Shown here in pieces: positions 1-64,000 of a DNA stretch of 64,000 bases. The notes under the pieces were generated by a model. It worked only from the letters and a program-made list of their open reading frames with translations. It searched no databases and was not told where the DNA came from. The position numbers and the translations under genes were made by a program. Positions within the stretch are counted from its first letter, which is position 1. Every line of letters starts with the position of its first letter. Source of the DNA: an uncultured Gammaproteobacteria bacterium (lineage in GTDB: Bacteria > Patescibacteriota > Patescibacteriia > UBA11705 > DATKZF01); contig CAYPKD010000005.1 of NCBI GenBank assembly GCA_964411255.1, positions 5,547 through 69,546 of the forward strand. The letters run 5' to 3'.

Positions 1-3000
1 TAATAAATGGAAGGAAACTCAATTGGAGGAATTAGAAGAAAGTTTTAGCCAAGTTCAAAAAGAGCTAAAAGATTTAGAACCAATGCAGATTTTACCTGAA
101 AATGTTTACCAGGATTTATCACTTAAATACGGTCATGTTTTTGATGCTGGAATCGGTGCTGATGCTCTTAGGAAATTGTTGCAAAAAGTTGATTTAGAAG
201 CATTAATAAAAAAGCTTGAAGTAGAAATAAAGAAAGAGAAGGTAACAAAAAAGAAAAAAGCAATTAATAGAGTAAAACTATTAAAAAGTTTGAGAAGAAC
301 AGGCATTAAGCCTGAATGGATGGTATTGACCTCAGTCCCAGTCATTCCTCCTGATTTGCGGCCAATGGTGCCATTAGATGGCGGACGGTTTGCCACATCT
401 GATTTAAATGATTTATATAGAAGAGTTATCAGTAGAAATAACCGTCTTAAAAGATTGGTGGATTTGCGTGCCCCAGAAGTTATCTGCAGAAATGAGAAGA
501 GGATGCTTCAGGAAGCAGTGGACGCTTTGATAGATAATTCTGCCAGAAAGGCGAAGACGACTACGGCTTCAACAGGCCAAAAGAGAAATTTAAAATCAAT
601 TGCTGATTATCTTAAAGGTAAGCAGGGGCGTTTTAGACAAAATTTATTAGGAAAAAGAATTGATTATTCTGGACGAAGCGTGATTGTAGTAGGTCCTCAC
701 TTAAAATTACATCAGTGTGGTCTGCCAAAGAAAATGGCTTTAGAATTATTTAAACCATTTATTATTTCTAGACTGATTAAGGAAGAATATGTCCATAATA
801 TTCGAAGCGCAAATCGGTTTATTGAAGCGGACAGATCTGAGGTGTGGGATATTTTAGAAGATATCGTAAAGGGCGCTCATGTATTATTAAATCGTGCGCC
901 GACTCTTCATCGTTTGGGTATCCAGGCTTTTCAACCAGTTTTAATTGAAGGTAAAGCAATTAAATTGCATCCTTTGGTTTGTTCTGCATTTAATGCGGAT
1001 TTTGATGGCGACCAAATGGCTGTGCACGTCCCATTAACTGAAGAAGCAAAAGCGGAAGCAAAGGAGAGAATGCTATCAATTAGAAATTTGTTAAAACCAG
1101 CTACTGGCATGCCAGTTACTCAACCATCAATGGATATGGTATGGGGAAGCTATTATTTAACTGAAATGATTGATAAAGAAAAACCAAAATATTTTAGTGA
1201 TAGTAAAGAAGCAAAATTAGCTTATGACTTGCGAAAAATCACATTACAAGAAAAAATATTGGTTAAAGTTACAACCTCTTCAGATTTGAAAGCAAAAGTA
1301 AAAGATAATATTCTTGAAACAAGTATTGGAAGGATAATTTTTAATAAAATATTTCCAGAAAAAATGCCATTTTATAATGAATTAGTTGATAAGAAAAAGC
1401 TAGCCTCTATCGTAAGTTATGCAATAGAAAAATATGGATTTGATGGTACGTCGAAGATTTTAGATAATATTAAGGAATTAGGTTTTATGCAGCTAACCAA
1501 GTCAGGGTATTCATGGGGTATGGATGATTTACCAAAACTGCAGGGAAAAGAAGAATTAATTAAGGAAGGGAATAAAAGAGTAGATGAAGTTCAGATGCAA
1601 TATGAATCTGGATTATTAACTGAAGATGAGCGATATAGCAAAGTAATTGAAATTTGGACTGAAATAAAGGAGAAAGTAATACAATTAAGTCAGAAAAGCT
1701 TAATTGAAGATGGGCCAGTATATACAATGATAACCTCAAATGCCAGAGGCTCATGGGGTCAGCTTACACAGATGATGGGCATGAAGGGATTGGTGACAAA
1801 CCCAGCAGGTCAAATTATTGAATTACCGGTTAAAGCGAACTTTAAGGAAGGTTTTTCTGTGTTGGAATATTATATTTCTACCCATGGTGCCCGTAAAGGT
1901 TTGTCAGATACTGCGTTAAGAACTGCGAACGCAGGATACTTGACCAGAAGATTAGTTGATGTTTCCCAGGACGTAGTAATTATTAAAGAAGATTGCGGTG
2001 AAAAAGAAGGTAAGTTATATACAAAGGAAGAAAGTGATAATATTGGCCAAAGTTTGGTTTCCAGAATTATTGGCCGATATTTATTAGAAGATATAAAGCA
2101 TCCGAAAACTAAAAAAGTGATTGTCAAAAAAGGAGAAGTAATATCTTTGTCAATTGCTAGAGAATTGGAAAAAATTGATTTGCAAGAGGCCCGGGTGAGA
2201 ACTGTTTTAAACTGCAAACTCAATCGTGGCTTATGTCAAAAATGCTATGGCTATGATTTATCTTATAACAAGCCGGTTGATTTAGGGTCTGCTGTAGGTA
2301 TTATTGCTGCGCAGAGTATTGGTGAACCAGGAACCCAGCTTACTATGAGAACTTTCCATACTGGTGGTGTAGCTGGTCAAGATATTACCCAAGGTTTGCC
2401 GAGGGTTGAAGAAATATTTGAAGCTCGTCCACCAAAGAAGAAAGCATTGTTAAGTGAGGCCACTGGAAAAGTATCTATTATTGAAAAACCTAGAGTCATC
2501 CAAGGACCAAAAGGTGAAATTATAGCTCAAACTGCATTTGGAGAAAGGACTATAAAAATTAAATATAGAGAGGAAGAAGTTGATACATATAATTTTAAAG
2601 ATTCTAAAAAAGTTGAATTAGTGGTAAAGGATAATGCTAAGGTAAAACAAGGCGATTTACTCTTCACTGAAGGCCGTAAAAAAATAAAGGCTGTAAGAGA
2701 CGGTGTATTAAATATCGAAGAGAAAGGTGTAAAGATAGTAAATGATATAAATAAGGAAAAGGAATATATTATTCCAGCAGGTGTTACAGTTTGGGTAAAA
2801 GACGGTGACAAAGTGCAAAAAGGTGATCAGCTGACTGAAGGAAGTATAAATCTTGAGGAATTATATAACCTTAAAGGCAAAGATGCTGTCCAGCAGTATA
2901 TATCAAATGAAATTCAGTACATTTATTCATCTCAGGGACAGAAATTAAATGATAAGCATGTTGAGGTTATTTGCCGTCAAATGTTTTCTAGGGTTTATAT

Positions 3001-3298
3001 CAAAGAACCAGGTGATACCTATTTGCTCGAAGGTGAAATAGTAGAAAAGTCTGAATTAGAAGAAGCTAATGAACAAGTGAAAAAAGGTGGCAGGCTGGCA
3101 GCAGTTGAAGAAAAGTTTTTGGGTATTTCAAAAGTATCGCTCTCAACAAAGAGTTTCTTATCTGCAGCCTCATTCCAGGAAACAGCAAGGGTTTTGATAA
3201 ATGCTGCTGTTACTGGAAAAATTGATAGATTAGAAGGCTTAAAAGAAAATGTTATTATTGGTAAATTGATTCCAGCTGGAACAGGATTTAAAAAGTAA
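1..3298 (+). CDS. rpoC: DNA-directed RNA polymerase subunit beta' (5'-truncated by window start; reading frame is open back to base 2)
   Basis: NADFDGDQMAVH catalytic Mg-binding motif; long beta'-like C-terminal region; frame open to window edge. Confidence 0.95.
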   Translation, partial: NKWKETQLEELEESFSQVQKELKDLEPMQILPENVYQDLSLKYGHVFDAGIGADALRKLLQKVDLEALIKKLEVEIKKEKVTKKKKAINRVKLLKSLRRTGIKPEWMVLTSVPVIPPDLRPMVPLDGGRFATSDLNDLYRRVISRNNRLKRLVDLRAPEVICRNEKRMLQEAVDALIDNSARKAKTTTASTGQKRNLKSIADYLKGKQGRFRQNLLGKRIDYSGRSVIVVGPHLKLHQCGLPKKMALELFKPFIISRLIKEEYVHNIRSANRFIEADRSEVWDILEDIVKGAHVLLNRAPTLHRLGIQAFQPVLIEGKAIKLHPLVCSAFNADFDGDQMAVHVPLTEEAKAEAKERMLSIRNLLKPATGMPVTQPSMDMVWGSYYLTEMIDKEKPKYFSDSKEAKLAYDLRKITLQEKILVKVTTSSDLKAKVKDNILETSIGRIIFNKIFPEKMPFYNELVDKKKLASIVSYAIEKYGFDGTSKILDNIKELGFMQLTKSGYSWGMDDLPKLQGKEELIKEGNKRVDEVQMQYESGLLTEDERYSKVIEIWTEIKEKVIQLSQKSLIEDGPVYTMITSNARGSWGQLTQMMGMKGLVTNPAGQIIELPVKANFKEGFSVLEYYISTHGARKGLSDTALRTANAGYLTRRLVDVSQDVVIIKEDCGEKEGKLYTKEESDNIGQSLVSRIIGRYLLEDIKHPKTKKVIVKKGEVISLSIARELEKIDLQEARVRTVLNCKLNRGLCQKCYGYDLSYNKPVDLGSAVGIIAAQSIGEPGTQLTMRTFHTGGVAGQDITQGLPRVEEIFEARPPKKKALLSEATGKVSIIEKPRVIQGPKGEIIAQTAFGERTIKIKYREEEVDTYNFKDSKKVELVVKDNAKVKQGDLLFTEGRKKIKAVRDGVLNIEEKGVKIVNDINKEKEYIIPAGVTVWVKDGDKVQKGDQLTEGSINLEELYNLKGKDAVQQYISNEIQYIYSSQGQKLNDKHVEVICRQMFSRVYIKEPGDTYLLEGEIVEKSELEEANEQVKKGGRLAAVEEKFLGISKVSLSTKSFLSAASFQETARVLINAAVTGKIDRLEGLKENVIIGKLIPAGTGFKK

Positions 3299-3415
3299 TA
3301 TTACGAATACCCCGAATTATTGATCCGAATATCTGAAATATTTTATAATTCGTAGAGTATTCAGATTATTTGGGGTATTAGGATAGGAAATTCGGGTCAT
3401 TAGGATCAATAATTT

Positions 3416-5275
3416 ATGAAGAAAAATTTAACAAAAAATGTAATTATATTCATTGTCATCTTTTTTGTGATTGCTGCAATTTTCAGTACGTATAACCTGT
3501 CCAACAAGGAAAAAGAAACTATTGATGTTCAAAAAATGATTCAGGAAATAGATGAAGAGAAAATTAAGTCAATTGAAGTGGCAGGCAGTGAAATATCATT
3601 AATTTTAAAAGATGATTCATTGCAAACACTAAAAAAAGAGCCAAATGAAAATTTCTCAGATTTGGTGAATAATTATAATATTGATAGGGAAAAACTATCT
3701 TTAATTTCAATTGAAGTAACAGAAGAGAGAGGGATGTCTTTTTGGTTAACCAGCGTTTTACCCTTTTTATTGCCGATTTTATTGATTGTAGCATTTATTT
3801 GGTTTATGATGCGACAAGTTCAGGGTGCAAATACAAAGGCAATGTCTTTTGGTCAGAGCCAGGCAAAGCAGTTTGACAGTAAGGGGAAAAATAAAACCAG
3901 TTTCAAAGATGTTGCAGGTGTGAGGGAAGCAAAAGAAGAATTAAAAGAAGTGGTTGAGTTTTTACGCTATCCAAAAAAGTTTTTAGATTTAGGAGCAAAG
4001 ATTCCTAAGGGTGTATTGCTGATGGGCCCTCCGGGTACAGGGAAAACATTGCTAGCAAAAGCTGTCGCCGGAGAGGCAAAGGTTCCATTCTTTACTATAT
4101 CAGGATCTGAATTTGTTGAGATGTTTGTTGGTGTGGGTGCGTCCCGGGTAAGAGATTTATTTAAGAAAGCAAAAAAGAATGCACCCTGTATTATATTTAT
4201 TGATGAAATTGATGCCGTTGGCAGACAAAGGGGAGCTGGTCTGGGTGGTTCGCATGATGAAAGAGAACAGACATTGAACCAAATTTTGGTTGAGTTAGAC
4301 GGATTTGATGTCAATACAAATGTGATCGTTATGGCAGCTACCAACAGGCCTGATGTTTTAGACCCGGCTTTACTTCGGCCAGGAAGATTTGACCGCAGAG
4401 TTATTTTAGATATGCCAGATATTCGAGATAGAGAAGAAATATTAAAAGTTCATGCTAAAGGCAAGCCATTAACGAAAAAAGTTAACATGAGAAGAGTTGC
4501 AGAAAGAACTCCGGGATTTTCTGGCGCTGACTTATCAAATTTACTAAACGAAGCGGCTATTTTAACAGCCAGAAAGGACAAGCATGAGATTGGTATGGAT
4601 GAAATACTTGATAGTATTGAAAAGGTTCTGCTTGGTCCGGAAAGAAAAAGTAAAGTACTTACTGTGGAAGAGAAAAAAGTAACAGCTTATCATGAAGCTG
4701 GCCATGCTTTAGTTGCCCATATTCAGCCAGGAGTTGATCCGGTGCAAAAAGTATCTATAGTTTCCAGAGGCCATGCAGCTGGGTATACATTGAAATTACC
4801 AACAAAAGACCGAAGCCTGCACAAGAAATCAGAATTTATAAGTGATTTGGCTGTGTTATTGGCAGGTCATACTGTAGAAAAGATAATTTTTGGCGAGGTG
4901 ACTACTGGCGCATCCAATGATTTGCAAAAGGCAACCGATCTCGCAAGAAATATCGTCACCCGATATGGTATGAGCGAGCATTTGGTGCCAAGAATATATG
5001 GGGAAAAAGAAGAATTAGTATTTTTAGGCAGGGATATACGGGAACAGAGAAACTATAGTGAGAAAGTAGCTGAAGTTATTGATAAGGAAATTGATTATCT
5101 AATAAGCGAAGCAGTAAAAACCTCTACTAATATTATTAATGATGAAAAAGATAAGCTTGAAAAGATAGTTAAACATCTTTTGGAACATGAAACGCTCGAA
5201 CAAGATGAGTTTATAAAGTTAATAGGCAAAAAAAAAGAATTAAACAAGAATGATAATATTGAAAAAAAAGAATAA
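3416..5275 (+). CDS. ftsH: ATP-dependent zinc metalloprotease FtsH
   Basis: N-terminal TM helices, AAA Walker [15 protein letters not shown] zinc-binding motif. Confidence 0.95.
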
Positions 5276-5300
5276 AAGTAAAGCTGCTTTTCGCAGCTTT
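5276..5300 (+). terminator. rho-independent terminator after ftsH
   Basis: aaagctgc-ttttc-gcagcttt hairpin followed by T-rich run. Confidence 0.5.
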
Positions 5301-5310
5301 ATTTGTTTAT

Positions 5311-6105
5311 ATGAAAAAAATAATTATTCCCCTAATTTTTTTAATAATTCTCCTGTCAGGCTGTAGCGTGGAAGTCATAGAACAAGACGATCAGAATGTA
5401 GCGGAAACCACATTTGAATTGTCCAAAGTAGAGTTTACCAACTGGACTCAAATTGATATTGGATTAAACATAAAACAATTTATTGCTGATAATCAAAATA
5501 CAATCACAGTATTGAGGATAGATGAAGATAAATATGAATGGGCGCTAGCTCAGGATAGAAGCAATCCAAAAATTATCAGCCAATGGCAGCAGAAATTGAA
5601 AGCAGAAATTGTAATAAATGGAGGATATTTTGATGAGAATAATGAATCCACTGGATTTTTAAAGATTGAAGGAGAAAAATTTGGGAATTTATCGATTAAT
5701 GGTAAAAACGGATATACGGGAATGTTATTAATAAAAGACAATCAGCCTGAATTGAGATATTTACCTGCAGAAAATTATAAAAATGAAAAAGTCAATTTTG
5801 CATTGCAGACTTTTCCAACATTAATCTATAATAATAAAAGCTTAATAACCGAAGATAGTGGGAAAACTGCGAGAAGAACGGTTTTAGCCCAGACAAAAGA
5901 TAAAAAGACTTATATTATTATTTCAGAATCATTTATCAGTTTATACAAATTAGCTCAATGGCTGGAAAATTCAGAATTAGATATTTCAATTGCTATAAAC
6001 CTGGATGGCGGACCCTCAACAGGTTTGATTGTAAAAGATTATTATAAATCTGATTCGGCTTTAGTACCTAATGTTGTTTATTTAACGGCGGTCGGCAATA
6101 GGTAG
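5311..6105 (+). CDS. lipoprotein, possible phosphodiester glycosidase (NAGPA/DUF2233-like) family
   Basis: signal peptide with LSGC lipobox; NLDGGPSTG resembles the NLDGGGS motif of that family (weak). Confidence 0.6.
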   Translation: MKKIIIPLIFLIILLSGCSVEVIEQDDQNVAETTFELSKVEFTNWTQIDIGLNIKQFIADNQNTITVLRIDEDKYEWALAQDRSNPKIISQWQQKLKAEIVINGGYFDENNESTGFLKIEGEKFGNLSINGKNGYTGMLLIKDNQPELRYLPAENYKNEKVNFALQTFPTLIYNNKSLITEDSGKTARRTVLAQTKDKKTYIIISESFISLYKLAQWLENSELDISIAINLDGGPSTGLIVKDYYKSDSALVPNVVYLTAVGNR

Positions 6106-6144
6106 TAGGCCAGATGTTAATAAGTTTTCGCTATAAAATTAAAC

Positions 6145-6160
6145 TTTTGATATAATAAAA
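6145..6160 (+). promoter_or_regulatory. extended -10 promoter-like 16-mer TTTTGATATAATAAAA
   Basis: identical 16-mer also at 11093-11108; both are upstream of + strand genes. Confidence 0.4.
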
Positions 6161-6241
6161 GTAGCTTGATGTCAAGTTACTTTTTAATTACCAATATACA
6201 AATTAATATAAAATATTACAAATAATAACAAATATACAAAT

Positions 6242-7327
6242 ATGCCATTGTACAGAATTATTTTAAAAAAAGCATGGAAGATTAGTTTGAAAAATAAATG
6301 GCTTTGGTTTTTAGGATTTTTTGCTGCCTTTTTAAGTAATGAAAGTATTTATGAATCTATCATTGGTGGATTTACAAATAAGTTTCAGGGTCAGGATTTT
6401 GTTTTCCTGACTAAAGACTTTTTAGGTGTTGGGTTATTAGATATTTTTCAATGGTCATTTTTAAAATCATGGTGGACTTCAGGAAGTATTACTTTTACTT
6501 TTTTGTTATTGGTTACAATAGCTTTTATTTGTTTATTATTATTCTTTGTCTTTGTTTCAATTATTTCCCAGGCAGGATTGATCAAGTCAGCAATTGCCAT
6601 TGATGTAAAAAAAACATACAGCCTAAAAAAAGCTTTGCAGGATGGTATTGAGAAGTTTTGGTCTGTATTGGCGCTGAATGTGATTACAAAAGTCGTTTTA
6701 TTTGGAGTATTGGTGATTGTTGCATATTTATTTTCTGCATTAATAAAATTAAATCCAGTTAATTTTATTGATTACGTTTTGTATGTGATCTTTATTGCAT
6801 TATTGGTTTTTGGCGCATTGATAATATATTATTTAACAATTTATGGCACTGCTTTTATAATGCTCAGAGGAAAAAAAGTTTTTGATAGCTTAAGACTTTC
6901 ATGGCACATTTTTGTAAAAAATATATTGATAAATTTAGAAATGGCTTTGATTTTATTTGTGTTCGTAATATTGTTAACCATAGTATATTTAATTGTTCTG
7001 TTTGTATTAGGAACCCCATTAGTTCTGCTATACATGCTTTTAGGCTTTGCTGCAGCAGAAAAAGGGGTGATTATTGTCGCTGCTTTAGCTGTATTACTGT
7101 TTATTATTGTTACAGTATTTTTCGGAGCCTGGTATTCTACATTTCAAATCACATGCTGGGCTTTGCTATTTGAAGAATTGGTGTTGAAAAAAGGACGATC
7201 AAAGTTTCTAAGAGTTTTAGATGCGATTTTTGGTAAAAGTAAAAGGAAAAAATTAAACAAAGGGAAAATAAAAAAAATTGCCCGAAAGACTGTAAAGAAG
7301 GGTAAGAAAAGTTTAAGAAGAAGATAA
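6242..7327 (+). CDS. polytopic membrane protein with Lys-rich C-terminal tail, unknown function
   Basis: multiple hydrophobic helices; C-terminal KRKKLNKGKIKKIARKTVKKGKK tail. Confidence 0.7.
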   Translation: MPLYRIILKKAWKISLKNKWLWFLGFFAAFLSNESIYESIIGGFTNKFQGQDFVFLTKDFLGVGLLDIFQWSFLKSWWTSGSITFTFLLLVTIAFICLLLFFVFVSIISQAGLIKSAIAIDVKKTYSLKKALQDGIEKFWSVLALNVITKVVLFGVLVIVAYLFSALIKLNPVNFIDYVLYVIFIALLVFGALIIYYLTIYGTAFIMLRGKKVFDSLRLSWHIFVKNILINLEMALILFVFVILLTIVYLIVLFVLGTPLVLLYMLLGFAAAEKGVIIVAALAVLLFIIVTVFFGAWYSTFQITCWALLFEELVLKKGRSKFLRVLDAIFGKSKRKKLNKGKIKKIARKTVKKGKKSLRRR

Positions 7328-7341
7328 ATTTATTTATATAT

Positions 7342-7368
7342 AAAACAAGGCATAAAGCCTTGTTTTTG
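7342..7368 (+). terminator. rho-independent terminator
   Basis: caaggcataaagccttg hairpin followed by T run. Confidence 0.6.
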
Positions 7369-7374
7369 TTTTCG

Positions 7375-7414
7375 TCAAAAGGTAAAAACGAATTCGAATT
7401 CGTTTTTACCTTTT
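7375..7414 (-). terminator. bidirectional terminator, perfect 40-nt palindrome
   Basis: caaaaggtaaaaacgaattcgaattcgtttttaccttttg lies at the 3' end of the minus-strand methyltransferase gene. Confidence 0.6.
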
Positions 7415-8554
7415 GACGGCTATTTTCCAAATTGTAATTCTTCGAACCAAATGTTGTCCTGGCCTTGAATAATCAAATTCATTGAGTAAATTATAGCCAA
7501 GCTGTTTTATATTTTCATCAATTGACGTATCGATTATTTGTTTTTTAGATTTTAATTTTGGAAAGATAAATACCACTATATGTTTAGATCCAAGCAATTT
7601 ACTAAATTTTTCAAAGGATTTTAAATATAAAAGCTGAAGTTCTTTTTTTATTTTATTTAAGTCTGCCTGATTTTCTTTACCAGTTAAGGGTTTGCCTAAA
7701 TATGGTTCAGTGACAATTGCTTGAGGTAAAAATTTTAAATCTTTTGCAGTTGCTTTGGTTATGTCTAGCGTTTTCATTTCAATATTTACAGTTAAATTAA
7801 AATTTTCAAGCAGCCAATCAATATTTTTTTGAGCTTTTAGAATAGTTGAAGCATTTATATCACTACCAAAGATGTTTTCATATCCTAATATTGCTGCTTG
7901 CTGCAAAATAGTGCCAAAACCGCAAAATGGATCCCAAATAGTTTTTGTTTTTTGTGGAATTAGATTAATCATCATTTGCGCCACTTTAGGCGGCAGCATA
8001 CCTATCTTGGGATCAAATTCTGGACGGCCATAGTCAAGCTTGTTCCAGAGCTCAAAGTCCTGAACGGCTAAGGTTTTACCAATTAAAAAAATTCCGCGTT
8101 GTTCAAAAATACAAAGCTCAATTCCCTGATCAATCAGCTTATTTTTTTTAACAACGACTGCGGTTAGGTTTTGCGTTTTCGGACTCACAAATCTACATGG
8201 CCGGCTTTGTTTAATAATTTTTTTTATTTCAATGCCCAGTTTGTTTATTTTAAGTTTTTGATTTGTATAGTCGCTTATTCCAAACTGGATCTTGTTTGTT
8301 TGTTTTAAATCAATCGTTTTGATGAGCTCGTTGGCATTGAGTCTCTGAATTTGGCCGATGATTTCACCGAATTTTATTTGACCGCCGAGTCTGTAAAAGA
8401 TTTTGTTATCTATTTTTTCTTTCGATTCAATAATAAAAAGCTCGTTTTGCTGCAAAATTTGCTTAAATTCAATTTTTGTTAAAAACAAAACGTTTTTTAT
8501 CTCAGCTAAAGATAATTGGGGTGTTTTTCCAAAAATAAAATAATATTTATGCAT
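7406..8554 (-). CDS. putative RNA (guanine-N2)-methyltransferase, UPF0020/Trm11-RlmL-like
   Basis: DPFCGFGT SAM-binding motif; the ORF extends to 8704 but the likely start is the downstream Met MHKYYFIFG at 8554. Confidence 0.6.
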   Translation of the reverse strand: MHKYYFIFGKTPQLSLAEIKNVLFLTKIEFKQILQQNELFIIESKEKIDNKIFYRLGGQIKFGEIIGQIQRLNANELIKTIDLKQTNKIQFGISDYTNQKLKINKLGIEIKKIIKQSRPCRFVSPKTQNLTAVVVKKNKLIDQGIELCIFEQRGIFLIGKTLAVQDFELWNKLDYGRPEFDPKIGMLPPKVAQMMINLIPQKTKTIWDPFCGFGTILQQAAILGYENIFGSDINASTILKAQKNIDWLLENFNLTVNIEMKTLDITKATAKDLKFLPQAIVTEPYLGKPLTGKENQADLNKIKKELQLLYLKSFEKFSKLLGSKHIVVFIFPKLKSKKQIIDTSIDENIKQLGYNLLNEFDYSRPGQHLVRRITIWKIAVKR

Positions 8555-8806
8555 ATATTTTATTGTATCATTTTTTTGATATTTTGATACTTTTATACAT
8601 ACAAATAAAAGTCTGCGCCTATGCCATTTTACAGCAGAATGTTGAGGAGAGAGAGATTTGGTTTTGAATACGTTGTTACGTACCCTAGCCAAAAACATTC
8701 GCACTGTTATAAATTGGCAAAAAGACGCAGACTTTTACAACCAATGTATTTATTATTGTAGCATATTTTTAAATTTTGTAAATACTTAAAAGTTAAATAC
8801 AGCAAA

Positions 8807-8841
8807 TTGACACTTTTCGAAAAAATTGCTAAACTAAAAGC
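8807..8841 (+). promoter_or_regulatory. sigma70-like promoter (TTGACA, 17-nt spacer, TAAACT) upstream of the long infB leader
   Basis: sequence inspection only. Confidence 0.35.
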
Positions 8842-9022
8842 AATCTTTTTATTTAAGAAGGCCTAAGAAGGCACCAGATGGCTTAATAGATAAAGAGGAA
8901 AAGAGGTTGAGAAGGCAAGTATTAAAATTGGAATAGCCTTCTTTTCCCATATGCCTCATTTTCCTATCAATCCCGCTTAAGCCCTATCAAGCCTTCTTTA
9001 ATAATGAAAGGAGAATATTACC

Positions 9023-11005
9023 ATGAATGTAACAGAATTAGCTAGAATATTAAAAGTTCCGACAAGCGAGCTTTTGGATAAACTGCCAAAGCTTGGTTTT
9101 AGTATTGGGAAAAAAGCGATAAAGGTAAATGATAAATTAGCTCAGCAGATTATGATCGCCTGGCGAGCGCAGGAAAAGCAAAAGGTACAAGAAGAAAAAT
9201 ATTTATCAACAAAAGATCAGGAAGAAGAAAAGGAAGTGATTGAAAAAGGTGAGGTAAATATCCCACCTGTTTTAACGGTAAGAGATTTTTCAAAAATATT
9301 AAATATGCCTGTTACTGAAGTGATTGCAGAATTAATGAAAAATGGAGTCATGGCATCAGTAAACCAGCGTATTGATTATGATACAGCTGCAATTATTGCA
9401 GAAGAATTGGGATTCCAACCAACAGAAGAGGATGTGGAAGCCAAGTTTGAAGTCGATAAATCAGTAAGAGTTAAGGAAGTTTTAGAAAAAGAAAAAAAAT
9501 TATTAGACCGGGCGCCTGTTATTGTAGTTCTTGGCCATGTTGATCATGGAAAGACAAAGCTTTTGGATGCAATAAGAAAAACAAATGTTGTTGAAGGCGA
9601 GGCCGGAGGAATTACCCAACACATTGGTGCTTATCAAGTGAAAAAACAAGGAAGAAAAATTACTTTTATTGATACTCCAGGACATGAGGCATTTACAGCT
9701 ATGCGTTCCCGCGGAGCAAAAATAGCAGACATTGCCATTTTAATAATTGCTGCTGATGATGGCATTAAGCCACAGACCGTTGAAGCGTTAAAAATTGCCC
9801 AGGAAGCGGGTTTGACAATTGTAGTTGCTATCAATAAAATTGACAAGCCCGCTGCAAATGTTGAAAAAGTGAAGCAAGAGCTAACAAAATATAATTTATT
9901 ATCAGAAGAATGGGGAGGCAAAACAATTTGTGTTCCAATATCAGCGAAACAAAATATTGGCATTGATGAATTATTAGAACAGATTTTATTAGTGGCAGAC
10001 ATGGAAGCTGAAAAAATCGTAGCCAATCCGGAAGGACAATTTATTGGAAGTACGATTGAATCGCATGTTGATAAGAACGTAGGACCGGTAGCCACTGTTT
10101 TAGTGAAAAATGGAACGTTAACAAAAGGAGATTTGTTATCTGGTGATGGCGAGTATTTTGGAAAAGTAAGAGCAATGAAAAATTATAGAGGTGAAGAATT
10201 AGACGAGGCCGGCCCATCAGTCCCTGTTCAAATCATCGGTTTTAAGGTGGCGCCAAAAGTAGGAGATGTTATTGAAGTTGGTGGAGATATGAAAAAAGCT
10301 CGAAGAAAAACAGATTATTATAAATTAACAAAAGAAGAGGAATTTGTTAAAACGTCGCATGACTCAGAAGATAATGAAGAAAAAGAAGGCATTACAAAGC
10401 TGGCTATTGTTTTACGAACCGATGTTTTAGGCTCCCAGGAGGCGATTATTGAATCTTTAGAAAAAATTGAAACTGATGATATAAAAATAGACATTGTATC
10501 AAAAGGACTGGGCAGTGTAAATGAATCAGATGTGTTGGCTGCAGAAGCCAGTAATGCAATGCTTTTGGGTTTTAATGTTATTCCTTCAAACGCAGCTGAA
10601 GCACTGGCCAGAGATAAGGGTATTGAAATAAAAACATTTAAAATAATTTATGAAATAATTGATGAGGTGAAGGCACGGCTGAATGAACTTATTAAGGCTG
10701 AATTAATCAGGGAAGATTTAGGTAAATTGGAGGTTTTAGCGTTATTTAAAAAAACAGATAAAGGGCATATCATCGGGGGCAAAGTAATTGAAGGAAAAAT
10801 AGAGGCAAACACCAGTGCGGCAGTAATAAGAAATAAGGCATTTATAGGACTGGGTAAAATTACAGAGCTACAATCGGGAAAACAGGAGGTAAAAGATGTT
10901 CAAAAGGGCCAGGAAGCCGGACTTTCATTTGAAGGACAGGCTGATATTGAAATTGGCGATATTTTAGATATTTATCGTGAGCGGGAACAGAAGAAAGTCA
11001 TTTGA
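9023..11005 (+). CDS. infB: translation initiation factor IF-2 (short form)
   Basis: G-domain GHVDHGKT and DTPGH motifs; IF-2 C-terminal domains. Confidence 0.95.
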   Translation: MNVTELARILKVPTSELLDKLPKLGFSIGKKAIKVNDKLAQQIMIAWRAQEKQKVQEEKYLSTKDQEEEKEVIEKGEVNIPPVLTVRDFSKILNMPVTEVIAELMKNGVMASVNQRIDYDTAAIIAEELGFQPTEEDVEAKFEVDKSVRVKEVLEKEKKLLDRAPVIVVLGHVDHGKTKLLDAIRKTNVVEGEAGGITQHIGAYQVKKQGRKITFIDTPGHEAFTAMRSRGAKIADIAILIIAADDGIKPQTVEALKIAQEAGLTIVVAINKIDKPAANVEKVKQELTKYNLLSEEWGGKTICVPISAKQNIGIDELLEQILLVADMEAEKIVANPEGQFIGSTIESHVDKNVGPVATVLVKNGTLTKGDLLSGDGEYFGKVRAMKNYRGEELDEAGPSVPVQIIGFKVAPKVGDVIEVGGDMKKARRKTDYYKLTKEEEFVKTSHDSEDNEEKEGITKLAIVLRTDVLGSQEAIIESLEKIETDDIKIDIVSKGLGSVNESDVLAAEASNAMLLGFNVIPSNAAEALARDKGIEIKTFKIIYEIIDEVKARLNELIKAELIREDLGKLEVLALFKKTDKGHIIGGKVIEGKIEANTSAAVIRNKAFIGLGKITELQSGKQEVKDVQKGQEAGLSFEGQADIEIGDILDIYREREQKKVI

Positions 11006-11008
11006 TTA

Positions 11009-11033
11009 AGGTGGTAGGCCGGTAGGATGGTAG
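11009..11033 (+). repeat. array of 3 tandem 8-nt NNNGGTAG repeats
   Basis: ggtggtag gccggtag gatggtag immediately 3' of the infB stop. Confidence 0.5.
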
Positions 11034-11092
11034 TTTAATTGAAGAAATATAAACTACTTGCTATTCTATTCTAACTTTTTTAATTTTCAATA

Positions 11093-11108
11093 TTTTGATA
11101 TAATAAAA
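11093..11108 (+). promoter_or_regulatory. extended -10 promoter-like 16-mer TTTTGATATAATAAAA
   Basis: identical to 6145-6160; upstream of trxA. Confidence 0.4.
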
Positions 11109-11134
11109 TAGTCTCTAATAAATAAAATAAAAAT

Positions 11135-11458
11135 ATGGCAGAAATAATATTAACTGATGATAACTTCGAAGTTGAGGTTTTAAATTTTAATGGCCCAGTG
11201 TTGGTTGACTTTTATGCAGATTGGTGTGGACCATGCAAGATGCAAGGTCCGATTATTGATGATTTAGCTAAAGAGCTAGAAGGAAAAGAAGTAAAAGTTG
11301 GGAAACTGGATATTGATAAAAATCCAAGAACCGCGGAAAAGTATGAAGTGATGAGTATTCCTACCTTAGTTTTGTTCAAAGGCGGAGAAGTAAAAGAAAC
11401 TTTGCATGGAGTTCATAATAAAGATGATCTTAAAGCAAAATTAGAATCATTGATGTAA
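11135..11458 (+). CDS. trxA: thioredoxin
   Basis: WCGPC active site; 107 aa. Confidence 0.9.
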   Translation: MAEIILTDDNFEVEVLNFNGPVLVDFYADWCGPCKMQGPIIDDLAKELEGKEVKVGKLDIDKNPRTAEKYEVMSIPTLVLFKGGEVKETLHGVHNKDDLKAKLESLM

Positions 11459-11460
11459 TC

Positions 11461-11490
11461 CTGAGGGCTTGTATAGCCCTTTTTTGTGTT
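11461..11490 (+). terminator. rho-independent terminator
   Basis: gagggcttgtatagccctt hairpin followed by Ts. Confidence 0.6.
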
Positions 11491-11519
11491 GAAAATGTTT
11501 AATAATTCCCAATTTTCAT

Positions 11520-12509
11520 ATGACAGATAAAAATACAATTTATGATGTAATAATCATCGGTGCTGGCGCTGCAGGTTTGACAGCAGCCATTTATACTGGC
11601 CGAAGAGAATTGAAAACATTAATTTTGACAAAAGACATTGGCGGCCAGGCTGCGATGACTGATGAAATTGAAAATTGGCCTGGTGAAATTTCTATTTTAG
11701 GACCTGAACTAATGAATAAATTTAAAGCCCAAGCTGAAAAGTGGGGTGCAAAAATTGAATTTGCTGAAATAAAAGAGATTAAAAAAGAAAAAGATTATTT
11801 TGTACTACTTGCAGATGGAAAAGAATATAAAGCATTAACTATAATTTTAGGATTTGGACTTGAGCATAGGAAATTAGGAGTGAGCGGAGAGAAAGAATTT
11901 ACTGGAAAAGGAATATCATATTGCGCCACTTGTGATGGCCCATTATTTCGAGGGAAGACAATTGGTGTGGTTGGCGGAGGTAATTCAGCTTTGGATGCAG
12001 TTGAATATTTAGCAAAGCTGGCGGAAAAGGTTTATATGTTTATTAGAAAAGATACTTTTAGTCCAAATGCAGAGACAGTTCTTGTTGATACAATTCAGAA
12101 TTTGGAAAAACAAGGCAAAGTTGAAGTAATGTGGAACACAGAAGTAAAGGAAATAAAAGGAGAAAAATTAATGAATTCTGTGGAATTTGTTAATAATAAA
12201 ACGAATAAAACACAAGATTTAGAATTAAAGGGTTTATTTATTGAAATTGGCATGGTACCGCAGACAAAAGTGATTGAAGGCCTGGTTGATTTAGATGAAC
12301 GTGGACAAATAGTAATTGATCAGGGATGTAATACCAGCGTGCCTGGCATTTATGCTGCTGGTGATGTAACTATCAGTCCATATAAACAATTGGTCACTTC
12401 TGCTGGGGAAGGTGCAAAAGCAGCTTTATCAGCATATTCTCATATTCAGAAAACTCAGGGTAAAAAAGGCGGAGTTGGGAGTGATTTTACAAAAAAGAAA
12501 ATTATGTAA
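11520..12509 (+). CDS. trxB: thioredoxin-disulfide reductase
   Basis: GAGAAG FAD-binding site; CATCDG redox-active cysteines. Confidence 0.9.
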   Translation: MTDKNTIYDVIIIGAGAAGLTAAIYTGRRELKTLILTKDIGGQAAMTDEIENWPGEISILGPELMNKFKAQAEKWGAKIEFAEIKEIKKEKDYFVLLADGKEYKALTIILGFGLEHRKLGVSGEKEFTGKGISYCATCDGPLFRGKTIGVVGGGNSALDAVEYLAKLAEKVYMFIRKDTFSPNAETVLVDTIQNLEKQGKVEVMWNTEVKEIKGEKLMNSVEFVNNKTNKTQDLELKGLFIEIGMVPQTKVIEGLVDLDERGQIVIDQGCNTSVPGIYAAGDVTISPYKQLVTSAGEGAKAALSAYSHIQKTQGKKGGVGSDFTKKKIM

Positions 12510-12620
12510 AAACAGATCAACGGATAGCAACAGATACAACGGAAATCAATTAATATCCGTTTCATCTGTTGTAGATCTGCCAGTCCTGAGCTTGTCGAAG
12601 GGTTGATCCGTTTGAATAAT
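12510..12620 (+). repeat. copy A of a ~100-nt repeated leader/MITE-like element
   Basis: aacagatcaacggata...tatccgtttcatctgtt hairpin, then gtcctgagc..gtcgaagg box, then gttgatccgtttgaataat fused to the gdh ATG; homologous to 16540-16630 and 30088-30195. Confidence 0.6.
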
Positions 12621-13844
12621 ATGAATGCATTTGAAAACGCAATGCAGCAACTTGATAATGCTGCGAAAATAATTAATTTAGATGAAAAAGTGCTTCAGTC
12701 ATTAAAAAGGCCTCAAAAGATAATTGAGGTTTCTTTGCCTGTGAAAATGGATGACGGCTCGTTAAAGTTTTTTGAAGGTTATCGCGTTCAATATAATAAT
12801 TGGCGAGGGCCATTCAAAGGCGGCATTCGGTTCTTTCCAGAAGTTGACAAGGACGAAGTAAAAGCTTTATCGTTTTGGATGACCATAAAGTGCGCTGTTT
12901 TAGATTTGCCGCTTGGAGGCGGAAAAGGCGGTGTTACTGTAAACCCGAAAGAACTTTCAGAAAAAGAGTTGGAAAATTTAAGCCGCGTTTATACCCGGGC
13001 TTTATATAATGACATTGGACCAGACAAAGATGTACCAGCGCCAGATGTTTATACCACTCCTCAAATTATGTCCTGGATGGCTGATGAGTATTCAAAAATT
13101 AAGAAAAAAAAGACACCAGGCGTGATTACCGGAAAACCGCTTGAAGCTGGAGGCTCTGAAGGCAGAAGTACAGCTACGGCTCAGGGAGGATTTTATTTGC
13201 TAAAGCACATTATGGAAATTGAGCAGAGAAAGCCTGAAAATCAAACAGTGGCTATTCAGGGATTTGGCAATGCAGGCTCAGTAATGGCGCAGCTTTGTCA
13301 TCAGGATGGATTAAAAGTAGTGGCAGTTTCAGATTCAAAAGGAGGAATTTATAAAAAAGATGGGTTAGACATTAAAAAAGTTATTGAACATAAAAAAGAA
13401 ACTGGATCAGTGCAAAATTTTGAAAATGCAGAAAATATTTCAAATGAAAAATTATTAGAGCTTGATGTGCAGTTTTTAGTGCCTGCAGCTTTAGAAAATC
13501 AAATAACGCGAAATAACGCAAATAAAATTGACGCCAACATTATTATTGAGCTGGCTAATGGACCGATTACGCCTGAAGCAGACATTATTTTATTTGAAAA
13601 AGGAATAAATGTTGTTCCAGATGTGCTGGCAAATGCAGGTGGGGTGACAGTTTCATATTTTGAATGGTATCAGAATGTAAATAATGAAAAATGGACAGAA
13701 AAAAAGGTTTTTGAAAAATTAAAACCCAAAATGATTGAAAATTACGATCAGGTTTTTGAAAAACGAAATGAATTTCAGGTTGATATGAGGCGGGCAGCGT
13801 TTGTGTTGGCCTTGGAAAGACTAAAGCAAACCTTTCCTTTTTGA
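12603..13844 (+). CDS. gdh: Glu/Leu/Phe/Val-family glutamate dehydrogenase
   Basis: GGGKGG motif, Rossmann GFGNAGS; true start may be the Met at 12621 (MNAFENAM). Confidence 0.9.
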   Translation: MIRLNNMNAFENAMQQLDNAAKIINLDEKVLQSLKRPQKIIEVSLPVKMDDGSLKFFEGYRVQYNNWRGPFKGGIRFFPEVDKDEVKALSFWMTIKCAVLDLPLGGGKGGVTVNPKELSEKELENLSRVYTRALYNDIGPDKDVPAPDVYTTPQIMSWMADEYSKIKKKKTPGVITGKPLEAGGSEGRSTATAQGGFYLLKHIMEIEQRKPENQTVAIQGFGNAGSVMAQLCHQDGLKVVAVSDSKGGIYKKDGLDIKKVIEHKKETGSVQNFENAENISNEKLLELDVQFLVPAALENQITRNNANKIDANIIIELANGPITPEADIILFEKGINVVPDVLANAGGVTVSYFEWYQNVNNEKWTEKKVFEKLKPKMIENYDQVFEKRNEFQVDMRRAAFVLALERLKQTFPF

Positions 13845-13871
13845 GTTTGGACACAATAATAACAATAAAAT

Positions 13872-14529
13872 ATGGATAATATAGCTAAAAAGAAAATTGA
13901 TGAGATTTACTCAACAGGTCAAGTTGTCTCAGAATTTGACAAGACCACACACACCATCTTTCCAGTTTCCATAGACCCAGTAGAAGGAAAAAGTTTACAA
14001 GAAGTTGTTAAGCAAGAGAATCCAAAGACAGTGATAGAAATAGGACTTGGTTATGGTTTCGCTGCGTTGAATGTTTTTGCAGGAATAAATATCTCAAAAG
14101 GAAAAGATTTTAGATACATAACCATTGATCCTAATCAAGAGAGTCGTTTTTCAAATATTGGACTTCAACTATTACAAGAAATTGAGGCATCTGATTGCGT
14201 TGAGTTTCATAACTCTCTATCTGAGCTTGTATTACCGCACCTTATTGAAGCAAATGAAAAAGCAGATTTCGCAATAGTGATGGTAATCACAGATTCGAAC
14301 ATGTTTTTGTAGATTTATTTTATCTGGATCGAATCTTAAAACCAGGTAGCATAATTTTTCTTGATGACTTTCAATTACCTGGAATTCAAAAAGTTGTTTC
14401 ATTTTTTGTAAATAATATTGAATGGAAAATTGAAGCAGAAGGAAGTATTTCAAAGGATCATCATTGGGTAACGTTACGAACTCGATCTGAAGTCTTGGAG
14501 CGAGATTATGATGCTTTTACTGATTTCTA
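13872..14529 (+). pseudogene. class I SAM-dependent (O-)methyltransferase interrupted by a 1-nt frameshift near 14280
   Basis: frame 0 gives ...VIEIGLGYGFAAL...ADFAIV then stops; frame +2 continues DGNHRFEHVFVDLFYLDRILKPGSIIFLDD to the stop at 14529, a contiguous methyltransferase fold. Confidence 0.6.
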
Positions 14530-14541
14530 AAACGAATAAAT

Positions 14542-15081
14542 ATGCTTGGATTGAATCGTAAAAATGTGAAATTATCAAAATATCATCCGGGCTGGAAAAA
14601 GGCTTTTGAGGATGAAAAGACAGCTATCCAAAAGAAATTAGGAGAATCCGTATTAGATATTGAACATATCGGCTCAACATCAATTCCAGGAATGAGTGCA
14701 AAGCCTGTTCTTGATTTTATGATTGCAGTAAAATCAGTTGATGACTATGAAAAATTTGTTGAGCCTCTAAAAAAACTTGGATACAAATTTCGAAGAGACA
14801 ACAGAGAAATTCAGGAACACATTTTATTTGTAAAAGGTCCTGAGGATTTAAGAACCCACTATCTCAAACTAACTGAAAAAGACTCTGAATTCTGGAAAGA
14901 ACATATTTTGTTCCGTGATTATTTAAGAAATCATCCTAAAACGGCTAGGGAATATCAAGAACTAAAAGAAAACCTGCAGGAATCTCTTGGGTCAAGCAGG
15001 GCTACTTACACTGAAGCTAAAGCAGAATTTATCCAAAAGATACTTAGACTGGTAAAAGCTGAGGAAAAGGCTAAACAGTAA
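14542..15081 (+). CDS. GrpB-family (UPF0157) nucleotidyltransferase-like protein
   Basis: EHIGSTSIPG..KPVLDFMIAV motif. Confidence 0.7.
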   Translation: MLGLNRKNVKLSKYHPGWKKAFEDEKTAIQKKLGESVLDIEHIGSTSIPGMSAKPVLDFMIAVKSVDDYEKFVEPLKKLGYKFRRDNREIQEHILFVKGPEDLRTHYLKLTEKDSEFWKEHILFRDYLRNHPKTAREYQELKENLQESLGSSRATYTEAKAEFIQKILRLVKAEEKAKQ

Positions 15082-15094
15082 CCGCAAACGGCAT

Positions 15095-15736
15095 TTGCTG
15101 AAATTTCCTATATTAATTATGCACTACGAAAGAAAATTATTTAAAGAAGGATTTAATTATATCGCCGGCATAGATGAAGCCGGCCGCGGGGCCTGGGCAG
15201 GGCCTTTATTTGTTGGTGCTGTTATTTTACCAATAAAGAACTTATCTGAATTTGGTAATATAAAAGATTCAAAAAAACTAACAGCAAAAACAAGGGAAAT
15301 ACTCGAGGATAATATAAAGCAAAATTGTGTGAGCTGGGCAGTGGGAAAAGCTGAGAGTTATGAAATTGACGAGCTGGGATTACAAAATGCGCATTTGCTT
15401 GCGGTCGAGCGTGCATTTTTAACATTAAAGCAATATCCGGATTATGTATTGGTCGATCGAATTGCCAAAGTTAAATTCCCAATACCTTTTGAAAATATTA
15501 TTAAAGCTGATGATAAGTTTTTATGCGTAGGGGCAGCATCAATTATTGCTAAAGTTGGCAGAGATAGAGAAATGATTCGATTGGCTAAAGAGTTCCCTGA
15601 ATTTAAATTTGAAGATCATAAGGGTTATGGCACAAAGCTGCATCAGGATTTAATTGATCAATATGGATTATGCAAAATTCACCGTAGATTATTTTCACCA
15701 ATCCGGCAGCTTGACAAGGATTTACATTTGTTATAA
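15095..15736 (+). CDS. rnhB: ribonuclease HII
   Basis: GIDEAGRGAWAGP catalytic motif. Confidence 0.9.
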   Translation: MLKFPILIMHYERKLFKEGFNYIAGIDEAGRGAWAGPLFVGAVILPIKNLSEFGNIKDSKKLTAKTREILEDNIKQNCVSWAVGKAESYEIDELGLQNAHLLAVERAFLTLKQYPDYVLVDRIAKVKFPIPFENIIKADDKFLCVGAASIIAKVGRDREMIRLAKEFPEFKFEDHKGYGTKLHQDLIDQYGLCKIHRRLFSPIRQLDKDLHLL

Positions 15737-15772
15737 TATTTTTTATTCATAATCAAAAAAGAGGGGGAGATC

Positions 15773-15892
15773 ATGGATTCACCATTTTGGCATCAAGTAA
15801 TTTGGATATTTGGTATTGTTGGAACATTATGTGTAGGTGCATTAATTTATTATTTAATTCGATGGTTAAAAGGGAAAAAAGAGATAAACTAA
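15773..15892 (+). CDS. 39-aa small membrane peptide (MDSPFWHQVIWIFGIVGTLCVGALIYYLIRWLKGKKEIN)
   Basis: strong RBS agagggggag 7 nt upstream of ATG; single TM helix; followed by a terminator; below the ORF-track length cutoff. Confidence 0.45.
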   Translation: MDSPFWHQVIWIFGIVGTLCVGALIYYLIRWLKGKKEIN

Positions 15893-15904
15893 TATGAATA
15901 GTGA

Positions 15905-15936
15905 CAGAACTTCATAGAGTTCTGTTTTTTTATTAT
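15905..15936 (+). terminator. rho-independent terminator
   Basis: acagaacttcatagagttctgt hairpin followed by 7 Ts. Confidence 0.6.
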
Positions 15937-16133
15937 GAGATTACCACGATGTGGTCACTTCGTGACAAGATCCATAATACGAGATAATACAGATTACAGA
16001 TAGTACAAGATTAGCGGATTCCAAATAGTAATAAGCAATCAGCAATTAACAATCATTCCTTGACATAATTTTAAATAAATGATAACATTGATAAATGTTG
16101 GGTGAGGTCAGACATCTAAAAAAGGAGGGGTAG

Positions 16134-16454
16134 ATGTCGAGAAGAAAAGACAGAGAAGAATCCAAACCAGGCGGTACGTATGATATTCCACTTGAAAAAG
16201 TGGTTGTCACAGCTCCTGGGCAAAAACCAGATGAAGTTGCTGCAAAAAAGCAGATTGCTCAAAAGGTTTTGAGTAGCCTGCCGCCTGCAGTGGACCGGGG
16301 TTTGCGAGTGGCGTTTGGTATTCCAGTGCCATCGAGTATGCCACTTTCTCAAAAAGAGGGCGCCAGCCCAGAAACAAAAGTTGAAATTGCAAAAATTGAA
16401 CGCAGGGCCTTGGAGCGGCTTCAAACGCAACAAGCAGTTGATTCATTAAAATAA
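16134..16454 (+). CDS. hypothetical protein, GC-rich relative to flanks
   Basis: strong RBS aaaaggagggg; 106 aa rich in Ala/Pro/Gly; terminator follows. Confidence 0.6.
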   Translation: MSRRKDREESKPGGTYDIPLEKVVVTAPGQKPDEVAAKKQIAQKVLSSLPPAVDRGLRVAFGIPVPSSMPLSQKEGASPETKVEIAKIERRALERLQTQQAVDSLK

Positions 16455-16465
16455 ATTCATTAATT

Positions 16466-16495
16466 TATTAAGGACTCTTTTGGGTCCTTTTTTAC
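16466..16495 (+). terminator. rho-independent terminator
   Basis: aaggactcttttgggtcctttttt. Confidence 0.55.
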
Positions 16496-16539
16496 TTGAT
16501 TTTTTGTAAAAATTCAGATAGAATAGTAATAGTTTTTAG

Positions 16540-16630
16540 AAAAACAGATCAACAGATCAGCAACGGATACAACGGAAATCATTTGACATCTGTTTCATCT
16601 GTTGAATATCCGTTGATCCGTTTGAACAAT
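16540..16630 (+). repeat. copy B of the repeated leader/MITE-like element
   Basis: about 85% identical to copy A but lacks the 24-nt GC box; ends gttgatccgtttgaacaat fused to the leuS ATG. Confidence 0.6.
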
Positions 16631-19036
16631 ATGAAGAAATATAATCACCAAAAATTAGAAAAAAAGTGGCAAGAGTATTGGGAAGAAAAAGAAATATACA
16701 AAGCTTTGGATTTTGATCAAACAGATAAGCCTAAATATTACAGTTTAATAGAATTCCCTTATCCATCTGGGGAAGGTCTTCATGTTGGCCATCCGCGAAG
16801 CTACACCGCCTTAGATGTTATTGCCAGAAAGAAAAGGATGCAAGGGTATAATGTTTTATTCCCAATTGGCTGGGATGCTTTTGGTTTACCCACGGAAAAT
16901 TATGCAATAAAAACCGGTATTCATCCAAAATTAGCTACTGCTCAAAATGTTAAAAGATTTACAAAGCAATTAAAGAGCCTGGGATTGAGTTTTGACTGGT
17001 CAAGGGAAATAAATACTACTGATCCTGAATATTATAAATGGACGCAATGGATATTTTTAAAATTGTATGAAAATGGTTTAGCATATAAAAAGAAAATGCC
17101 AATTAATTGGTGTCCTTCATGCAAAATTGGTTTAGCCAATGAAGAAGTGGTCAGTGGAGTTTGTGAGCGCTGCGGTCATGACGCAGAAAAAAGAGATATG
17201 AAACAATGGCTTTTAAAGATAACTGCATATGCAGATCGTTTGATTGAGGATTTGGAAACCGTTGATTATTCTGAGAATATTAAAACAGCGCAAATAAATT
17301 GGATTGGCCGGAGCGAAGGAGCTGATGTTGATTTTGAAATAAAAGGAACAGATAAAAAACTTAGTGTTTTTACCACCAGACCTGATACTTTATTTGGCGC
17401 AACGTACATGGCAATTGCTCCTGAACATGAATGGGTTGAAGAAATCACCACAAAAGACAATAAAGAAGCTGTTTTTAATTATCAAAAGCAGGCCAGGCAA
17501 AAATCAGATTTAGAAAGAACTGATTTGGCAAAAGAAAAGACCGGAGTGTTTACTGGCGCGTATGCAATTAATCCGGTCAATGGCCAGGAAATTCCAATTT
17601 GGGTTGCTGATTATGTTTTGTCAACTTATGGCAGTGGAGCAATTATGGCGGTACCAGCGCATGATGAGCGTGATTATGAATTTGCCAAAAAATATGATTT
17701 GCCAATTATTGAAGTTATTAAAGGCGGAGACATCGCAAAAGAAGCTTACACCGAAGATGGTGAGTTAATAAATTCAGAAATGCTTAATGGTTTAAATGTT
17801 AGTGATGCCATAAGTAAAATAAATAAATGGCTGGAGGAAAAAGAATTTGGTAAAGCAACTATTAATTATAAGCTTCGCGACTGGATTTTTTCCCGGCAAC
17901 ATTATTGGGGTGAGCCAATACCAATTGTTTTTTGTAAAAAATGCGGTACAGTACCTGTCCCATATGAAGAATTGCCACTGGAGTTGCCAAAAGTTGAAAA
18001 TTATAAGCCAACTGAAACGGGTGAATCACCTTTAGCAAATATTAAAAAGTGGGTTAATACAAAATGTCCAAAATGTAAGGGATCTGCAAAGAGAGAAACA
18101 GACACAATGCCAAACTGGGCTGGCAGTTCATGGTATTTCTTGCGATATTGCGATCCAAAGAACAGTGAAGAATTTGCAAATTCTGAGAAACTAAAATATT
18201 GGTTTCCAATAGATTTATACAATGGCGGAATGGAACACACAACATTGCATTTATTGTATTCCAGATTTTGGCATAAATTTTTATTTGATATAGATTTAGT
18301 GCCAACTTCAGAGCCTTACATGCAGCGGAGATCTCATGGCTTGATTATCGGAGAGGATGGACAGAAAATGTCAAAGTCTAGAGGTAATGTTATTAATCCG
18401 GACGATATTGTTAAGGAGCACGGAGCAGATGTTTTGAGAACATATGAGATGTTTATCGGTCCATATGATCAGTCTATCGCATGGTCAACAAACGGTATAA
18501 ATGGAATTCGGAGGTTTATTGATAGGATTTATAATTTTAAGGGTTTTAAAAATAATGGAACTAAGGATTCTGAGGAAGTTGAGATATTATTGCAAAAGAC
18601 AATAAAAAAAGTAACAGATGATATAGATAAAATGCATTTTAATACAGCTATTAGCGCTTTAATGATTTTATTGAACAAATTTGAAGAAGAAAAGATTATT
18701 TCAAAAGATACTTGGAAAATATTTTTAATAATGTTTTCTGTGTTCGCGCCACATATAACGGAAGAGCTTTGGCAGGCTCTGGGTGAAAAGACCAGCATAT
18801 GCCTAAAACCATGGCCCAAGTATGATGAGGGTAAAATTAAAGAAGAAAAAATTAAATTAGTAGTACAGGTTGATGGTAAGGTACGGGCAAATATCGAGGT
18901 AGAAAGCGGAATAATTGAAGACGAAGCAAAACAAATAGCATTGAAAGATGAAAAATTAAAAAAATCTATTGGGGATAAGGAAATTAAAAAAATTGTGTTT
19001 GTGAAGGATAAGCTGATTAATTTTGTGATAAAGTAA
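16631..19036 (+). CDS. leuS: leucine--tRNA ligase
   Basis: HVGHPRSY (HIGH) and KMSKS motifs; CP1 editing-domain region. Confidence 0.95.
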   Translation: MKKYNHQKLEKKWQEYWEEKEIYKALDFDQTDKPKYYSLIEFPYPSGEGLHVGHPRSYTALDVIARKKRMQGYNVLFPIGWDAFGLPTENYAIKTGIHPKLATAQNVKRFTKQLKSLGLSFDWSREINTTDPEYYKWTQWIFLKLYENGLAYKKKMPINWCPSCKIGLANEEVVSGVCERCGHDAEKRDMKQWLLKITAYADRLIEDLETVDYSENIKTAQINWIGRSEGADVDFEIKGTDKKLSVFTTRPDTLFGATYMAIAPEHEWVEEITTKDNKEAVFNYQKQARQKSDLERTDLAKEKTGVFTGAYAINPVNGQEIPIWVADYVLSTYGSGAIMAVPAHDERDYEFAKKYDLPIIEVIKGGDIAKEAYTEDGELINSEMLNGLNVSDAISKINKWLEEKEFGKATINYKLRDWIFSRQHYWGEPIPIVFCKKCGTVPVPYEELPLELPKVENYKPTETGESPLANIKKWVNTKCPKCKGSAKRETDTMPNWAGSSWYFLRYCDPKNSEEFANSEKLKYWFPIDLYNGGMEHTTLHLLYSRFWHKFLFDIDLVPTSEPYMQRRSHGLIIGEDGQKMSKSRGNVINPDDIVKEHGADVLRTYEMFIGPYDQSIAWSTNGINGIRRFIDRIYNFKGFKNNGTKDSEEVEILLQKTIKKVTDDIDKMHFNTAISALMILLNKFEEEKIISKDTWKIFLIMFSVFAPHITEELWQALGEKTSICLKPWPKYDEGKIKEEKIKLVVQVDGKVRANIEVESGIIEDEAKQIALKDEKLKKSIGDKEIKKIVFVKDKLINFVIK

Positions 19037-19166
19037 AACCAGCATTTCTGCTGTACGCCTGCCAGTTTCGTGGTCAGCGGCAGAGATGCCGCTTGATTCA
19101 GTGCAGGCGCTTACAAGCACCATTTCTGGTGCTACCCAAAATGACAGCAGAAATGCTGGTTTTTTG
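19037..19166 (+). other. GC-rich multi-stem structured element closed by an 18-bp stem plus U tract (complex terminator or ncRNA)
   Basis: aaccagcatttctgctgt ... acagcagaaatgctggtt then tttttt; inner hairpins cgcctgc/gcaggcg, gcggca-gaga-tgccgc, agcacca-tttc-tggtgct. Confidence 0.5.
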
Positions 19167-19215
19167 ATATTTCGATAAGGTGTGATAAGATAATATATGA
19201 TTATCTAGGATAAAT

Positions 19216-19974
19216 ATGCAACTTATTCACGATTTACAAGCAATAGGTTTAAATGACAAGGAGGCAAAAGTCTATATTTCCACTTTACAGCTGGGGTTTG
19301 CCAGTGTACAGGATATTGCTGAAAACTCTGAAATAAATAGAACAACGACCTATACTCATGTAAAGAATTTAATTGAACGCGGAATGATTTTAGCACAAGA
19401 AAAAGAGGGAAAGGTTTTTTATATTGCTGAAAAGCCTGAAAAAATTCAAATATTATTAGTTGCCAAAGAAGAGGAAATAAAAAGACAGCATCAGATATAT
19501 GAAGAGGTTTTGCCAGAGCTAAAAGCACTGTATAATGTTTCTATTGAAAAACCAAAAGTGAGATTTTTTGAAGGGAAAAGCGGACTTGAAGAAATGCAGG
19601 AAGACATGCTGTATAGCAGGGAGCCGATAATGTACGGATTTTACTGTTTGGATTTTGTCTATGATGTTTTTCCAAATATTTATAAAAATTATTCCCAACG
19701 CAGAGTAAAGACAGGAATAAGAACAAAAATTATCTACACCCGTAAATCAGGTCAAATGTATTTTGAAGATGATTCTGACAGGCTGAGAGAAAGAAGGTTT
19801 GTGCCTTATGATAATTTTCCCTTTCAGAGTGATGTCACAATTTATGGGAAAAAGGTGGCAATTGCTTCTTTGAAAGATTCTCTTTCGGGAATAATTATTT
19901 CAAACAAAAAAATCGCAGAGAGCTTTAAGCTATTATTTGAATTAGCTTGGCAGGGAGCGAAAAAATATAATTGA
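19216..19974 (+). CDS. TrmB-family transcriptional regulator
   Basis: N-terminal HTH LNDKEAKVYISTLQLGFASVQDIAENSEINRTTTYTHVKNLIERGMI. Confidence 0.7.
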   Translation: MQLIHDLQAIGLNDKEAKVYISTLQLGFASVQDIAENSEINRTTTYTHVKNLIERGMILAQEKEGKVFYIAEKPEKIQILLVAKEEEIKRQHQIYEEVLPELKALYNVSIEKPKVRFFEGKSGLEEMQEDMLYSREPIMYGFYCLDFVYDVFPNIYKNYSQRRVKTGIRTKIIYTRKSGQMYFEDDSDRLRERRFVPYDNFPFQSDVTIYGKKVAIASLKDSLSGIIISNKKIAESFKLLFELAWQGAKKYN

Positions 19975-20774
19975 AAATATGGGATGTGAATAAAAGTGCA
20001 AAGCCTAGAACTATGGATAACGTAAAACAAAAACTTATTGATTTTGGTTTGTTTGAGCAAGAAGCTGAGGCATATATTGAGTTATTAAAAAAAGGAGAAG
20101 CAAAGGCTGACGATTTAATTTATGGAACAAAAGACCATAATGATTTAATAGTGGCTTTGGATTCCTTAGCTGACCGGAATTTAATTAAAAAAATTGTTGG
20201 CAATGGCTCAGTTTATTATAAAGCAGAAGATCCGGAAAAAATTTTTAAAAATTTGAGTATAAAAAAAGCTCAGGCAGCTTCAAGCAAAGAAAAAATTGAT
20301 CAAGTAGTGGTAAATCTGGATTGGATTTATAATCAGACAGAACGGCCGACAATGGCAAATTCATATAGGGGATATCAAGGTCTTTTGGAAGCTAGAAAAA
20401 AAATTCTCAGCCAAAAATACGATAAAATTTATAATATTACTGCATTAAACAAATATCTTCCGAGAAATCATGTACAATCTTTGCTGAGTCAGGTGAAAAA
20501 TGGATTTTATGCAATTATTCCAAAATCAGATATTGAATATTTAGAAAAGATTAAAGATTTGATTGACAATGAACCAAAATTAAAGATTAAAATTATTGAA
20601 GATGATTTGTGGCAGGAAAAAATGGAAATTTTGATATTTGGAGATTGCGTATCATTTGGTAATAATGAAGATGAACAGCTTTATACAATGATTGAGGATA
20701 AAATCGTTGCGGTGGCAATGAAAAATATGTTTTTTAGCATTTGGAATGGTATTGAAGATGAATTTAAAAAGTAA
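19971..20774 (+). CDS. TrmB-like HTH regulator (second tandem copy, 4-nt overlap with the first)
   Basis: FEQEAEAYIELLKKGEAKADDL HTH-like N-terminus. Confidence 0.55.
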   Translation: MKIWDVNKSAKPRTMDNVKQKLIDFGLFEQEAEAYIELLKKGEAKADDLIYGTKDHNDLIVALDSLADRNLIKKIVGNGSVYYKAEDPEKIFKNLSIKKAQAASSKEKIDQVVVNLDWIYNQTERPTMANSYRGYQGLLEARKKILSQKYDKIYNITALNKYLPRNHVQSLLSQVKNGFYAIIPKSDIEYLEKIKDLIDNEPKLKIKIIEDDLWQEKMEILIFGDCVSFGNNEDEQLYTMIEDKIVAVAMKNMFFSIWNGIEDEFKK

Positions 20775-21203
20775 AAACCGGACATGAAGATGCCCGGGTA
20801 ACCCTGCTAGTGGAAGTTTTTTAATCACAACCAATATTAGCGCGCAGAAGAGTATGTATTCATCCTGGCTGAGTCCGTTTCCTCCAGCTTTAAGCACAGT
20901 ACATCTGTACAGAGCCAATAGAAGCAGAATCTGCGTTTGGTAAATTATCTCTCTGCACACAGCTGGCTTTGACCGATTACTGCTCAGAAGGGAAATAACT
21001 TGCACAATACACTCTCCTTATGCTATTTTGTTCGCTTTGAAGTTTTACCCTCAAAGGTACTATCAAATAGATCATAAAGAAAAGCATACGCAGGGTAATA
21101 CTATTATATATCAAAGAAATAAAAATGGAAATAGGTTATTGACAAAACGGTAAAAATGTGATAGTATTAAATATAATATATTATTTTATAAGGAGGTGCT
21201 ATT

Positions 21204-21398
21204 ATGGCCAGAAAAAAGACAAAGATTACCATTAAAATGAAGGAAACTGAGCAAGAGAAAGCTAAAAGGCGGCGTCGATCTGCCAGACGGGCAGGAGAGA
21301 CAGTTCATAAGCCTACCAGAGCTCATGAACCAAAAACCCGCTATAAGCGATCTCGAGCCAAACAGCAGCTTCGCAATCGACTGCAAAAGGAGGGCTAA
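21204..21398 (+). CDS. very basic 64-aa protein (Arg/Lys-rich), unknown function
   Basis: strong RBS taaggaggtg; terminator directly downstream. Confidence 0.55.
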   Translation: MARKKTKITIKMKETEQEKAKRRRRSARRAGETVHKPTRAHEPKTRYKRSRAKQQLRNRLQKEG

Positions 21399-21417
21399 GC
21401 ATGGCTTGCCAAACTAA

Positions 21418-21452
21418 AAAAACCCTGATTCAATTTCAGGGTCTTTCTTTTT
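21418..21452 (+). terminator. rho-independent terminator
   Basis: aaaaaaccctgattcaatttcagggtctttctttttt. Confidence 0.6.
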
Positions 21453-21464
21453 TAAAATATTAAT

Positions 21465-23537
21465 TTAATCTTCTACTTGCTGAGTAATTACGCCCTTTTC
21501 TTTTCCTTCTTCATCAAATTCTAAATTTGTAGAAATCGGATTTAAGGATATTATCAATGAATCACCGGTAATTGAGTCTTTTGCTTCTAAGCTGGTGTTT
21601 TCAGTTAGCTTCATTAGTTTGCCAATGTCATCGTTAGTTGGTTCCAGACTGAGCTCAAAGTTTGTATGAGCTTCATTTACTGACTGAGGAAGCCTGTTAA
21701 TTTCCCAGGTTATTTGATTTGTATCAGAATTATAATTAATTTGCCCAGTCGTTATTTGTTCATTTCCTGACCAGCTTACTTTATCAGCCAGAGTAGCTTT
21801 TATTTTTACATCTGTTATTTCATGCAGATTATTTGAAATATCCCAGAAAATTTTATAGGTTGTCTTTTCATTTGCTTGCGGTGGAAGAGGACCAGAGCCG
21901 ATTTCATTCCCATCCTGATCATAATATAATGCTTTTATACCTAAAGCAATGTCTGTATTTAATTTGATTTCAATTGTCGAACTGTCAATTGTCGGCTCTT
22001 CTTCATTAATGGTTAATTGCAAATATAATTTTATGTTTTGCTCAGCTAAGCTTTCGTTTGAAAAGTCCTGCAAGGCAGCCAGTTTTTTTATTGGAATTGA
22101 AAATTCAATAACATTTTCTGAATAGGCATTTAAATTGCTTATATTCCAGCTTATTTGAGAGCCTTCTTCTGTATCCTCCAAATCACCGCCGCTCAGATCA
22201 CTGTTTTTCCAATCTAACACCTCTAACGGCCATTCAGTAATATTGGCAATTAGCCCGGCATCTTCAACATCCTGATCGCTTGTGTTTTTTATCACTGCAG
22301 TACAATTTATATTTTCACCATAGCTGGTATTACTATTTTCAGTTTTTCCATTTATTATTAAGTAAGCCAAAAGTTCTTGATCAGAAAGCTCTATAGTAAA
22401 TTGTTCTGATTTTTGGACAAAATTTTGGTCAAATTCTCCAGGATATAAAATTTGGAATTCAAATGGCTGATTTTTTTCAATTGTCGCTAAGTCAATGTCT
22501 TCGGAAAATATGCCTTCAACAGTTATTTCCTGTTCATTATTATCTGCTTTAATATTTTCAATTACCCATTCATTATTTTCAGATTTTGGCTGGCTTTGAA
22601 TAATTGAAAAATCAGCAGGAGATACTAATTTGATGATTAATTTTTCATAATCGATTTCTGTCGGGTTGCTATATGATAATGTCAAATTGAATTTTTGTCC
22701 TGGTATGGCATTTTGAGGATTAGTAATCAGTGCTTCAAGCTCAAGCGGCAAAACCTGGGTTGAATGCGTCTCTATTTTACTGAACTCAGAATTAAAATTT
22801 TCCGGGTTATAGGAAATAGTGGCATTAATTTTTTGAGTTGTGTCAACCTGTGTTATTAATTTACCTTTTATTTTTATTTGTCCAGATTCATTGATTTTAA
22901 TTTTATCAAAATTCCAGGTGCTATTTTCTGTTTCCGGAACTTGTTCAGTTAAGGAAAATCCTTTTGGCATTCTTACAAATAATTTAACATCTTTTAACGC
23001 CACCTGACCTTCATTTTCATAATTTATCAGATATGTGACCTCCTCGCCAATTTGGGTCTCGTCAGGTCCGATTATGCTAATTTTAATTTTATCCTCAGCA
23101 AACTGTTTTCTTTTATTAAAAACAATAAATCCAAATATACTGGCAGCAGCGATAATAAAAAGAAAAATAAGGGCTGATATTATAATAGTGCGTTTCCTCC
23201 TTTTTTGTCTTTTATCCATGATATGAGCCAGTATAGTTTCTTCTTCTTTCGCCTCTTTTTCAACATCTGAATTTGTCTGAAATAACTCTGCGGCCTGCTT
23301 ATATATAGAAGCAATTGATTCAGTATTTTTTGTTTTCTTTTTAAATAAGCTGAATTTACTTTTTTTCTTTTTTTGGGGTTTGTTTTTCTTCTGCTCTTTC
23401 TTCTTACCAGGTTTTTTCTCAGTTTTTTTATTAGTTATGGTTGTCTCTTTTTTTGAATCAGAATTTTTCTTTTCTTGATCAGAAAGATTTTTTTGTTCTG
23501 TATTTTTTTCTTCTTGGTTTGTGTTTTTATTTGACAT
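21465..23537 (-). CDS. membrane-anchored surface protein with Lys-rich cytoplasmic N-tail
   Basis: poly-K N-terminus, single TM helix, large Asn/Thr/Glu-rich extracellular region. Confidence 0.7.
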   Translation of the reverse strand: MSNKNTNQEEKNTEQKNLSDQEKKNSDSKKETTITNKKTEKKPGKKKEQKKNKPQKKKKSKFSLFKKKTKNTESIASIYKQAAELFQTNSDVEKEAKEEETILAHIMDKRQKRRKRTIIISALIFLFIIAAASIFGFIVFNKRKQFAEDKIKISIIGPDETQIGEEVTYLINYENEGQVALKDVKLFVRMPKGFSLTEQVPETENSTWNFDKIKINESGQIKIKGKLITQVDTTQKINATISYNPENFNSEFSKIETHSTQVLPLELEALITNPQNAIPGQKFNLTLSYSNPTEIDYEKLIIKLVSPADFSIIQSQPKSENNEWVIENIKADNNEQEITVEGIFSEDIDLATIEKNQPFEFQILYPGEFDQNFVQKSEQFTIELSDQELLAYLIINGKTENSNTSYGENINCTAVIKNTSDQDVEDAGLIANITEWPLEVLDWKNSDLSGGDLEDTEEGSQISWNISNLNAYSENVIEFSIPIKKLAALQDFSNESLAEQNIKLYLQLTINEEEPTIDSSTIEIKLNTDIALGIKALYYDQDGNEIGSGPLPPQANEKTTYKIFWDISNNLHEITDVKIKATLADKVSWSGNEQITTGQINYNSDTNQITWEINRLPQSVNEAHTNFELSLEPTNDDIGKLMKLTENTSLEAKDSITGDSLIISLNPISTNLEFDEEGKEKGVITQQVED

Positions 23538-26070
23538 AATCTTTTAGTTCAAAAATTAATCCGATTAATTCATCAGTATTTAATACTGTTTGCCCCACAG
23601 CTTTATTTCTATCTTTAATTTTTGCATCTTCAGGATAGAGCCATTTTATTTTATAATTATCAGGCAGAATAATGTTTGTTTTCAAGTCAATATTTTGCAT
23701 TCCTGGCTGTTTTTGAATAAACAGAGAATAAAATTGTGAGGAATTATTATTGTCAAAAACTGAATCAATTAATTTTTCTAACCATGAATTATCTTCTGGC
23801 AAGCTCAATCGAAAAGGCAAGGCATATGAGAGTTCTATTGTGCTTTTTTCATTTATTGGTGTTTGTATCCAATTGGCAAAAACCGTTTTACCTGATTCAG
23901 TATAAATTTCTGTTTTTGAAAGAGGATGAACTGAAACTGGAGTGATTATTTTTGACAGGGTTTGATCAGGCATTGCATTATTTAAAGGTTGATAAAAATT
24001 TGCTTCCTTCATGCTAGAAAAACCAGTAGCCTTTATTAGCTGGCTGCCCTGTGGAACAAATATTTTTAAATATGAGGTATTGGTCATGTTTTCAAAAATA
24101 TCATCAGGATCGCCTTTGTGTTCTCTTTCTATTCGCAAATTATTTATAATAGTACCGTTTTCATCGATATTGGTTGTTAATTCAACTTTTTGATGCATCA
24201 CATGGCTGGTTTTTCCACCCATCATGTTTATATCAACAATTGCCAGATAATCTTTTGATGTTTGCTTGACCTCGCCAGCCCAATTATATTCAACCACCAT
24301 TTTTTGCAGTTCTGGGTCATTTAAATACATTAATATTTCTTTTTTGCTAAAGCTGGTATTTAAGGTTTTTAGGATATTCGTTAAAGTAGCATCCTTGGCA
24401 GAGAAAATTGATTCAAGAATTTGAGGCGTAATATCAGCAATGAACTGTTTTGGCTTATTTTCTTCCCGGTCATATTCCAATTCCACAGATTTTTGGGTTT
24501 CTTCAATAAAATTTTCTGCTGTAATAATTTTTCCATATTGAGCTGCTTCAATTGGCGGTATATGATCAAGCAGTTGCTCTATTAGGCTGGCATTTATTGC
24601 TATTATGCCATCAACAGTTGCACCGCCGGCTTTTTGAAAAAACCATTCTATTTTCTGGGCTGAAGTAGGGAAGTCAAAAAACCAGTTTGAATCCTGCATT
24701 TCCCATTTATTATTCACTAATAGCAAAGGCTGCGGCGGAATTAAGCTTTCATACAAAGTTCCCTGAAAATCATAAGTACCGCCGCCAGGAATTTCAATAT
24801 TTTTTATTTCTCCTTTGTAAAAATCAACTAAAGCGACACTGCCCATAAAACCGCCGGTTGGCCGAAGCTCCCGGTTGTTTTGGAAAATTATCAGATATCT
24901 TTTTTTCTTTTTATGACCCAATACTTCCATCATAAATTTAGTAAATGAATCCAGCGTGTGAAAATCAGAATTAAATTGATGGATTTGCGACTTGACCTGA
25001 ACGAATTGATCTGCAAATTCCTCTGGAATGGCATTGGGGCTTATTAGATTTATTTTTTCAGTTGATTGATCGACTAAAGGAAGCGCTTCCTGTATTTGTA
25101 TTTGAATGTATGAAATTTTGTCAGTAATTTTTGAATTATCATTATAAAAATAATTTAGGCTTTCACTGAATATTTGCCCTAAAAGTGAAATGTTTTCTCC
25201 GACTTCAAGCAAATTTTGGGCATCAGATAAAGTTTTTCCTTCATATGGAACTATTTTTAGTATTGGTTGAAGTAAACTGCTGATTTCATCCAGCTGATTT
25301 TTTGCATTGTCAAAATTTCTTTCTGCTTTATTAAAATGTTTTTGTGCTGATGAAGGATTTTTTTCTGAAATTGCAGAGCTGGCAATTTTTAAGTCGCTAT
25401 ATGCGTCTTTTGTCAAATCAAGGACCTTGTCTTTTGTTTGATTTAATTTATAAAAGTGGCTGAAAGCATGAATCGGCCCAGCTAATAGAAGACAAACAAT
25501 TATAAAAACCGTTAATGCCCTGGCCCAGCCAACGGGTAAGACAAAAAGTCTTGGTTTAGTATATTGGCATTTAATTTCTTCATCAGATAATTTTATTTTT
25601 TTAAAATATGTTTCATTAAATTCTGAATTTAAACTGTCTGATCCTTCATCTACAATCTCAGCCTTTTGGGAAAGATCGAGCAGGTGAGGTGATATTTTTG
25701 GTTTGGCCTTTTTATATGAGGATTTGTTGGCAGTGTTTTTATTTAATAAAAAAGCAATATCTGCTTCATCTGAAGCATTGCTTTTTAAAATATTATCTAA
25801 TTTATTTTTCGACTTAACACCTTTTTTTCTTTTTGGAACAGCTTTTACTTTCTTTCTGGCTTTTTTTGTTATTGAACTCTTTTTTTTAACAAATTTTTTC
25901 TTTGTCGTTTTGTTTTTTGATTTTGGTTTTGCTTTTTTTATAATTTTTTTCTTTGCAGCAACTCTAACAGCCTTCTTAGCTTTTTTGTTAGAAGTTTTTT
26001 TCCTCACCACCTTTTTTTTAATGGTTTTCTTTTTTGCAGGTTTTTTGATTTTTGTTTTCTTTATTGCCAT
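23527..26070 (-). CDS. membrane-anchored envelope protein, DUF4012-like, with poly-Lys N-tail
   Basis: ~180-aa KKK-rich N-terminus, one TM helix, IIFQNNRELRPTGGFMGS motif recalled as characteristic of DUF4012. Confidence 0.65.
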   Translation of the reverse strand: MAIKKTKIKKPAKKKTIKKKVVRKKTSNKKAKKAVRVAAKKKIIKKAKPKSKNKTTKKKFVKKKSSITKKARKKVKAVPKRKKGVKSKNKLDNILKSNASDEADIAFLLNKNTANKSSYKKAKPKISPHLLDLSQKAEIVDEGSDSLNSEFNETYFKKIKLSDEEIKCQYTKPRLFVLPVGWARALTVFIIVCLLLAGPIHAFSHFYKLNQTKDKVLDLTKDAYSDLKIASSAISEKNPSSAQKHFNKAERNFDNAKNQLDEISSLLQPILKIVPYEGKTLSDAQNLLEVGENISLLGQIFSESLNYFYNDNSKITDKISYIQIQIQEALPLVDQSTEKINLISPNAIPEEFADQFVQVKSQIHQFNSDFHTLDSFTKFMMEVLGHKKKKRYLIIFQNNRELRPTGGFMGSVALVDFYKGEIKNIEIPGGGTYDFQGTLYESLIPPQPLLLVNNKWEMQDSNWFFDFPTSAQKIEWFFQKAGGATVDGIIAINASLIEQLLDHIPPIEAAQYGKIITAENFIEETQKSVELEYDREENKPKQFIADITPQILESIFSAKDATLTNILKTLNTSFSKKEILMYLNDPELQKMVVEYNWAGEVKQTSKDYLAIVDINMMGGKTSHVMHQKVELTTNIDENGTIINNLRIEREHKGDPDDIFENMTNTSYLKIFVPQGSQLIKATGFSSMKEANFYQPLNNAMPDQTLSKIITPVSVHPLSKTEIYTESGKTVFANWIQTPINEKSTIELSYALPFRLSLPEDNSWLEKLIDSVFDNNNSSQFYSLFIQKQPGMQNIDLKTNIILPDNYKIKWLYPEDAKIKDRNKAVGQTVLNTDELIGLIFELKDYVK

Positions 26071-26094
26071 AATTTACTAGAAGATTGAAAATGG

Positions 26095-27213
26095 TTAATT
26101 CAGAAGAGAATTATATATTTGCAATGTCCTTTCCGCGCATTTTTGCCAGGAATATTTTTTTGTTTGCTCAAATCCTTTGTTAATCAGATTCTGTTTTTTA
26201 TTTTCATCTGAAATAACCTGATACATTTTATCAGCCATTTCATTTGGGTTTTTAGGATCAAAATATTCTGCTGCATTTCCTAATACTTCTGGCAGACTTG
26301 AGGTATTTGATGAAACTACTGGTGTGCCGCAAGCCATTGCTTCAATACCGATTAGGCCAAAGCCTTCAATAAAAGAAGGAATGACATAAATGTCTGCTGC
26401 ATTATAAAATACCGGTAAATCCTTATTAGAAATAAATCCTGGTCTAATAATATCTTTTTCTAAGCCAAGCTTTTCCCAGGTTTGGCGCACTTCAGGATAA
26501 TGAGGATCTTCATTGCCGCCAATAACCAGTTGATAGTCCAGATTATACTTGTTTTTCAAAACATGAAAAGCACGGATTAGGCCAGGTAGATTTTTATGAT
26601 TGCGCCAAACGCCAACATAAAAAATAAAAGGCTTGGATATCCCGTATTTTGCTTTTACTTTATTAATTATACCATAATCTTCTATAACCCGGAAGTCTGA
26701 TTTTACCCCCAAATAAGTCACAGTTATCTTTTTAGCTGGTACTTTAAAATACTTAATTACATCGTTTTTTGTACTTTCTGAAACAGTGATAACTTTTTTG
26801 GCCCGAGTGACTGAATTTTTAAAAACAAAACGAAATCCATGTCTTCTTACCCATGATGACATTCGATGACCTGGAAAATGATGTGGAGTGACATCATGAA
26901 TAGTGACAACTGATGGCTTAAAATAAAAAAATGGCGAATTAAAATGCGGATAATGAATAATATCAATTTCTTCCTTTAAAAATTGGAGTGGCAATAATAC
27001 TTGCTCAGCATAGCTATACCAGCGGGGAGTTACTTTTACTTTTGTTACATTTTCGTTAAAAACCTGAAATTCAGAAAATTGCGGTTCTCGCAAATACAAA
27101 ATATATTGATTATTCTTATCAATTTTAAAAAGATTGTCTGTTAGATTTTTAATATAATTGCCAATGCCAGTTTGGGCTGAGCCATACATTCTGGCATCGA
27201 TTCCTATTTTCAT
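26095..27213 (-). CDS. glycosyltransferase family 1 (GT4)
   Basis: EGFGLIGIEAMACGTPVV motif. Confidence 0.85.
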   Translation of the reverse strand: MKIGIDARMYGSAQTGIGNYIKNLTDNLFKIDKNNQYILYLREPQFSEFQVFNENVTKVKVTPRWYSYAEQVLLPLQFLKEEIDIIHYPHFNSPFFYFKPSVVTIHDVTPHHFPGHRMSSWVRRHGFRFVFKNSVTRAKKVITVSESTKNDVIKYFKVPAKKITVTYLGVKSDFRVIEDYGIINKVKAKYGISKPFIFYVGVWRNHKNLPGLIRAFHVLKNKYNLDYQLVIGGNEDPHYPEVRQTWEKLGLEKDIIRPGFISNKDLPVFYNAADIYVIPSFIEGFGLIGIEAMACGTPVVSSNTSSLPEVLGNAAEYFDPKNPNEMADKMYQVISDENKKQNLINKGFEQTKKYSWQKCAERTLQIYNSLLN

Positions 27214-27420
27214 AAAATTATGAATAATTATAAATGAAATGAATGCTTATTTATTACAAATAATTATGAATTATCTATTACGAAACTACAAATCAACTAC
27301 ATAAACTACGAAAGCCAGGGTTTGTAACTGCGAAAGATAAATTATAGATTGATTTGTAAATTTATTGCTAGTATGTTAATTTTACCAAAAAGAGGATCTT
27401 TATAAAAGGAGAGTAGGAAA

Positions 27421-27753
27421 ATGAGACAGATGCCCTGGGAAAAAGTGAAAGGAAATTTGTTTTTTTTATTAAAACCTGATACTGAACCAACCTATGTTAT
27501 GAGAAATGGTGTACCAACAGCTATTATAATGGGCATTAATTATTTTAAACGATTAGAAATAGCCGAGGTGACAAGATTATCTTTGATAGAGTTGAGAGAA
27601 TATTTTAGCAAATGGTCGCAAAGATCATCAAAGGCAGCGATTGTATCTGTAAATAAAAAGGAAATGATGGCTATTATGGGAATTAATTTTTACAGGATGA
27701 AAACAAGAGCTTTTAAGGTAATAGATGGTGGAAAAAATAAAACTTCTGGATAA
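27421..27753 (+). CDS. small protein with two tandem Phd/YefM-antitoxin-like repeats
   Basis: RBS aaaggagag; PTYVMRNGVPTAIIMGINYFKRLE and AAIVSVNKKEMMAIMGINFYRMK resemble the Phd/YefM core. Confidence 0.45.
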   Translation: MRQMPWEKVKGNLFFLLKPDTEPTYVMRNGVPTAIIMGINYFKRLEIAEVTRLSLIELREYFSKWSQRSSKAAIVSVNKKEMMAIMGINFYRMKTRAFKVIDGGKNKTSG

Positions 27754-27767
27754 AATCTGGGAGTTTT

Positions 27768-28907
27768 TTATTCATTGATTGTTTTAAAAAAATTTTCTGC
27801 TGTTTGTTGCCAATTGAATTTTTGCACCTGGACAGATCCTTTGCCAATCAGATTTGCCCGTAAATTATTGTCACCTAAAATTTCTTTAATTGCCCAAAAA
27901 ATTTCATTAATATTATACGGATCAATAAACAGAGCTGTATTTTCGCAAATTTCAGTCAGTGATGAAGTGTGGCTGGTAATTACCGGTGTTCTGCAAGCCA
28001 TTGCTTCAAGTGGTGGAAATCCAAATCCTTCATAATATGAGGGATAGATAAAAATATCTGACAAATTATAAATATAAGGCTTGTCTTCAATGTCAATATA
28101 GCCTGGGAAAAAGATTTCGTTTTCCAATTTTAATGTTTGAATTAAATTAAATATTTCATTATATTTCCAGCCTTTGGCACCGGCGATTACCAGTTTATGG
28201 GGGAAATTTGTTTTTTTCTTTAATAATGCAAATGCTTCAACTAGTGACTCAATGTTTTTTCTTGGCTCAAGCGTGCCCAGGCTTAGAATAAATTTGTCAG
28301 GTAAATTGTATTTTTGTTTTATTTCTCCTTTTTTATCTTTTGAAAAATTAATATTTACACCAGAATAGACAACTTCTATTTTATTTGGATTAATATTATA
28401 TAAATCTATTAAATCGCGTTTAGTATTTTCTGAAACAGCAATTATTTTATGTGCATTTTTAAAAATTTGCCTGCAATCAATTGATTTATGCCAGATTCTT
28501 CTTTTTAAAGAATAAAAATATGGAAATATTTCAAAAGACAGATCATGGGCGGTTATAATATACTTTCCAATGGGTGATATTGATAAAAAGTTAATGTTTG
28601 GGAAAAAAAACATATCAACTTTTTTATTATATTTGGACAGAATCAGAGAGTCTAAAAAAGGACGTTCAAAAATCTTAATACAAGCATTTAATATTTTATT
28701 TGGGTAAGTAAATTCACACAAAGTTATATTATCCTGGCAGAGGCCGTTAATATGTTTCAGATAAGGTTCTCTTTTATTATAAAATAAAAAATATTGATTT
28801 TGAGAATCAATATTAAAAAGATATTTTAATAAATTAAAAGTATATTCGCCAACTCCAGTCAGTTTTTTTTCCATTAATGATCGAACATCAATGGCAATGT
28901 TTTTCAT
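27768..28907 (-). CDS. glycosyltransferase family 1
   Basis: EGFGFPPLEAMACRTPVITS motif. Confidence 0.85.
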   Translation of the reverse strand: MKNIAIDVRSLMEKKLTGVGEYTFNLLKYLFNIDSQNQYFLFYNKREPYLKHINGLCQDNITLCEFTYPNKILNACIKIFERPFLDSLILSKYNKKVDMFFFPNINFLSISPIGKYIITAHDLSFEIFPYFYSLKRRIWHKSIDCRQIFKNAHKIIAVSENTKRDLIDLYNINPNKIEVVYSGVNINFSKDKKGEIKQKYNLPDKFILSLGTLEPRKNIESLVEAFALLKKKTNFPHKLVIAGAKGWKYNEIFNLIQTLKLENEIFFPGYIDIEDKPYIYNLSDIFIYPSYYEGFGFPPLEAMACRTPVITSHTSSLTEICENTALFIDPYNINEIFWAIKEILGDNNLRANLIGKGSVQVQKFNWQQTAENFFKTINE

Positions 28908-28911
28908 ACTT

Positions 28912-30015
28912 TTATCTGCTAGAAATAAAATAGTTATCCTGTTTTATGACTTCTTTTATTTTTTTCTTAAATTGCTCAGTATCAAACTGCAGGGCATGAT
29001 TTCGGATCTGCTCTGAATCAAAATGAAATTTTTTAAAATGCAAAATTTGATAAGCTAAATCTTCCCAATTTTGCTCTTTGAAAAAAAGTCCGGTCTGGGC
29101 ATCAATAATTGTATCTAAAGCGCCGCCAGCCTGATAAGCTATAACTGGCCGGCCAGAGGCCATTGCTTCAACAGCAGTGATGCCAAAGTCTTCTTCCTGC
29201 GGATTAATAAACGCCTGGCAGCTGGCATAGAGTTCAGCTTTTTTAGCATCAGTTACATTTCCTAAAAATTCAACATTTTTCTTTGCCATTTTTTTTAATC
29301 TGCTGTAATCAGGACCAGTACCAAAAATTTTTAAGGGCATATTTAATCGATTAAAAGCCGTAACAGTTAAATCAAATCGTTTATAAGGCACAAGTCTGCC
29401 GCCAGTTAAAAAATAATTTTTCGGAGTATTATTTATATAAAATTTTGAGGTTTCAACTGGTGGATATATCACCAGGCTATCCTGTCCATAGTATTTTTTA
29501 ATTCTTTTTCTGACTGTATTTGAATTTGCAATAAACAAATCAACCCGGTCAGCTGCCAGTTTATCCCACATGCGCAGTTTGCTTAAAGCTAATGGCAGGA
29601 ATTTTTTTATCAATCGGTTTTGTTTCAGGTTTTCAACATAAGTCTGGCTGTCAGTCCAGAGGTAGCGGGTGGGAGTATGGCAATAGCAAATATGTTTTGT
29701 GTTTGGTTTGGTGATAATCCCTTTAGCAAAGGCTGAGGAGCTGGAAATTACAGTATCAAAATTTGATAAATCATAATTTTCAGTAGCTGCTGGCATCCAC
29801 AAAAGAAACCATTGGTATTTTCTAATGCCTAAGGGCAGTTTTTGCAAAAATGACGGATTAACCTGCTTTTCTTTCATGTCATCATTCATTTTTTTCTTAT
29901 CATAAACCAGGGTATATATTGGACTTTGCGGAAAAACATCATGTAAAGTACGCAAAACTTTTTCAGCTCCGCCTTCTTGGGTCAGGTGATCATGTACTAA
30001 TGCAATTTTTGCCAT
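28912..30015 (-). CDS. glycosyltransferase family 1
   Basis: EDFGITAVEAMASGRPVIA motif. Confidence 0.85.
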   Translation of the reverse strand: MAKIALVHDHLTQEGGAEKVLRTLHDVFPQSPIYTLVYDKKKMNDDMKEKQVNPSFLQKLPLGIRKYQWFLLWMPAATENYDLSNFDTVISSSSAFAKGIITKPNTKHICYCHTPTRYLWTDSQTYVENLKQNRLIKKFLPLALSKLRMWDKLAADRVDLFIANSNTVRKRIKKYYGQDSLVIYPPVETSKFYINNTPKNYFLTGGRLVPYKRFDLTVTAFNRLNMPLKIFGTGPDYSRLKKMAKKNVEFLGNVTDAKKAELYASCQAFINPQEEDFGITAVEAMASGRPVIAYQAGGALDTIIDAQTGLFFKEQNWEDLAYQILHFKKFHFDSEQIRNHALQFDTEQFKKKIKEVIKQDNYFISSR

Positions 30016-30087
30016 AAAAAGTCAAATTTTTGTGTAAAATAAGAGAATTTCTACTGATAGTATAGCTGAAAATTGATAATTTTGGAA

Positions 30088-30195
30088 GAAAACAGATATT
30101 AATTTGTTTCCGTTTTATATCTGTTGCTATCCGCTTGCCCCGAGCGACCTGTCCTGAGCGAAGTCGAAGGAAGTTGAGGCGTTGATCCGTTTCTA
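30088..30195 (+). repeat. copy C of the repeated element (not fused to a start codon)
   Basis: aacagata...tatctgtt hairpin, gtcctgagcgaagtcgaagg box, gttgatccgttt; lies between the terminator of the 30231 gene and the GT operon start. Confidence 0.5.
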
Positions 30196-30200
30196 TTAAA

Positions 30201-30230
30201 AAACTCTGCATTATTGTAATACAGAGTTAA
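30201..30230 (-). terminator. rho-independent terminator of the 570-aa gene
   Basis: actctgtattacaataatgcagagt hairpin followed by Ts on the minus strand. Confidence 0.55.
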
Positions 30231-31943
30231 TTATCGGCGTTCACACATGATCCTTGCTTCTTCATAGACTGGTGAATCAGATGGCAATTGCTGTAAGATT
30301 TTTTCAATTTTGCCATCACCATAAGCAGACATTTCAGCTAATTCTCCTAGTGCCCAAATTCTATTATTATTATCTAATTTTTCATTTAATATTAACTGTT
30401 CAAAAGCTTGCTCATCATCAAATTGTCCAATTCTACTGAGAACATCAGTTAATAAATCATTGTCAAATCCACCTAATTCAACATTTTCATTTAGAATTTT
30501 ATCTAATAATATTAAGAATATTTTAACATTTGAGCAATGCTCAATCAATGAAAATTTATACTGATATTCTTCAGTAAGATCTATATCTTCATCATCATCA
30601 TGTAATTGTAGATCTAAGATATCTTTTAATAATTCAAGATCAGTAATATGTTCAGTAACAACCACAGGACGCAAATTACATTCTTCGGTTAAAGCTTTTT
30701 TTAACCATTTAAATAAAATATTTTGGTCTATAAATTGAGCCCTATCCAGCATTTGCTCAAAAAGCCAATCATCATTTTGATCTAATGAATGAGAACAAAG
30801 AGTATCTATATTTTTAGATTTTTTTATTCTTTTTATAGCTAATTGACGCAGATCCTGTTCTTCATCCTGATCTGCAGCAATATCGATAAGCAAATCTTCA
30901 TCTTTTACTTTAGCAATTATAAATCTTTTTGCTTTGATTACATCTTCGTTTTCTTCATCTCCACTTTCATTTTCAAATTTTTTGAAAAATTGATAGCAAT
31001 CAGCAAGTACTTCTGGATCTCTGATTTCTATTAAAGCACGATGTCTTACTTTTACGTGCAATTTCATTTTTGATACTAATTCAAATAATTCTTCATCATT
31101 CAAATCTAATCGAGTTATAGCTTCTATTTTGTGTACAATGTTAATACCCTGAGTAAAAATCATTCTTTTGACTAAATCTGGATCTTTAATCCGATACATA
31201 ACATCTCTGAATAAATATCCACTTTCTGCCCCAAAGTGTTCGAGGATTGTGAAAAGCAGTTCTTCATCTTGAATTTTGTTCATTGCTACGTTAACATACC
31301 CAGATTTAGTAAATGGAGGTTTTTGCTCTGTCACAAATCGAATAAGAAATAGTTCATCATTGATTTTTTCTATTGCTCTTTTTGTAATATCCTCATCAGT
31401 TGAGTTTTGTGCAATTTCTTTTAGAATATTTTCGTATTCATCATCAATAAAGTCCATTGCCTCACAATTTGCCTGTTCAATTGCCAAATATTTAAATAAA
31501 CCTTGAATTCCATGATAATCCAACATTGCAGTAATTTTTCTATCCCAGGGAATGAAAACAAAAGTTAATTTTCTGTCTTGCAATACTTGTAATTTTAATC
31601 CGCGAGAGGTTTCTCCTAATACCAGACCAATAGTGTAATCATCTTTTTCTGCTGTATCCTGAAAGGACACTATTGTATCAGGTGGAAATAAATAATCATC
31701 AAATCCCAGATCTTCCAGAGTTCTGCTACACATACTTTGAAAAAGTTTAATTGCCACCTTTTTTTGTCTGGGAGTCATTTGTTGATCTGCTTGCAGATCA
31801 ACTCTAACCTGAAGTCCAACATCTGTGTTTGAGATATCGCTTGGTCTATAGCGTTTAATAATTTTTCTGCCAGATTTAGCGACTACTACGGTTCGCCAGA
31901 TTGTATTATCTGAATCTGATGTCCAGAACTGTCGTTCGCTCAT
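30231..31943 (-). CDS. hypothetical acidic 570-aa protein with HEAT/ARM-like repeats
   Basis: long ORF; recurring (I/V)xDP(D/E)L(V/L) repeat pattern; no recognised catalytic motif. Confidence 0.7.
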   Translation of the reverse strand: MSERQFWTSDSDNTIWRTVVVAKSGRKIIKRYRPSDISNTDVGLQVRVDLQADQQMTPRQKKVAIKLFQSMCSRTLEDLGFDDYLFPPDTIVSFQDTAEKDDYTIGLVLGETSRGLKLQVLQDRKLTFVFIPWDRKITAMLDYHGIQGLFKYLAIEQANCEAMDFIDDEYENILKEIAQNSTDEDITKRAIEKINDELFLIRFVTEQKPPFTKSGYVNVAMNKIQDEELLFTILEHFGAESGYLFRDVMYRIKDPDLVKRMIFTQGINIVHKIEAITRLDLNDEELFELVSKMKLHVKVRHRALIEIRDPEVLADCYQFFKKFENESGDEENEDVIKAKRFIIAKVKDEDLLIDIAADQDEEQDLRQLAIKRIKKSKNIDTLCSHSLDQNDDWLFEQMLDRAQFIDQNILFKWLKKALTEECNLRPVVVTEHITDLELLKDILDLQLHDDDEDIDLTEEYQYKFSLIEHCSNVKIFLILLDKILNENVELGGFDNDLLTDVLSRIGQFDDEQAFEQLILNEKLDNNNRIWALGELAEMSAYGDGKIEKILQQLPSDSPVYEEARIMCERR

Positions 31944-32387
31944 TAGCTTCTCCTTATGGCAGGTTTGTTATTAAGCAAGCGTCCTTGCAAAGCAGGGCTG
32001 TCCAGCAGAGATGACTGGATAGCAAAATACAGGTCCCAAAAGGGAAAATTGTAAATGTGCAGGCCTTCTTGACGTCTCAAGAAAAGGCAAAAATAAATGA
32101 AAAATCACTTGCTTTTGCCTTTTCTTGTTTGAGTAAAGTTAACATTTAATATTGCTAGTGTCAAGCATGTATATAAATAAAATAGCCTTTTAAAAAACAG
32201 GCCCGTTAGGCCTGATTTAATCTTTTTCAATTTCGGCTTGTGCCGACCTACTTTTTGCTGCCAAAAAGTAGGCAAAAAGCACTGGGGGGCTTCAAATGCG
32301 AAGCAACGATTAAGTTTGAGGATCGCCCCAAGGGCAATCAGCCCCCCAGACCCCCGATTCTATTGACGAATTATTTTTTACAAAAGA

Positions 32388-32408
32388 CCACCAGTTTCCT
32401 GGTGGCTT
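32388..32408 (-). terminator. bidirectional terminator hairpin
   Basis: aaaagaccaccagtttcctggtggctttt. Confidence 0.55.
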
Positions 32409-32744
32409 TTATTCTAATTCCTTTCTCAATTTTTTTATTTCTGCTTCAGTATCTTTTGATTTATCTTGTTTTTTTACATCTATTATTCTTTGAGTTAACA
32501 TTTGTTGTGATTTTGCCAGAGCTGCTTGACGATTTGTTTTTATTTGTTCATGCATTTTTTTAGCTTCTGCTACTTGTTTTTGAGCCAGTTCTTCAAGTTC
32601 TTGAGGAGTTTTTGTTTGCATTTCAATAATTAAGTTTAATTCATCTTCAGTCAGATCTTTAGCCATTGAAAGCAACTTGTCTTTTTTTGCTTTTGGCAAA
32701 TTTGATTTTTTTATTTGAGTAATTATTTTCTTTTTTTTATCCAT
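32409..32744 (-). CDS. Lys/Glu-rich coiled-coil hypothetical protein
   Basis: ORF adjacent to the upstream gene (two-gene operon). Confidence 0.6.
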   Translation of the reverse strand: MDKKKKIITQIKKSNLPKAKKDKLLSMAKDLTEDELNLIIEMQTKTPQELEELAQKQVAEAKKMHEQIKTNRQAALAKSQQMLTQRIIDVKKQDKSKDTEAEIKKLRKELE

Positions 32745-32745
32745 A

Positions 32746-33111
32746 TTAAATTGCTTGGGCTATTCTCATAAGCTGACCAGTAATATAAATTGCTTTTGAC
32801 AATCTTTTATGCTCTCGAACCCAGTTGTTAAATTTAGCTCTGTTGGCATTGGCTTCATCTCTTATGTTCTCTTCGGCTAACTGGGATATTTCCAAAACGC
32901 GCTCATCGTCTTCATCTACACCCAGATCTTCAGCCAGTTGAGCAGGATCTCCTTCCCATATGTTACTCTCTTCAAATTTTTTTAATTCTTCTTCTGATAA
33001 TTCTTCAAGCTCGCCGCTTTCCAGCATTTCAAAAAAATTCTGCTCTTCTTCAGGAGTAGATATTTGTTCTGGAGCTTCAAGCTCAGGTTGTAATTGTTCT
33101 ATATCAACCAT
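32746..33111 (-). CDS. acidic hypothetical protein
   Basis: ORF preceded by a 22-24 bp palindrome. Confidence 0.6.
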   Translation of the reverse strand: MVDIEQLQPELEAPEQISTPEEEQNFFEMLESGELEELSEEELKKFEESNIWEGDPAQLAEDLGVDEDDERVLEISQLAEENIRDEANANRAKFNNWVREHKRLSKAIYITGQLMRIAQAI

Positions 33112-33353
33112 ACGATATTAGTATAACATATTACATTTTACAAACAAAAAACAGCCTGCCAAAGAGACTGTTTTTTGATATTATCATTGGGATTACTGAT
33201 TTGATATTACTCTAACATCACACTGTTGCCAAGAAAAGATAGTTGGAGAGAGGTTTAAAGAACATCTATCTCTTTTGGCAAGCAGTGTGATGCCAAAGTT
33301 TGTTTACAAACTCCAGAGGAATTAGGAGCAGATGAGTGCTCCTAAAGGAAAGA

Positions 33354-34199
33354 TTAGGAAAAGAGAGAATTGGCAGTTTCTGCCAGTTTGACAGGATCTA
33401 CGTTGGAAGGACTGGTAGCCGGAGCCTTTCTGGTACCGCGACTGAAAAGAAATCCTGAAGAATGGGCAAACCATTGATCCAGTTCACCCTGCTGTTCAAC
33501 TATTTCTCGAAGCTGGGGATGATCCATGCGCAAAGTCTGTGATCCCTCGCGGAAAATACCCAGACTATGGCCGTCTACGTAGACAATGGCTTTTACACCA
33601 CGCTCAAACAAAACATATGAGGTGGCGCAGTGTCGCATGTTTCTGAGAATAGCCACATTGTCTCCAGGCAAAATTTCAGCCTCATTAGCTTCAATCTTAG
33701 CCATTTGACGGGATCGGCCAGCTTTCAGCATACCATCAAAGATTTCTGACATGCATTCGATAACAGTATCGTCCCGGCCAGGAAAAATAGACTGGAAAGC
33801 ACGAAGTACTGAATTGATGCCGGTCAGCGAGAAGATTTGCTGCGCTTCATCATTGATTTCAGGCGCCAGGAATTTGACAGCAGAGCCATGAGCATCCTGG
33901 GCATCAATGAATGTAACCAGCGGAGCAAGAGCTTCCTGGTCATTTTTTGAAGCCAGTTTTGAAATGATAGTGGCAAAACAGGAATGTACTGTGCCATCAT
34001 CATCTTTTTTGCCTTTTACTCCTTTGCCGCCAGCTTCAATGTCAACGGCAACAGCTTTATCCTCATTGAGTCCAGTCCCGTCCCAGTTAGCTGGGCGGAA
34101 ACAAACTTCAGCATCCATGTATGCTTCAGCAAAAGTACGGATAGCCCATACAGATGCCACCGCATCAAGGTCCACGTTCATGTGGGTAAAAATTTTCAT
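33354..34199 (-). CDS. GC-rich hypothetical protein with weak DHH-like N-terminal motif
   Basis: GC far above flanks; THMNVDLDAVAS resembles DHH motif I but the canonical DHH motif is absent. Confidence 0.6.
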   Translation of the reverse strand: MKIFTHMNVDLDAVASVWAIRTFAEAYMDAEVCFRPANWDGTGLNEDKAVAVDIEAGGKGVKGKKDDDGTVHSCFATIISKLASKNDQEALAPLVTFIDAQDAHGSAVKFLAPEINDEAQQIFSLTGINSVLRAFQSIFPGRDDTVIECMSEIFDGMLKAGRSRQMAKIEANEAEILPGDNVAILRNMRHCATSYVLFERGVKAIVYVDGHSLGIFREGSQTLRMDHPQLREIVEQQGELDQWFAHSSGFLFSRGTRKAPATSPSNVDPVKLAETANSLFS

Positions 34200-34317
34200 T
34201 TTCGCCTCTCTTTGTTGTGAAAAATTTCCTCTGGAATTTGCAAATTTTTAATTAACACTCTTCGAAATTTATTAAAAGTTAATAAATTTTGGAGAGCGAA
34301 GGAATTTTGTAATTCCT

Positions 34318-34635
34318 TCAGATTTGAGGTAGCGGCCAAAGCTGACGAAGCTGTTTGTCAAAGAATTCGTAAGCTTCAAAATCAGCACCGCAAAGTGTGA
34401 GTTTTGCAATTACTGGTATGAGTTGATTGTGCTCTGCTTTATTGGTGATTACGACATATGAATGGTAAGCAGAGGGATTGAAGTCATTGATTATGACATA
34501 GTCCAGTTTATCTGGCGGGGTCATCCAGTGTGAATCAATGGTAATAACCTGATCAAACTGAAAGCCTTCTTGTCTGGCTAGATCAATGATTTCAGTTGTG
34601 ATTGAACCGAACCAGAACTGGATCAGTATTTTCAC
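34318..34635 (-). CDS. hypothetical 106-aa protein (GTG start after RBS aaaggag)
   Basis: ORF 34318..34698; AAAGGAG 7 nt upstream of GTG at 34635. Confidence 0.5.
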   Translation of the reverse strand: MKILIQFWFGSITTEIIDLARQEGFQFDQVITIDSHWMTPPDKLDYVIINDFNPSAYHSYVVITNKAEHNQLIPVIAKLTLCGADFEAYEFFDKQLRQLWPLPQI

Positions 34636-35126
34636 TGAAAGCTCCTTTTTAAAAAAATTTGAAAAAAAACACTCGAATCTAACAAGAGATCCAAGCATTT
34701 TTTCGTACGAAAGTCCGCTTAAGACTCTCTTTCAAAATTTCCAAATAAGTTTTAGAAACTTTGAGAGATCGGAGAGTGCAGTGCTCACTCTCCGATGTCC
34801 GTTGCTTTAACCCGTAGGAGGCAGCTTTAGGTGCCTATGCGTTTTAAGGATGCAAGCGTTAAAGATCTCGGCTTGTTCATCCTGTTACCCATCCCCACTA
34901 GAGGATGTATTGGGTGGTTAGCAGAATTTTATACAGGCGCCTCTGCCAGGGCGCAGATGTAAACACATTGATGACAGATTATTATCTCTTGCCACCAAAT
35001 TAATGTTGTGAAGAGCCTTGTTGCTCTTCTCTGAATTCTGAAAATAAATTTCAGAACTCGGAGAAGCTGAGGATGGTTTGACGCATCCTCAGATATTTCC
35101 TTTCTTAAAATTTGGAGGTGAATAAC

Positions 35127-35567
35127 CTAGGCCTCTTTGTTTTGGCTCTGAGCTTCAGCTTCTGCCTGGGCCTTGGCCTGCTTGAGTGCAGCCTTGGCTT
35201 TGGCTTCAGCTTCGGCCTGCTTGCGCTTTTCAGCGTCAAGTTTGGCCAGACCACCGAGGCCTGTGTTGGGCGCACCACCAGCGCGGCTGGAGCCCTGCCG
35301 TCGGCGCTTGATTTCCAAGCGCTTGAAGCGGGGATCACCATGCTGATGCTTTGCCTGGCGGCGGCGCTGGTTGCGGCGCTGGCGGCGCAGATTACGCTTG
35401 GCGCGAAGTTCATCACGCTCAACCTTGACCTGCGCACGTCGCTCAGCATTCTCAGCTTTGCGAACCAGCTCCTGCCATTTCTTCAGGCCACCATGACGGC
35501 CGCAGAAACCGCGGCCAGCCAGGACATCAGCCGTACACCCGTCATGCTTACACTTTTCCACCTTCAT
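35127..35567 (-). CDS. GC-rich (>60%) basic zinc-ribbon protein
   Basis: RBS agggagg; KCKHDGCTADVLAGRGFCGRHGG resembles the CxHxGC..GxC..HG ribbon of phage HNH-associated proteins; Arg/Lys/Ala-rich tail. Confidence 0.65.
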   Translation of the reverse strand: MKVEKCKHDGCTADVLAGRGFCGRHGGLKKWQELVRKAENAERRAQVKVERDELRAKRNLRRQRRNQRRRQAKHQHGDPRFKRLEIKRRRQGSSRAGGAPNTGLGGLAKLDAEKRKQAEAEAKAKAALKQAKAQAEAEAQSQNKEA

Positions 35568-36110
35568 GTGGGCCTCCCTATATAAAAAGATTAATAGACA
35601 TTTTTGTCAAAATTGCTGAAAGGACGATGTAGGTGAGATGCCAAAGAGATTTGAAGGGACTTAAATAGATTTATTTCCCTTATCTCAATATGGGCAAAAT
35701 ATGCTCAGCCAATCTAATCGCAAGCGAATAGATCAGCATGAACTTCTCTCTCCTCTACATCGTTCTGTTCAGAAATTAGACATATAAAAACAGACTGAGA
35801 GAACCATGTCTGTTTAAAATACAGCTTTATAATCTAGCTGACTCTCTCTCCATGAAATTTGTTAGATTTCAATTTTCGATTTTGATTTAGTATTATAGCA
35901 TATTTTTTTAAAAAAGTCAAGACGAGAGCATAATTTAAGTCGTTTTTTGTCTAAATTTACGGAAATTACAAATTTGCTAAACTGGTAAATTAATTAAAAT
36001 TTTAGTAAAAATATTACGAATAATTACGAATTAGCAAGGCTGTTATTGAAAAGCATATATTTAATTGGTAATATGATAGAGCCTGTTTTCATGCGGAAAA
36101 GGAGAAAACC

Positions 36111-36545
36111 ATGCAATCATCACCAGAGCTTGGTGTATATGTGGTATTAAAAGACGGTGTAGAAATTGCACGACATCAAAGTGTGGAAAGATTACATGAA
36201 CAATTTCCAGATTGGAATGATGATGAATCAATTAGCATTGTTTATAAGCCATCTGAGGCAGAAAAAGAAATATTACGTGAACTTAAATTATTTCGATCTG
36301 GTGGGAATGTATTAGCAGAGCATGTAGATCCTTTTATTTTACATAGACAATTATTGGAAAAGCATGGAGATAAATGGATAAAAGAATATGAAGGACAATG
36401 GCTGGCAGTTGATGTTGAAAGTGAGCTGGTTATTGATCATGATTGGATGTTGGCTGATTTAGCTGATCGAATTCATGCAAGCAATAAAGATAATAGTAGA
36501 CTAGTCTTATTGTTAGGGATTTCAGATAATGATTTTATAATTTAA
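36111..36545 (+). CDS. hypothetical 144-aa protein
   Basis: TTGAAA-17-TAATAT promoter; RBS ggaaaaggag. Confidence 0.6.
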   Translation: MQSSPELGVYVVLKDGVEIARHQSVERLHEQFPDWNDDESISIVYKPSEAEKEILRELKLFRSGGNVLAEHVDPFILHRQLLEKHGDKWIKEYEGQWLAVDVESELVIDHDWMLADLADRIHASNKDNSRLVLLLGISDNDFII

Positions 36546-36585
36546 AAAGCACTAATATTCAAAATATAGTGCTTTTTTATTTATT
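36546..36585. terminator. bidirectional terminator
   Basis: aaagcactaatattcaaaatatagtgcttt flanked by T/A runs. Confidence 0.55.
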
Positions 36586-36595
36586 TTCAATTTAA

Positions 36596-38023
36596 TTAAA
36601 TAGCATTTTTACCTTTAATCACTGCCCATGGAGTTTTTAATAATATCCAAAAATCAAGTTTTAGCGACCAGTTTTCAATATAGAAAATATCCATTTTTGC
36701 TTCTTCATCAAATGGCAAATCGCTTCGACCACTGATTTGAGCAATACCAGTTATTCCAGGTTTTATATCTAAGGTTCGTAATTGCTCTGGCGTATATCTT
36801 TCAACTTCTCTTGGCTGGTGAGGCCGAGGGCCAACTATGCTCATATTTCCGATAAAGACATTGAAAAATTGAGGCAGCTCATCAATGCTGATTTTTCGGA
36901 TAAATCTGCCAACAGCAGTTACGCGGGGATCTTTTTTTATTTTATATAAAGCACCTCTGGACGCCCCTTGTTCTTTTATTAATTTTTTTTCAAGTTCCAA
37001 TGCTTGTTTACTTGATGGTGCATCTGGCCCTGTACTCATATCCCAATACATTGATCTGAATTTGTATACATTGAATTTTTTTCCATTTTGGCCAACTCTT
37101 TCATTCTTATATATAATTGGCCCTTTTGAATTAATTTTTATGGCAATAGCTGTAAATAGCATTATTGGTGAAGATAAGATTATAAAAATAATTGAACTAA
37201 ATAAATCAGAAAATCTTTTAATAATTTTTTTCCAGCCGTCCAGTGGTGTCTTTTTTATTTCAATTACTGGCAGACCAGCAATCATGTGCGTTTCAATGTT
37301 GGTAGCCCTGGCTTCAAAAGGACCGGCAACATATTTAAAAATAATATGATTATATTTGGCAAAATTGATCAATGAAATTGTATCTTTTCTTGAGATATTT
37401 GGATCAGTTTGAATGATTTCATCAATAAATGTTTTTTTATGAAGAGCTTGAATTTTCATTAATGTGTCTTGATTAAACTGTTCAAAATGTTTGAGAATTT
37501 TTAATCCTAATGAAGGTTGTTTTAAGATTGCATTTTTTACAGCATTAGTATTTGAATTTTTTCCAATAATTATAATTTTATGAGTTCCCCAGCCAGTTTT
37601 ATATAAACTATTTTGAACGATTCTAATTATCATTCTGCCAACAATTATGAAAAGGATGCTGAAAAGCCAGGCAAACAAAATAATAAATCTTGATTCAAAA
37701 AGTTCTCTGACAAAGAACATATATAGAATAATTGCAGTCATGCCAGTAGAGCAGGCTAATATAATCCTGGCCATTTCATCAGTGACTTTTGTTTTTTTAA
37801 ATTTATAAAGAGATGACCAAAAAAAGAAAATCAGCCATATTGCAGCCATTACAATTAGTACACCTAAATATTTATTAAATTCCAGATCAAATACAACCGG
37901 CCTTATTTCAGTAACTGATTCAATAAAACGCAGAGAATAAGCGGTAATACCAGCCAATATTAAAAGAAAGTAGTCAGTGACCAGTTTTATAAGTACAAAT
38001 ATTAATTCTGATTTTTTTATCAT
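36596..38023 (-). CDS. bacterial sugar transferase (WbaP/polyprenyl-phosphate hexose-1-phosphate transferase family)
   Basis: multi-TM N-terminus; C-terminal PGITGIAQISGRSDLPFDE..ENWSLKLD motif. Confidence 0.85.
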   Translation of the reverse strand: MIKKSELIFVLIKLVTDYFLLILAGITAYSLRFIESVTEIRPVVFDLEFNKYLGVLIVMAAIWLIFFFWSSLYKFKKTKVTDEMARIILACSTGMTAIILYMFFVRELFESRFIILFAWLFSILFIIVGRMIIRIVQNSLYKTGWGTHKIIIIGKNSNTNAVKNAILKQPSLGLKILKHFEQFNQDTLMKIQALHKKTFIDEIIQTDPNISRKDTISLINFAKYNHIIFKYVAGPFEARATNIETHMIAGLPVIEIKKTPLDGWKKIIKRFSDLFSSIIFIILSSPIMLFTAIAIKINSKGPIIYKNERVGQNGKKFNVYKFRSMYWDMSTGPDAPSSKQALELEKKLIKEQGASRGALYKIKKDPRVTAVGRFIRKISIDELPQFFNVFIGNMSIVGPRPHQPREVERYTPEQLRTLDIKPGITGIAQISGRSDLPFDEEAKMDIFYIENWSLKLDFWILLKTPWAVIKGKNAI

Positions 38024-38033
38024 AAATTTGTTA

Positions 38034-38066
38034 GGCTGGTAGATCGGTAGGTTAGTAGGTTGGTAG
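38034..38066 (+). repeat. array of 4 tandem NNNGGTAG octamers
   Basis: gctggtag atcggtag gttagtag gttggtag between the sugar transferase start and the rnpB 3' end. Confidence 0.5.
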
Positions 38067-38151
38067 ATTTAAAAAAAATTGGAAGAAGGACGCTACTAAT
38101 ATTATTGCAATTTTTTGTAAAAATTTCAATAATAACATCCACCTTCCAATT

Positions 38152-38762
38152 GATCCAAACAGGTCTATAAGCCGAATTCTGTCCCACCAGAGGCGGGGAT
38201 GATCATCTATCTAGTCCCGAGATTACTCTCGGGATCAAGCGAGCTACCAAACTTGCTCTTGCACCAGATAAGGTTTACCACCACCTAATGTTACCATTAG
38301 GCAAGAGAAGTATAAATTAAATAGTCACGTGAACCATTTAACTTTTTTCCTTCTCACTTTTCACCTTTCACCACTGCTACGCAGTGGAATTTCTAAATCC
38401 TAATTTTTTAAACTCTGAACAATTTTCAAATTTTCGAAAGGTTTTAAACATTAGAACATTTGAATTTCGAATTTGTTTAGAATTTCGTATTTCGAATTTA
38501 GCGCTTCCATTGCGCAACAATGGCTAGTATAGTCTCTGTGGCACTGGCTGTCGTCTAGGTTTATTAATTATCCTAGAATCGCCTGGGAGTTACCCAGTAT
38601 CATACCGCAGATTACGCTGATTAGCCGATTACGCAGATTGCAGGACTTTTTTTTATCAGCGTAATCAGCGTAATCTACGGTCAGGTGTTCGGACTTTCCT
38701 CCGGCCTACGCTTTTCACTTTGTTCAAAGCTTCGGCTGGCGATCATCCAACCTATTTGGATC
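38152..38762 (-). ncRNA. rnpB: RNase P RNA (bacterial type A) with large AT-rich insertions, ~610 nt
   Basis: minus-strand reads GGAGGAAAGUCCGAACACC (P4 5' strand), ACAGAAUUCGGCUUAUAG (P4 3' strand, compensatory GUCCGAA/UUCGGCU), CCAGUGCCACAGAGA, GGUGAAAGGUGAAAAGUGAGAAGG; 12-bp P1 GAUCCAAAUAGG/CCUGUUUGGAUC. Confidence 0.85.
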
Positions 38763-38886
38763 ATAACAATTATATCAAAAATATTGTAAATTGTCAATAG
38801 GTATGCACTTGACAGATTTTCAAAAATAAGCTAAATTAGATTATCCAATGCTCGCACTCAATTGGCTAAAATAAGGAGGAAACGCA

Positions 38887-39660
38887 ATGAGACGAGTAAG
38901 GCAATTGACATATTTTGTTGTAATTTCGTTTATTCTCATGTATGTCAATGGATGTTCTTTATATTCTGAAAATGATCGTTCTTTTTTAGATGATCAGAAT
39001 AGACAGTCTGCTCGAAGAACAGTTCGTTCAGATGATTCTATAGATCAAAATCCTAATCAGCTAAAGCGGGAAAAGATTATTCAAGTAGCTCAGGCAAAAC
39101 TTTCTTTGGAAGAATTTGCTCAGGCTGAACCTTTGAAAAGATATTGTGATATTACTGGCACCAGCTTTGAAGTAGAAAAGATGCCAGTTACTATTTCTCA
39201 TGCTGGAAGAGAAGTATATGTGGAAACTGAATTAAAGGATTCAACTCTTTTTAAAGAAAATGCAACAAAAGTGCTGGGCTGGTGGAAGCGAAATTACCGG
39301 GTAAGAAAAGTAGAAGATAAGGGTCTGCGCTTGGTCACCATGCTGAAAATTCCAAGAGCAGCCAAATATGATGATGTTGCCAAGGCAATATTTGAATTCT
39401 ATCAAAAGAATTTTCAAAATATTGTTATTTCAGTTATTTGTCGGGAAATGAATAACTGGGCAGTTGATGAATATCCAAATGATTTTTCTGTGGTGATTGA
39501 AAAAAAACAGGAAAATCAGACCCAAAAAGAAGACAAGGCTGCTGCGAAAAAGGCAGCAAGGGCTGCTGCGAGAAGGGCGGCAAGGGCTGCTGCGAGAAAG
39601 GCAGCAAAGGCTGATGCAAAAGAACCAGCCAAACCTCCTGCAAAAAAAGCAGATGAATAA
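38887..39660 (+). CDS. lipoprotein with Ala/Lys-rich (histone H1-like) C-terminal repeat tail
   Basis: RBS aaggagg; lipobox VNGC; tail (AAKKAARAAARRAARAAARKAAKA). Confidence 0.7.
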   Translation: MRRVRQLTYFVVISFILMYVNGCSLYSENDRSFLDDQNRQSARRTVRSDDSIDQNPNQLKREKIIQVAQAKLSLEEFAQAEPLKRYCDITGTSFEVEKMPVTISHAGREVYVETELKDSTLFKENATKVLGWWKRNYRVRKVEDKGLRLVTMLKIPRAAKYDDVAKAIFEFYQKNFQNIVISVICREMNNWAVDEYPNDFSVVIEKKQENQTQKEDKAAAKKAARAAARRAARAAARKAAKADAKEPAKPPAKKADE

Positions 39661-39723
39661 TACTATATAAAGCTCTCAAAGAGGGCTTTTTTTTAATTAA
39701 AAACTGCTTTGTGTAAAAAGCAG

Positions 39724-41076
39724 TTAAACTCCGAGTTGCTTAAGTAAGGGCTTCATGGCAATCATTTGATCCAGTTTTTCACCAACGGTAACCATACCGA
39801 CTTTGGTTTGAAAGCATAATCTTTTCCATTCGTCTTCAATTCTATTTACATAATCCCGTGCATTTGTTGGCAGTTCGATAAATTCCCTACATTTGCCAGT
39901 TGGTTTGAACCAACCAGGAACAGTGAGATTTACTGGCTGGCATTCATACCATTTTTGAATATCAGCTGGCGGGAATTCTAAACTTTTTCCTTCATAATTC
40001 CAGTTATACGTGACTGGAATTTTTTCAAGACCTCCCAAGACATCCAGCTTAGTAAAAGCGACTAAGTCTGGTTGAGCCATTCTGAGCGCATGACGCAAAA
40101 GTACATGATCAAGAGGACCACATCGACGCGGTCTTCTAGTAGTTACACCAAATTCATCACCATTTTTTCTAACTTGCTTTCCGAAGAATTCCAAATCTTC
40201 ACCTGGAATTGGTCCGCTGCCCACTCTGGTTGTGTAAAGCTTGGCAATACCTAAGGTAAAAGCAATATCTTTTAATGACAGACCAGCGTGACCCAAAAGA
40301 CCGCCGGGTGTGGTTAAAGAAGAAGTGACAAATGGATAAGTTCCGACAATTCTATCCAGTAAAAGACCTTGGCCTGGTTCGATGATTCCTATTTCGCCGT
40401 TTTTCCTAATTTTCTCAAAAAGCTCAATAGTATCGCCAACATTATTTGAAAAACCATGTGCCATCTCCAGAATTAAATCAAGATCAAACTTTTCTTCAGG
40501 CAGATTGCAGCCTTTAAGGAAAGCATTGGCCAGTTTATAAGCCATTTCGATTTTTTGTTCAGCTCTTTTTCGACTATCAAGCAAATCACTGAAAGTCGGC
40601 CCGAACCGGAATGCTTGCATGGCATATGTTGGCCCAATGGCATTGGCTGTGGTACCAATGTTATCTTTGCCTTTTAATTCCTCAAGCGCTTTTTCAAGGG
40701 TTTTATATACTGGCAGAATGATTTGAGCCCGGCAGTCAATTACAGTTCGATTGACATCAACGTCTTGTTGGCTTAGAACATCCATTTCTAATTGTAATTT
40801 TTCAAGATCAATTACTGTGCCAGCACCAATGATAGCAGTGATGTCAGGATCAAAAACTGCCAGCGGCATATTATGACTTTTGCAAAAAATACCATTGTCG
40901 TCTCTATAGCTATGACCAGAATTTCCGCCGCCATTAGGCTTGATTGCCCACCTGATTTTTAGACCATTTTGTTTTAGGAATTTTGCCAGCCTAAGAGCAA
41001 TTGATCCCTTGGCATTATCTCCCCATAATAAATCAACTAGTTGTATAAATTTACCTGCCAGGTTATTTGGTGGCAT
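39724..41076 (-). CDS. purA: adenylosuccinate synthetase family protein with non-canonical GTP-site motifs
   Basis: clear PurA fold (GTYPFVTSS, YTTRVGSGP, TTRRPRR, TKLDVL), but the P-loop is GDNAKGS (canonical GDEGKGK), GNSGHS (GHNAGHT) and GTTANAIGP (GTTGRGIGP). Confidence 0.75.
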   Translation of the reverse strand: MPPNNLAGKFIQLVDLLWGDNAKGSIALRLAKFLKQNGLKIRWAIKPNGGGNSGHSYRDDNGIFCKSHNMPLAVFDPDITAIIGAGTVIDLEKLQLEMDVLSQQDVDVNRTVIDCRAQIILPVYKTLEKALEELKGKDNIGTTANAIGPTYAMQAFRFGPTFSDLLDSRKRAEQKIEMAYKLANAFLKGCNLPEEKFDLDLILEMAHGFSNNVGDTIELFEKIRKNGEIGIIEPGQGLLLDRIVGTYPFVTSSLTTPGGLLGHAGLSLKDIAFTLGIAKLYTTRVGSGPIPGEDLEFFGKQVRKNGDEFGVTTRRPRRCGPLDHVLLRHALRMAQPDLVAFTKLDVLGGLEKIPVTYNWNYEGKSLEFPPADIQKWYECQPVNLTVPGWFKPTGKCREFIELPTNARDYVNRIEDEWKRLCFQTKVGMVTVGEKLDQMIAMKPLLKQLGV

Positions 41077-41179
41077 TAGATGCCCTCCTTTCCCTTTTTC
41101 AAGGAACTTGAGCCCCTGTATATCTTAGTCAAATAAGGGGATTTGGTCAAGGGCTTTTCAGGTAACATGTAGCATGTAT

Positions 41180-41215
41180 CAAAAAACCGACAGGCAAGCT
41201 GTTCGGTTTTTAAAT
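41180..41215 (-). terminator. bidirectional terminator
   Basis: aaaaccgacaggcaagctgttcggttttt. Confidence 0.55.
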
Positions 41216-41220
41216 TCGTT

Positions 41221-42198
41221 TTATTTTACTAATCCGATTTGTTCTTTTACCCGTTCCAATGTTTGTGAAGCAACTTTTTGTGCGTTTTCTGCTCCTTTTT
41301 CTAAAATTTTTAAAACCTTTTTATCATCAAGTTCATTTATTTTATCTTGAATAGGATTTAGAAATTCAATAATTTTTTCAGCTAAGTCTTTTTTAAAATT
41401 ACCATAACCTTTGCCTGCATATTTTTTTTCAATTGATTTGATTTCTTCGCCAGTTACTAAGTGGTAAATGGTTAACAGATTGGAAACCGCAGGTTTATCA
41501 TCAGCATATTTTATTTCAGATCCAGAATCAGTGACTGCTTTCATTATTTTTTTGCGAATTAAATCTGGCTGATCTGTTATTGCAATATAATTATATTCTG
41601 AAGCGGCAGATTTGCTCATCTTTTGTGTTGGGTCATCGAGCCCCATCAAGCGGGCACCATGTTCTGGCACAAAAGTTTTCGGTACTTTTAGAGCATCCCC
41701 ATACAAATTATTAAACTTCTTGGCAACTGTTCTGGTTAATTCAACATGCTGCATCTGATCTTCACCTACTGGGACAACATCAGTGTCATAAAGCAAAATA
41801 TCTGCAGCCATTAGTACTGGATAGGTGAAAAGACCGGCATTGATATTTTCCTTATGTTTTTGTGCCTTGTCTTTAAATTGAGTCATCCGCTCTAATTCAG
41901 CAATCGGAGTAATAGTGCTTAGGATCCAGGACAGCTCAGTATGTTCAGATAAATGTGATTGAATAAATAACGTGCATTTTTTTGGATCAAGTCCAGCAGC
42001 AATAAATATTTTTGCCAGATTCAAAGTATTTTGTCTTAATATTTCAGGTTGCTGATAAACTGTTAAGGCATGGAGATCAACTATACAAAAATAAGAATCA
42101 TATTCATTTATGAAGTTAAGCCAGTTTTTTATTGCGCCAAAGTAATTTCCGAGATGAATTATACCGCTTGGCTGGATTCCACTTAAAATTCTTTTCAT
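41221..42198 (-). CDS. trpS: tryptophan--tRNA ligase
   Basis: class I N-terminal motif GIQPSG..HLGNY; KMSKS. Confidence 0.9.
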   Translation of the reverse strand: MKRILSGIQPSGIIHLGNYFGAIKNWLNFINEYDSYFCIVDLHALTVYQQPEILRQNTLNLAKIFIAAGLDPKKCTLFIQSHLSEHTELSWILSTITPIAELERMTQFKDKAQKHKENINAGLFTYPVLMAADILLYDTDVVPVGEDQMQHVELTRTVAKKFNNLYGDALKVPKTFVPEHGARLMGLDDPTQKMSKSAASEYNYIAITDQPDLIRKKIMKAVTDSGSEIKYADDKPAVSNLLTIYHLVTGEEIKSIEKKYAGKGYGNFKKDLAEKIIEFLNPIQDKINELDDKKVLKILEKGAENAQKVASQTLERVKEQIGLVK

Positions 42199-42206
42199 AT
42201 ATTTTT

Positions 42207-42244
42207 AGATTGGTAGATCGGTAGATTTGTAGATTGGTAGTTAG
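42207..42244 (+). repeat. left inverted-repeat arm: 4 NNNGGTAG octamers
   Basis: attggtag atcggtag atttgtag attggtag; inverted partner at 42675-42709. Confidence 0.5.
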
Positions 42245-42246
42245 AA

Positions 42247-42629
42247 TTATTTATTATTTAATTCTTTAGTTTTTGAATTTGTCATTTTATTCAACATTCG
42301 CATGACTTCATTTAATAAATTATCAACTTTTAAAAAATTTAATTTTTTTCCAAATGGTAGACGATTGGCAATTTCTATTTGAGTTTCTAATTCTGCCCCG
42401 GAAGCATATGCTACTATTAAAAAGTGACGATATTCTTTTATTGTTAGTCGTTTTTTTCCTTCAGCGATATTCGAGGGGATAGATATAGCTGTTTTTCGTG
42501 TATGTTGAATTAATCCAAATGATTCAATTTTCGGATATTATTCTGTTAATTCATAGACCGCGACAACTAAATCCATTGCTTTTTGCCAAACAATTAATTT
42601 CCGGTAATCCCCAGGTTGATTAATTTCAT
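42247..42629 (-). pseudogene. four-helix-bundle protein gene (23S rRNA intervening-sequence type), decayed
   Basis: minus strand encodes LIVWQKAMDLVVAVYELTE*YPKIESFGLIQHTRKTAISIPSNIAEGKKRLTIKEYRHFLIVAYASGAELETQIEIANRL...; one in-frame TAA and an N-terminal frameshift relative to the ATG at 42629. Confidence 0.7.
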
Positions 42630-42674
42630 TTTAAAATAATTTCCCATGTACTTTTATCCTATCATTTAAATCTC

Positions 42675-42709
42675 TACTGATCTACCAATCTACCGCCCTA
42701 CCGAACTAA
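42675..42709 (+). repeat. right inverted-repeat arm: 4 CTACCNNN octamers
   Basis: ctactgat ctaccaat ctaccgcc ctaccgaa is the reverse complement of the 42207-42244 array type. Confidence 0.5.
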
Positions 42710-42713
42710 CTTA

Positions 42714-44444
42714 TTAAATTTCAATAACTACAGGCAAGACCATTGGTCTTCTTTTAGTTTTCTTAAATAAGAATGAGCCTACTTCATTTCGTAGCCTATT
42801 TTTTATGTTATTTGGATCTGACGGGCATTTTGGATTTTTATCTTTGATAATTTTTCGGACAAGGCTGCGGGCGTTTTCAACTAATTCCCGGCTTTCTTTC
42901 ATATATATAAATCCTCTGGAAATAATGTCCGGACTTCCGATTAATTCTCCGGTTTTTCGGCTAATAGTGGCAATGACCACAAACATGCCATCTTCTGACA
43001 TCTGCCTTCTGTCTCTTAACACAATATTACTGATATCGCCGACACCCAGTCCATCAACCATTACGTATTCGGTTGGTACTCGTTTTTTTGTCAAGGTACC
43101 TCTTGCTGTTTTGCCGCGCTTTGTAAATTCAATAATTTGTCCATTATCAGCAATAAAAATATTAGATGCAGGAATGCCCATACTTTCTGCTACCTCTGCA
43201 TTTCCGCGTAACATAAAATGATTGGCTTCAATCGGGATGTAGTATTGTGGTTTTAGCAATCTGATAAGCATTTTTACATCTTCTTGTTTGGCATGTCCGC
43301 CAGCATGAACGTCCATTAGCTTATTATGAAATAATTTTGCTCCCTGGCGGGTTAGCGTGTCTTTAAGGCTTTGAATTGTTCGTTCATTACCTGGAATTAC
43401 TGAAGACGAAAATATAACAGTGTCGCCTTTTGCAATACTTAAAAATCGATGATCATTATTTGCAATTCTCATTAGAACAGCATTATTTTCGCCTTGAGCA
43501 CCTGTTCCAATAACCACTTGTTTGTTTGCAGGCAGTCGCAAAAACGGTCCTTGTTCGACAATTGTACCAGGCTTAATTTTTAAATAACCTAATTTATGAG
43601 CAATTTCAACATTAGAAACCATACTCCGGCCATCTAAATAAACTTTTTTGCCATATCTTTCAGATATGCTGATTAATTGCTGCACTCGATTTAGTGACGA
43701 GGCAAATGTCCCGACAATAATTCTACCCGGAGCCACTTTGAAAATTTTATCAATATCTTCGCCAACTGTACTTTCAGATATTTGATAACCCGGCTGCATG
43801 GCGTTTGTACTGTCAGACATTAAAGCCAATACTCCGCTTGCTCCTATTTGTGCAATTCTGTTTAAATCAGCAGGTTTATCATTGACTGGATTAAAGTCGA
43901 TTTTAAAGTCACCTGTATGAACAATATTTCCGACAGGGGAGTTAATAACGACTCCAAAACTGTCCGGAATGTTATGATTAACCCTGAAAAAGTTGACTCG
44001 GAGTTTCCCAAGCTGGATATTGTCTTTTTCCGGATCAATAATCTGAATGTTTAGTTTTTGAGTTTTGAATTCCTCATGCCGTTTTTGGATCATTCCTGCC
44101 GTTAGTTTTGCAGTGTAAATTGGTGGGAAGCTAAGCTTTGGCATTAAGTATGAAATTGCACCAATATGGTCAAGGTGACCATGAGTGATAATTACACCTT
44201 TAATTTTTTTGAGCTTGTCTTCCAGGTAAGTGATGTCTGGGATAATAAAATCAATACCAGGCATGTGTTCTTCTGGAAATTGAAGTCCCATATCGATTAA
44301 GACAATGTCATTGCCATATTCGATCAGGGTCATGTTCCGGCCGACTTCTTCCAGTCCGCCTAAAACAATGATTTTTAGTTTGTTAGAAGATTCTCTGCTA
44401 GTCCATTTTCGTCTAACAGGTCTTTTTGTTTGTTTTCGAATCAT
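42714..44444 (-). CDS. rnj: ribonuclease J
   Basis: metallo-beta-lactamase HGHLDHIG motif; beta-CASP architecture. Confidence 0.9.
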   Translation of the reverse strand: MIRKQTKRPVRRKWTSRESSNKLKIIVLGGLEEVGRNMTLIEYGNDIVLIDMGLQFPEEHMPGIDFIIPDITYLEDKLKKIKGVIITHGHLDHIGAISYLMPKLSFPPIYTAKLTAGMIQKRHEEFKTQKLNIQIIDPEKDNIQLGKLRVNFFRVNHNIPDSFGVVINSPVGNIVHTGDFKIDFNPVNDKPADLNRIAQIGASGVLALMSDSTNAMQPGYQISESTVGEDIDKIFKVAPGRIIVGTFASSLNRVQQLISISERYGKKVYLDGRSMVSNVEIAHKLGYLKIKPGTIVEQGPFLRLPANKQVVIGTGAQGENNAVLMRIANNDHRFLSIAKGDTVIFSSSVIPGNERTIQSLKDTLTRQGAKLFHNKLMDVHAGGHAKQEDVKMLIRLLKPQYYIPIEANHFMLRGNAEVAESMGIPASNIFIADNGQIIEFTKRGKTARGTLTKKRVPTEYVMVDGLGVGDISNIVLRDRRQMSEDGMFVVIATISRKTGELIGSPDIISRGFIYMKESRELVENARSLVRKIIKDKNPKCPSDPNNIKNRLRNEVGSFLFKKTKRRPMVLPVVIEI

Positions 44445-44550
44445 ATTCTAAAGTTTTTTTCGTGGCATGTTGATAAGGTTTTTTGAAAATAAAAAATATT
44501 ATTTGCCACCATTTGTTGATTAATTTATTAATATTGAAGCAAGTAAAGTT

Positions 44551-46395
44551 TTACTTAGACCAAGCTCTTTTTGTTTTAATATACCAATTTGAGATATTAG
44601 CAAAACGATGAGCAGGAGTAATTATTTGATGAGATCCTGAACCATTAATTTTTTTAGTAACAGGATATGTATAGGTAGGATTAAATAGAAAAATAGCTGG
44701 AATTTCTTCACTGATAATTTTTTGAAATTCAATATATTTTTTTCCTCTTTCTTCATTTGAAGTGGTGTTTCTGGCTTCTTCAAGCAATTTATCAGCTTTG
44801 GCATTTCTAAAACAAGACAGGTTCAAACCTGGATGTTGGCATTGGCTGGAATGCCAAAATGGATAGGGATCAGGGTCGTAACCCAGTATTTCTCCGTAAA
44901 GCAAAATTTCATAATTTCTTTCTTTTATTAAACTTCGCTGAATTTCATTAGCATCTAAAATATTTAGATTTGTTTTTACTCCGATCTGCTGCCAGAACTG
45001 CTGAATTCCTTTGGCTATTTTTTCAAATTCTGCCTGATTAGGGGCGGTAATTGTTAATTCTAAAAATTTATCATCTTTTTTTCTAACTTTAAAAGGATAT
45101 AGTTCGTCTGAATTTTCATTAGAATAGTCAGTCGATTTCCAGCCGGCTTCATCAAGTATTTTTTTTGCTTCTTCGACATTAAAATTATATTTTTTTATAT
45201 CATCAGAAAATCCGATGTAGCCTGGTAAAATAGGACTCTCAATAGTAGAAGCAGATTCCTCATAGACAGAATTTTTTATTTGCTCTTTATTAATGGCAAA
45301 AGCAAGGCTTTGTCTGACTGCTTTGTTTTTCAAAAGATCGTTTTTATTTTGATTTAAAAACAATGCAATGTATTGAGGCAGGGAGAACTGCTGGAAGTTA
45401 ACGCTTCTGTTATTAAATATTTTTTCTTTAAATTGCCCAGGCAGATAACTAATGCTTTCAATGTTCTTATTATTCAAAGCATCAATGGCGCTGTTAAAGT
45501 CTGGATAAAATTTAAAAGTCAATTGATCAATAAAAGGTTGGTCGCCATGATATAAATCATTTTTTACTAAGGTAATGCTTTTTATTGCACCATTTCTTTC
45601 TTTGGTAAGAGATTTTATCTTATATCGGCCGTTGCCAATTGGCTTTAAATTATATTCAGCCAAATTCATGTTTTCAGCGGGAATGTCTATCAGTATATGT
45701 TCTGGCAGAATGCCAAATGACAATGACTCAATGAACAGAGCAAAAGGTTTTTCCAAAGTGAATTTGACAGTATAATCATCCAGCTTTTCTGTTTGCACGC
45801 CACTGAAATTAAAAATTAAAGGACTTTTCGTATTTGGATCCTTAATTCTATCTATGGTGAATAAAATATCATCTGCATTTATTTTTTCATTATCATCCCA
45901 GAAAAGGTCTTCTCTTAGATGAAATGTATACACTTTCTGATCTTCACTAATATCGTATGACGCGGCCATATCATTGACCAGGCCCTTGTCTGGCTCAAAC
46001 TTTAATAAGCCAGAAAATAAAAGATAGCTTAAATCCAGATCAACATCATTTGTCTGCGCCAAAATAGGATTTATATATTGAGGCGATCCGATCAATCCTT
46101 CAGTATATTCTCCGCCGGAAGCTGCGATTACATTTGAATTTATCCAATAAAAATTTATCCCAATACTGACGATGCTTAAAATAATAACGGTAGAAAGAAT
46201 TTTAATTAATATTGATTCTTTTTTTGAAAAGAATTTTTTTAGGTATTTAAGTTGCTTAAAAGATGGTAATTTTTTTTGTTTACTTAAATCCTGAACCAAT
46301 CTTTGATCCATTTTCATTTGCATTTGAACCTTTTTTAATCTAGATTGTTTCTTAGTGTTTGTTCTACTTAAAAAATTGTGAAAAGGATTATTCAC
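44551..46395 (-). CDS. ABC transporter substrate-binding protein, family 5 (peptide/nickel)
   Basis: N-terminal TM anchor; SBP_bac_5-like regions. Confidence 0.75.
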   Translation of the reverse strand: MNNPFHNFLSRTNTKKQSRLKKVQMQMKMDQRLVQDLSKQKKLPSFKQLKYLKKFFSKKESILIKILSTVIILSIVSIGINFYWINSNVIAASGGEYTEGLIGSPQYINPILAQTNDVDLDLSYLLFSGLLKFEPDKGLVNDMAASYDISEDQKVYTFHLREDLFWDDNEKINADDILFTIDRIKDPNTKSPLIFNFSGVQTEKLDDYTVKFTLEKPFALFIESLSFGILPEHILIDIPAENMNLAEYNLKPIGNGRYKIKSLTKERNGAIKSITLVKNDLYHGDQPFIDQLTFKFYPDFNSAIDALNNKNIESISYLPGQFKEKIFNNRSVNFQQFSLPQYIALFLNQNKNDLLKNKAVRQSLAFAINKEQIKNSVYEESASTIESPILPGYIGFSDDIKKYNFNVEEAKKILDEAGWKSTDYSNENSDELYPFKVRKKDDKFLELTITAPNQAEFEKIAKGIQQFWQQIGVKTNLNILDANEIQRSLIKERNYEILLYGEILGYDPDPYPFWHSSQCQHPGLNLSCFRNAKADKLLEEARNTTSNEERGKKYIEFQKIISEEIPAIFLFNPTYTYPVTKKINGSGSHQIITPAHRFANISNWYIKTKRAWSK

Positions 46396-46413
46396 ACAGT
46401 TTATTATTAGATT

Positions 46414-46629
46414 TTAAATAATAATTTGAAGTAATGAAATACCTAAAAATAATATAGAGAGGATTATAGTTAGAGAAAATAATGTTTTTTCAATTCCTCG
46501 TTTTGTCCTATAAACAGCGCTTGTACCGCCAAAAACACCGCTTAATCCAGATCCGCGGTTTTGAAGCAAGATGGTTACTGACAGTAAAACAGCAATAGCC
46601 AACTGTACAATTGTAATTATATTTTTCAT
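46414..46629 (-). CDS. secG: preprotein translocase subunit SecG
   Basis: 71 aa, two TM helices with LQNRGSGLSGVFGG loop. Confidence 0.8.
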   Translation of the reverse strand: MKNIITIVQLAIAVLLSVTILLQNRGSGLSGVFGGTSAVYRTKRGIEKTLFSLTIILSILFLGISLLQIII

Positions 46630-46769
46630 AAGTTTTTTGTAAGAAACGTCAAATGATATTTACATTATAATTGATAAGGACATATTTGTCAATCCCTGTG
46701 TTGTTAGAAAATTTTTTTGTACTCAGTTTCATTTTTCTATGCAGTAAAAAAATGCTATAATATAAATCA

Positions 46770-47465
46770 ATGAAAGAAGCTAATAAATTGTATAAAAACT
46801 GGTGGTTTAAGCCAACAATAGTTATTATTGGCATTCTTTTGATTATAATAATGATAAACGTAAAAGTCAATAGGCCATTTGAGGATTTTATAAAAAAAAT
46901 AAAACAGGCAGCAGTGCCAATTGAAAGCACTTATAATATGGATGAGATACGAACTGACAATGATCCGTATTTGGGGATTAAAGAAGCACCTGTTCAGATT
47001 GTGGAATTCGGAGATTTTAATTGTCCGTATTGCAAGGCTTCTGTATCAATAATGAGAGAAGTACTGCTAGAGTATGAAGATGAAGTTTTTTATCAGTTCA
47101 GAGATTTTCCAGTAGTATCTGAACAATCAATATTTTTGGCAATGGCAGGCAGCTGCGCTCATGAGCAAAATAAATTTTGGGCATTACATGATTTGCTCTT
47201 TCAAAGACAGGGAGAAATTAATGAACTCAATATTAATCAGTATGCGCAAAGCGTGGGCTTGAACACCAATCAGTTTAGTGAATGTATAAGTAGTGAAAAA
47301 TTTAAAAATGAAGCAATGGAAGATTTTTTAGCTGGAGATAAATTGCAGGTCAAGGGCACGCCAACATTTTTCGTTAATGGGAACAAATTCCAGGGCGTAC
47401 CAACAAAGGAAAATTTAAAAAGAATAATTGATCAGCTTATTTTAATAGAAGAAAAAAAACAATAG
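46770..47465 (+). CDS. DsbA-like thiol:disulfide oxidoreductase (membrane-anchored)
   Basis: N-terminal TM helix; CPYC active site. Confidence 0.75.
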   Translation: MKEANKLYKNWWFKPTIVIIGILLIIIMINVKVNRPFEDFIKKIKQAAVPIESTYNMDEIRTDNDPYLGIKEAPVQIVEFGDFNCPYCKASVSIMREVLLEYEDEVFYQFRDFPVVSEQSIFLAMAGSCAHEQNKFWALHDLLFQRQGEINELNINQYAQSVGLNTNQFSECISSEKFKNEAMEDFLAGDKLQVKGTPTFFVNGNKFQGVPTKENLKRIIDQLILIEEKKQ

Positions 47466-47472
47466 TTTATAT

Positions 47473-48024
47473 ATGAAAGAAATAAGAATACATGGGCGAG
47501 GTGGTCAAGGCACAGTTACTGCAGCTGAACTTTTAGCAATGGCAATTTTTTTTGATGGCAAATATTCTCAAGCTTTTCCAAACTTTGGAGTAGAAAGAAG
47601 GGGTGCGCCTGTAGAATCATATGTTAGAATTGGCAAAAAGCCAATCAGGCTGCGTTCCCAGATTTATAAGCCAGACTTTTTAATCATTATGGATTTAAGT
47701 TTATTAGATTTGCAGCAGGTTTTAGCAGGTACAAATAAGGATACGATTGCGCTGGTTAATAGCGAGGTAAAACGAAAATTAAAGGGAATGAAATCGTATC
47801 ATATACCTGCCACTTCTGTTGCCCTAGAAGCGATTGGCAGTCCATTGCTTATCAATACGGCATTAATGGCAGCCTTTATTACAATAACTAAATTGGTTGA
47901 TTTTGATTCATTGATAAAGGCAGTACAAGAAAGATTTTTATATAAGGGAGAAGAAGTAGTTAAAAAAAATATTATTGCAATGAAAGTGGCGAAAAAATTT
48001 ATGGAAGAAGAATACAGCTTGTAA
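47473..48024 (+). CDS. porG: pyruvate:ferredoxin oxidoreductase gamma subunit
   Basis: MKEIRIHGRGGQGTVTAAELLA N-terminus typical of PorG. Confidence 0.85.
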   Translation: MKEIRIHGRGGQGTVTAAELLAMAIFFDGKYSQAFPNFGVERRGAPVESYVRIGKKPIRLRSQIYKPDFLIIMDLSLLDLQQVLAGTNKDTIALVNSEVKRKLKGMKSYHIPATSVALEAIGSPLLINTALMAAFITITKLVDFDSLIKAVQERFLYKGEEVVKKNIIAMKVAKKFMEEEYSL

Positions 48025-48034
48025 TAACAAAATT

Positions 48035-48313
48035 ATGAAAAAACCATTACATACCAAATCAGGTACAACCAAAGATAATAAAACAGGTTCATGGCGGACA
48101 TATGTGCCAGTTGTTGATCATGATAAATGCATTGCCTGCGGAATTTGCGCTCGCGTATGCCCTGAAGGATGTGTTTTTCCGGTGGGAGAAAGAGTGTTAC
48201 AGAAAAATGCTAAAATTTTTTATGAACATGACTTGGATTATTGCAAGGGCTGCGGAGTTTGCGTTGAAGAATGCCCGGTTAAGTGTATAAAAATGGTTAG
48301 AGAGGAAAAGTAA
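48035..48313 (+). CDS. porD: pyruvate:ferredoxin oxidoreductase delta subunit (2x[4Fe-4S] ferredoxin)
   Basis: CIACGICARVCP and CKGCGVCVEECP clusters. Confidence 0.85.
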   Translation: MKKPLHTKSGTTKDNKTGSWRTYVPVVDHDKCIACGICARVCPEGCVFPVGERVLQKNAKIFYEHDLDYCKGCGVCVEECPVKCIKMVREEK

Positions 48314-48414
48314 TTTAAATTTGAGAATAGTTATTTAGAAATCAGTATTAGAAATAAGATAATAAAAATAGTTTTTAAATACTAATTTCAAATTTCCATT
48401 TTCCATTACCAATT

Positions 48415-49539
48415 TTGATTTTCTATAAACTAATTTCTATGAGAAAAAACATTGAGGGATCAGAAGCAATAGCTGAGGTGGTTAAATTAATACAACCAGA
48501 AGTGGTAGCCACTTTTCCAATTACACCTCAGACTCATATAATAGAACATCTGGCTAAATATAAAGCAGATGGTGAGGTTGGTTTTGAATATATAAAAACT
48601 GAAAGTGAGTTTGCAGCAGCCTCAGTTGTTTTGGGTGCCAGCGCGATGGGGGTACGGGTATACACCGCTTCCAGCTCACAAGGATTGCTTTTAATGGGCG
48701 AGGTTTTATATGACATTGCTGGCATGAGATTGCCCGTGGTTATAACTGCAGCTAATAGGGCGATTTCCGCGCCATTAAATATTTGGAATGACCATCAGGA
48801 TGTAATGCCTTTTCGTGATGCTGGCTGGATAATGCTTTTTGCTGAGACTAATCAGGAGGCGATGGATCTGCATCTTTTGGCTTTCAAGTTGGCTGAAAAA
48901 TTATCGCTCCCAGCAATGGTTTGCATGGATGGTTTTGTCTTAACCCACACTTATGAGCCGGTTGACATTCCAAAGTTAAGCGAAGTTAAAAAGTTTTTAC
49001 CTAAATACAGGCCAAAGAAAAATACATATTTAGATGTGATTAATCCGGTTAGCCTGGGTTGTTTTGCCACCCCAGCTGATTATCAGGAAATAAGACTGGA
49101 ATTACATGAGGATTTATTAAAATCAAAAAATCTATTCATTCAGGAAGCAAAGAAATTTAAAAAGATTTTTAAACGGAATTTAAATATTATTGATTATTAC
49201 GGCCCAAAAAATGCAAAAACTGTAATTGTCGCGATGGGAGCAGCTTTAGGCACCATTAAAGAAGCTGCAGATCAGTTAAATGAAAAAGGATCAAAGGTGG
49301 GAGTATTAAAAATATCAATGCTGCGGCCTTTTCCAAAAATGGAAATAAAACATTTATTAAAAGATAAAAAAAACGTGATTGTTCTGGATCGGGCAATATC
49401 ACTGGGTTCTGGTGGTATATTATATAATGAGGTTAGAAATGCTTTATGCAATACCAATGCCAAGGTTAGCGGAGCAGTAAACGGCTTGGGTGGAAGGGAT
49501 ATTACAATTGATTTTATTAAAAAACTTATTGTAGCGTGA
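48415..49539 (+). CDS. porA: pyruvate:ferredoxin oxidoreductase alpha subunit
   Basis: PorA-like sequence; likely start is the Met at 48439 (MRKNIEGSEAIAE). Confidence 0.85.
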   Translation: MIFYKLISMRKNIEGSEAIAEVVKLIQPEVVATFPITPQTHIIEHLAKYKADGEVGFEYIKTESEFAAASVVLGASAMGVRVYTASSSQGLLLMGEVLYDIAGMRLPVVITAANRAISAPLNIWNDHQDVMPFRDAGWIMLFAETNQEAMDLHLLAFKLAEKLSLPAMVCMDGFVLTHTYEPVDIPKLSEVKKFLPKYRPKKNTYLDVINPVSLGCFATPADYQEIRLELHEDLLKSKNLFIQEAKKFKKIFKRNLNIIDYYGPKNAKTVIVAMGAALGTIKEAADQLNEKGSKVGVLKISMLRPFPKMEIKHLLKDKKNVIVLDRAISLGSGGILYNEVRNALCNTNAKVSGAVNGLGGRDITIDFIKKLIVA

Positions 49540-49557
49540 TAATTTTGAGAATTGGAG

Positions 49558-49632
49558 GTTACGGAATTACGGAAGGTTACTGATATTACGGATATCCGTA
49601 GTATCCGTAATAATCAGTAAATCCGTAATCCC
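49558..49632 (+). repeat. palindromic array of TTACGGA (x3-4) then TCCGTAA (x3) heptamers
   Basis: ggttacggaattacggaaggttac..attacggatatccgtagtatccgtaa..aatccgtaatcc between porA and the inserted gene. Confidence 0.5.
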
Positions 49633-49640
49633 TAATAAAT

Positions 49641-52118
49641 ATGAAAAAAATAATATTACTTACAATTCTTCTGGCATTAATTTGCACGTCTTTTTTAGTT
49701 GCTGCCAAGGTTAGTGCGTTTGAGCCTTTGGAAGAATTAATTCCAAGAATGAAAATCCCGATCCCGCAGCTTGAACCATTTCAAAAGCCTACTTATGTGG
49801 AAGAAGGAGGCAAGGGCTATATTTTCATTCCATGGATAGCCCAATATGTAAGTGCAATGTATAAATATGCTTTGGCTATTGGATCAATCATTGCTGTGAT
49901 TGCAGTTATGGTAGGAGGAATTTTATATTTAACCTCTGGCGGTGCGCCTGGCAGAATAGATCAGGGTAAAAATATTATTATTGGTGCTATTACCGGACTT
50001 TTAATTATAATTTTTTCTTATATCTTTTTAAATACAATTAATCCTGAACTGGTGAATCTTAAGGCTATTAGAATTCAAGCTGTAAAACAAGAAGCATTAG
50101 TGGTTGGAAATAATTGTAAGGATTTGGGAGCTGGATTTATAGTCAGAACTCCAAGCGGAGAAAAAGAAGGAACAACAGGTAATGCCCAGTATTTTGCATG
50201 CGGCAGTTCATATCCAGTAAGGTCAGGGGCAGCAGATGTGATTGTTCCCGAAGGTCAGAATTGCGATGGGGCGTATTGCCAAAAGGGTGCTTGCGAGACT
50301 GTTGATGGTAAACCACAGTGTGTGAATGCTTTGTTTACAGGAGAAATTACAGGAACGATGTTGTCCGGAGGAAGATATATTGATGAAGAATTTGAGCTTT
50401 GGGGCATGCCGGGAAATGGTCTTCTCGCAGCATTTCCAGTTCCATCTAAAGGACGATATGTTATTCCTTTAACAGCTGAATTAGAAAACAAACTAAATCT
50501 TGTAGACAAAGTGTATTTTCATCTACAGATAAATACCACAGGTGCTTATCCTTATTGGGCCTATAAAATTGGAAAGGAAGGAGTTGTTGATGTGGATTTG
50601 ATAAAAGAAACGGTAAAAAGTTATTTTAAAACTACAATAGATAGTGAATTTTATGCAGTAAAAAGTTATAAGGATCCAGAAAAAGCAATATGGGGATTCC
50701 CATACTCTCTAGATCAGATGTCCCCACTCAATCCTAGTTATGGTAATACCCCTTGTGATCCATGTTTTGTGATGCCTAGGAACGCTGAATGGCGATTTGA
50801 ACAGAGATTGCCTTGGTGTCAATTTTGGGAACCGACTGATCTTTTAGTAGCAGCAAAAAGTGGATCTGGAACAGTTGTAAATTTTAATATTGATGATTTT
50901 CCAGAATATCCTCAGTGGCCTCCACCGGTTCTAGTAAAAGAACTTCTATTAGATAATATTTCTGGATTACCTACGCCTGAATTTTTAAAGGGTGTTAAAT
51001 ACGAAGATATAGATTGGAATAATTTGGCTACAATCAATCCAGATTTATATCCTTATATGACTGATCCTGCTGAATTTTGTGTGGCTTCGAGTCAGTTAAC
51101 ATCTGCCTCTCCATTTCCTGGGACTCCATGTACTAGTCCGTTTGAGACAGCATTTGTTGCAGCTGATGATGCGAATGCGCCAGATGATTTAAAGGGGAAA
51201 ACATTATATTGTCGGCCTGCTGGTTATCAAGTCGGTTCAGGCACAGCAGTAGCAAAGTTTGAATGGACATTGGAAGATGCTAGGAAAGGAGATACGTGTG
51301 ATAATTTAAGTGTTGCTCAGAGTTTTCCAGGACAATTTTCAGCTGGACAAACAGCAAAAAACGATGGACAGCCATTTGTTAATTGTGAATCTGGCGTTAG
51401 TTGCCAATGGGTTAGCGGTGATGTAGGAGAATGTATAAATGGTTTAACATATTGTTTTGGGTTTTGTGAAGATGATGAAGCAGTATTGTCTATGGGAATT
51501 GGAGATCCATGCAGAGATGGCACCTGCCTTCCATATAAAGGATCAATAGAATTAAAATGCGTTTTAAATGGAAATGCCAGGGAATGTTTATTAGGCACAT
51601 GGGGATCATTTTGCAATACTGATAACGACTGTAAAGACGGTTTTGAATGTATTAAGCATGACACTACAACTACTGATGAAGTTCAATTTTGTGCAAAAAA
51701 GAATGCAGGAAGATGGCAGGCATGTGGAGATAAAATTAGCGGTAGTGGTACGAATTGTTCTTCTGGATTGGATTGTGAGCAAGTAGAATACGGAGAAGAA
51801 GGTGATAGTGACGCACAGTGTGATACAGGCCATTGGTCTGGAGCAGATACTAATAATTTGAAATTTTGTCTTGAAAGTACTTATGATGATAATAATCATG
51901 GGATCTGCTCCTGTTCAAATAATAGTAATTGTGCCAATACTTATGGTTGGGATTCTGGTGCAAATTATTGTAATTTAGCAGGTTATGAATATTGTTCTCA
52001 AAAAGTTGAAGGCGCATGGTGTAAAGTAGAGGGAAAAACAACACCAGACAATTATTTTTGCCATGGTGTAGGAGGTGAGTATGGAGTTTTACATCAAAAG
52101 ATTTCAACTAGTCAATAA
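49641..52118 (+). CDS. 825-aa Cys-rich secreted/surface protein with VirB2/TrbC-pilin-like N-terminal region
   Basis: signal peptide, then two hydrophobic helices separated by a short Gly-containing loop, then a >600-aa extracellular region with >50 Cys. Confidence 0.75.
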   Translation: MKKIILLTILLALICTSFLVAAKVSAFEPLEELIPRMKIPIPQLEPFQKPTYVEEGGKGYIFIPWIAQYVSAMYKYALAIGSIIAVIAVMVGGILYLTSGGAPGRIDQGKNIIIGAITGLLIIIFSYIFLNTINPELVNLKAIRIQAVKQEALVVGNNCKDLGAGFIVRTPSGEKEGTTGNAQYFACGSSYPVRSGAADVIVPEGQNCDGAYCQKGACETVDGKPQCVNALFTGEITGTMLSGGRYIDEEFELWGMPGNGLLAAFPVPSKGRYVIPLTAELENKLNLVDKVYFHLQINTTGAYPYWAYKIGKEGVVDVDLIKETVKSYFKTTIDSEFYAVKSYKDPEKAIWGFPYSLDQMSPLNPSYGNTPCDPCFVMPRNAEWRFEQRLPWCQFWEPTDLLVAAKSGSGTVVNFNIDDFPEYPQWPPPVLVKELLLDNISGLPTPEFLKGVKYEDIDWNNLATINPDLYPYMTDPAEFCVASSQLTSASPFPGTPCTSPFETAFVAADDANAPDDLKGKTLYCRPAGYQVGSGTAVAKFEWTLEDARKGDTCDNLSVAQSFPGQFSAGQTAKNDGQPFVNCESGVSCQWVSGDVGECINGLTYCFGFCEDDEAVLSMGIGDPCRDGTCLPYKGSIELKCVLNGNARECLLGTWGSFCNTDNDCKDGFECIKHDTTTTDEVQFCAKKNAGRWQACGDKISGSGTNCSSGLDCEQVEYGEEGDSDAQCDTGHWSGADTNNLKFCLESTYDDNNHGICSCSNNSNCANTYGWDSGANYCNLAGYEYCSQKVEGAWCKVEGKTTPDNYFCHGVGGEYGVLHQKISTSQ

Positions 52119-52124
52119 ATTTCT

Positions 52125-53039
52125 ATGCCAATAAAAAATAAATACCACACACCATATCAGCATTTAATAAATCCAGGACACACAGCCTGCTCTGGGTGTG
52201 GTTTGATTGTGGCAATGATTAATATTTTAGATGCGCTAGGTCCGAACACGATTGTTGCCAATGCCACTGGCTGCAGCGAGGTGACGACCAGCAAATATCC
52301 TCAGACTGCTTTTAAGGTGCCGTGGATCCATTCTATTTTTGAAAATACAGTGGCAGTGGCTGCAGGTATTGAAGCTGTGCTCAGAAAACAAGGAAAGGAC
52401 GATAATATAAATGTATTAGCCTGGGGCGGAGATGGCGCTATGTTTGATATTGGCCTTGGGTTTATGTCAGCCTCCTGGGAAAGAGAAGAAAATATTTTAA
52501 CAGTTTGTCTGGACAATGAAGCTTATATGAATACTGGAATTCAATCTAGCAGTGCCACACCAATAGATGCATATACCATGACCACTCCATCTGGAAGGAA
52601 ATCATGCGGTAAAAAATTAACTAAAAAAGATATGATAAAAGTGGCATTGGCTCATGATGTTCCCTATGTGGCTACAGCAACAATTGGAGATTTAGTTGAT
52701 TTATCTAATAAAATTAAAAAAGCATCCAAGGTTAAGGGGCCGAAGTACATTCAGGTTTTGACTACTTGTATTCCCGGCTGGAATGTTGAATCACATCTGA
52801 CAATTAAATTAGCCAGGCTTGCTCAGCAGACTGGCATTTATCCGGTTTTAGAATATGAGAAGGGCAAATTGATTTCTGCTAAAAAAGTAACAAAGGACAG
52901 GCCAAAAGTTGAAGAATATTTGAAACCGCAGGGAAGGTATAAACATTTGTTTAGCAAAAGCGGCAAGTGCAGAGGAGGAGTTGATATTATTCAAAAGCTG
53001 GCTGATGAGAATATTGAGAAATTCGGACTTCTCAAATAA
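52125..53039 (+). CDS. porB: pyruvate:ferredoxin oxidoreductase beta subunit (TPP-binding)
   Basis: GGDGAMFDIG TPP motif; Cys cluster near N-terminus. Confidence 0.85.
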   Translation: MPIKNKYHTPYQHLINPGHTACSGCGLIVAMINILDALGPNTIVANATGCSEVTTSKYPQTAFKVPWIHSIFENTVAVAAGIEAVLRKQGKDDNINVLAWGGDGAMFDIGLGFMSASWEREENILTVCLDNEAYMNTGIQSSSATPIDAYTMTTPSGRKSCGKKLTKKDMIKVALAHDVPYVATATIGDLVDLSNKIKKASKVKGPKYIQVLTTCIPGWNVESHLTIKLARLAQQTGIYPVLEYEKGKLISAKKVTKDRPKVEEYLKPQGRYKHLFSKSGKCRGGVDIIQKLADENIEKFGLLK

Positions 53040-53204
53040 CAAATCATTTTTTTGGTGGTCGTTGGTTGTTAGGCATGGCAGCCAGTATGATTTTTTGTTG
53101 TTAGTCATTAGACTTTCTAACCAATGACCTAGGCCCATAGACCAAACTGGCAGTCAAGACTTAAAACTAATTACCTAAAATAAATTTTTTTAAATTTACT
53201 AATT

Positions 53205-53232
53205 TGGGGTTCATCCCCTTTTTTTATTTTTT
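53205..53232 (+). terminator. rho-independent terminator after porB
   Basis: ggggttcatcccc followed by a T run. Confidence 0.5.
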
Positions 53233-53314
53233 CTTTTTGCTTTTTGATTTCTTACCTCTTGCCACTTCCCAAAAAGTGTGATAAACTCTTTAGCAAGGTG
53301 TTTAAAGAATATTT

Positions 53315-56191
53315 ATGAATAATAATATCAAAATAAAAGGAGCTCGGGTCAATAATTTAAAAAATATTGATGTAGAGATACCCCGTAATAAGCTTGTAGT
53401 TATAACAGGACTGTCTGGTTCTGGCAAATCTTCACTTGCCTTTGACACAATCTATGCTGAAGGCCAAAGGCGTTATGTGGAGAGCTTGTCATCTTATGCT
53501 AGGCAGTTTTTAGATGTCCAAGATAAGCCTGATGTTGATGGCATTGACGGTCTTTCTCCTGCAGTAGCCATTGACCAGCGGTCAACATCCAGAAACCCGC
53601 GTTCCACAGTTGGTACAGTGACAGAAACCTATGATTTACTTCGATTATTATATGCCAGAATAGGTGTCCCTCATTGTCCAAAGTGTGGCAAAGAAGTTAA
53701 GAGACAGACGGTCGAGCAGATTGTAGATAAGATTTGGGCAATTGATAATAATGTCAATGTTACAGTTTTAGCACCAGTGATAAAGGAACAAAAAGGCAGG
53801 CATCATAAAATTTTTGAAGAATTACAAAAAGCAAATTTTTATCAGGTTCGTTTTGATGGCATTGTTTATAATTTAGAGGAGGTTTTAGAAATGCCGATTG
53901 ATAAGCAAAAAAAACATATAATTGAGGTTGTCATTGACAGGGTAATGCTTGATGGAGATAAAGAAGTAAAAAATCAGCTGCTTGAATCGGTGAAGATAGC
54001 CTTGGATCTGGGTAATGGCCTGTCAATAATCCAAAGGTCTGACAAGGATGAAGACCAGCTTTTTAGCCAATATTACAATTGTCCTGATTGCGGTATAAGC
54101 TTGCCGGAAATTGATTTAAGGAGCTTTTCATTTAATTCTCCAAATGGCGCTTGCCCAGAATGCAGTGGCTTGGGAACAAAGCAGGAAGTTGATCCGGAAT
54201 TAGTGATTTCAAATCCAAGGCTGACTTTAGCTGAAGGGGCAATCAAGCCATGGACGAAAATTTTTTCAACCCAGACAACAAATTGGCAGCTGTTGGAGGC
54301 AGTGGCTAAAAAATATAAATTTTCTGTAAATATTGCTGCAGAAAAATTGTCAAAAAAAGCAAAAGAAATTATTTTATACGGCACTGATGGAGATCTCTAC
54401 CAAATAGGAAGCAAATCTTTGCCATTTGAGGGTGTCATTCCATTTTTAGAAAAAAAATATAAATCAACAGACTCTGATTATATTCGAAAAGAAATTGAAA
54501 AGTACATGCGCATGCATATTTGTCCTCTGTGCGAAGGAAGAAGATTAAAACCAGAATCTCTTGCTGTAACAGTGGGCGGTTTGTCTATTTCTGAATTATC
54601 GAGCCTGCCAATTGAAAAAATTAAAATATTTTGTGATGAGGCTGTTCGCAGCGTAAAGGAAAAAGCAAAAAGACTACCAAAGGGGTATTCAATAATAAAA
54701 GAATCAGTTAATGAAAAAGCATTAAATATTGGACGGCAGATTTTTACAGAACTTGAGAGAAGATTGTTATATATTGAGGATGTGGGTTTAAGCTATTTAA
54801 CTTTAGACCGGAGCTCTGTTACTTTATCAGGCGGTGAAGCTCAAAGAATACGATTAGCCACTCAGATGGGTTCAAAGCTGGCAGAAGTAATTTATGTTTT
54901 GGACGAGCCAACAATTGGTTTACATCAGGCTGATATAAATAAATTAATACAAGCACTAAAAAAATTAAAAGCACAAAATAATAGCGTAATTGTAGTTGAA
55001 CATGATGAGACTACAATGCTTGAAGCTGATCAAATTATTGATATAGGGCCAGGTGCTGGAATTTACGGCGGAGAAGTAATTGCTCAGGGGTCTCCTGAGC
55101 AGATAAAAAAAGACAGCAATTCTTTAACAGGTAAATATTTATCTGGTAAATATAAAATTGAAGTACCAAAGATTGACAGAAAAAAAAGAGGCAATGGCAA
55201 AAGCATATCAATCAAGGGCGCATCTGCTAACAATTTAAAAAACATTAATGTTGATATTCCTCTGGGAAATTTCGTTTGTATTACTGGGGTATCAGGATCT
55301 GGAAAGTCAACTTTGATGACTGATATTTTATCAAAGGCACTGGCTAGAAAATTTTATCGGTCAAAAGAAATTCCATCTGATCATAAAAGCATTAATGGTA
55401 TCCAGCATTTAGATAAAGTTATTTCAATAGATCAAACTCCAATTGGCAGAACTCCACGTTCAAACCCGGCTACCTATACTGGGATTTTTACATATATCAG
55501 GGATTTATTTACACAAGTGCCTGAATCAAAGATTAAAGGTTTTGATGCCGGCAAGTTTAGTTTTAATGTAAAAGGCGGCAGATGTGAAGAATGTGGTGGA
55601 GATGGTTTTGTGAAAATAGAAATGCAGTTTTTGCCTGATGTTTATGTGACTTGTGATGAATGCAAGGGGAAAAGATATAAAAAAGAAGTTTTGGAAATAC
55701 ATTATCGGGGAAAAAATATTGCTGATGTTTTAGAAATGACTGTATCAGAGGCGAGAGAATTTTTTAATGACACGCCAATACTAAAGGAAAAATTAACCAC
55801 CTTAGAAGAAGTGGGACTTGGATATTTACAGCTTGGCCAGCCAGCCACTACTTTATCTGGCGGTGAAGCTCAGAGGATTAAACTGGCCACAGAACTTTCA
55901 AGGTATTCAACCGGTAAAACTTTATATATTTTAGATGAACCGACAACTGGCTTGCATTTTGATGATATAAAAAGATTATTGATAATTTTGAATCGATTGG
56001 TTGATAAAGGTAATTCAGTTTTAATTATTGAGCATAATTTAGATGTAATAAAGCAGGCAGATTGGATAATTGACTTAGGCCCTGAGGGAGGAGAAAAAGG
56101 CGGATATTTAGTGGCTGAAGGCAGCCCTGAGCAGATAGTGAAAATAAAAAAGTCTGCGACCAGCCAATATTTGAAAAAAGTTTTGAAATAG
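53315..56191 (+). CDS. uvrA: excinuclease ABC subunit A
   Basis: two ABC ATPase modules ([20 protein letters not shown]), LSGGEAQRI signatures, zinc-finger CxxC pairs. Confidence 0.95.
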
Positions 56192-56230
56192 AACTATATT
56201 GACGAATATATAGATTTATAATATACTAAA

Positions 56231-56258
56231 AAATGCCTTTAATGGCATTTTTTGAATT
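56231..56258. terminator. bidirectional terminator
   Basis: aaaaaatgcctttaatggcatttttt. Confidence 0.55.
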
Positions 56259-56310
56259 TATTTAACCGCGCTTGCAGTAAACTTTGCTCTTTGAGGAGGG
56301 GAAAAAGAGC

Positions 56311-56622
56311 ATGACAATGACTGTTTCAACAGCAGAGGCCGAGCCTGGCAAGGCTCCATCAGAATTAATGGCTTGTCCGCATTGCGGAGCAATTGCCCAG
56401 AAAGGGGAAGATGGGCAATTAAAGCAGCCGTTAGATATGGATGAATTAGGTGATGAAGTTTTAAATCAACTTGATTTATTGTCTTTGGAAGATAAAGTAT
56501 ATATGCTGAATAATCGGCGAAATACCCGAATCTGGCAGGATTGGCTGGATAAGAATGGTTTTGACTATATTGCCTGCATTGCCTGCGGACATTTCTACCA
56601 GCCAGAGCAGGAGGAAAGCTGA
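56311..56622 (+). CDS. small zinc-ribbon protein (CPHCG...CIACG), GC-rich
   Basis: RBS gaggagggg; two CxxC pairs. Confidence 0.5.
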   Translation: MTMTVSTAEAEPGKAPSELMACPHCGAIAQKGEDGQLKQPLDMDELGDEVLNQLDLLSLEDKVYMLNNRRNTRIWQDWLDKNGFDYIACIACGHFYQPEQEES

Positions 56623-56654
56623 AGGGTACTGAATATGAATCTAGGGAGTAGAAA

Positions 56655-56918
56655 ATGGTTGCCCGTGTCATTCCGTTAAACCGTGCTCCGCCTAAAGTGC
56701 AGCAAAAGCACTTGACGCACAAAATGAATCAGGCTTTGAGCAAATTGCCAACAAAAGTTGTAGATCAGCTTTTCAATGAGCAGGATGTTTCAAAGTTTAA
56801 TTCAATTGCCTTTGTTTGTGGCAGTTGGCGCTGCTCAAAATGCCACTTTTTTTCTGATATACATCGAATTGATTCGTCGTATTGCAGGAATTGTGGCAAA
56901 TATTTGTTTGGACTTTAA
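56655..56918 (+). CDS. small zinc-ribbon protein (CGSWRCSKC...CRNCG), GC-rich
   Basis: RBS agggag; four Cys pairs; terminator follows. Confidence 0.5.
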   Translation: MVARVIPLNRAPPKVQQKHLTHKMNQALSKLPTKVVDQLFNEQDVSKFNSIAFVCGSWRCSKCHFFSDIHRIDSSYCRNCGKYLFGL

Positions 56919-56959
56919 CCGTCATCATTGTGGCGGTTTTTTTATTGAAGTTAGAAAAT

Positions 56960-57008
56960 AGAATTTAAAACCAATTTTTATTTTAAAAAACTGTCTAGGT
57001 TCAGACAG
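56960..57008. terminator. bidirectional terminator
   Basis: aaaaaactgtctaggttcagacagtttatttttt. Confidence 0.55.
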
Positions 57009-57009
57009 T

Positions 57010-57414
57010 TTATTTTTTATTTTCGAGAAGATGTTTCATTCTGTTAAATAATGCTTTTTTTTCTAATGGCTTATCCATATAATCATCCGCTCCATATAGC
57101 GGCGAAGTCATTTCGTTCAGCTGTGGTCCAATTCCGCTTACAATTAAAATTATTGATGGGGGAAATTTTGGATGAGTTTGTTCATAATATCTAATTCTCC
57201 GGCATGTTTCCCAACCATTTTGGACTGGCATCATTACATCCAGTATGACAAAATTTGGTTTTACTTTTTCAAAAACCTCAAAGGCCTCACATCCATCGTA
57301 TGCTTCAAAAATTTCTACTTCTTGCCCCTCTTCTGCAAATCTTTTACAAAGTTCTTTGTGCCAAAGATTACAGATTTCCATGTCATCATCAGCTATCAAA
57401 ATTCTTAATAGCAT
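57010..57414 (-). CDS. stand-alone response-regulator receiver (CheY-like) protein
   Basis: ILIADDDMEI...ILDVMMP receiver motifs. Confidence 0.75.
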   Translation of the reverse strand: MLLRILIADDDMEICNLWHKELCKRFAEEGQEVEIFEAYDGCEAFEVFEKVKPNFVILDVMMPVQNGWETCRRIRYYEQTHPKFPPSIILIVSGIGPQLNEMTSPLYGADDYMDKPLEKKALFNRMKHLLENKK

Positions 57415-57503
57415 GACCCCTCCTTATGTTGCCTACAGGCATAAAAAAAATGGTACACTAAATGAGGAAAAAGATCAAGATTTTTTTAAAAAACCACCTA
57501 AAT

Positions 57504-57875
57504 TTAGGCGGTTTGATGTTGGGGGTCTTTCAGGATTATTTTTTTTAAATCAGATTCCTGAATTGGTTTGGGAATGGTGTAATCTGGTCCCCAACCTTTG
57601 ACCGGATTTTTTGAAAATTCTGTATCTGGTTTTACTCTGATTAAAGTAAATTTTAGAAAACGAGTAGCCTGCAATATTGGTTCTAATCTTTGCCTAGTAT
57701 TATCATCTACTAAAACAAATGATGGCTCTTGGGTTCTCAAAAACTCCATTGCTTTTTCTAAAACATCAGTGTTACACATTACTATGTTTCGAGGTTGATA
57801 GGTTGGATACAAAAATTTTTGCATGGCCTTAAAAATATCAAAGTCAGCTGAAATAATTAAAATTTTAAGTTTCAT
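57504..57875 (-). CDS. degenerate receiver-domain-like protein
   Basis: KILIISADF...FVLVDDN pattern. Confidence 0.45.
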   Translation of the reverse strand: MKLKILIISADFDIFKAMQKFLYPTYQPRNIVMCNTDVLEKAMEFLRTQEPSFVLVDDNTRQRLEPILQATRFLKFTLIRVKPDTEFSKNPVKGWGPDYTIPKPIQESDLKKIILKDPQHQTA

Positions 57876-57958
57876 GCCTCCTCCATTTATCCTCAGTTTA
57901 GATATTATCTTATATCAAAAATAAAAAATTGGCAATAGTAGCCAATTTTTAGAAGAAT

Positions 57959-58285
57959 TTATTTTATCTCTTTTAATCTAGTATGAGATGTTCTTAAATA
58001 TCCCAATTTTGCCCGCCTGACTCTGTATGTTTTTGCTACTTCGATTTTTTCCAAAGTAGGCATGTGCAACGGAAATATTTTTTCAACTCCAACACCATCA
58101 GAAATTTTTCTGACTGTAATGGTCGCCCCGGGTTCTGATCCATGTCTTCTGGCTAAAACCATTCCTTCAAAAACCTGGATTCTTTCTTTTTCCTCGCCTT
58201 TTGGGTTTAGCTCCTTAATTTTTTGGTGAACACGAACAACCTTGCCTGGTTGAATTTCTGGATATAATTGTTTTTTTTCTGACAT
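57959..58285 (-). CDS. rplS: 50S ribosomal protein L19
   Basis: L19 signature region ...GVGVEKIFPLHMP... Confidence 0.9.
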   Translation of the reverse strand: MSEKKQLYPEIQPGKVVRVHQKIKELNPKGEEKERIQVFEGMVLARRHGSEPGATITVRKISDGVGVEKIFPLHMPTLEKIEVAKTYRVRRAKLGYLRTSHTRLKEIK

Positions 58286-58374
58286 AGAATTGTAGATTGA
58301 TAGTCTTTAGACTGTTTTTATTGTTTATGAGTAACACGCTAAAGTTTGTCATACTGGAAAAGAATTGTCAAGTT

Positions 58375-58923
58375 TTATGTAAATATGATTTTCTCACATT
58401 CTAACATTGTTTGATCTATTTTATTTTCTTTATTATATACACTGTAATCTGCCTGAGAAGCCAGTTTAAGCTCTTTTGGTATGAAGCTTTTTCTTTTTTC
58501 AAATATCTCTTTTGGCAGATTTCTTTTTTTAAGCCTTTTTTCAATATTTTCCGGCTTGGCAGTTAAAAATATTTTTGAAATGAAATCCTTTTTATATTCT
58601 TTTTTATTAATTGACAAAGGATCAATGGTGGTGATAGCAATTTTACCTTGCTGCCAGATTTTTTCAAGTTCAGGCATTGGTTTTCCATAATAATTTCCAT
58701 AAACTTGTTCCCATTCAATTAAATTGTGCTGCGCAATTAATTTTTTAAAATCTTTTTCAGTTAAAAAAATATATTCACCGCTTGTTTCATCTTTTTTTCT
58801 TGGTAGTCTGGTAGTGTAGGTGATTAGGCGCTTAATTTTATCAGAATGTTTTTCTAAAATTTTATTAACGATTGTAGTTTTTCCTACACCAGACGGTCCT
58901 GAAAAAATTATTAATTTATTCAT
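58375..58923 (-). CDS. gmk: guanylate kinase
   Basis: P-loop GPSGVGKTT. Confidence 0.9.
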   Translation of the reverse strand: MNKLIIFSGPSGVGKTTIVNKILEKHSDKIKRLITYTTRLPRKKDETSGEYIFLTEKDFKKLIAQHNLIEWEQVYGNYYGKPMPELEKIWQQGKIAITTIDPLSINKKEYKKDFISKIFLTAKPENIEKRLKKRNLPKEIFEKRKSFIPKELKLASQADYSVYNKENKIDQTMLECEKIIFT

Positions 58924-59036
58924 ATATATAGAAAGCTTAATGGGCTTGATAAGGCTTAAGAAGGTAAAGAGGGCAATTTCATTGCTTCATTATTTAACAT
59001 ATAATAACATCATAACCTCGTAACTTCATAACTTTT

Positions 59037-60635
59037 TTATCTCTTTTTACCTTTTTTCTTCTTTTTCCTAGATTCAATAATCTGTTTTTCTTGATCCAAA
59101 ATTTCTTGCTTATGATTTTGAAGATATTTCATTGCCTGTTTTTTTGAATTTATTTCTCCATTTAGCCAAGCATCCTGAACTGCTGTTAAAGCTAAGCCAA
59201 AATAAATTCCCCCACGTCTTTCAAAAAATATTTCATTAATATCATCACTTGAAAGAATGGTCTTTGGTAATTTTTGCTCTTGCCTTGCTTCAATTCTCTT
59301 CCTTACTTTTTCAATTTTGGTCATCAGCTCATCATAACGCTTAGTATTTGGCTGGCCATCAGATTTAATTGAGCTTAATGAATCTAAATAGGTAAGCATT
59401 AATAATTCATTGCCATGTTTTCCGAAAAAAGCATTTTCAATATCTTTAAAAGAAAATTGTCCTGGATCTTCCAGCAGATTTCTTATTAAAAAAGTGATTT
59501 CCTTAATTTGCTTATTGGAAAATTTTAAACGACGAGTGATTTTTTCAGACAGTTGAGCGCTTTGCTCGTTAGGATGTTTAAATTTGATTTTTTCATCTCC
59601 ATCTTCAATTACAATTTCCTGTGATTTTGGTTTCCCAATTTGCGAAAGCATAATAGCGACAGTAAATTCTGGAGATATTTTGGCATTTGGGAATTTTGAT
59701 TTGAATTCTGGAGAATTGATTTTTTCCAGCATTAATTTAGTATGCTGCCAGACATCTCCTTCCTGATGAGATTCAGCTGGTTGAGTGCAATTTTTGAGTT
59801 TATTTAATTCAGGAATAATCTGCTGCCAGAGACTTGCTTTATCATATAAATCAAAAGCGCGTTCTGAATTTTCTTTAAGGCTTTTTAATAATTCTTTTCT
59901 AATGGTGTCTTCTGGTACTTTTCTTTCTTTTTTACCTTTTTCACCCACCACAGTATCATTGATGTGCTGGGCATTTTCAATAATTGCTTTCCAGGTATTT
60001 TTTTCAATTTGAAAATCAAACCGGCAGGCAAAGCGGATAGCGCGCAGCATCCTGGAATAATCTTCTTTGAATCTGTCTTCAGGTTTGCCAACAGCACGGA
60101 TAAGCTTGTTTTCTAAATCTTTTTTTCCATCATAAGGATCAACCAATTTTCCTTCTCTGACATCATAGGCCATGGCATTTATAGTCAAATCCCTTCGGCC
60201 CAAATCTTCTTCGACCGGCATGTTTGGATCAGACTGAACTTCAAAATCTTTTTTGCCACCGCCGCCAGTTGAAAATTCTGTGCGTGGAAAAGCAATATCA
60301 ATTGGTTCATCTAAACTTTTGTCTTCTGGCATGAATTTATAAACGCCAAAATGCTTTCCAACCAGATCTAAGCTGCCCTTTTCTTCAGTTAAAGCCTTTT
60401 CAAGGTCCTGGCCAGATATTTTTCTAAATATAAAATCAAAATCTTTTGATTTAAGCTTGTCTAAAAGGGTATCGCGCACAATTCCACCGACCATGTACAT
60501 TTCCAAATTTTCAAGATTAGGGTTGGTAATAAAATCATCTAAAAATCGCTTGACAGCTGGTTCAGTTAATATTCTTTTTCGCAGCTTGTCTTCTGGAGCC
60601 TCTTCCTTTAGTAATATTTTTTCAAAAAATTTCAT
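59037..60635 (-). CDS. cca: CCA-adding enzyme / poly(A) polymerase family tRNA nucleotidyltransferase with HD domain
   Basis: GGIVRD head motif; DxD; HD-domain region. Confidence 0.85.
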   Translation of the reverse strand: MKFFEKILLKEEAPEDKLRKRILTEPAVKRFLDDFITNPNLENLEMYMVGGIVRDTLLDKLKSKDFDFIFRKISGQDLEKALTEEKGSLDLVGKHFGVYKFMPEDKSLDEPIDIAFPRTEFSTGGGGKKDFEVQSDPNMPVEEDLGRRDLTINAMAYDVREGKLVDPYDGKKDLENKLIRAVGKPEDRFKEDYSRMLRAIRFACRFDFQIEKNTWKAIIENAQHINDTVVGEKGKKERKVPEDTIRKELLKSLKENSERAFDLYDKASLWQQIIPELNKLKNCTQPAESHQEGDVWQHTKLMLEKINSPEFKSKFPNAKISPEFTVAIMLSQIGKPKSQEIVIEDGDEKIKFKHPNEQSAQLSEKITRRLKFSNKQIKEITFLIRNLLEDPGQFSFKDIENAFFGKHGNELLMLTYLDSLSSIKSDGQPNTKRYDELMTKIEKVRKRIEARQEQKLPKTILSSDDINEIFFERRGGIYFGLALTAVQDAWLNGEINSKKQAMKYLQNHKQEILDQEKQIIESRKKKKKGKKR

Positions 60636-60647
60636 ATTACCAATTGA

Positions 60648-64000: not shown

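What the first reader, a model, noticed from the sequence alone, without database searches (positions are those of the whole stretch)
12510..12620. Three-copy ~100-nt element, two copies fused to start codons of gdh and leuS
Copies at 12510-12620, 16540-16630 and 30088-30195 share an acagat(c/a)...atctgtt hairpin built from caacggata/tatccgttg sub-repeats. Copies A and C also carry a GC-rich gtcctgagc..gtcgaagg box that copy B lacks. All three share a terminal gttgatccgttt. In A and B the element ends exactly at gttgatccgtttgaa(t/c)aatATG of gdh and leuS, replacing a Shine-Dalgarno leader. Copy C is not associated with a start codon, which argues for a mobile MITE-like repeat whose 3' end has been co-opted as a 5'UTR or translation-initiation region, or for a shared cis-regulatory RNA.
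Basis: seen in the sequence. Interest (0 to 1): 0.55.

Follow-up and report, generated by a model that had tools for sequence, protein, structure and literature searches.

The report
Palindromic hairpin repeat before start codons
The three-copy element is a real, dispersed, roughly 80-120 base palindromic repeat of a Patescibacteria (CPR) lineage that sits immediately upstream of start codons, is present or absent at the same site in close relatives, and looks like a small mobile hairpin element rather than a conserved regulatory RNA.

Summary
Copies A (12510-12613) and B (16542-16623) are long imperfect hairpins. They are bounded by inverted termini AAACAGATCAAC/GTTGATCCGTTT and end 7 nt before the ATG of gdh and of leuS. 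Copy C (30090-30192) is a decayed copy.

A metagenome scan found 10 more copies. They lie next to other housekeeping genes, in low-GC contigs from the sample series that holds the closest relative.

In that relative, trxB and gdh overlap (ATGA), so site A is empty. An alaS-leader copy in L103 is likewise missing from three related contigs.

All 12 copies end 3-17 nt before a start codon or candidate ATG. Nine also begin 1-4 nt after the upstream stop. Both orientations occur.

There is no positive covariation. The eight CpG-type sites are saturated two-state and avoid Watson-Crick pairing.

The GC box is a separate nested motif that is widespread in unrelated genomes.

Lack of a Shine-Dalgarno sequence is normal here (40 of 51 genes).

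Best reading: a non-autonomous MITE/REPIN-like palindromic repeat, one family among many "word hairpins" in this lineage. The transposase, target duplication and any function remain unshown.

The parts
12503..12620 (.). Copy A: the whole segment that is extra relative to the empty trxB/gdh junction of the closest relative
   Evidence: L081/L082 read ...GAAAAT|ATGAATGC with trxB and gdh overlapping. The window reads ...GAAAAT[TATGTAAAAACAG...GTTTGAATAAT]ATGAATGC. The boundary is ambiguous by up to 3 nt (AAT).
12510..12613 (.). Copy A hairpin core, with inverted termini at 12510-12521 and 12602-12613
   Evidence: The model hit is 77.9 bits.
12579..12601 (.). GC box nested in the 3' arm of copy A (CCAGTCCTGAGCTTGTCGAAGG)
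   Evidence: L094 is 88% identical to copy A but lacks this segment...GTAGATCA|GTTGATCC.
16540..16630 (.). Copy B. The hairpin spans 16542-16623, with termini at 16542-16553 and 16612-16623. It fills the leuS 5' leader.
   Evidence: The model hit is 99.6 bits.
16470..16524 (+). Terminator-like hairpin (16470-16489) and promoter-like TTGATT-17-TAGAAT (16496-16524) upstream of copy B
   Evidence: The terminator and the whole promoter-like stretch, up to AGTTTTTAG, are conserved in L081/L082. L083 and L086 keep only the TAGAAT box and AGATAGTTT.
30090..30192 (.). Copy C: a decayed copy. Most of its left arm is lost and the right end is intact. It lies between a terminator-like hairpin and, by eye, the promoter region of a glycosyltransferase gene, 75 nt from that gene's ATG.
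30134..30180 (.). Long GC box in copy C, inserted at the same place as in copy A (...ATCCG[box]GTTGATCCGTTT)
   Evidence: A near-identical long box occurs in L086 1-60.
11520..12509 (+). Pyridine nucleotide-disulphide oxidoreductase gene (thioredoxin-reductase-like). Its TAA stop lies inside the inserted segment.
   Evidence: Pfam. Its C-terminus is ...KKKIM* here and ...KKKI* in L081.
12621..13844 (+). gdh
   Evidence: ELFV_dehydrog_N plus ELFV_dehydrog.
16631..19036 (+). leuS
   Evidence: Pfam. It is identical to P0001.
49552..49635 (.). A more distant relative of the same hairpin superfamily, built from TTACGGA words, ending 5 nt before the ATG at 49641
   Evidence: Model R1 scores 44.9 bits, E 8.6e-9. 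Context.

Best explanation
A, B and C are copies of a small non-coding palindromic interspersed repeat of a Patescibacteria lineage.

Anatomy (shown):
- The element is about 95 nt with its ends, and about 118 nt when it carries the nested GC box.
- Each arm holds four tandem 8-10 nt words (AACRGAT...), so the element folds into one roughly 35-bp imperfect hairpin on either strand.
- One end reads TGWWCA and the other TTTAY.

Origin (inferred): the element is copied to new sites by a trans-acting function that has not been identified, in the manner of a MITE or REPIN.

Placement (shown): surviving copies lie in transcribed spacers at the 5' edge of genes. They sit either between a stop codon and the next start in an operon, or between a promoter and the ATG.

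Why it is tolerated (inferred): the insert folds on itself. That brings the upstream stop codon, or the 5' end of the transcript, next to the downstream AUG, and leaves the few A/U-rich bases before the AUG unpaired. In a genome where most genes initiate without a Shine-Dalgarno sequence, such an insert should be nearly neutral. It may also alter mRNA processing or stability.

The GC box is a second, unrelated mini-hairpin that has landed inside the element.
For: (1) Dispersal. A pattern scan for the two termini found 10 further copies of 79-81 nt in low-GC contigs. They share the same word order and are 74-96% identical to one another and to A and B. They lie beside unrelated genes. By eye these junctions include S7/EF-G, S13/S11 and mraZ/rsmH, and the starts of proS and alaS. 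AlaRS was confirmed by Pfam, and its relatives are Patescibacteria.

(2) Presence/absence at orthologous sites. In the closest relative (LeuS 91% identical) trxB and gdh overlap, so the site of copy A is empty. The alaS-leader copy of L103 is absent from L230/L231 (AlaRS 87%) and L233 (82%). L232 (86%) carries a different insert there.

(3) Turnover at the leuS leader. The TAGAAT -10 box and the AGATAGTTT that follows it are conserved in four lineages; the terminator and the -35 region are kept only in the closest relative. Each lineage carries a different word hairpin between the promoter and the ATG. Two of these are recognised by the family model at 31.7 and 18.4 bits.

(4) Both orientations relative to the downstream gene are equally common: 6:6 by end type and 4:8 by an internal marker.

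(5) The stem shows sequence identity, not covariation. There are 0 compensatory pairs, and 93.8% of cells are paired against 95.4 +/- 0.4 in shuffles. This is what recent copies of one master sequence would show.

(6) Nested insertion and decay, as is typical of repeats. The GC box sits in A and C at the same position and is absent from L094 (88% identical to A). C has lost most of one arm.

(7) No Rfam family matches.
Against: - No target-site duplication could be established. An AAT repeat flanks A and the L103 copy but not the others.
- No transposase was found among about 30 window proteins scanned. The rest of the genome could not be searched.
- Only 2 intact copies and 1 decayed copy lie in 64 kb, and copy number per genome is unknown.
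- Neutral insertion does not obviously explain why all 12 copies end 3-17 nt before a start codon or candidate ATG. This holds even where 85-90 nt of spacer is free on the other side (B, L094).
- Neutral insertion also does not explain why the four variable stem pairs avoid Watson-Crick combinations (12 of 46).
- The metagenome copies come from unbinned contigs. Only L103 was tied to Patescibacteria.
Confidence: 0.6

Rival explanations
1. The hairpin is a functional cis-acting RNA module. Candidate roles are a 5' stabiliser against RNase J, an RNase III processing site, or a device that lets a ribosome pass from the upstream stop codon (or the 5' end) to the AUG at the other foot of the stem. 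On this view its dispersal is secondary.
For: - All 12 copies, and 6 of 7 more distant relatives, end within about 2-17 nt of a start codon.
- Nine begin 1-4 nt after the upstream stop.
- Every leuS leader examined in five lineages has some hairpin at this place.
- Three of about eleven downstream genes are aminoacyl-tRNA synthetases.
- An RNase J gene is present in the window.
Against: - There is no covariation that preserves pairing.
- G.U and A.C mismatches are equally frequent in the mRNA-sense strand (16 vs 17; derived by hand from the table and the orientations). There is therefore no sign of selection on the RNA of that strand.
- Both orientations occur.
- The gdh junction works without the element in the nearest relative.
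- The downstream genes have nothing in common.
Confidence: 0.2
2. The sequences are generated in place by slippage and amplification of short words, like the short tandemly repeated repetitive sequences of cyanobacteria. On this view they are not copied between sites.
For: - Many spacers in the window carry arrays of locus-specific 7-9 nt words.
- Orthologous spacers in the 91% relative carry different words while the flanking promoter and terminator are conserved.
- Word arrays also extend two helices of RNase P RNA.
Against: Twelve copies at non-homologous loci share the same four-word order, the same loop region and the same termini. They are 92% identical outside the variable sites. Independent slippage cannot produce that. 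In-place word evolution may still act after insertion.
Confidence: 0.1
3. The element is an array of DNA-binding sites, for example GATC clusters or AACRGAT half-sites bound by a regulator or a methylation-dependent protein.
For: - Each 80-nt copy holds 3-4 GATC sites.
- The words are strictly conserved apart from one position.
- Orientation independence fits a DNA-level role.
Against: - No candidate binding protein is linked to the element.
- Most copies lie in operon junctions rather than in promoters.
- The closest relative lacks the site at gdh with the same gene order.
Confidence: 0.05
4. The element is a TIGR (tandem interspaced guide RNA) array or another guide-RNA array of the kind common in CPR bacteria.
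For: TIGR-Tas systems are reported in CPR genomes, and their arrays are hard to recognise (PMC12045711).
Against: - TIGR units are 36 nt, with conserved edge and loop repeats and variable 8-9 nt spacers, and they lie next to a Nop-domain gene.
- Here the period is 8-10 nt and the two halves are inverted repeats.
- Copies are single and dispersed.
- No Nop-domain protein was seen among the window proteins scanned.
Confidence: 0.02

Closest known systems
REPINs (REP doublets forming hairpins) mobilised by RAYT tyrosine transposases (PMC3116915)
   Same: - A symmetric extragenic element of about 80-110 nt with two conserved inverted halves around a less conserved spacer.
- Predicted to form a long hairpin in ssDNA or RNA.
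- Lineage-specific sequence families.
- Insertions of one element into or beside another.
   Different: - REPIN arms are each a short REP palindrome; here each arm is four tandem words.
- Compensatory changes are common in REPINs; here there are none.
- Association with a RAYT gene could not be tested.
- REPINs are described as randomly distributed in extragenic space, not tied to start codons.
Bacterial MITEs co-transcribed with genes (Correia/NEMIS of Neisseria, ERIC of enterobacteria, BOX/RUP of pneumococcus); comparison from general knowledge
   Same: - Small non-coding repeats with inverted termini.
- Inserted in transcribed spacers, often close to gene starts.
- They fold into hairpins in mRNA and show presence/absence between strains.
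   Different: - No target-site duplication and no parent insertion sequence were shown here.
- The host phylum is Patescibacteria.
- The arms have a tandem-word architecture.
- The distance to the ATG is much tighter and more consistent.
Short tandemly repeated repetitive (STRR) heptamer sequences of heterocystous cyanobacteria, including those inside the RNase P RNA gene (Vioque 1997; title seen in the reference list of PMC2858038; details from memory)
   Same: - Tandem short words fill spacers.
- They also extend a helix of RNase P RNA.
- Different words occur at different loci.
   Different: - STRR units are 7 nt and are mostly simple direct arrays.
- The present family has a fixed order of four words per arm, defined inverted termini, and multiple near-identical dispersed copies.

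Membership tests
MITE (miniature inverted-repeat transposable element) | Short, non-coding, with terminal inverted repeats | tested here: met
   The termini are the 12-nt AAACAGATCAAC / GTTGATCYGTTT. Elements are 79-118 nt and have no ORF.
MITE (miniature inverted-repeat transposable element) | Multiple dispersed copies at non-homologous sites | tested here: met
   There are 12 full copies beside unrelated genes, plus 1 decayed copy.
MITE (miniature inverted-repeat transposable element) | Presence/absence at orthologous sites in relatives | tested here: met
   The trxB/gdh junction is empty in L081/L082. The alaS leader is empty in L230/L231/L233 and filled in L103.
MITE (miniature inverted-repeat transposable element) | Target-site duplication of fixed length | tested here: inconclusive
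   An AAT direct repeat flanks copy A and the L103 copy but not L088 or L090. In AT-rich flanks this can arise by chance.
MITE (miniature inverted-repeat transposable element) | A parent insertion sequence or transposase with matching ends | not testable with these tools
   No transposase was found among about 30 window proteins. The rest of the genome was not available.
REPIN/RAYT system | Two inverted REP sequences with a spacer, forming a hairpin | tested here: inconclusive
   The hairpin and the inverted halves are present. The halves are tandem words rather than individually palindromic REPs.
REPIN/RAYT system | A cognate RAYT (Y1 transposase) gene flanked by the repeat | not testable with these tools
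   None is in the window. No whole genome was held.
Conserved structured cis-regulatory RNA (riboswitch, T-box, r-protein leader) | Base pairs maintained by compensatory change; fixed orientation relative to the regulated gene; match to a curated family | tested here: not met
   There are 0 compensatory pairs, and pairing is below all 500 shuffles. Both orientations occur. There is no Rfam match at the gathering threshold, only chance hairpin hits at E<=10.
Intrinsic transcription terminator | GC-rich stem followed by a U tract | tested here: not met
   The terminator scan does not call the element. Only one of the two ends is followed by TTTTT. By eye, some copies lie inside ribosomal-protein operons.
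TIGR array | 36-nt units with edge and loop repeats and two variable spacers, next to a Nop-domain Tas gene | tested here: not met
   The period is 8-10 nt, the layout is palindromic and the copies are single. No Nop-domain hit was found. The definition is from PMC12045711.
STRR-type tandem word arrays | Head-to-tail repeats of one short unit | tested here: inconclusive
   Each arm is four imperfect words of 8-10 nt. The fixed word order, the termini and the dispersal go beyond a simple tandem array.

The most novel reading that the evidence does not exclude
The word hairpins are not just tolerated. They are the lineage's normal way of joining a ribosome entry point to an SD-less AUG. A ribosome that arrives at the 5' foot of the stem, either from the transcript's 5' end or after terminating the upstream gene, is handed across the closed hairpin to the AUG 3-17 nt beyond the 3' foot. 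This would be a bacterial counterpart of ribosome shunting or 70S re-initiation. The conserved wobble-type (G.U / A.C) positions would then tune how easily the stem opens. On this reading the family spreads because it carries a portable stop-hairpin-start junction.
Probability: 0.12. Interest if true: 0.75.

Novelty: new member of a known kind. Interest (0 to 1): 0.4.

Why it matters
Patescibacteria genomes are small and compact, and interspersed repeats in them have had little attention. I found no paper describing such elements.

- **Mobile or fast-turnover DNA at gene junctions.** This family, and the wider population of word hairpins around it, shows that such sequence occupies the tightest junctions of essential operons and even helices of RNase P RNA.
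- **Gene calling.** The public gene call for gdh in this genome starts at a second ATG, 21 nt downstream of the one conserved in the relative.
- **Strain markers.** The elements provide presence/absence markers between strains.
- **A test case for SD-independent initiation.** The strict placement before start codons and the non-Watson-Crick variable sites could help show how Shine-Dalgarno-independent initiation tolerates, or uses, nearby structure.

Tried and rejected
- **Genome-collection scan with LeuS.** The best hits were only 55-61% identical and mixed Firmicutes with CPR.
- **Rfam.** Run at the gathering threshold on the window, and at E<=10 on each copy. It returned only RNase P and chance matches to microRNA-precursor hairpins. 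There was no T-box, although several downstream genes are aminoacyl-tRNA synthetases.
- **TIGR arrays.** Considered after a literature hit and rejected on anatomy.
- **CsrA-type ANGGA site arrays (lead from memory).** Rejected because half the copies would present the complementary UCCGU words in the mRNA, and half the words are ACAGA.
- **SD replacement.** Rejected, because 40 of 51 genes lack an SD-like motif.
- **Target-site duplication.** 2-9 nt direct repeats at the junctions were looked for by eye. Nothing consistent was found.
- **"Same-order complement" rule.** A rule of this kind between the words of the two arms fits copy B perfectly but fails for A and L087.
- **Literature search by sequence for the GC box.** Nothing was found.
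- **Transposase or Nop-domain genes.** A Pfam scan of about 30 window proteins found none. The only mobile-element-like gene is a reverse transcriptase at the window's end.

Full report
**The observation**

The three stretches are as described. The terminal 12-mer GTTGATCCGTTT occurs exactly three times. Its near-complement (one transition) forms the left ends of A and B. That gives five hits at one mismatch or fewer against 0.29 expected. A and B are therefore bounded by terminal inverted repeats: AAACAGATCAAC at 12510 and 16542, and GTTGATCCGTTT at 12602 and 16612.

A and B share 52 nt at 87% identity. Each folds into one long imperfect hairpin over its whole length (-33.1 and -30.5 kcal/mol; z -4.2 and -5.1), and the complementary strand folds at least as well. 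Copy C keeps a short stem, the right arm and the right terminus, but has lost most of the left arm. Its fold is no better than shuffles, and the family model does not find it.

The ORFs that follow A and B are a glutamate/leucine-type dehydrogenase and leucyl-tRNA synthetase. The ORF before A is a thioredoxin-reductase-like flavoprotein.

**The organism and its relatives**

LeuS has an identical database entry and relatives at 91, 77, 75 and 75% identity. The named ones are Patescibacteria, and one label, "Bipolaricaulota", is probably a mis-assignment. Contigs encoding these proteins are syntenic with the window: infB, trxA, trxB, gdh, RNase HII, leuS, and two TrmB-type genes. A scan of one genome per species gave nothing closer than 61%.

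**Presence and absence**

In the 91% relative (L081/L082) trxB and gdh overlap...GAAAATATGAATGC. In the window, 118 nt lie between GAAAAT and ATGAATGC (12503-12620). The TAA that now ends trxB is inside that segment. Site A is therefore filled here and empty in the nearest relative.

At leuS, the upstream terminator and a TTGATT-17-TAGAAT promoter-like site are conserved in the closest relative up to AGTTTTTAG. L083 and L086 keep the TAGAAT box and the AGATAGTTT after it, while L085 has only a short spacer there. Between that point and the ATG each lineage has a different hairpin:
- TTACAG/TACGGAA words in L081;
- TACGGAT words in L086;
- TTTGTAA words in L085;
- an unrelated stem with the GC box in its loop in L083.

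**More copies**

A scan of metagenome contigs for AACAGATCAAC-N55-85-GTTGATCYGTT returned 22 loci. Ten of them are clear family members of 79-81 nt in contigs that are mostly 33-37% G+C (L094 is 51%). They come from the same JGI sample series as L081/L082. The other twelve are unrelated palindromes in GC-rich or other contigs.

None of the ten carries the GC box. L094 is 88% identical to copy A without the box, so the box is a nested insertion. In A and C it sits at the same place...ATCYG[box]GTTGATCCGTTT.

The AlaRS encoded next to the L103 copy is 79-88% identical to proteins from Patescibacteria genomes, including the assembly that holds L083. In three of those relatives (L230/L231, L233) the alaS leader has no element. 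There the ATG follows a conserved TTGATAAAAT-type box, by about 8 nt in L230/L231 and about 30 nt in L233. In L232 a different insert occupies the place. This is a second filled/empty comparison, in the opposite direction.

**Context**

I oriented each copy by the neighbouring genes.
- Every one of the 12 copies ends 3-17 nt before an ATG. For L087 the ORF runs off the contig after about 30 nt and cannot be verified; the others open ORFs.
- Nine begin 1-4 nt after the stop codon of a co-directional upstream gene.
- The other three (B, L094, L103) have 85-90 nt or more of spacer upstream, yet still abut the ATG.
- The outermost 5-8 nt are of two kinds, TGWWCA and TTTAY, and each copy has one of each. 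Either kind can face the downstream gene (6:6). Whichever end faces upstream supplies a TGA or TAA that is used as the upstream gene's stop.
- By eye, the flanking genes include S7/EF-G, S13/S11, mraZ/rsmH, lysS, proS and alaS. Only AlaRS was checked by search.
- Lack of a Shine-Dalgarno motif is not special to these genes. Only 11 of 51 genes in the window have one, and gdh in the empty-site relative has none.

**Structure statistics**

In the 12-copy alignment the stem positions are 92% identical pairwise. The eight CpG-type positions are only 51% identical, which is saturated between two states. These positions are R in each AACRGAT word and Y in each ATCYGTT word.

The four pairs they form are G.T 17, A.C 17, G-C 8 and A-T 4. 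The outermost pair is never Watson-Crick.

On the full 31-pair structure there is no pair with a change on both sides, against 2.9 expected from shuffles. The fraction of standard pairs (93.8%) is below all 500 shuffles. In the mRNA-sense strand G.U and A.C are equally common (16 vs 17; worked out by hand).

The hairpin is thus conserved as sequence, not through compensatory change, and nothing favours the transcribed strand. Why the variable sites avoid Watson-Crick pairing is unexplained. Possibilities are:
- selection for wobble geometry;
- flip-flop inversion of parts of the palindrome (L096 has its loop and inner word inverted);
- strand-specific cytosine deamination.

**A wider population**

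The family model also detects weaker relatives built from other words. Most of these also end 2-11 nt before a start codon, one of them a short rpmB-like ORF identified by eye.
- TTACGGA at window 49552-49635 (44.9 bits).
- TACRGAA at L106 1376-1465.
- CCRGAT at L088 2201-2311.
- The leuS leaders of L081/L082 (31.7 bits) and L086 (18.4 bits).

Many other spacers in the window hold arrays of locus-specific words. Orthologous spacers in the 91% relative hold different words between conserved promoters and terminators. Two helices of RNase P RNA are extended by such arrays.

**Interpretation**

Several features fit a small non-autonomous mobile repeat of the MITE/REPIN kind, and the interpretation rests on them together:
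- near-identical copies at unrelated sites;
- filled and empty orthologous sites in both directions;
- both orientations;
- nested insertion and decay;
- absence of covariation;
- absence from Rfam.

What is not shown is the mobilising enzyme, a target duplication, the copy number per genome, or any effect on expression.

The strict placement before start codons is the one feature that simple neutral insertion does not predict. It could reflect target choice, or survival only where a self-folding insert leaves the AUG accessible. It could also reflect a real role in mRNA stability, processing, or ribosome hand-over across the stem. I rate a primarily functional leader at about 0.2, and the specific hand-over model at about 0.12.

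**The GC box**

These give 129 distinct contexts with host G+C from 31 to 73%. The only free position is N. There is usually one extra Y-R pair outside CCT/AGG.

A possible fold is a CCU/AGG stem, tandem G.A pairs, a G-C pair and a GNA triloop. This is inference. The motif has no Rfam match and no literature hit by sequence. It is a separate, widespread mini-hairpin that deserves its own study.

Noticed in passing
window 12579-12601 and 30134-30180; L083 9958-9980; L086 1-60; viral loci L109-L228: The GC box YCCTGAGCG-N-AGTCGAAGGR is a widespread motif. There are at least 120 exact matches in viral contigs of 31-73% G+C, and only the N position varies. It matches no Rfam family and no paper by sequence. 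It sits in the loop or arm of other hairpins.
   Followed up: partly
window 38152-38758 (- strand): The RNase P RNA is 607 nt against a 367-nt model. A roughly 135-nt insert of TTCGAAAT-type words lies in the loop of one helix (P12 by my reading of the alignment). A 118-nt insert includes GATTACGC words. This recalls the STRR repeats in cyanobacterial RNase P RNA.
   Followed up: partly
window 3299-3415, 6190-6241, 8860-9000, 11006-11040, 15990-16060, 27270-27330, 35960-36050, 38024-38070, 48314-48414, 58924-59036: Many spacers carry arrays or hairpins built from a locus-specific 6-9 nt word (CCGAAT, TACAAAT, AGAAGGC, GGTAGNT, ACAGATTA, CTACRAA, TTACGAA and others). Most lie directly before a start codon. 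In the 91% relative the orthologous spacers carry different words.
   Followed up: partly
window 42199-42713: GGTAG word arrays in inverted orientation (42199-42245 and 42670-42710) flank about 430 nt. By eye this encodes a frameshifted four-helix-bundle (23S rRNA intervening-sequence protein-like) gene. It lies between the RNase J gene and a class I Trp/Tyr-type tRNA synthetase gene.
   Followed up: no
window 19037-19165; L081 8168-8300: A GC-richer stretch of about 130 nt just after leuS is conserved in the 91% relative. It has long-range complementarity (AACCAGCATTTCTGCTG ... CAGCAGAAATGCTGGTTTTTT). It could be a structured small RNA or an elaborate terminator. It has no Rfam match.
   Followed up: no
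window 62627-64000 (+ strand, runs off the end): This ORF has reverse-transcriptase (RVT_1) and RNase H-like domains. It is the only mobile-element-like gene seen in the window.
   Followed up: partly
window 49641-52118: An 825-aa gene with a weak type IV secretion pilin-like match lies inside a pyruvate:ferredoxin oxidoreductase gene cluster, between POR_N and TPP_enzyme_C subunit genes. A TTACGGA word hairpin precedes it.
   Followed up: no
L229 2012 (= window 12642): The public gene call for gdh in this genome starts at the second ATG (400 aa), 21 nt downstream of the ATG conserved in the relative (407 aa). The hairpin lies directly upstream.
   Followed up: partly
L230 3985-4003; window 46745-46772: In L230 the ATG follows a TTGATAAAAT-type -10-like box by about 8 nt (alaS), and in the window an ATG follows TATAAT by about 8 nt (gene at 46770). 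This suggests that leaderless or very short-leader mRNAs are common in this lineage.
   Followed up: no

Follow-up and report, generated by a model that had tools for sequence, protein, structure and literature searches.

The 505-bp segment between rnj and trpS in the window (the whole 64-kb stretch of DNA that was analysed) is most likely a small gene cassette of the intervening sequence (IVS) type, known from insertions in 23S rRNA genes, in a copy that lost its function recently. Comparison with relatives shows that the gene and the arrays around it form one heritable unit, which is present or absent at an exact site among equally related genomes and recurs elsewhere. The window copy itself is an ordinary decaying family member. 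In a comparison with about 100 other loci, genes of the PF05635 family are almost always bracketed by inverted arrays of tandem repeats with units of 7-8 bases, and this cassette architecture is found throughout Patescibacteria and also in cyanobacteria and a true 23S rRNA IVS. The cassette is probably an IVS-type passenger, a promoterless PF05635 cistron between inverted arrays whose arms would form a stem in the host transcript.

The segment (42205-42709) carries a minus-strand PF05635 gene between inverted arrays, each with five (N)GGTAG units spaced 8 nt apart (Table 1). Positions 42205-42240 read TTAG ATTGGTAG ATCGGTAG ATTTGTAG ATTGGTAG, and positions 42674-42709 are the inverse of this array, CTACTGAT CTACCAAT CTACCGCC CTACCGAA CTAA. 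TAG (or CTA) occurs five times on each side of the cassette at exact 8-nt spacing, and TRF reports a period of 8 with 4.4 copies. With at most one mismatch, GGTAGNNNGGTAG has 14 matches in the 64-kb window compared to 0.58 expected, and none of 100 shuffles reaches 14; the inverted octamer arrays that the earlier note described are confirmed, with five units per side. A repeat finder gives arms of 36 nt each that are 81% complementary and 433 nt apart. The upstream arm begins 4 nt past the rnj stop codon, and its units put TAG into all three sense frames; the downstream arm ends 7 nt before the trpS ATG (42198). No further copy of the four-helix-bundle (4HB) gene was found in the 64-kb window by tblastn. 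The element has no match to Rfam families, even at E up to 1, and no defence-system match in PADLOC. Rfam detected no rRNA in the window, and RNase P RNA was its sole match.

Table 1. Features of the rnj|trpS cassette, its host genes, and the gene-less arrays of the window.
Feature	Position	Strand	Description
Gene-less GGTAG array, 3 units	11013..11033	+	Directly after the stop of ORF 9023-11005
Gene-less array, 5 units	38030..38066	-	CTACC-type "downstream arm" on the minus strand
trpS, downstream host gene	41221..42198	-	Co-directional with the cassette
Downstream arm	42205..42240	-	Five 8-nt-spaced CTA(CC) units, reverse complement of the upstream arm
Four-helix-bundle pseudogene (PF05635 / TIGR02436)	42247..42648	-	Profile matches and alignment with intact relatives
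Upstream arm (gene orientation)	42674..42709	-	Five 8-nt-spaced units ending in TAG: gTTAG, GGTAG x3, aGTAG
rnj (RNase J), upstream host gene	42714..44444	-	Co-directional with the cassette

Four-helix-bundle proteins of this kind are recognized by two profile families. The minus-strand frame matches PF05635 (23S_rRNA_IVP) over profile positions 1-106 of 106 (E 6e-31; 107.3 bits, cut-off 33.8) and TIGR02436 "four helix bundle protein" (E 1e-27; 96.4 bits, cut-off 24), and the nearest solved structure by sequence is 2GSC (XCC0516; E 8e-20). These matches assign the gene, at the level of sequence, to PF05635 / TIGR02436 as a pseudogene member. An intact ORF of about 115-135 aa would be expected of a family member, and alignment with the intact proteins P0001 (L006) and P0002 (L007) maps one frameshift and one in-frame TAA in the window copy. 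The pseudogene has its ATG at 42648-42646 and the normal stop at 42249-42247; a 1-nt deletion, relative to L007, in the run TATTTTAAAATG (42639-42628; A-run around 42633-42630) shifts the ATG out of frame. At codon 42540-42538 the nonsense TAA stands opposite CAA (Gln) in L007 and GGA in L006. The pseudogene sequence is 100% identical in five independent metagenome assemblies (ENA, JGI, Logan), and the lesions are therefore not assembly errors. The kinship with four-helix-bundle and IVS proteins, the in-frame TAA, and the N-terminal frameshift, all of which had been claimed in the earlier note, hold. Recoding of TAA was considered and rejected; rnj itself ends with TAA, and the frameshift is an independent second lesion. 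The dN/dS of the pseudogene against the L006 ortholog is 0.12, indicating that nearly all of the divergence built up under purifying selection and that inactivation is recent. The arms are intact though the gene is dead, which fits an RNA role of the arms and fits mere recency equally well.

In L006 the corresponding site, from the 3' end of rnj to trpS, is occupied by an intact ortholog of 125 aa (84% identity), and (G/A)GTAG octamers and their inverse bracket it as they do in the window. A gene with 81% identity follows a DUF2090 gene in L007, at an unrelated locus, and these arrays are again present on both sides. A metagenome scan with TrpS recovered L096 and L098, whose rnj-trpS spacers are 41 and 45 nt long and contain no 4HB gene. 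TrpS identity to the window is 82.7% for L096, 80.9% for L098, and 80.3% for L006, and the window, L006, L096, and L098 are roughly equidistant (76-83%). Among these four, the cassette is an insertion polymorphism: it is present in the window and L006, and it is absent in L096 and L098, which provide empty sites of the kind that the earlier note proposed to check in related genomes. The proposal that IVS-type elements can transpose or be copied is supported by these equidistant relatives with or without the cassette and by the near-identical cassette at an unrelated locus.

The short spacers of L096 and L098 are one-armed heptamer arrays (e.g., CTTACTT-CTTGCTT-CTTACTT in L098). In more distant genomes the rnj|trpS junction is occupied by other 4HB cassettes whose units are very unlike those of the window (L040; L115, with GGGCTGAA), by arrays alone (L109, L103), or by an unrelated two-gene insert (L101). 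Compared with L006, the window cassette is less diverged at synonymous sites (pS 0.41, 68 sites) than the adjacent trpS (pS 0.72, 206 sites); this difference hints at a separate history for the cassette. No direct repeat indicating a target-site duplication was found outside the arms, and the empty sites in L096 and L098 are too diverged and repetitive for exact junctions. Relatives of this 4HB subfamily were not found in viral contigs, which gives no indication of phage carriage.

The Patescibacteria loci, 80 in total, were found with an alignment of close homologs, and arrays were counted at 77 of them. Upstream chains of at least three TAGs, spaced 7-9 nt apart and within 150 nt of the gene, are present at 67/77 loci, and the mirror chain of CTA is present downstream at 51/77; only 5 of 572 control windows (<1%) reach three TAGs. 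The opposite polarity (CTA upstream and TAG downstream) is at background level. Spacings between TAGs are 7 (n=168) or 8 (n=87), with 6 and 9 almost absent, and the unit consensus is TAG[C/G]TTG or TAGCTTNT, in which TAG alone is invariant. Arms match their own partners better than the arms of other loci, both in duplex energy (-44.9 vs. -34.5 kcal/mol) and in 6-mer Jaccard similarity (0.23 vs. 0.06). Array sequence also correlates with protein similarity (Spearman 0.30), a value reached by 0 of 2000 Mantel permutations.

The earlier note implied that such elements spread from rRNA genes to other places. Searches of the 80 Patescibacteria loci for rRNA motifs returned only chance-level 13-mer matches, none convincing, and a CPR rRNA-borne 4HB copy with TAG arrays was not found among them. 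Intergenic spacers are the usual home of the family, with rRNA looking like a special case, and the direction from rRNA to elsewhere is not borne out.

Cassettes sit flush between co-directional host genes, and they often supply the stop codon of the upstream gene. The upstream neighbour is co-directional at 73/80 Patescibacteria loci, and at 39 of these 73 the first in-frame stop of the upstream ORF is an array TAG. The stop of the upstream ORF is TAG in 53/73 cases (73%), compared to 25% in control ORFs. Median distances at the Patescibacteria loci are 12 nt from the last TAG to the 4HB start, 9 nt from the 4HB stop to the first CTA, and 4 nt from the last CTA to the ATG of the next co-directional gene. 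Promoter and terminator matches at cassette loci are at shuffle level, with no excess. Motifs like the Shine-Dalgarno sequence are rare in all genes of these genomes, including those after arrays, as judged from crude start calls.

Outside Patescibacteria, 14 loci were taken from plasmid records; most are cyanobacterial, and the others are from Gemmatirosa and Azospirillum. Inverted tandem heptamer arrays with locus-specific units are present at 13 of the 14 (11 clear, two weak or partial), and the units include GGGAAAA, GGGAGTA, GGTGACA, GGAGTCA, GGGTGTA, and GGCAGAA. Several cyanobacterial and Gemmatimonadota arrays have no stop codon in any frame (GGGAAAA, GGGCAGGA). Cyanobacterial 4HB genes occupy cas10|cmr3 and cas6|cas4 junctions (the latter twice, including Anabaena sp. 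90) and the space between the two ribonucleotide reductase subunits, as in Nostoc edaphicum. The Azospirillum lipoferum locus (L176) is a true 23S IVS, with its 4HB ORF (3501-3839) inside the LSU rRNA (2292-5490, Rfam) on the same strand, and its arms are tandem heptamers, GAGGACG-GATGACA-GAGGACG-GAGGACA and the inverse. These arms strengthen the claim of the earlier note that IVS architecture exists outside rRNA, which is itself borne out. In cyanobacteria at least two cassettes (L088, L090) run antisense to the genes on either side, and the arrays of L094 are direct rather than inverted; these three loci speak against the IVS-type passenger reading.

Pairing of the two arms was predicted by folding. 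Joined by a GAAA loop, the rnj|trpS arms fold at -34.7 kcal/mol (z -8.0), and those of L006 and L007 behave alike. When the whole 526-nt RNA is folded, arm pairing across the ORF is seen in the MFE structure as well as in the centroid (z -3.15). These models show that an interrupted stem of about 36 bp can form between the arms, and the pairing foreseen in the earlier note is upheld. The cassette lies flush between the rnj stop and the trpS start and has the orientation of both genes; in the proposed mechanism it would be transcribed within the host rnj-trpS transcript. Its arms would then pair across the ORF and offer a substrate for a double-strand RNase (RNase III). The terminal stems of IVSs are cut by RNase III (PMC4990558, PMC11270868), and by analogy with those in 23S rRNA we infer the same processing for the cassette stem. 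Cleavage would free the cassette RNA and separate the flanking host RNAs, and such processing may allow both operons and rRNAs to tolerate the insertion. With TAG in each frame of the sense strand, the arm would close upstream ORFs that run into it.

The sequence of the arms bears on whether they act as RNA. Among arm mismatches, 37 are G-U and 29 are A-C (p 0.39), with 122 transversions; because G-U is not in excess over A-C, there is no covariation signature specific to a sense-strand RNA helix. This mismatch test could not discriminate between an RNA and a DNA role of the arrays. A stem alone does not explain why TAG is invariant across hundreds of otherwise variable units. Iteron-like recognition or a stop-codon role would account for the invariant TAG and the lack of G-U excess no less well than a plain helix does.

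Iteron-like recognition would mean that the arrays act on DNA, as terminal inverted iterons bound by the 4HB protein or by a trans-acting recombinase; they would be the ends of a small non-autonomous mobile element, and the RNA stem would be a side effect. This explanation accounts for a TAG/CTA core that stays invariant while the rest of the unit drifts, for unit sequence that co-varies with the encoded protein, and for the absence of G-U bias in arm mismatches. It also agrees with the presence/absence polymorphism, with the finding that a single site can hold different cassettes, with the arms of L078, L084, L085, and L057, which are nested or double, and with the lower pS of the cassette than of trpS, which suggests an independent history. 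However, no transposase or recombinase is encoded by the cassette, and to our knowledge PF05635 proteins have no catalytic activity. No target-site duplication is visible between occupied and empty sites, whose junctions are diverged and repetitive, and viral contigs hold no relatives. Moreover, orthologous host positions are common to distant Patescibacteria (L019/L024/L027; L077/L080/L083/L087), indicating long residence rather than frequent jumping. Overall, we consider a DNA role doubtful.

A stop-codon role would make the arrays a translational device. TAG in all frames would halt upstream ribosomes, and the terminating ribosome would melt the stem, expose the starts of the 4HB gene and the downstream gene, and keep translation coupled. 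Array periods are 7 and 8, never 6 and rarely 9, and with either period three units place TAG in all three frames. The frequent use of an array TAG as the upstream stop and the short distances from the last TAG to the 4HB start and from the last CTA to the downstream ATG are likewise as such a device would have them. We nevertheless judge it unlikely, as the stop-less cyanobacterial and Gemmatimonadota arrays and the presence of the same architecture in untranslated rRNA indicate that a stop-codon role is not universal. The rnj ORF of the window stops at a TAA of its own, ahead of the array, which also counts against such a device.

The arrays could also be neutral, a filler like STRRs that is prone to slippage, gathers in the intergenic spacers where small genes survive, and does nothing for the cassette. 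The array-only spacers at rnj|trpS (L109, L103), the one-armed arrays in L096 and L098, and the tandem-repeat hairpins inside the RNase P RNA gene of the window are what such filler would leave. Their strict polarity, in which the TAG type lies upstream and the CTA type downstream and the reverse order stays at background, and the conservation of the arrangement across phyla speak against this, and the association counts, namely the rarity of such arrays in control windows (<1%) and the resemblance of arms to their own partners rather than to the arms of other loci, already disfavour it; we regard it as very improbable. Descent from a diversity-generating retroelement (DGR), with the 4HB gene as the Avd accessory gene, is scarcely credible and was rejected, since the weak matches to bAvd PF22296 (E 0.003; 18.5 bits vs. 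cut-off 40) and NF033474 DivGenRetAVD (E 2e-4; 21.4 bits vs. 80) are far below cut-off while PF05635 scores 107, no reverse-transcriptase gene is recorded within about 10 kb on either side, and neither a template/variable repeat pair nor a long direct repeat pair was found.

Two gene-less arrays in the window are probably cassette remnants. The plus-strand array has a decayed CTA partner about 25 nt further on, with which it makes a weak hairpin. The minus-strand array has no partner arm and ends 6 nt before the ATG (38023) of a 475-aa gene.

More broadly, we tentatively raise the possibility that PF05635 genes and their inverted 7-8-mer arrays are one unrecognised class of mobile cassette that spans phyla and colonises transcribed spacers, those of operons and rRNAs and perhaps also of RNase P RNA. 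In such a class, each set of arrays would be recognised or propagated by its own 4HB protein, which is related to Avd, the nucleic-acid-binding accessory protein of DGRs. Cyanobacterial STRRs and gene-less array hairpins would be footprints, and "CRISPR-associated" IVP genes would be passengers in cas operons. This would offer a possible explanation for STRR-type repeats, and the reported link between IVP genes and CRISPR-cas loci may stem from insertion as passengers and not from a function there. The origin of IVSs, their mobility, and the function of their ORFs are still open after more than 30 years (PMC4990558). Occupied and empty sites, cognate pairs of protein and array, and culturable cyanobacterial hosts now provide handles for testing.

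Miniature inverted-repeat elements (MITEs) and other small non-autonomous elements bounded by TIRs resemble the cassette in their small size, inverted termini, presence/absence polymorphism, and lack of an encoded transposase. The cassette differs in that its termini are tandem 7-8-mer arrays and not a unique TIR, and no target-site duplication was recognisable against the diverged and repetitive empty sites. It also carries a conserved ORF under purifying selection and is strongly oriented relative to host genes.

STRRs are likewise tandem 7-nt units in intergenic DNA and inside the helices of structured RNAs. Cyanobacterial STRR heptamers occur inside the RNase P RNA gene, according to a citing paper (Vioque 1997, cited in PMC2858038), and the RNase P RNA of the window carries tandem-repeat hairpins. 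The arrays around cyanobacterial 4HB genes belong to the STRR kind (GGTGACA, GGAGTCA, GGGAGTA). However, STRRs have been described as dispersed repeats without a linked gene, whereas cassette arrays are inverted pairs around one gene family. The host of the rnj|trpS arrays is Patescibacteria-like and not a cyanobacterium, their units are octamers, and the closest relatives of their 4HB gene are all from Patescibacteria. The resemblance of these arrays to STRRs is one of kind, not of membership.

Stand-alone 4HB genes (TIGR02436 / PF05635) belong to the same family and have the same habit of lying between operon genes. A PF05635-family gene is located between Cmr3 and Cmr2 in Pleurocapsa (PMC3936711), IVP genes have been reported in cas loci (PMC3936711, PMC10910872), and 23S_rRNA_IVP ORFs occur in 16S and 23S rRNA insertions of CPR bacteria (PMC11270868). 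Unlike the present description, the searchable papers treat stand-alone genes as CRISPR-associated or of unknown function and mention neither flanking arrays nor a cassette. A search of the full-text literature, whose coverage leaves out most subscription journals so that prior description is possible, found no account of flanking inverted arrays or of the array rule. New here is the generalisation to a cassette that is armed with tandem arrays, lies flush between genes, and is polymorphic among close relatives. The usual home of the PF05635 gene family is such a cassette wedged between ordinary genes.

IVSs in 23S rRNA that carry a PF05635 "S23p" ORF are known from Leptospira, Coxiella burnetii, Azospirillum, and others, with insertion sites at helix 25 or 45. 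The rnj|trpS element shares with them the PF05635 protein, an ORF that is sense in the host transcript (transcription of the rnj|trpS copy being presumed), and complementary, stem-forming arms. The terminal stem of the Coxiella IVS is 28 bp long and is cut by RNase III (PMC4990558); the rnj|trpS element has the complementary termini of a long stem in its 36-nt, 81% complementary arms. Each arm is a tandem 7-8-mer array and not a unique inverted repeat, an anatomy common to Patescibacteria, cyanobacteria, and a real rRNA IVS, as the arms of the Azospirillum IVS are also built of tandem heptamers. The rnj|trpS copy differs in lying between protein-coding genes, in having octamer units with an invariant TAG, and in that its gene is a pseudogene. 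Because of its location outside 23S rRNA, the element is IVS-like but is not an IVS.

Genes for 23S_rRNA_IVP four-helix-bundle (4HB) proteins have been described as "associated" with CRISPR-cas loci (PMC3936711, PMC10910872). In a set of four compared loci (L090, L091, L092, and L094, the last three being cyanobacterial plasmids), 4HB cassettes (the gene bracketed by short tandem arrays) occupy the cas10-cmr3 junction, the cas6-cas4 junction (two genera), and the junction of the two ribonucleotide reductase subunit genes. Because these cassettes sit between operon genes, the published association may have arisen from cassettes entering operons as passengers and not from a role in CRISPR.

Comparison of the window with L006, a relative carrying an intact 4HB ortholog at the same site between rnj and trpS, gave a synonymous divergence (pS) of 0.41 in the cassette (42247-42612), which is clearly lower than the saturated value of 0.72 in adjacent trpS (41221-42198). 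This suggests that acquisition or exchange of the cassette postdates the divergence of the hosts. In another relative (L101), the rnj-trpS spacer holds a 657-nt insert (2343-3001) with two small ORFs, which by eye resemble a putative HicB/HicA-type antitoxin/toxin pair.

Cassette structure varies among loci. In four of the Patescibacteria cassettes (L041, L045, L062, and L071), the leader is longer and contains a shared motif, ATCAACATAGCGC, located in the stretch that separates the upstream array from the 4HB start codon; this motif may represent a conserved element with a regulatory role or one acting as RNA. Arms are doubled or nested in some cassettes (L078, L084, L085, L057, and L044), in one of two forms: the gene is preceded by two TAG arrays and followed by two CTA arrays, or it is flanked on both sides by a full TAG/CTA hairpin. 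Such arrangements give the impression of a cassette inserted into the loop of an array hairpin that was already present. The cassette of the Pseudanabaena galeata plasmid (L094) is an exception, as its arrays are direct rather than inverted, with approximately 15 copies of AAAGCTA upstream and approximately 12 copies of AAAGCCA downstream.

The window contains two more GGTAG/CTACC octamer arrays, both lacking a 4HB gene and both abutting the end of a host ORF (see table). A weak, decayed partner arm is present for the first (z -2.4), and no partner arm was found for the second. Both look like remnants of lost cassettes. Separately, a 24-nt tandem repeat (5.4 copies, 39524-39653, consensus AAAAAGCAGACAAGGCTGCTGCGA) lies within plus-strand ORF 38887-39660, where it is predicted to encode an 8-residue protein repeat.

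Gene-less arrays and RNase P RNA features of the window
Feature	Position	Strand	Description
Gene-less array	11013-11033	+	immediately 3' of stop of ORF 9023-11005
Gene-less array	38030-38066		6 nt upstream of ATG (38023) of minus-strand 475-aa gene
RNase P RNA gene	38152-38758	minus	RF00010, 139.6 bits
RNase P RNA insert 1	38595-38690		near-perfect 26-bp hairpin, arms of tandem 9-mers (GAUUACGCU)
RNase P RNA insert 2	38375-38510		AAAUUCG heptamers abundant

The RNase P RNA gene of the window is 607 nt long, compared to 367 nt for the RF00010 model; much of this extra length comes from two large inserts. The hairpin of insert 1 has a folding energy of -40.8 kcal/mol (z -9.8). Short tandemly repeated repetitive (STRR) heptamers inside cyanobacterial RNase P RNA genes were reportedly described by Vioque in 1997, and the repeat inserts found here parallel them.

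Follow-up and report, generated by a model that had tools for sequence, protein, structure and literature searches.

A cysteine-rich fusion protein with a VirB2-like PF18895 domain encoded between porA and porB in a clade of probable Patescibacteria

In the window, the whole 64-kb stretch of DNA analysed here, the genes for the four subunits of pyruvate:ferredoxin oxidoreductase (PFOR) do not form the uninterrupted string in which they are normally found, and a gene for a large protein with a predicted signal peptide separates porA from porB. This locus raises the questions of whether the arrangement is recent or settled, what kind of protein the gene encodes, and whether that protein has any part in the function of PFOR.

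Organization and conservation of the por operon

An 825-aa gene on the same strand between porA and porB had been described in a sequence-only reading of this DNA, and this was confirmed: the ORF, here called X, starts with ATG and extends from 49641 to 52118 (+). All four PFOR subunit genes were intact and co-directional, based on their Pfam matches (POR, Fer4, POR_N plus PFOR_II, and TPP_enzyme_C). They are porG for the gamma subunit (47473–48024, +; PF01558 POR, E 5.7e-39), porD for the delta subunit, a 2x[4Fe-4S] ferredoxin-like protein (48035–48313, +; Fer4 families, E down to 2.6e-14), porA for the alpha subunit (48439–49539, +; POR_N, E 2.8e-70, and PFOR_II, E 1.4e-31) and porB for the TPP-binding beta subunit (52125–53039, +; PF02775, E 2e-18). 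The start of porA was placed at TTG 48415 in the mechanical ORF and at ATG 48439 in the public gene call (366 aa). The stretch separating porA from porB, which contains X, is 2.6 kb long. Upstream of porG lies dsbA (46770–47465, +), encoding a predicted membrane-anchored DsbA-like thiol:disulfide oxidoreductase (PF13462, E 9e-31; PF01323, E 9e-20). Compared with the canonical porGDAB operon of the archaeal/anaerobe type, the subunits and their order are the same, purifying selection is strong on all four genes, and PorA and PorB are the best NCBIfam matches, whereas here an unrelated 2.5-kb gene splits porA from porB and dsbA is added in front of porG. PorA matched the NCBIfam model PorA_Arch best, with 463 bits against an equivalog cut-off of 550, and PorB matched PorB PRK11865 best, with 337 bits against 405; since both scores are under their cut-offs, pyruvate is the probable substrate.

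The spacing of these genes was then considered together with terminator-like sites. A TATAAT sequence is located 8 nt upstream of the dsbA ATG, the gap between dsbA and porG is 7 nt, and porB follows the stop codon of X after 6 nt; in the relative L005, the gap from porA to the X ortholog is 5 nt. In a pattern scan of the + strand, a single terminator-like site, a hairpin plus T-run at 53061–53096 (+), was located beyond the operon genes, after porB, the other match being a weak 5-pair stem at 48092–48109, inside porD. Because the gaps are short and no terminator-like site occurs until after porB, it is plausible that dsbA-porGDA-X-porB constitutes one transcription unit, in which X would be co-transcribed with PFOR, and 53061–53096 is likely the end of this unit.

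Among por loci of other genomes, 76 held both porA and porB, and the gap between the two genes was 434 nt or less in 74 of them. The remaining two gaps were 868 nt, an artefact of a truncated alignment, and 2.5 kb, in the syntenic relative L005. As the sequence-only reading had assumed, porA and porB are normally contiguous (75 of the 76 comparison loci), and its description of the arrangement as unusual also stands, with the insertion seen only in L005. The attachment of dsbA to por was found in this operon and in none of the other 75 loci. The X family comprised six lineages, in all of which the gene lay between porA and porB, while the identity of PorB ranged from 97% (the sister lineage) down to 59%. 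A neighbourhood of 15–20 kb was syntenic across the clade; L094 and L005 shared the series RNase J, SBP, secG, dsbA, por, uvrA, response regulator and L19, with dsbA in the same position as in the window. These comparisons indicate that X has long occupied its place between porA and porB and that this location is a conserved trait of the clade, a possibility allowed for in the sequence-only reading, and not a recent interruption of the operon.

The organism carrying this DNA is a small-genome bacterium, most probably of the Patescibacteria/CPR, a taxonomy that rests on disagreeing MAG names within the clade ('Patescibacteria group', 'Ca. Bipolaricaulota' and 'Gammaproteobacteria'). Among named LeuRS homologs, the nearest came from Patescibacteria, and the best match to the por genes of the clade outside it, among GTDB representatives, was about 53% identical.

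Domain structure and divergence of X

A hydrophobicity scan of X detected three hydrophobic segments, at residues 1–28, about 70–103 and about 109–138. The first contains a predicted signal peptide (residues 1–26; 49641–49718, +), for which a KK n-region, an h-region and a V-S-A motif, all kept in orthologs, were read from the sequence together with an A-x-A type cleavage site at residues 24–26 (predicted cleavage between AKVSA and FEP). The other two segments form a hairpin that spans from an IPWIAQY motif to INPELVNL, with the short loop TSGGAPGRIDQGKN, and residues 63–145 (49827–50075, +) matched the profile of PF18895 (T4SS_pilin). The isolated domain (residues 58–148) scored 31.2 bits (E 2.3e-7; profile positions 7–70 of 71) against a Pfam gathering cut-off of 26.6 bits, while full-length X scored 25.1 bits, slightly under this cut-off. 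All orthologs of X matched PF18895 (17.5–30.9 bits), as did eight of eight aligned domain relatives (best E 3.1e-9), and the ortholog P0006 carries the NCBI name 'pilin'. PF04956 (TrbC/VirB2) gave no match to X at E ≤ 0.1; it matched one of the eight domain relatives (E 0.088) and P0003 (E 0.013; 16.1 bits, below the cut-off of 27.9). In AF2 models, helices were placed at residues 64–98 and 103–133, and Foldseek aligned the hairpin with the Aeropyrum pernix conjugative pilin 8dfu (prob 0.92, TMt 0.70, rmsd 1.8 Å, E 2.2, not significant). The earlier proposal of a pilin-like helix pair is therefore supported with respect to PF18895 but not PF04956, and an absence of pilin homology, which had been allowed for, is at odds with the PF18895 matches of X, its orthologs and its relatives. 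These profile matches indicate that the hairpin is a real VirB2-like domain of the PF18895 family and not a generic anchor.

VirB2-like PF18895 pilins are widespread and occur as variable arrays in CPR (10.1101/2025.01.22.634366), and the pilin array of Ca. Southlakia epibionticum is essential for epibiotic growth (PMC10633639). X resembles these pilins in its signal peptide followed by a two-helix hairpin that matches the family HMM, in its occurrence in a small-genome Patescibacteria-like organism, and in high divergence outside the hairpin. It differs from them in length (825 aa, compared with roughly 100–150 aa), in the 680-residue Cys-rich ectodomain of no known family that extends beyond the hairpin, and in being a single gene in a PFOR operon, not part of an array, with no virB4/T4SS neighbour in the window. 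The X protein is a member of a known CPR class, and its gene arrangement is real and unusual. With PF04956 TrbC/VirB2 proteins and F-type TraA, X shares a signal peptide, two TM helices, a predicted out-in-out topology and a short basic inter-helix loop, but its 680-aa C-terminal extension would bar C-terminal processing or cyclisation unless the ectodomain were cut off first. A Pfam scan of every ORF of at least 530 aa found no VirB4-like or other T4SS gene in the 64-kb window; these ORFs encode RpoC, FtsH, IF-2, LeuRS, a DUF11 protein, a DUF4012 protein, one unmatched protein, RNase J, SBP, UvrA and a poly(A) polymerase-family protein. Assembly of X into a pilus is therefore unsupported by the window.

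In relatives, PF18895 is also fused to other extracytoplasmic domains, namely, NlpC/P60 (P0003), SLT (P0004, SLT-like), Peptidase_M15_4 (L089) and Peptidase_C39_2 (L091). These long fusions share with X the same hairpin, with its IPWxAQY...INPxL motifs, a large Cys-containing extracytoplasmic part, and a DsbA-like gene, which lies on the same strand immediately upstream of the fusions and at the head of the operon of X. The fusions, however, have recognisable cell-wall hydrolase domains, often place the Cys-rich part N-terminal to the hairpin, and sit in arrays adjoining radA, whereas the ectodomain of X matches no family, its hairpin lies near the N-terminus, and X stands alone within por.

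The ectodomain (residues 146–825; 50076–52118, +) is Cys-rich, acidic (91 D+E versus 48 K+R) and predicted to be extracytoplasmic. X contains 39 cysteines, 38 of them after residue 150, and not the more than 50 first attributed to it; a count of 54 was found in the distant ortholog of L005. Among the 38 ectodomain cysteines, 36 were conserved in at least five of six orthologs and 27 in all six. Neither Pfam nor NCBIfam detected a known domain in the ectodomain or an adhesin domain in X, leaving the label 'adhesin-like' without support from any domain match. The AF2 models of X had pLDDT values of 43 and 55, and Foldseek found no significant match to the ectodomain, the top match for the full model being transthyretin (E 0.4). 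A phmmer search with the ectodomain as query matched X residues 178–244 to P0008, which has five SdrD_B/SpaA repeats (whole-library E 3.2e-5); SdrD_B, SpaA and Cna_B were not found by Pfam in residues 196–316 of five orthologs, where the model pLDDT was 52–71. There are weak hints of a prealbumin-like beta-sandwich at residues about 200–300 and of small disulfide-rich beta-hairpin modules at about 600–720. The ectodomain family was represented by only five clusters among 1.84 billion representatives. That X occurs in por operons alone may also reflect a functional link with PFOR.

Evolutionary rates were computed between the window and the sister lineages L001/L003. The dS values were 1.0–1.2 in por, about 0.75 in residues 1–140 of X and 1.5 (1.51) in residues 216–825, and the corresponding dN values were 0.015–0.036 in por, about 0.03–0.04 in residues 1–140 and 0.655 in the ectodomain. 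By dN, the ectodomain has thus changed about 20–40 times as much as por or the pilin domain. The dN/dS ratio was 0.015–0.03 for por (about 0.015 for porB), about 0.04 for the hairpin and about 0.43 for the ectodomain overall. The pilin domain of X is under constraint like that of Por, and a ratio below 1 in the ectodomain fits relaxed constraint and diversifying selection equally well. The similar dS in X and por, together with the contrasting dN, indicates that the divergence of X took place at this location, under relaxed or diversifying constraint. The protein sequence of X was the same on each of the nine contigs in which it occurs, with no sign of fast within-population variation.

The palindrome upstream of X and IVS-like elements

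A palindromic TTACGGA/TCCGTAA array had been noticed before X, and it is present as an 86-nt imperfect palindrome (repeat I1; 49551–49636, no strand) in the porA–X spacer. The left arm consists of TTACGGA(A) units and the right arm of TCCGTAA units, each about 8 nt in length; the arms of the repeat are 45 nt long and 78% complementary, and there is no U-tract. The RNA form of the palindrome has a folding energy of −39.2 kcal/mol (z = −5.5), which was not reached by any of 200 shuffled sequences. The sister lineage L001 has a homologous, decayed hairpin (z −2.8), and the palindrome is absent from four of the six lineages, namely, L093, L005, L097 and L094, the site in L094 being taken by a four-helix-bundle (4HB) gene enclosed in a stem. 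Across the lineages, the porA–X spacer measured 5, 20, 101, 112 or 133 nt, or held a whole extra gene. In L094, the 4HB gene lies inside a long closing stem (7560–8010 of that locus) exactly at the porA–X junction; L094, L095 and L096 have a 122-aa gene with PF05635/bAvd matches between porA and X, and its product scored 124.6 bits with TIGR02436. The window contains a second stem-enclosed element, at 42205–42709, with a 4HB ORF that is 61% identical to that of L094 and has one in-frame TAA.

The palindrome, missing from four of six lineages, is probably the stem of, or a footprint from, a mobile IVS-like element and not a part of X, an assignment based on its location and tandem-unit build and not on sequence identity. 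The palindrome and the IVS-like elements have the same build, in which short tandem units make two arms; the stem sequences differ between elements. Like the 23S rRNA IVS (PF05635/TIGR02436), which is cleaved by RNase III, the element in L094 has a 4HB gene within a long stem. Unlike the rRNA IVS, the elements described here are located in mRNA intergenic spacers, and no ORF lies within the palindrome preceding X.

Candidate roles of X

We consider it reasonably probable that X is a clade-specific surface or host-contact protein, folded by DsbA and co-transcribed with PFOR as a syntenic passenger. X would be exported via Sec by its cleavable signal peptide, and the conserved PF18895 hairpin would anchor it in the membrane, or possibly feed it into a T4SS-type pilus, with the 680-residue acidic ectodomain facing outward and carrying about 19 disulfides. 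The enzyme forming these disulfides would be the membrane-anchored DsbA, whose gene opens the putative transcription unit that includes X. The dsbA product is a predicted DsbA-like protein of the thioredoxin-fold family with a CxxC motif, for which an N-terminal hydrophobic anchor (TM segment) and a CPYC active site were read from the translation; with such a gene heading the operon, which the sequence-only reading had missed, a 38-Cys ectodomain makes sense. The Cys scaffold would be kept while surface residues change 20–40 times faster than the neighbouring enzymes, a pattern expected for contact with a partner that itself changes, for example a phage or the surface of a host or partner cell. 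X is best regarded as a passenger among tightly packed co-directional genes or as one half of a module, made up of DsbA and a pilin fusion, that became interleaved with por. Its surface exposure, its disulfide formation by the dsbA product and its role in partner contact are all inferred from sequence features.

A more specific role, which appears rather unlikely, would be that of a polymerising, tip or minor subunit of a T4SS-type pilus, with the Cys-rich ectodomain as a host-recognition head on the shaft. PF18895 is the VirB2-like pilin family of CPR T4SS, the pilin arrays of CPR are variable and essential, and the hairpin of X, which is conserved like a core enzyme, suggesting more than anchoring, superposes on the archaeal pilin 8dfu and has the IPWxAQY and INPxL motifs in common with array pilins in L091. 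Against such a role, X is five to eight times the size of known VirB2-type pilins, VirB4 and other T4SS genes are absent from the window, the non-significant Foldseek match involves a helical hairpin of generic shape, and many relatives join PF18895 to peptidoglycan hydrolases, which a membrane anchor fits at least as well. It is improbable that X is tied functionally to PFOR, either by redox or metal handling through its cysteines or by obligatory co-regulation of a nutrient-acquisition surface protein with pyruvate oxidation, and kept in the operon by selection. The retention of X between porA and porB in six of six lineages, the restriction of the ectodomain family to these loci and the attachment of dsbA, also a redox protein, to this por operon are the observations in its favour. 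However, the PFOR subunits are cytoplasmic and without export signals, while more than 80% of X is predicted to be extracytoplasmic; the Cys spacing is not CX2CX2CX3C, and Pfam found no Fer4 match in X. Moreover, with 15–20 kb syntenic in the clade, the position of X needs no special selection, and the highly variable porA–X spacer argues against tuned coupling. A functional partnership of X with the cytoplasmic PFOR is unlikely.

The remaining two readings concern the origin of X and of its divergence. A recent insertion of foreign or mobile DNA (a conjugative element or phage) into the por operon would be in keeping with the typical occurrence of PF18895 genes in T4SS/conjugative modules, with the palindromic array at the 5′ junction and with the distance of the clade por genes from GTDB representatives. 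This reading is very improbable and largely refuted by the comparable dS of X and its flanking genes, the same insertion in six lineages and the patchy distribution of the palindrome; in addition, the base composition of X is native-like (GC 0.379, GC3 0.22), and no integrase, flanking direct repeats or second copy of X was found within the window. Diversity-generating retroelements (DGRs) are common in CPR, and both the bAvd-matching gene next to X in L094, L095 and L096 and the high divergence of the ectodomain among lineages could point to X as the variable target of such an element. This has the least to recommend it and is effectively refuted, as the window and the loci of relatives contain no reverse transcriptase, the 122-aa protein is a generic TIGR02436 member that scored 24.9 bits with the DGR Avd model against a cut-off of 80, and blastn of X against the window (word size 7) returned only X itself and the hairpin, with no template/variable repeat. 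The divergence is also spread over 600 residues, with indels, and the protein is identical on nine contigs.

The favoured reading, X as a DsbA-folded surface protein, bears on a wider problem: Patescibacteria are generally regarded as living attached to other microbes, and few of the proteins that make or specify this contact are known. The X locus offers a concrete candidate, with a pilin-domain fusion, a conserved 38-Cys scaffold, a fast-changing surface, a distribution in one clade and its own DsbA. It also illustrates that a core catabolic operon can tolerate an unrelated 2.5-kb gene between subunit genes over long evolutionary time, and that guilt by association, as used for operon-based function prediction in streamlined genomes, would be misleading at X. 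If X is a mere syntenic passenger, the locus is a well-documented curiosity and not a new mechanism. A broader proposal, which appears improbable, is that the PF18895 hairpin serves as a general display module with which Patescibacteria carry large, DsbA-folded, disulfide-knotted heads on a membrane platform or a T4SS-type pilus, that X is the fast-evolving, PFOR-linked determinant of partner or host specificity in this clade, and, separately, that IVS-like 4HB stem elements move between mRNA spacers. If so, the location of X among the PFOR genes would link contact with the host to the one energy-yielding step dependent on host-derived pyruvate, and the stem elements would be mobile in mRNA spacers, not in rRNA alone, and would cut polycistronic transcripts.

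The order of a DsbA gene followed by a PF18895 gene, of which the CPR T4SS survey makes no mention, was also observed outside the por operon. A DsbA gene is located directly upstream of PF18895 genes in the independent metagenomic loci L085/86, L088, L089, L090 and L091, and this recurrence suggests that oxidative folding may be built into the surface machinery of CPR.

Position of X in the por operon

Six co-directional genes were identified on the plus strand at 46770–53039: a gene for a DsbA-like protein that is anchored in the membrane and bears a CPYC motif (46770–47465), porG (47473–48024; Pfam POR), porD (48035–48313; Pfam Fer4), porA (48439–49539; Pfam POR_N and PFOR_II; the mechanically called ORF starts from TTG 48415), the 825-aa ORF X (49641–52118) and porB (52125–53039; Pfam TPP_enzyme_C). 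The gaps along this string are 7, 10, 125, 101 and 6 nt. These coordinates confirm the sequence-only reading of this DNA insofar as it had placed an 825-aa gene between porA and porB on the same strand. The best NCBIfam models for porA and porB were PorA and PorB, both with scores below the equivalog cut-offs. The dsbA ATG is preceded, at a distance of 8 nt, by a perfect TATAAT (region 46739–46769), suggesting that the dsbA transcript may be leaderless or carry a very short leader, and the start regions of the six genes all lack a Shine–Dalgarno-like sequence. A pattern scan of the plus strand detected a terminator-like site plus a T-run 3′ of porB (53061–53086), the only other match being a weak 5-pair stem within porD.

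All members of the X family, representing six lineages, are placed between porA and porB. In addition to the window, these are the sister lineage (P0002 on contigs L001–L003, with flanking PorA and PorB 92 % and 97 % identical to those of the window), P0005 on L093, P0006 on L094–L096, P0007 on L097–L098, and L005, the most distant carrier, which was found via porB (PorB 59 % identical) and encodes an ortholog, X′, of 810 aa. Wider synteny with the window was observed in L094 and L005, covering RNase J, SBP, secG, dsbA, por, uvrA, a response regulator and L19. For comparison, we used 76 por loci from other genomes, bacterial and archaeal, in which both porA and porB are present. The two genes were adjacent in 74 of these, an insertion was found only in L005, and one further apparent gap was an artefact of a truncated alignment; among the por loci compared, dsbA was joined to por in this clade only. 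The arrangement is thus as unusual among por operons as had been proposed. Its description as an interruption holds for the presence of the gene within the operon, but not for a recent event, since six lineages share it. With all six lineages carrying X within por and with porA and porB adjacent elsewhere, the insertion is an ancient feature that has been stably maintained in a single clade. A literature search gave nothing relevant on por operon interruptions.

The window has a GC content of 35 % and encodes DUF4012 and DUF11 surface proteins as well as an RNase P RNA that contains large insertions. The nearest named homolog of its LeuRS belongs to a ‘Patescibacteria group bacterium’ (77 % identity); the LeuRS of the P0006 MAG, labelled ‘Ca. 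Bipolaricaulota’, is 75 % identical, and those of Patescibacteria and Nealsonbacteria are 62–63 % identical. We take the X clade to be Patescibacteria-like on the basis of MAG names, which disagree. L005 (CAZSER010000001.1) is labelled ‘uncultured Gammaproteobacteria’ and L095 (DATKZF010000003.1) ‘Ca. Bipolaricaulota’; both are syntenic with the window at a GC content of 33–35 %, and at least one of the two labels probably results from an error in binning or classification.

Domain organization of X

Three hydrophobic segments were observed in X (residues 1–28, about 70–103 and about 109–138), the first of which ends with AKVSA|FEP, a typical signal-peptidase site as read from the sequence. 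This agrees with the signal peptide and two hydrophobic helices described earlier. With the signal peptide cleaved, the topology would be out-in-out, which would place the C-terminal part of 680 residues outside the cell. Full-length X scored 25.1 bits against PF18895 (T4SS_pilin; gathering score 26.6), residues 58–148 alone scored 31.2 bits (E 2.3e-7) with nearly the whole profile covered, and PF18895 was also matched by all eight aligned relatives of this two-helix hairpin domain. X gave no match to TrbC/VirB2 (PF04956), and the pilin-like reading is thus upheld at the domain level, but not for PF04956 itself. When the hairpin profile was searched by sequence against the PDB, no solved relative was found. 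In the AF2 model of X (low confidence), helices 64–98 and 103–133 pair as a hairpin, which Foldseek placed over the conjugative pilin of Aeropyrum pernix (8dfu; prob 0.92, TMt 0.70, rmsd 1.8 Å, E 2.2). This superposition is consistent with, though at E 2.2 no proof of, a VirB2-like fold of the modelled hairpin.

The region beyond the hairpin is rich in cysteine. X has 39 cysteines in total, fewer than the more than 50 previously reported, and 38 of these lie beyond residue 150, with 36 conserved in five or more of the six orthologs and 27 in every one of them. The ectodomain is acidic (91 D+E vs 48 K+R). Neither the ectodomain nor its sub-regions matched any family in Pfam and NCBIfam, and the adhesin-like label consequently gained no adhesin domain from these HMM searches. 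In an exhaustive phmmer search of residues 151–825 against 1.84 billion representative proteins, the only really similar clusters were five, namely, P0001 (the window itself), P0002, P0005, P0006 and P0007, besides two weak matches. The profile of a six-sequence alignment, searched against a collection of 5.8 billion proteins, returned only four already known proteins and missed P0005–P0007. One of the weak phmmer matches, P0008, is composed of SdrD_B/SpaA prealbumin-like repeats and was aligned to X residues 178–244, and the best Foldseek matches of the full X model were transthyretin, which were not significant. Taken together, these matches give a weak, unconfirmed hint of a possible adhesin-stalk-like β-sandwich in the ectodomain. 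The AF2 pLDDT was 43 for full-length X with a five-sequence alignment and 55 for residues 575–825, and a Foldseek search of the X models against the PDB gave nothing at E ≤ 0.001. No paralog of either half of X was detected when every six-frame ORF of the window was searched.

The porA–X spacer and IVS-like elements

No other part of the locus varies as much as the spacer between porA and X. In the window it is 101 nt long and carries an 86-nt imperfect palindrome (49551–49636; 45-nt arms, 78 % complementary), in line with the palindromic array noted ahead of X; as RNA, this palindrome folds at −39.2 kcal/mol (z = −5.5 vs shuffles). The spacer is 112 nt in L001, with a homologous but weaker RNA hairpin (z −2.8), 20 nt in L093, 5 nt in L005, and 133 nt and unstructured in L097. 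In L094 it contains a whole gene for a 122-aa four-helix-bundle protein (TIGR02436, 124.6 bits; PF05635, 23S_rRNA_IVP), bounded by a long closing stem of short tandem units. This gene (L094 7580–8000; also in L095 and L096 of the P0006 lineage) occupies the exact site of the palindrome of the window.

A second IVS-like element was identified at 42205–42709, in the spacer that separates RNase J from a TrpS-like gene. It consists of a 36-nt inverted repeat of TAGATTGG-type tandem units (arms 42205–42240 and 42674–42709, base-paired in the folded RNA, z −3.2) around a four-helix-bundle gene (23S_rRNA_IVP/TIGR02436), present as an ORF remnant on the minus strand (42606–42274) with one in-frame TAA and 61 % identity to the L094 gene. 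The corresponding site is empty in L094, suggesting that the IVS-like element may move between intergenic spacers. The palindrome upstream of X has arms of roughly 8-nt units, as in the IVS-like elements, and no ORF, and we read it as a putative solo stem or footprint of this element family. Such IVS stems in rRNA are RNase III substrates (PMC11270868).

A role of the palindrome as an intrinsic terminator was rejected, as it is without a U-tract and was not called by the terminator scan. A role as a conserved regulatory RNA is not supported, since the palindrome is missing in four of the six lineages and decaying in the sister lineage; the four lineages without it indicate that it is not needed for X. 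Support is likewise lacking for TTACGGA as a genome-wide operator, as only two more copies occur outside the palindrome in 64 kb, which is chance level.

Two further structured sequences were observed in the window. A perfect palindrome of 46 nt (7373–7418), with 23-nt arms that are 100 % complementary and no loop between them, extends into the end of a minus-strand ORF (7406–8704); the palindrome lies just downstream of an ORF ending at 7327. Directly after leuS, about 130 nt of the plus strand (19035–19163) form a structured element that is GC-rich within an AT-rich genome; its closing stem of 20 bp pairs perfectly, two hairpins lie inside it, and a U-run follows (−69.5 kcal/mol, z = −8.6). 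This element matched no Rfam family even at E ≤ 1, and may represent either a small RNA of unknown kind or a terminator of elaborate structure.

Divergence of X, DsbA-linked modules and proposed role

Evolutionary rates were estimated between the window and the sister lineage (L001/L003) by the Nei–Gojobori method. The dS was 1.21 at the porA 3′ end, 1.03 at the porB 5′ end, about 0.75 for X residues 1–140 and 1.51 for residues 216–825, and the dN was 0.036, 0.015, about 0.03–0.04 and 0.655, respectively. The dS is of the same order in all compared regions, showing that the divergence of X took place in situ, with no exchange by recombination. The pilin hairpin is constrained as strongly as the PFOR subunits, and the ectodomain changes its amino acids 20–40 times faster (dN/dS about 0.43). 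Conserved disulfide scaffolds combined with rapidly changing surfaces typify extracellular proteins facing a changing partner; relaxed constraint on the ectodomain may also fit, as the overall omega is below 1. A recent horizontal insertion of X was rejected in view of its dS, composition and conservation. The bAvd/23S_rRNA_IVP match in L094 raised the idea of X as a DGR target. The L094 protein scored weakly against DGR Avd (24.9 bits, cut-off 80), no reverse transcriptase was found near its gene, and no TR/VR repeat was detected. The DGR reading was rejected on these grounds and on that of the X protein itself, which is identical on all nine contigs carrying that sequence, with no rapid within-population variation seen across them.

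A metagenome scan with the X alignment identified eight loci with related PF18895 domains, and a DsbA homolog is located directly upstream on the same strand in six of them. The gene order is DsbA, two PF18895 proteins and RadA in L088 (4483–9914) and L089 (19–5207). In L091 (2195–9282), DsbA is followed by arrayed Cys-rich proteins, and an X-like hairpin is present in three of these. DsbA followed by two or more PF18895 proteins recurs on unrelated metagenomic contigs with a GC content from 0.35 to 0.66. The fusion partners of the hairpin in relatives are Peptidase_M15_4, Peptidase_C39_2, NlpC/P60 and SLT-like domains. These DsbA-linked loci and varied fusions indicate that PF18895 serves extracytoplasmic domains containing Cys in a modular way, either as their anchor or for their entry into a pilus, and that DsbA repeatedly accompanies it. 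The window has dsbA and X, the two halves of this module, on either side of porGDA. The CPR T4SS survey makes no mention of the DsbA–pilin module or of DsbA, thioredoxin or disulfides, and the only fusion proteins it names are VirB3–VirB4. Nothing relevant on DsbA plus pilin in Patescibacteria was found in the literature.

PF18895 pilins of the VirB2-like type have a wide distribution in CPR, with 1,948 assemblies containing them, and their genes often form variable arrays of 2–11 (10.1101/2025.01.22.634366); the pilins of Southlakia epibionticum are essential for epibiotic growth (PMC10633639). X belongs to this domain family by HMM and anatomy, and its ortholog P0006 carries the NCBI name ‘pilin’. 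In contrast to the CPR pilins, X differs in size and in its orphan Cys-rich ectodomain, and is placed in a PFOR operon with no T4SS genes within the 64-kb window. We favour, with moderate confidence, the reading of X as a DsbA-folded, hairpin-anchored surface protein, co-transcribed as a passenger of PFOR and engaged in partner-cell contact; the support is strong for its identity, while we infer its function. X is a testable candidate host-contact protein, not a new kind of system.

Two further probable cell-surface proteins, one with DUF11 repeats (690 aa) and one with DUF4012 (847 aa), are the products of adjacent large genes on the minus strand at 21465–26070. The RNase P RNA (38152–38758, minus strand) is of bacterial class A (139.6 bits), and its length of 607 nt, compared with 367 nt for the model, indicates the large insertions, for one of which a 20-nt inverted repeat, 95 % complementary (38604–38623 and 38662–38681), is a candidate.
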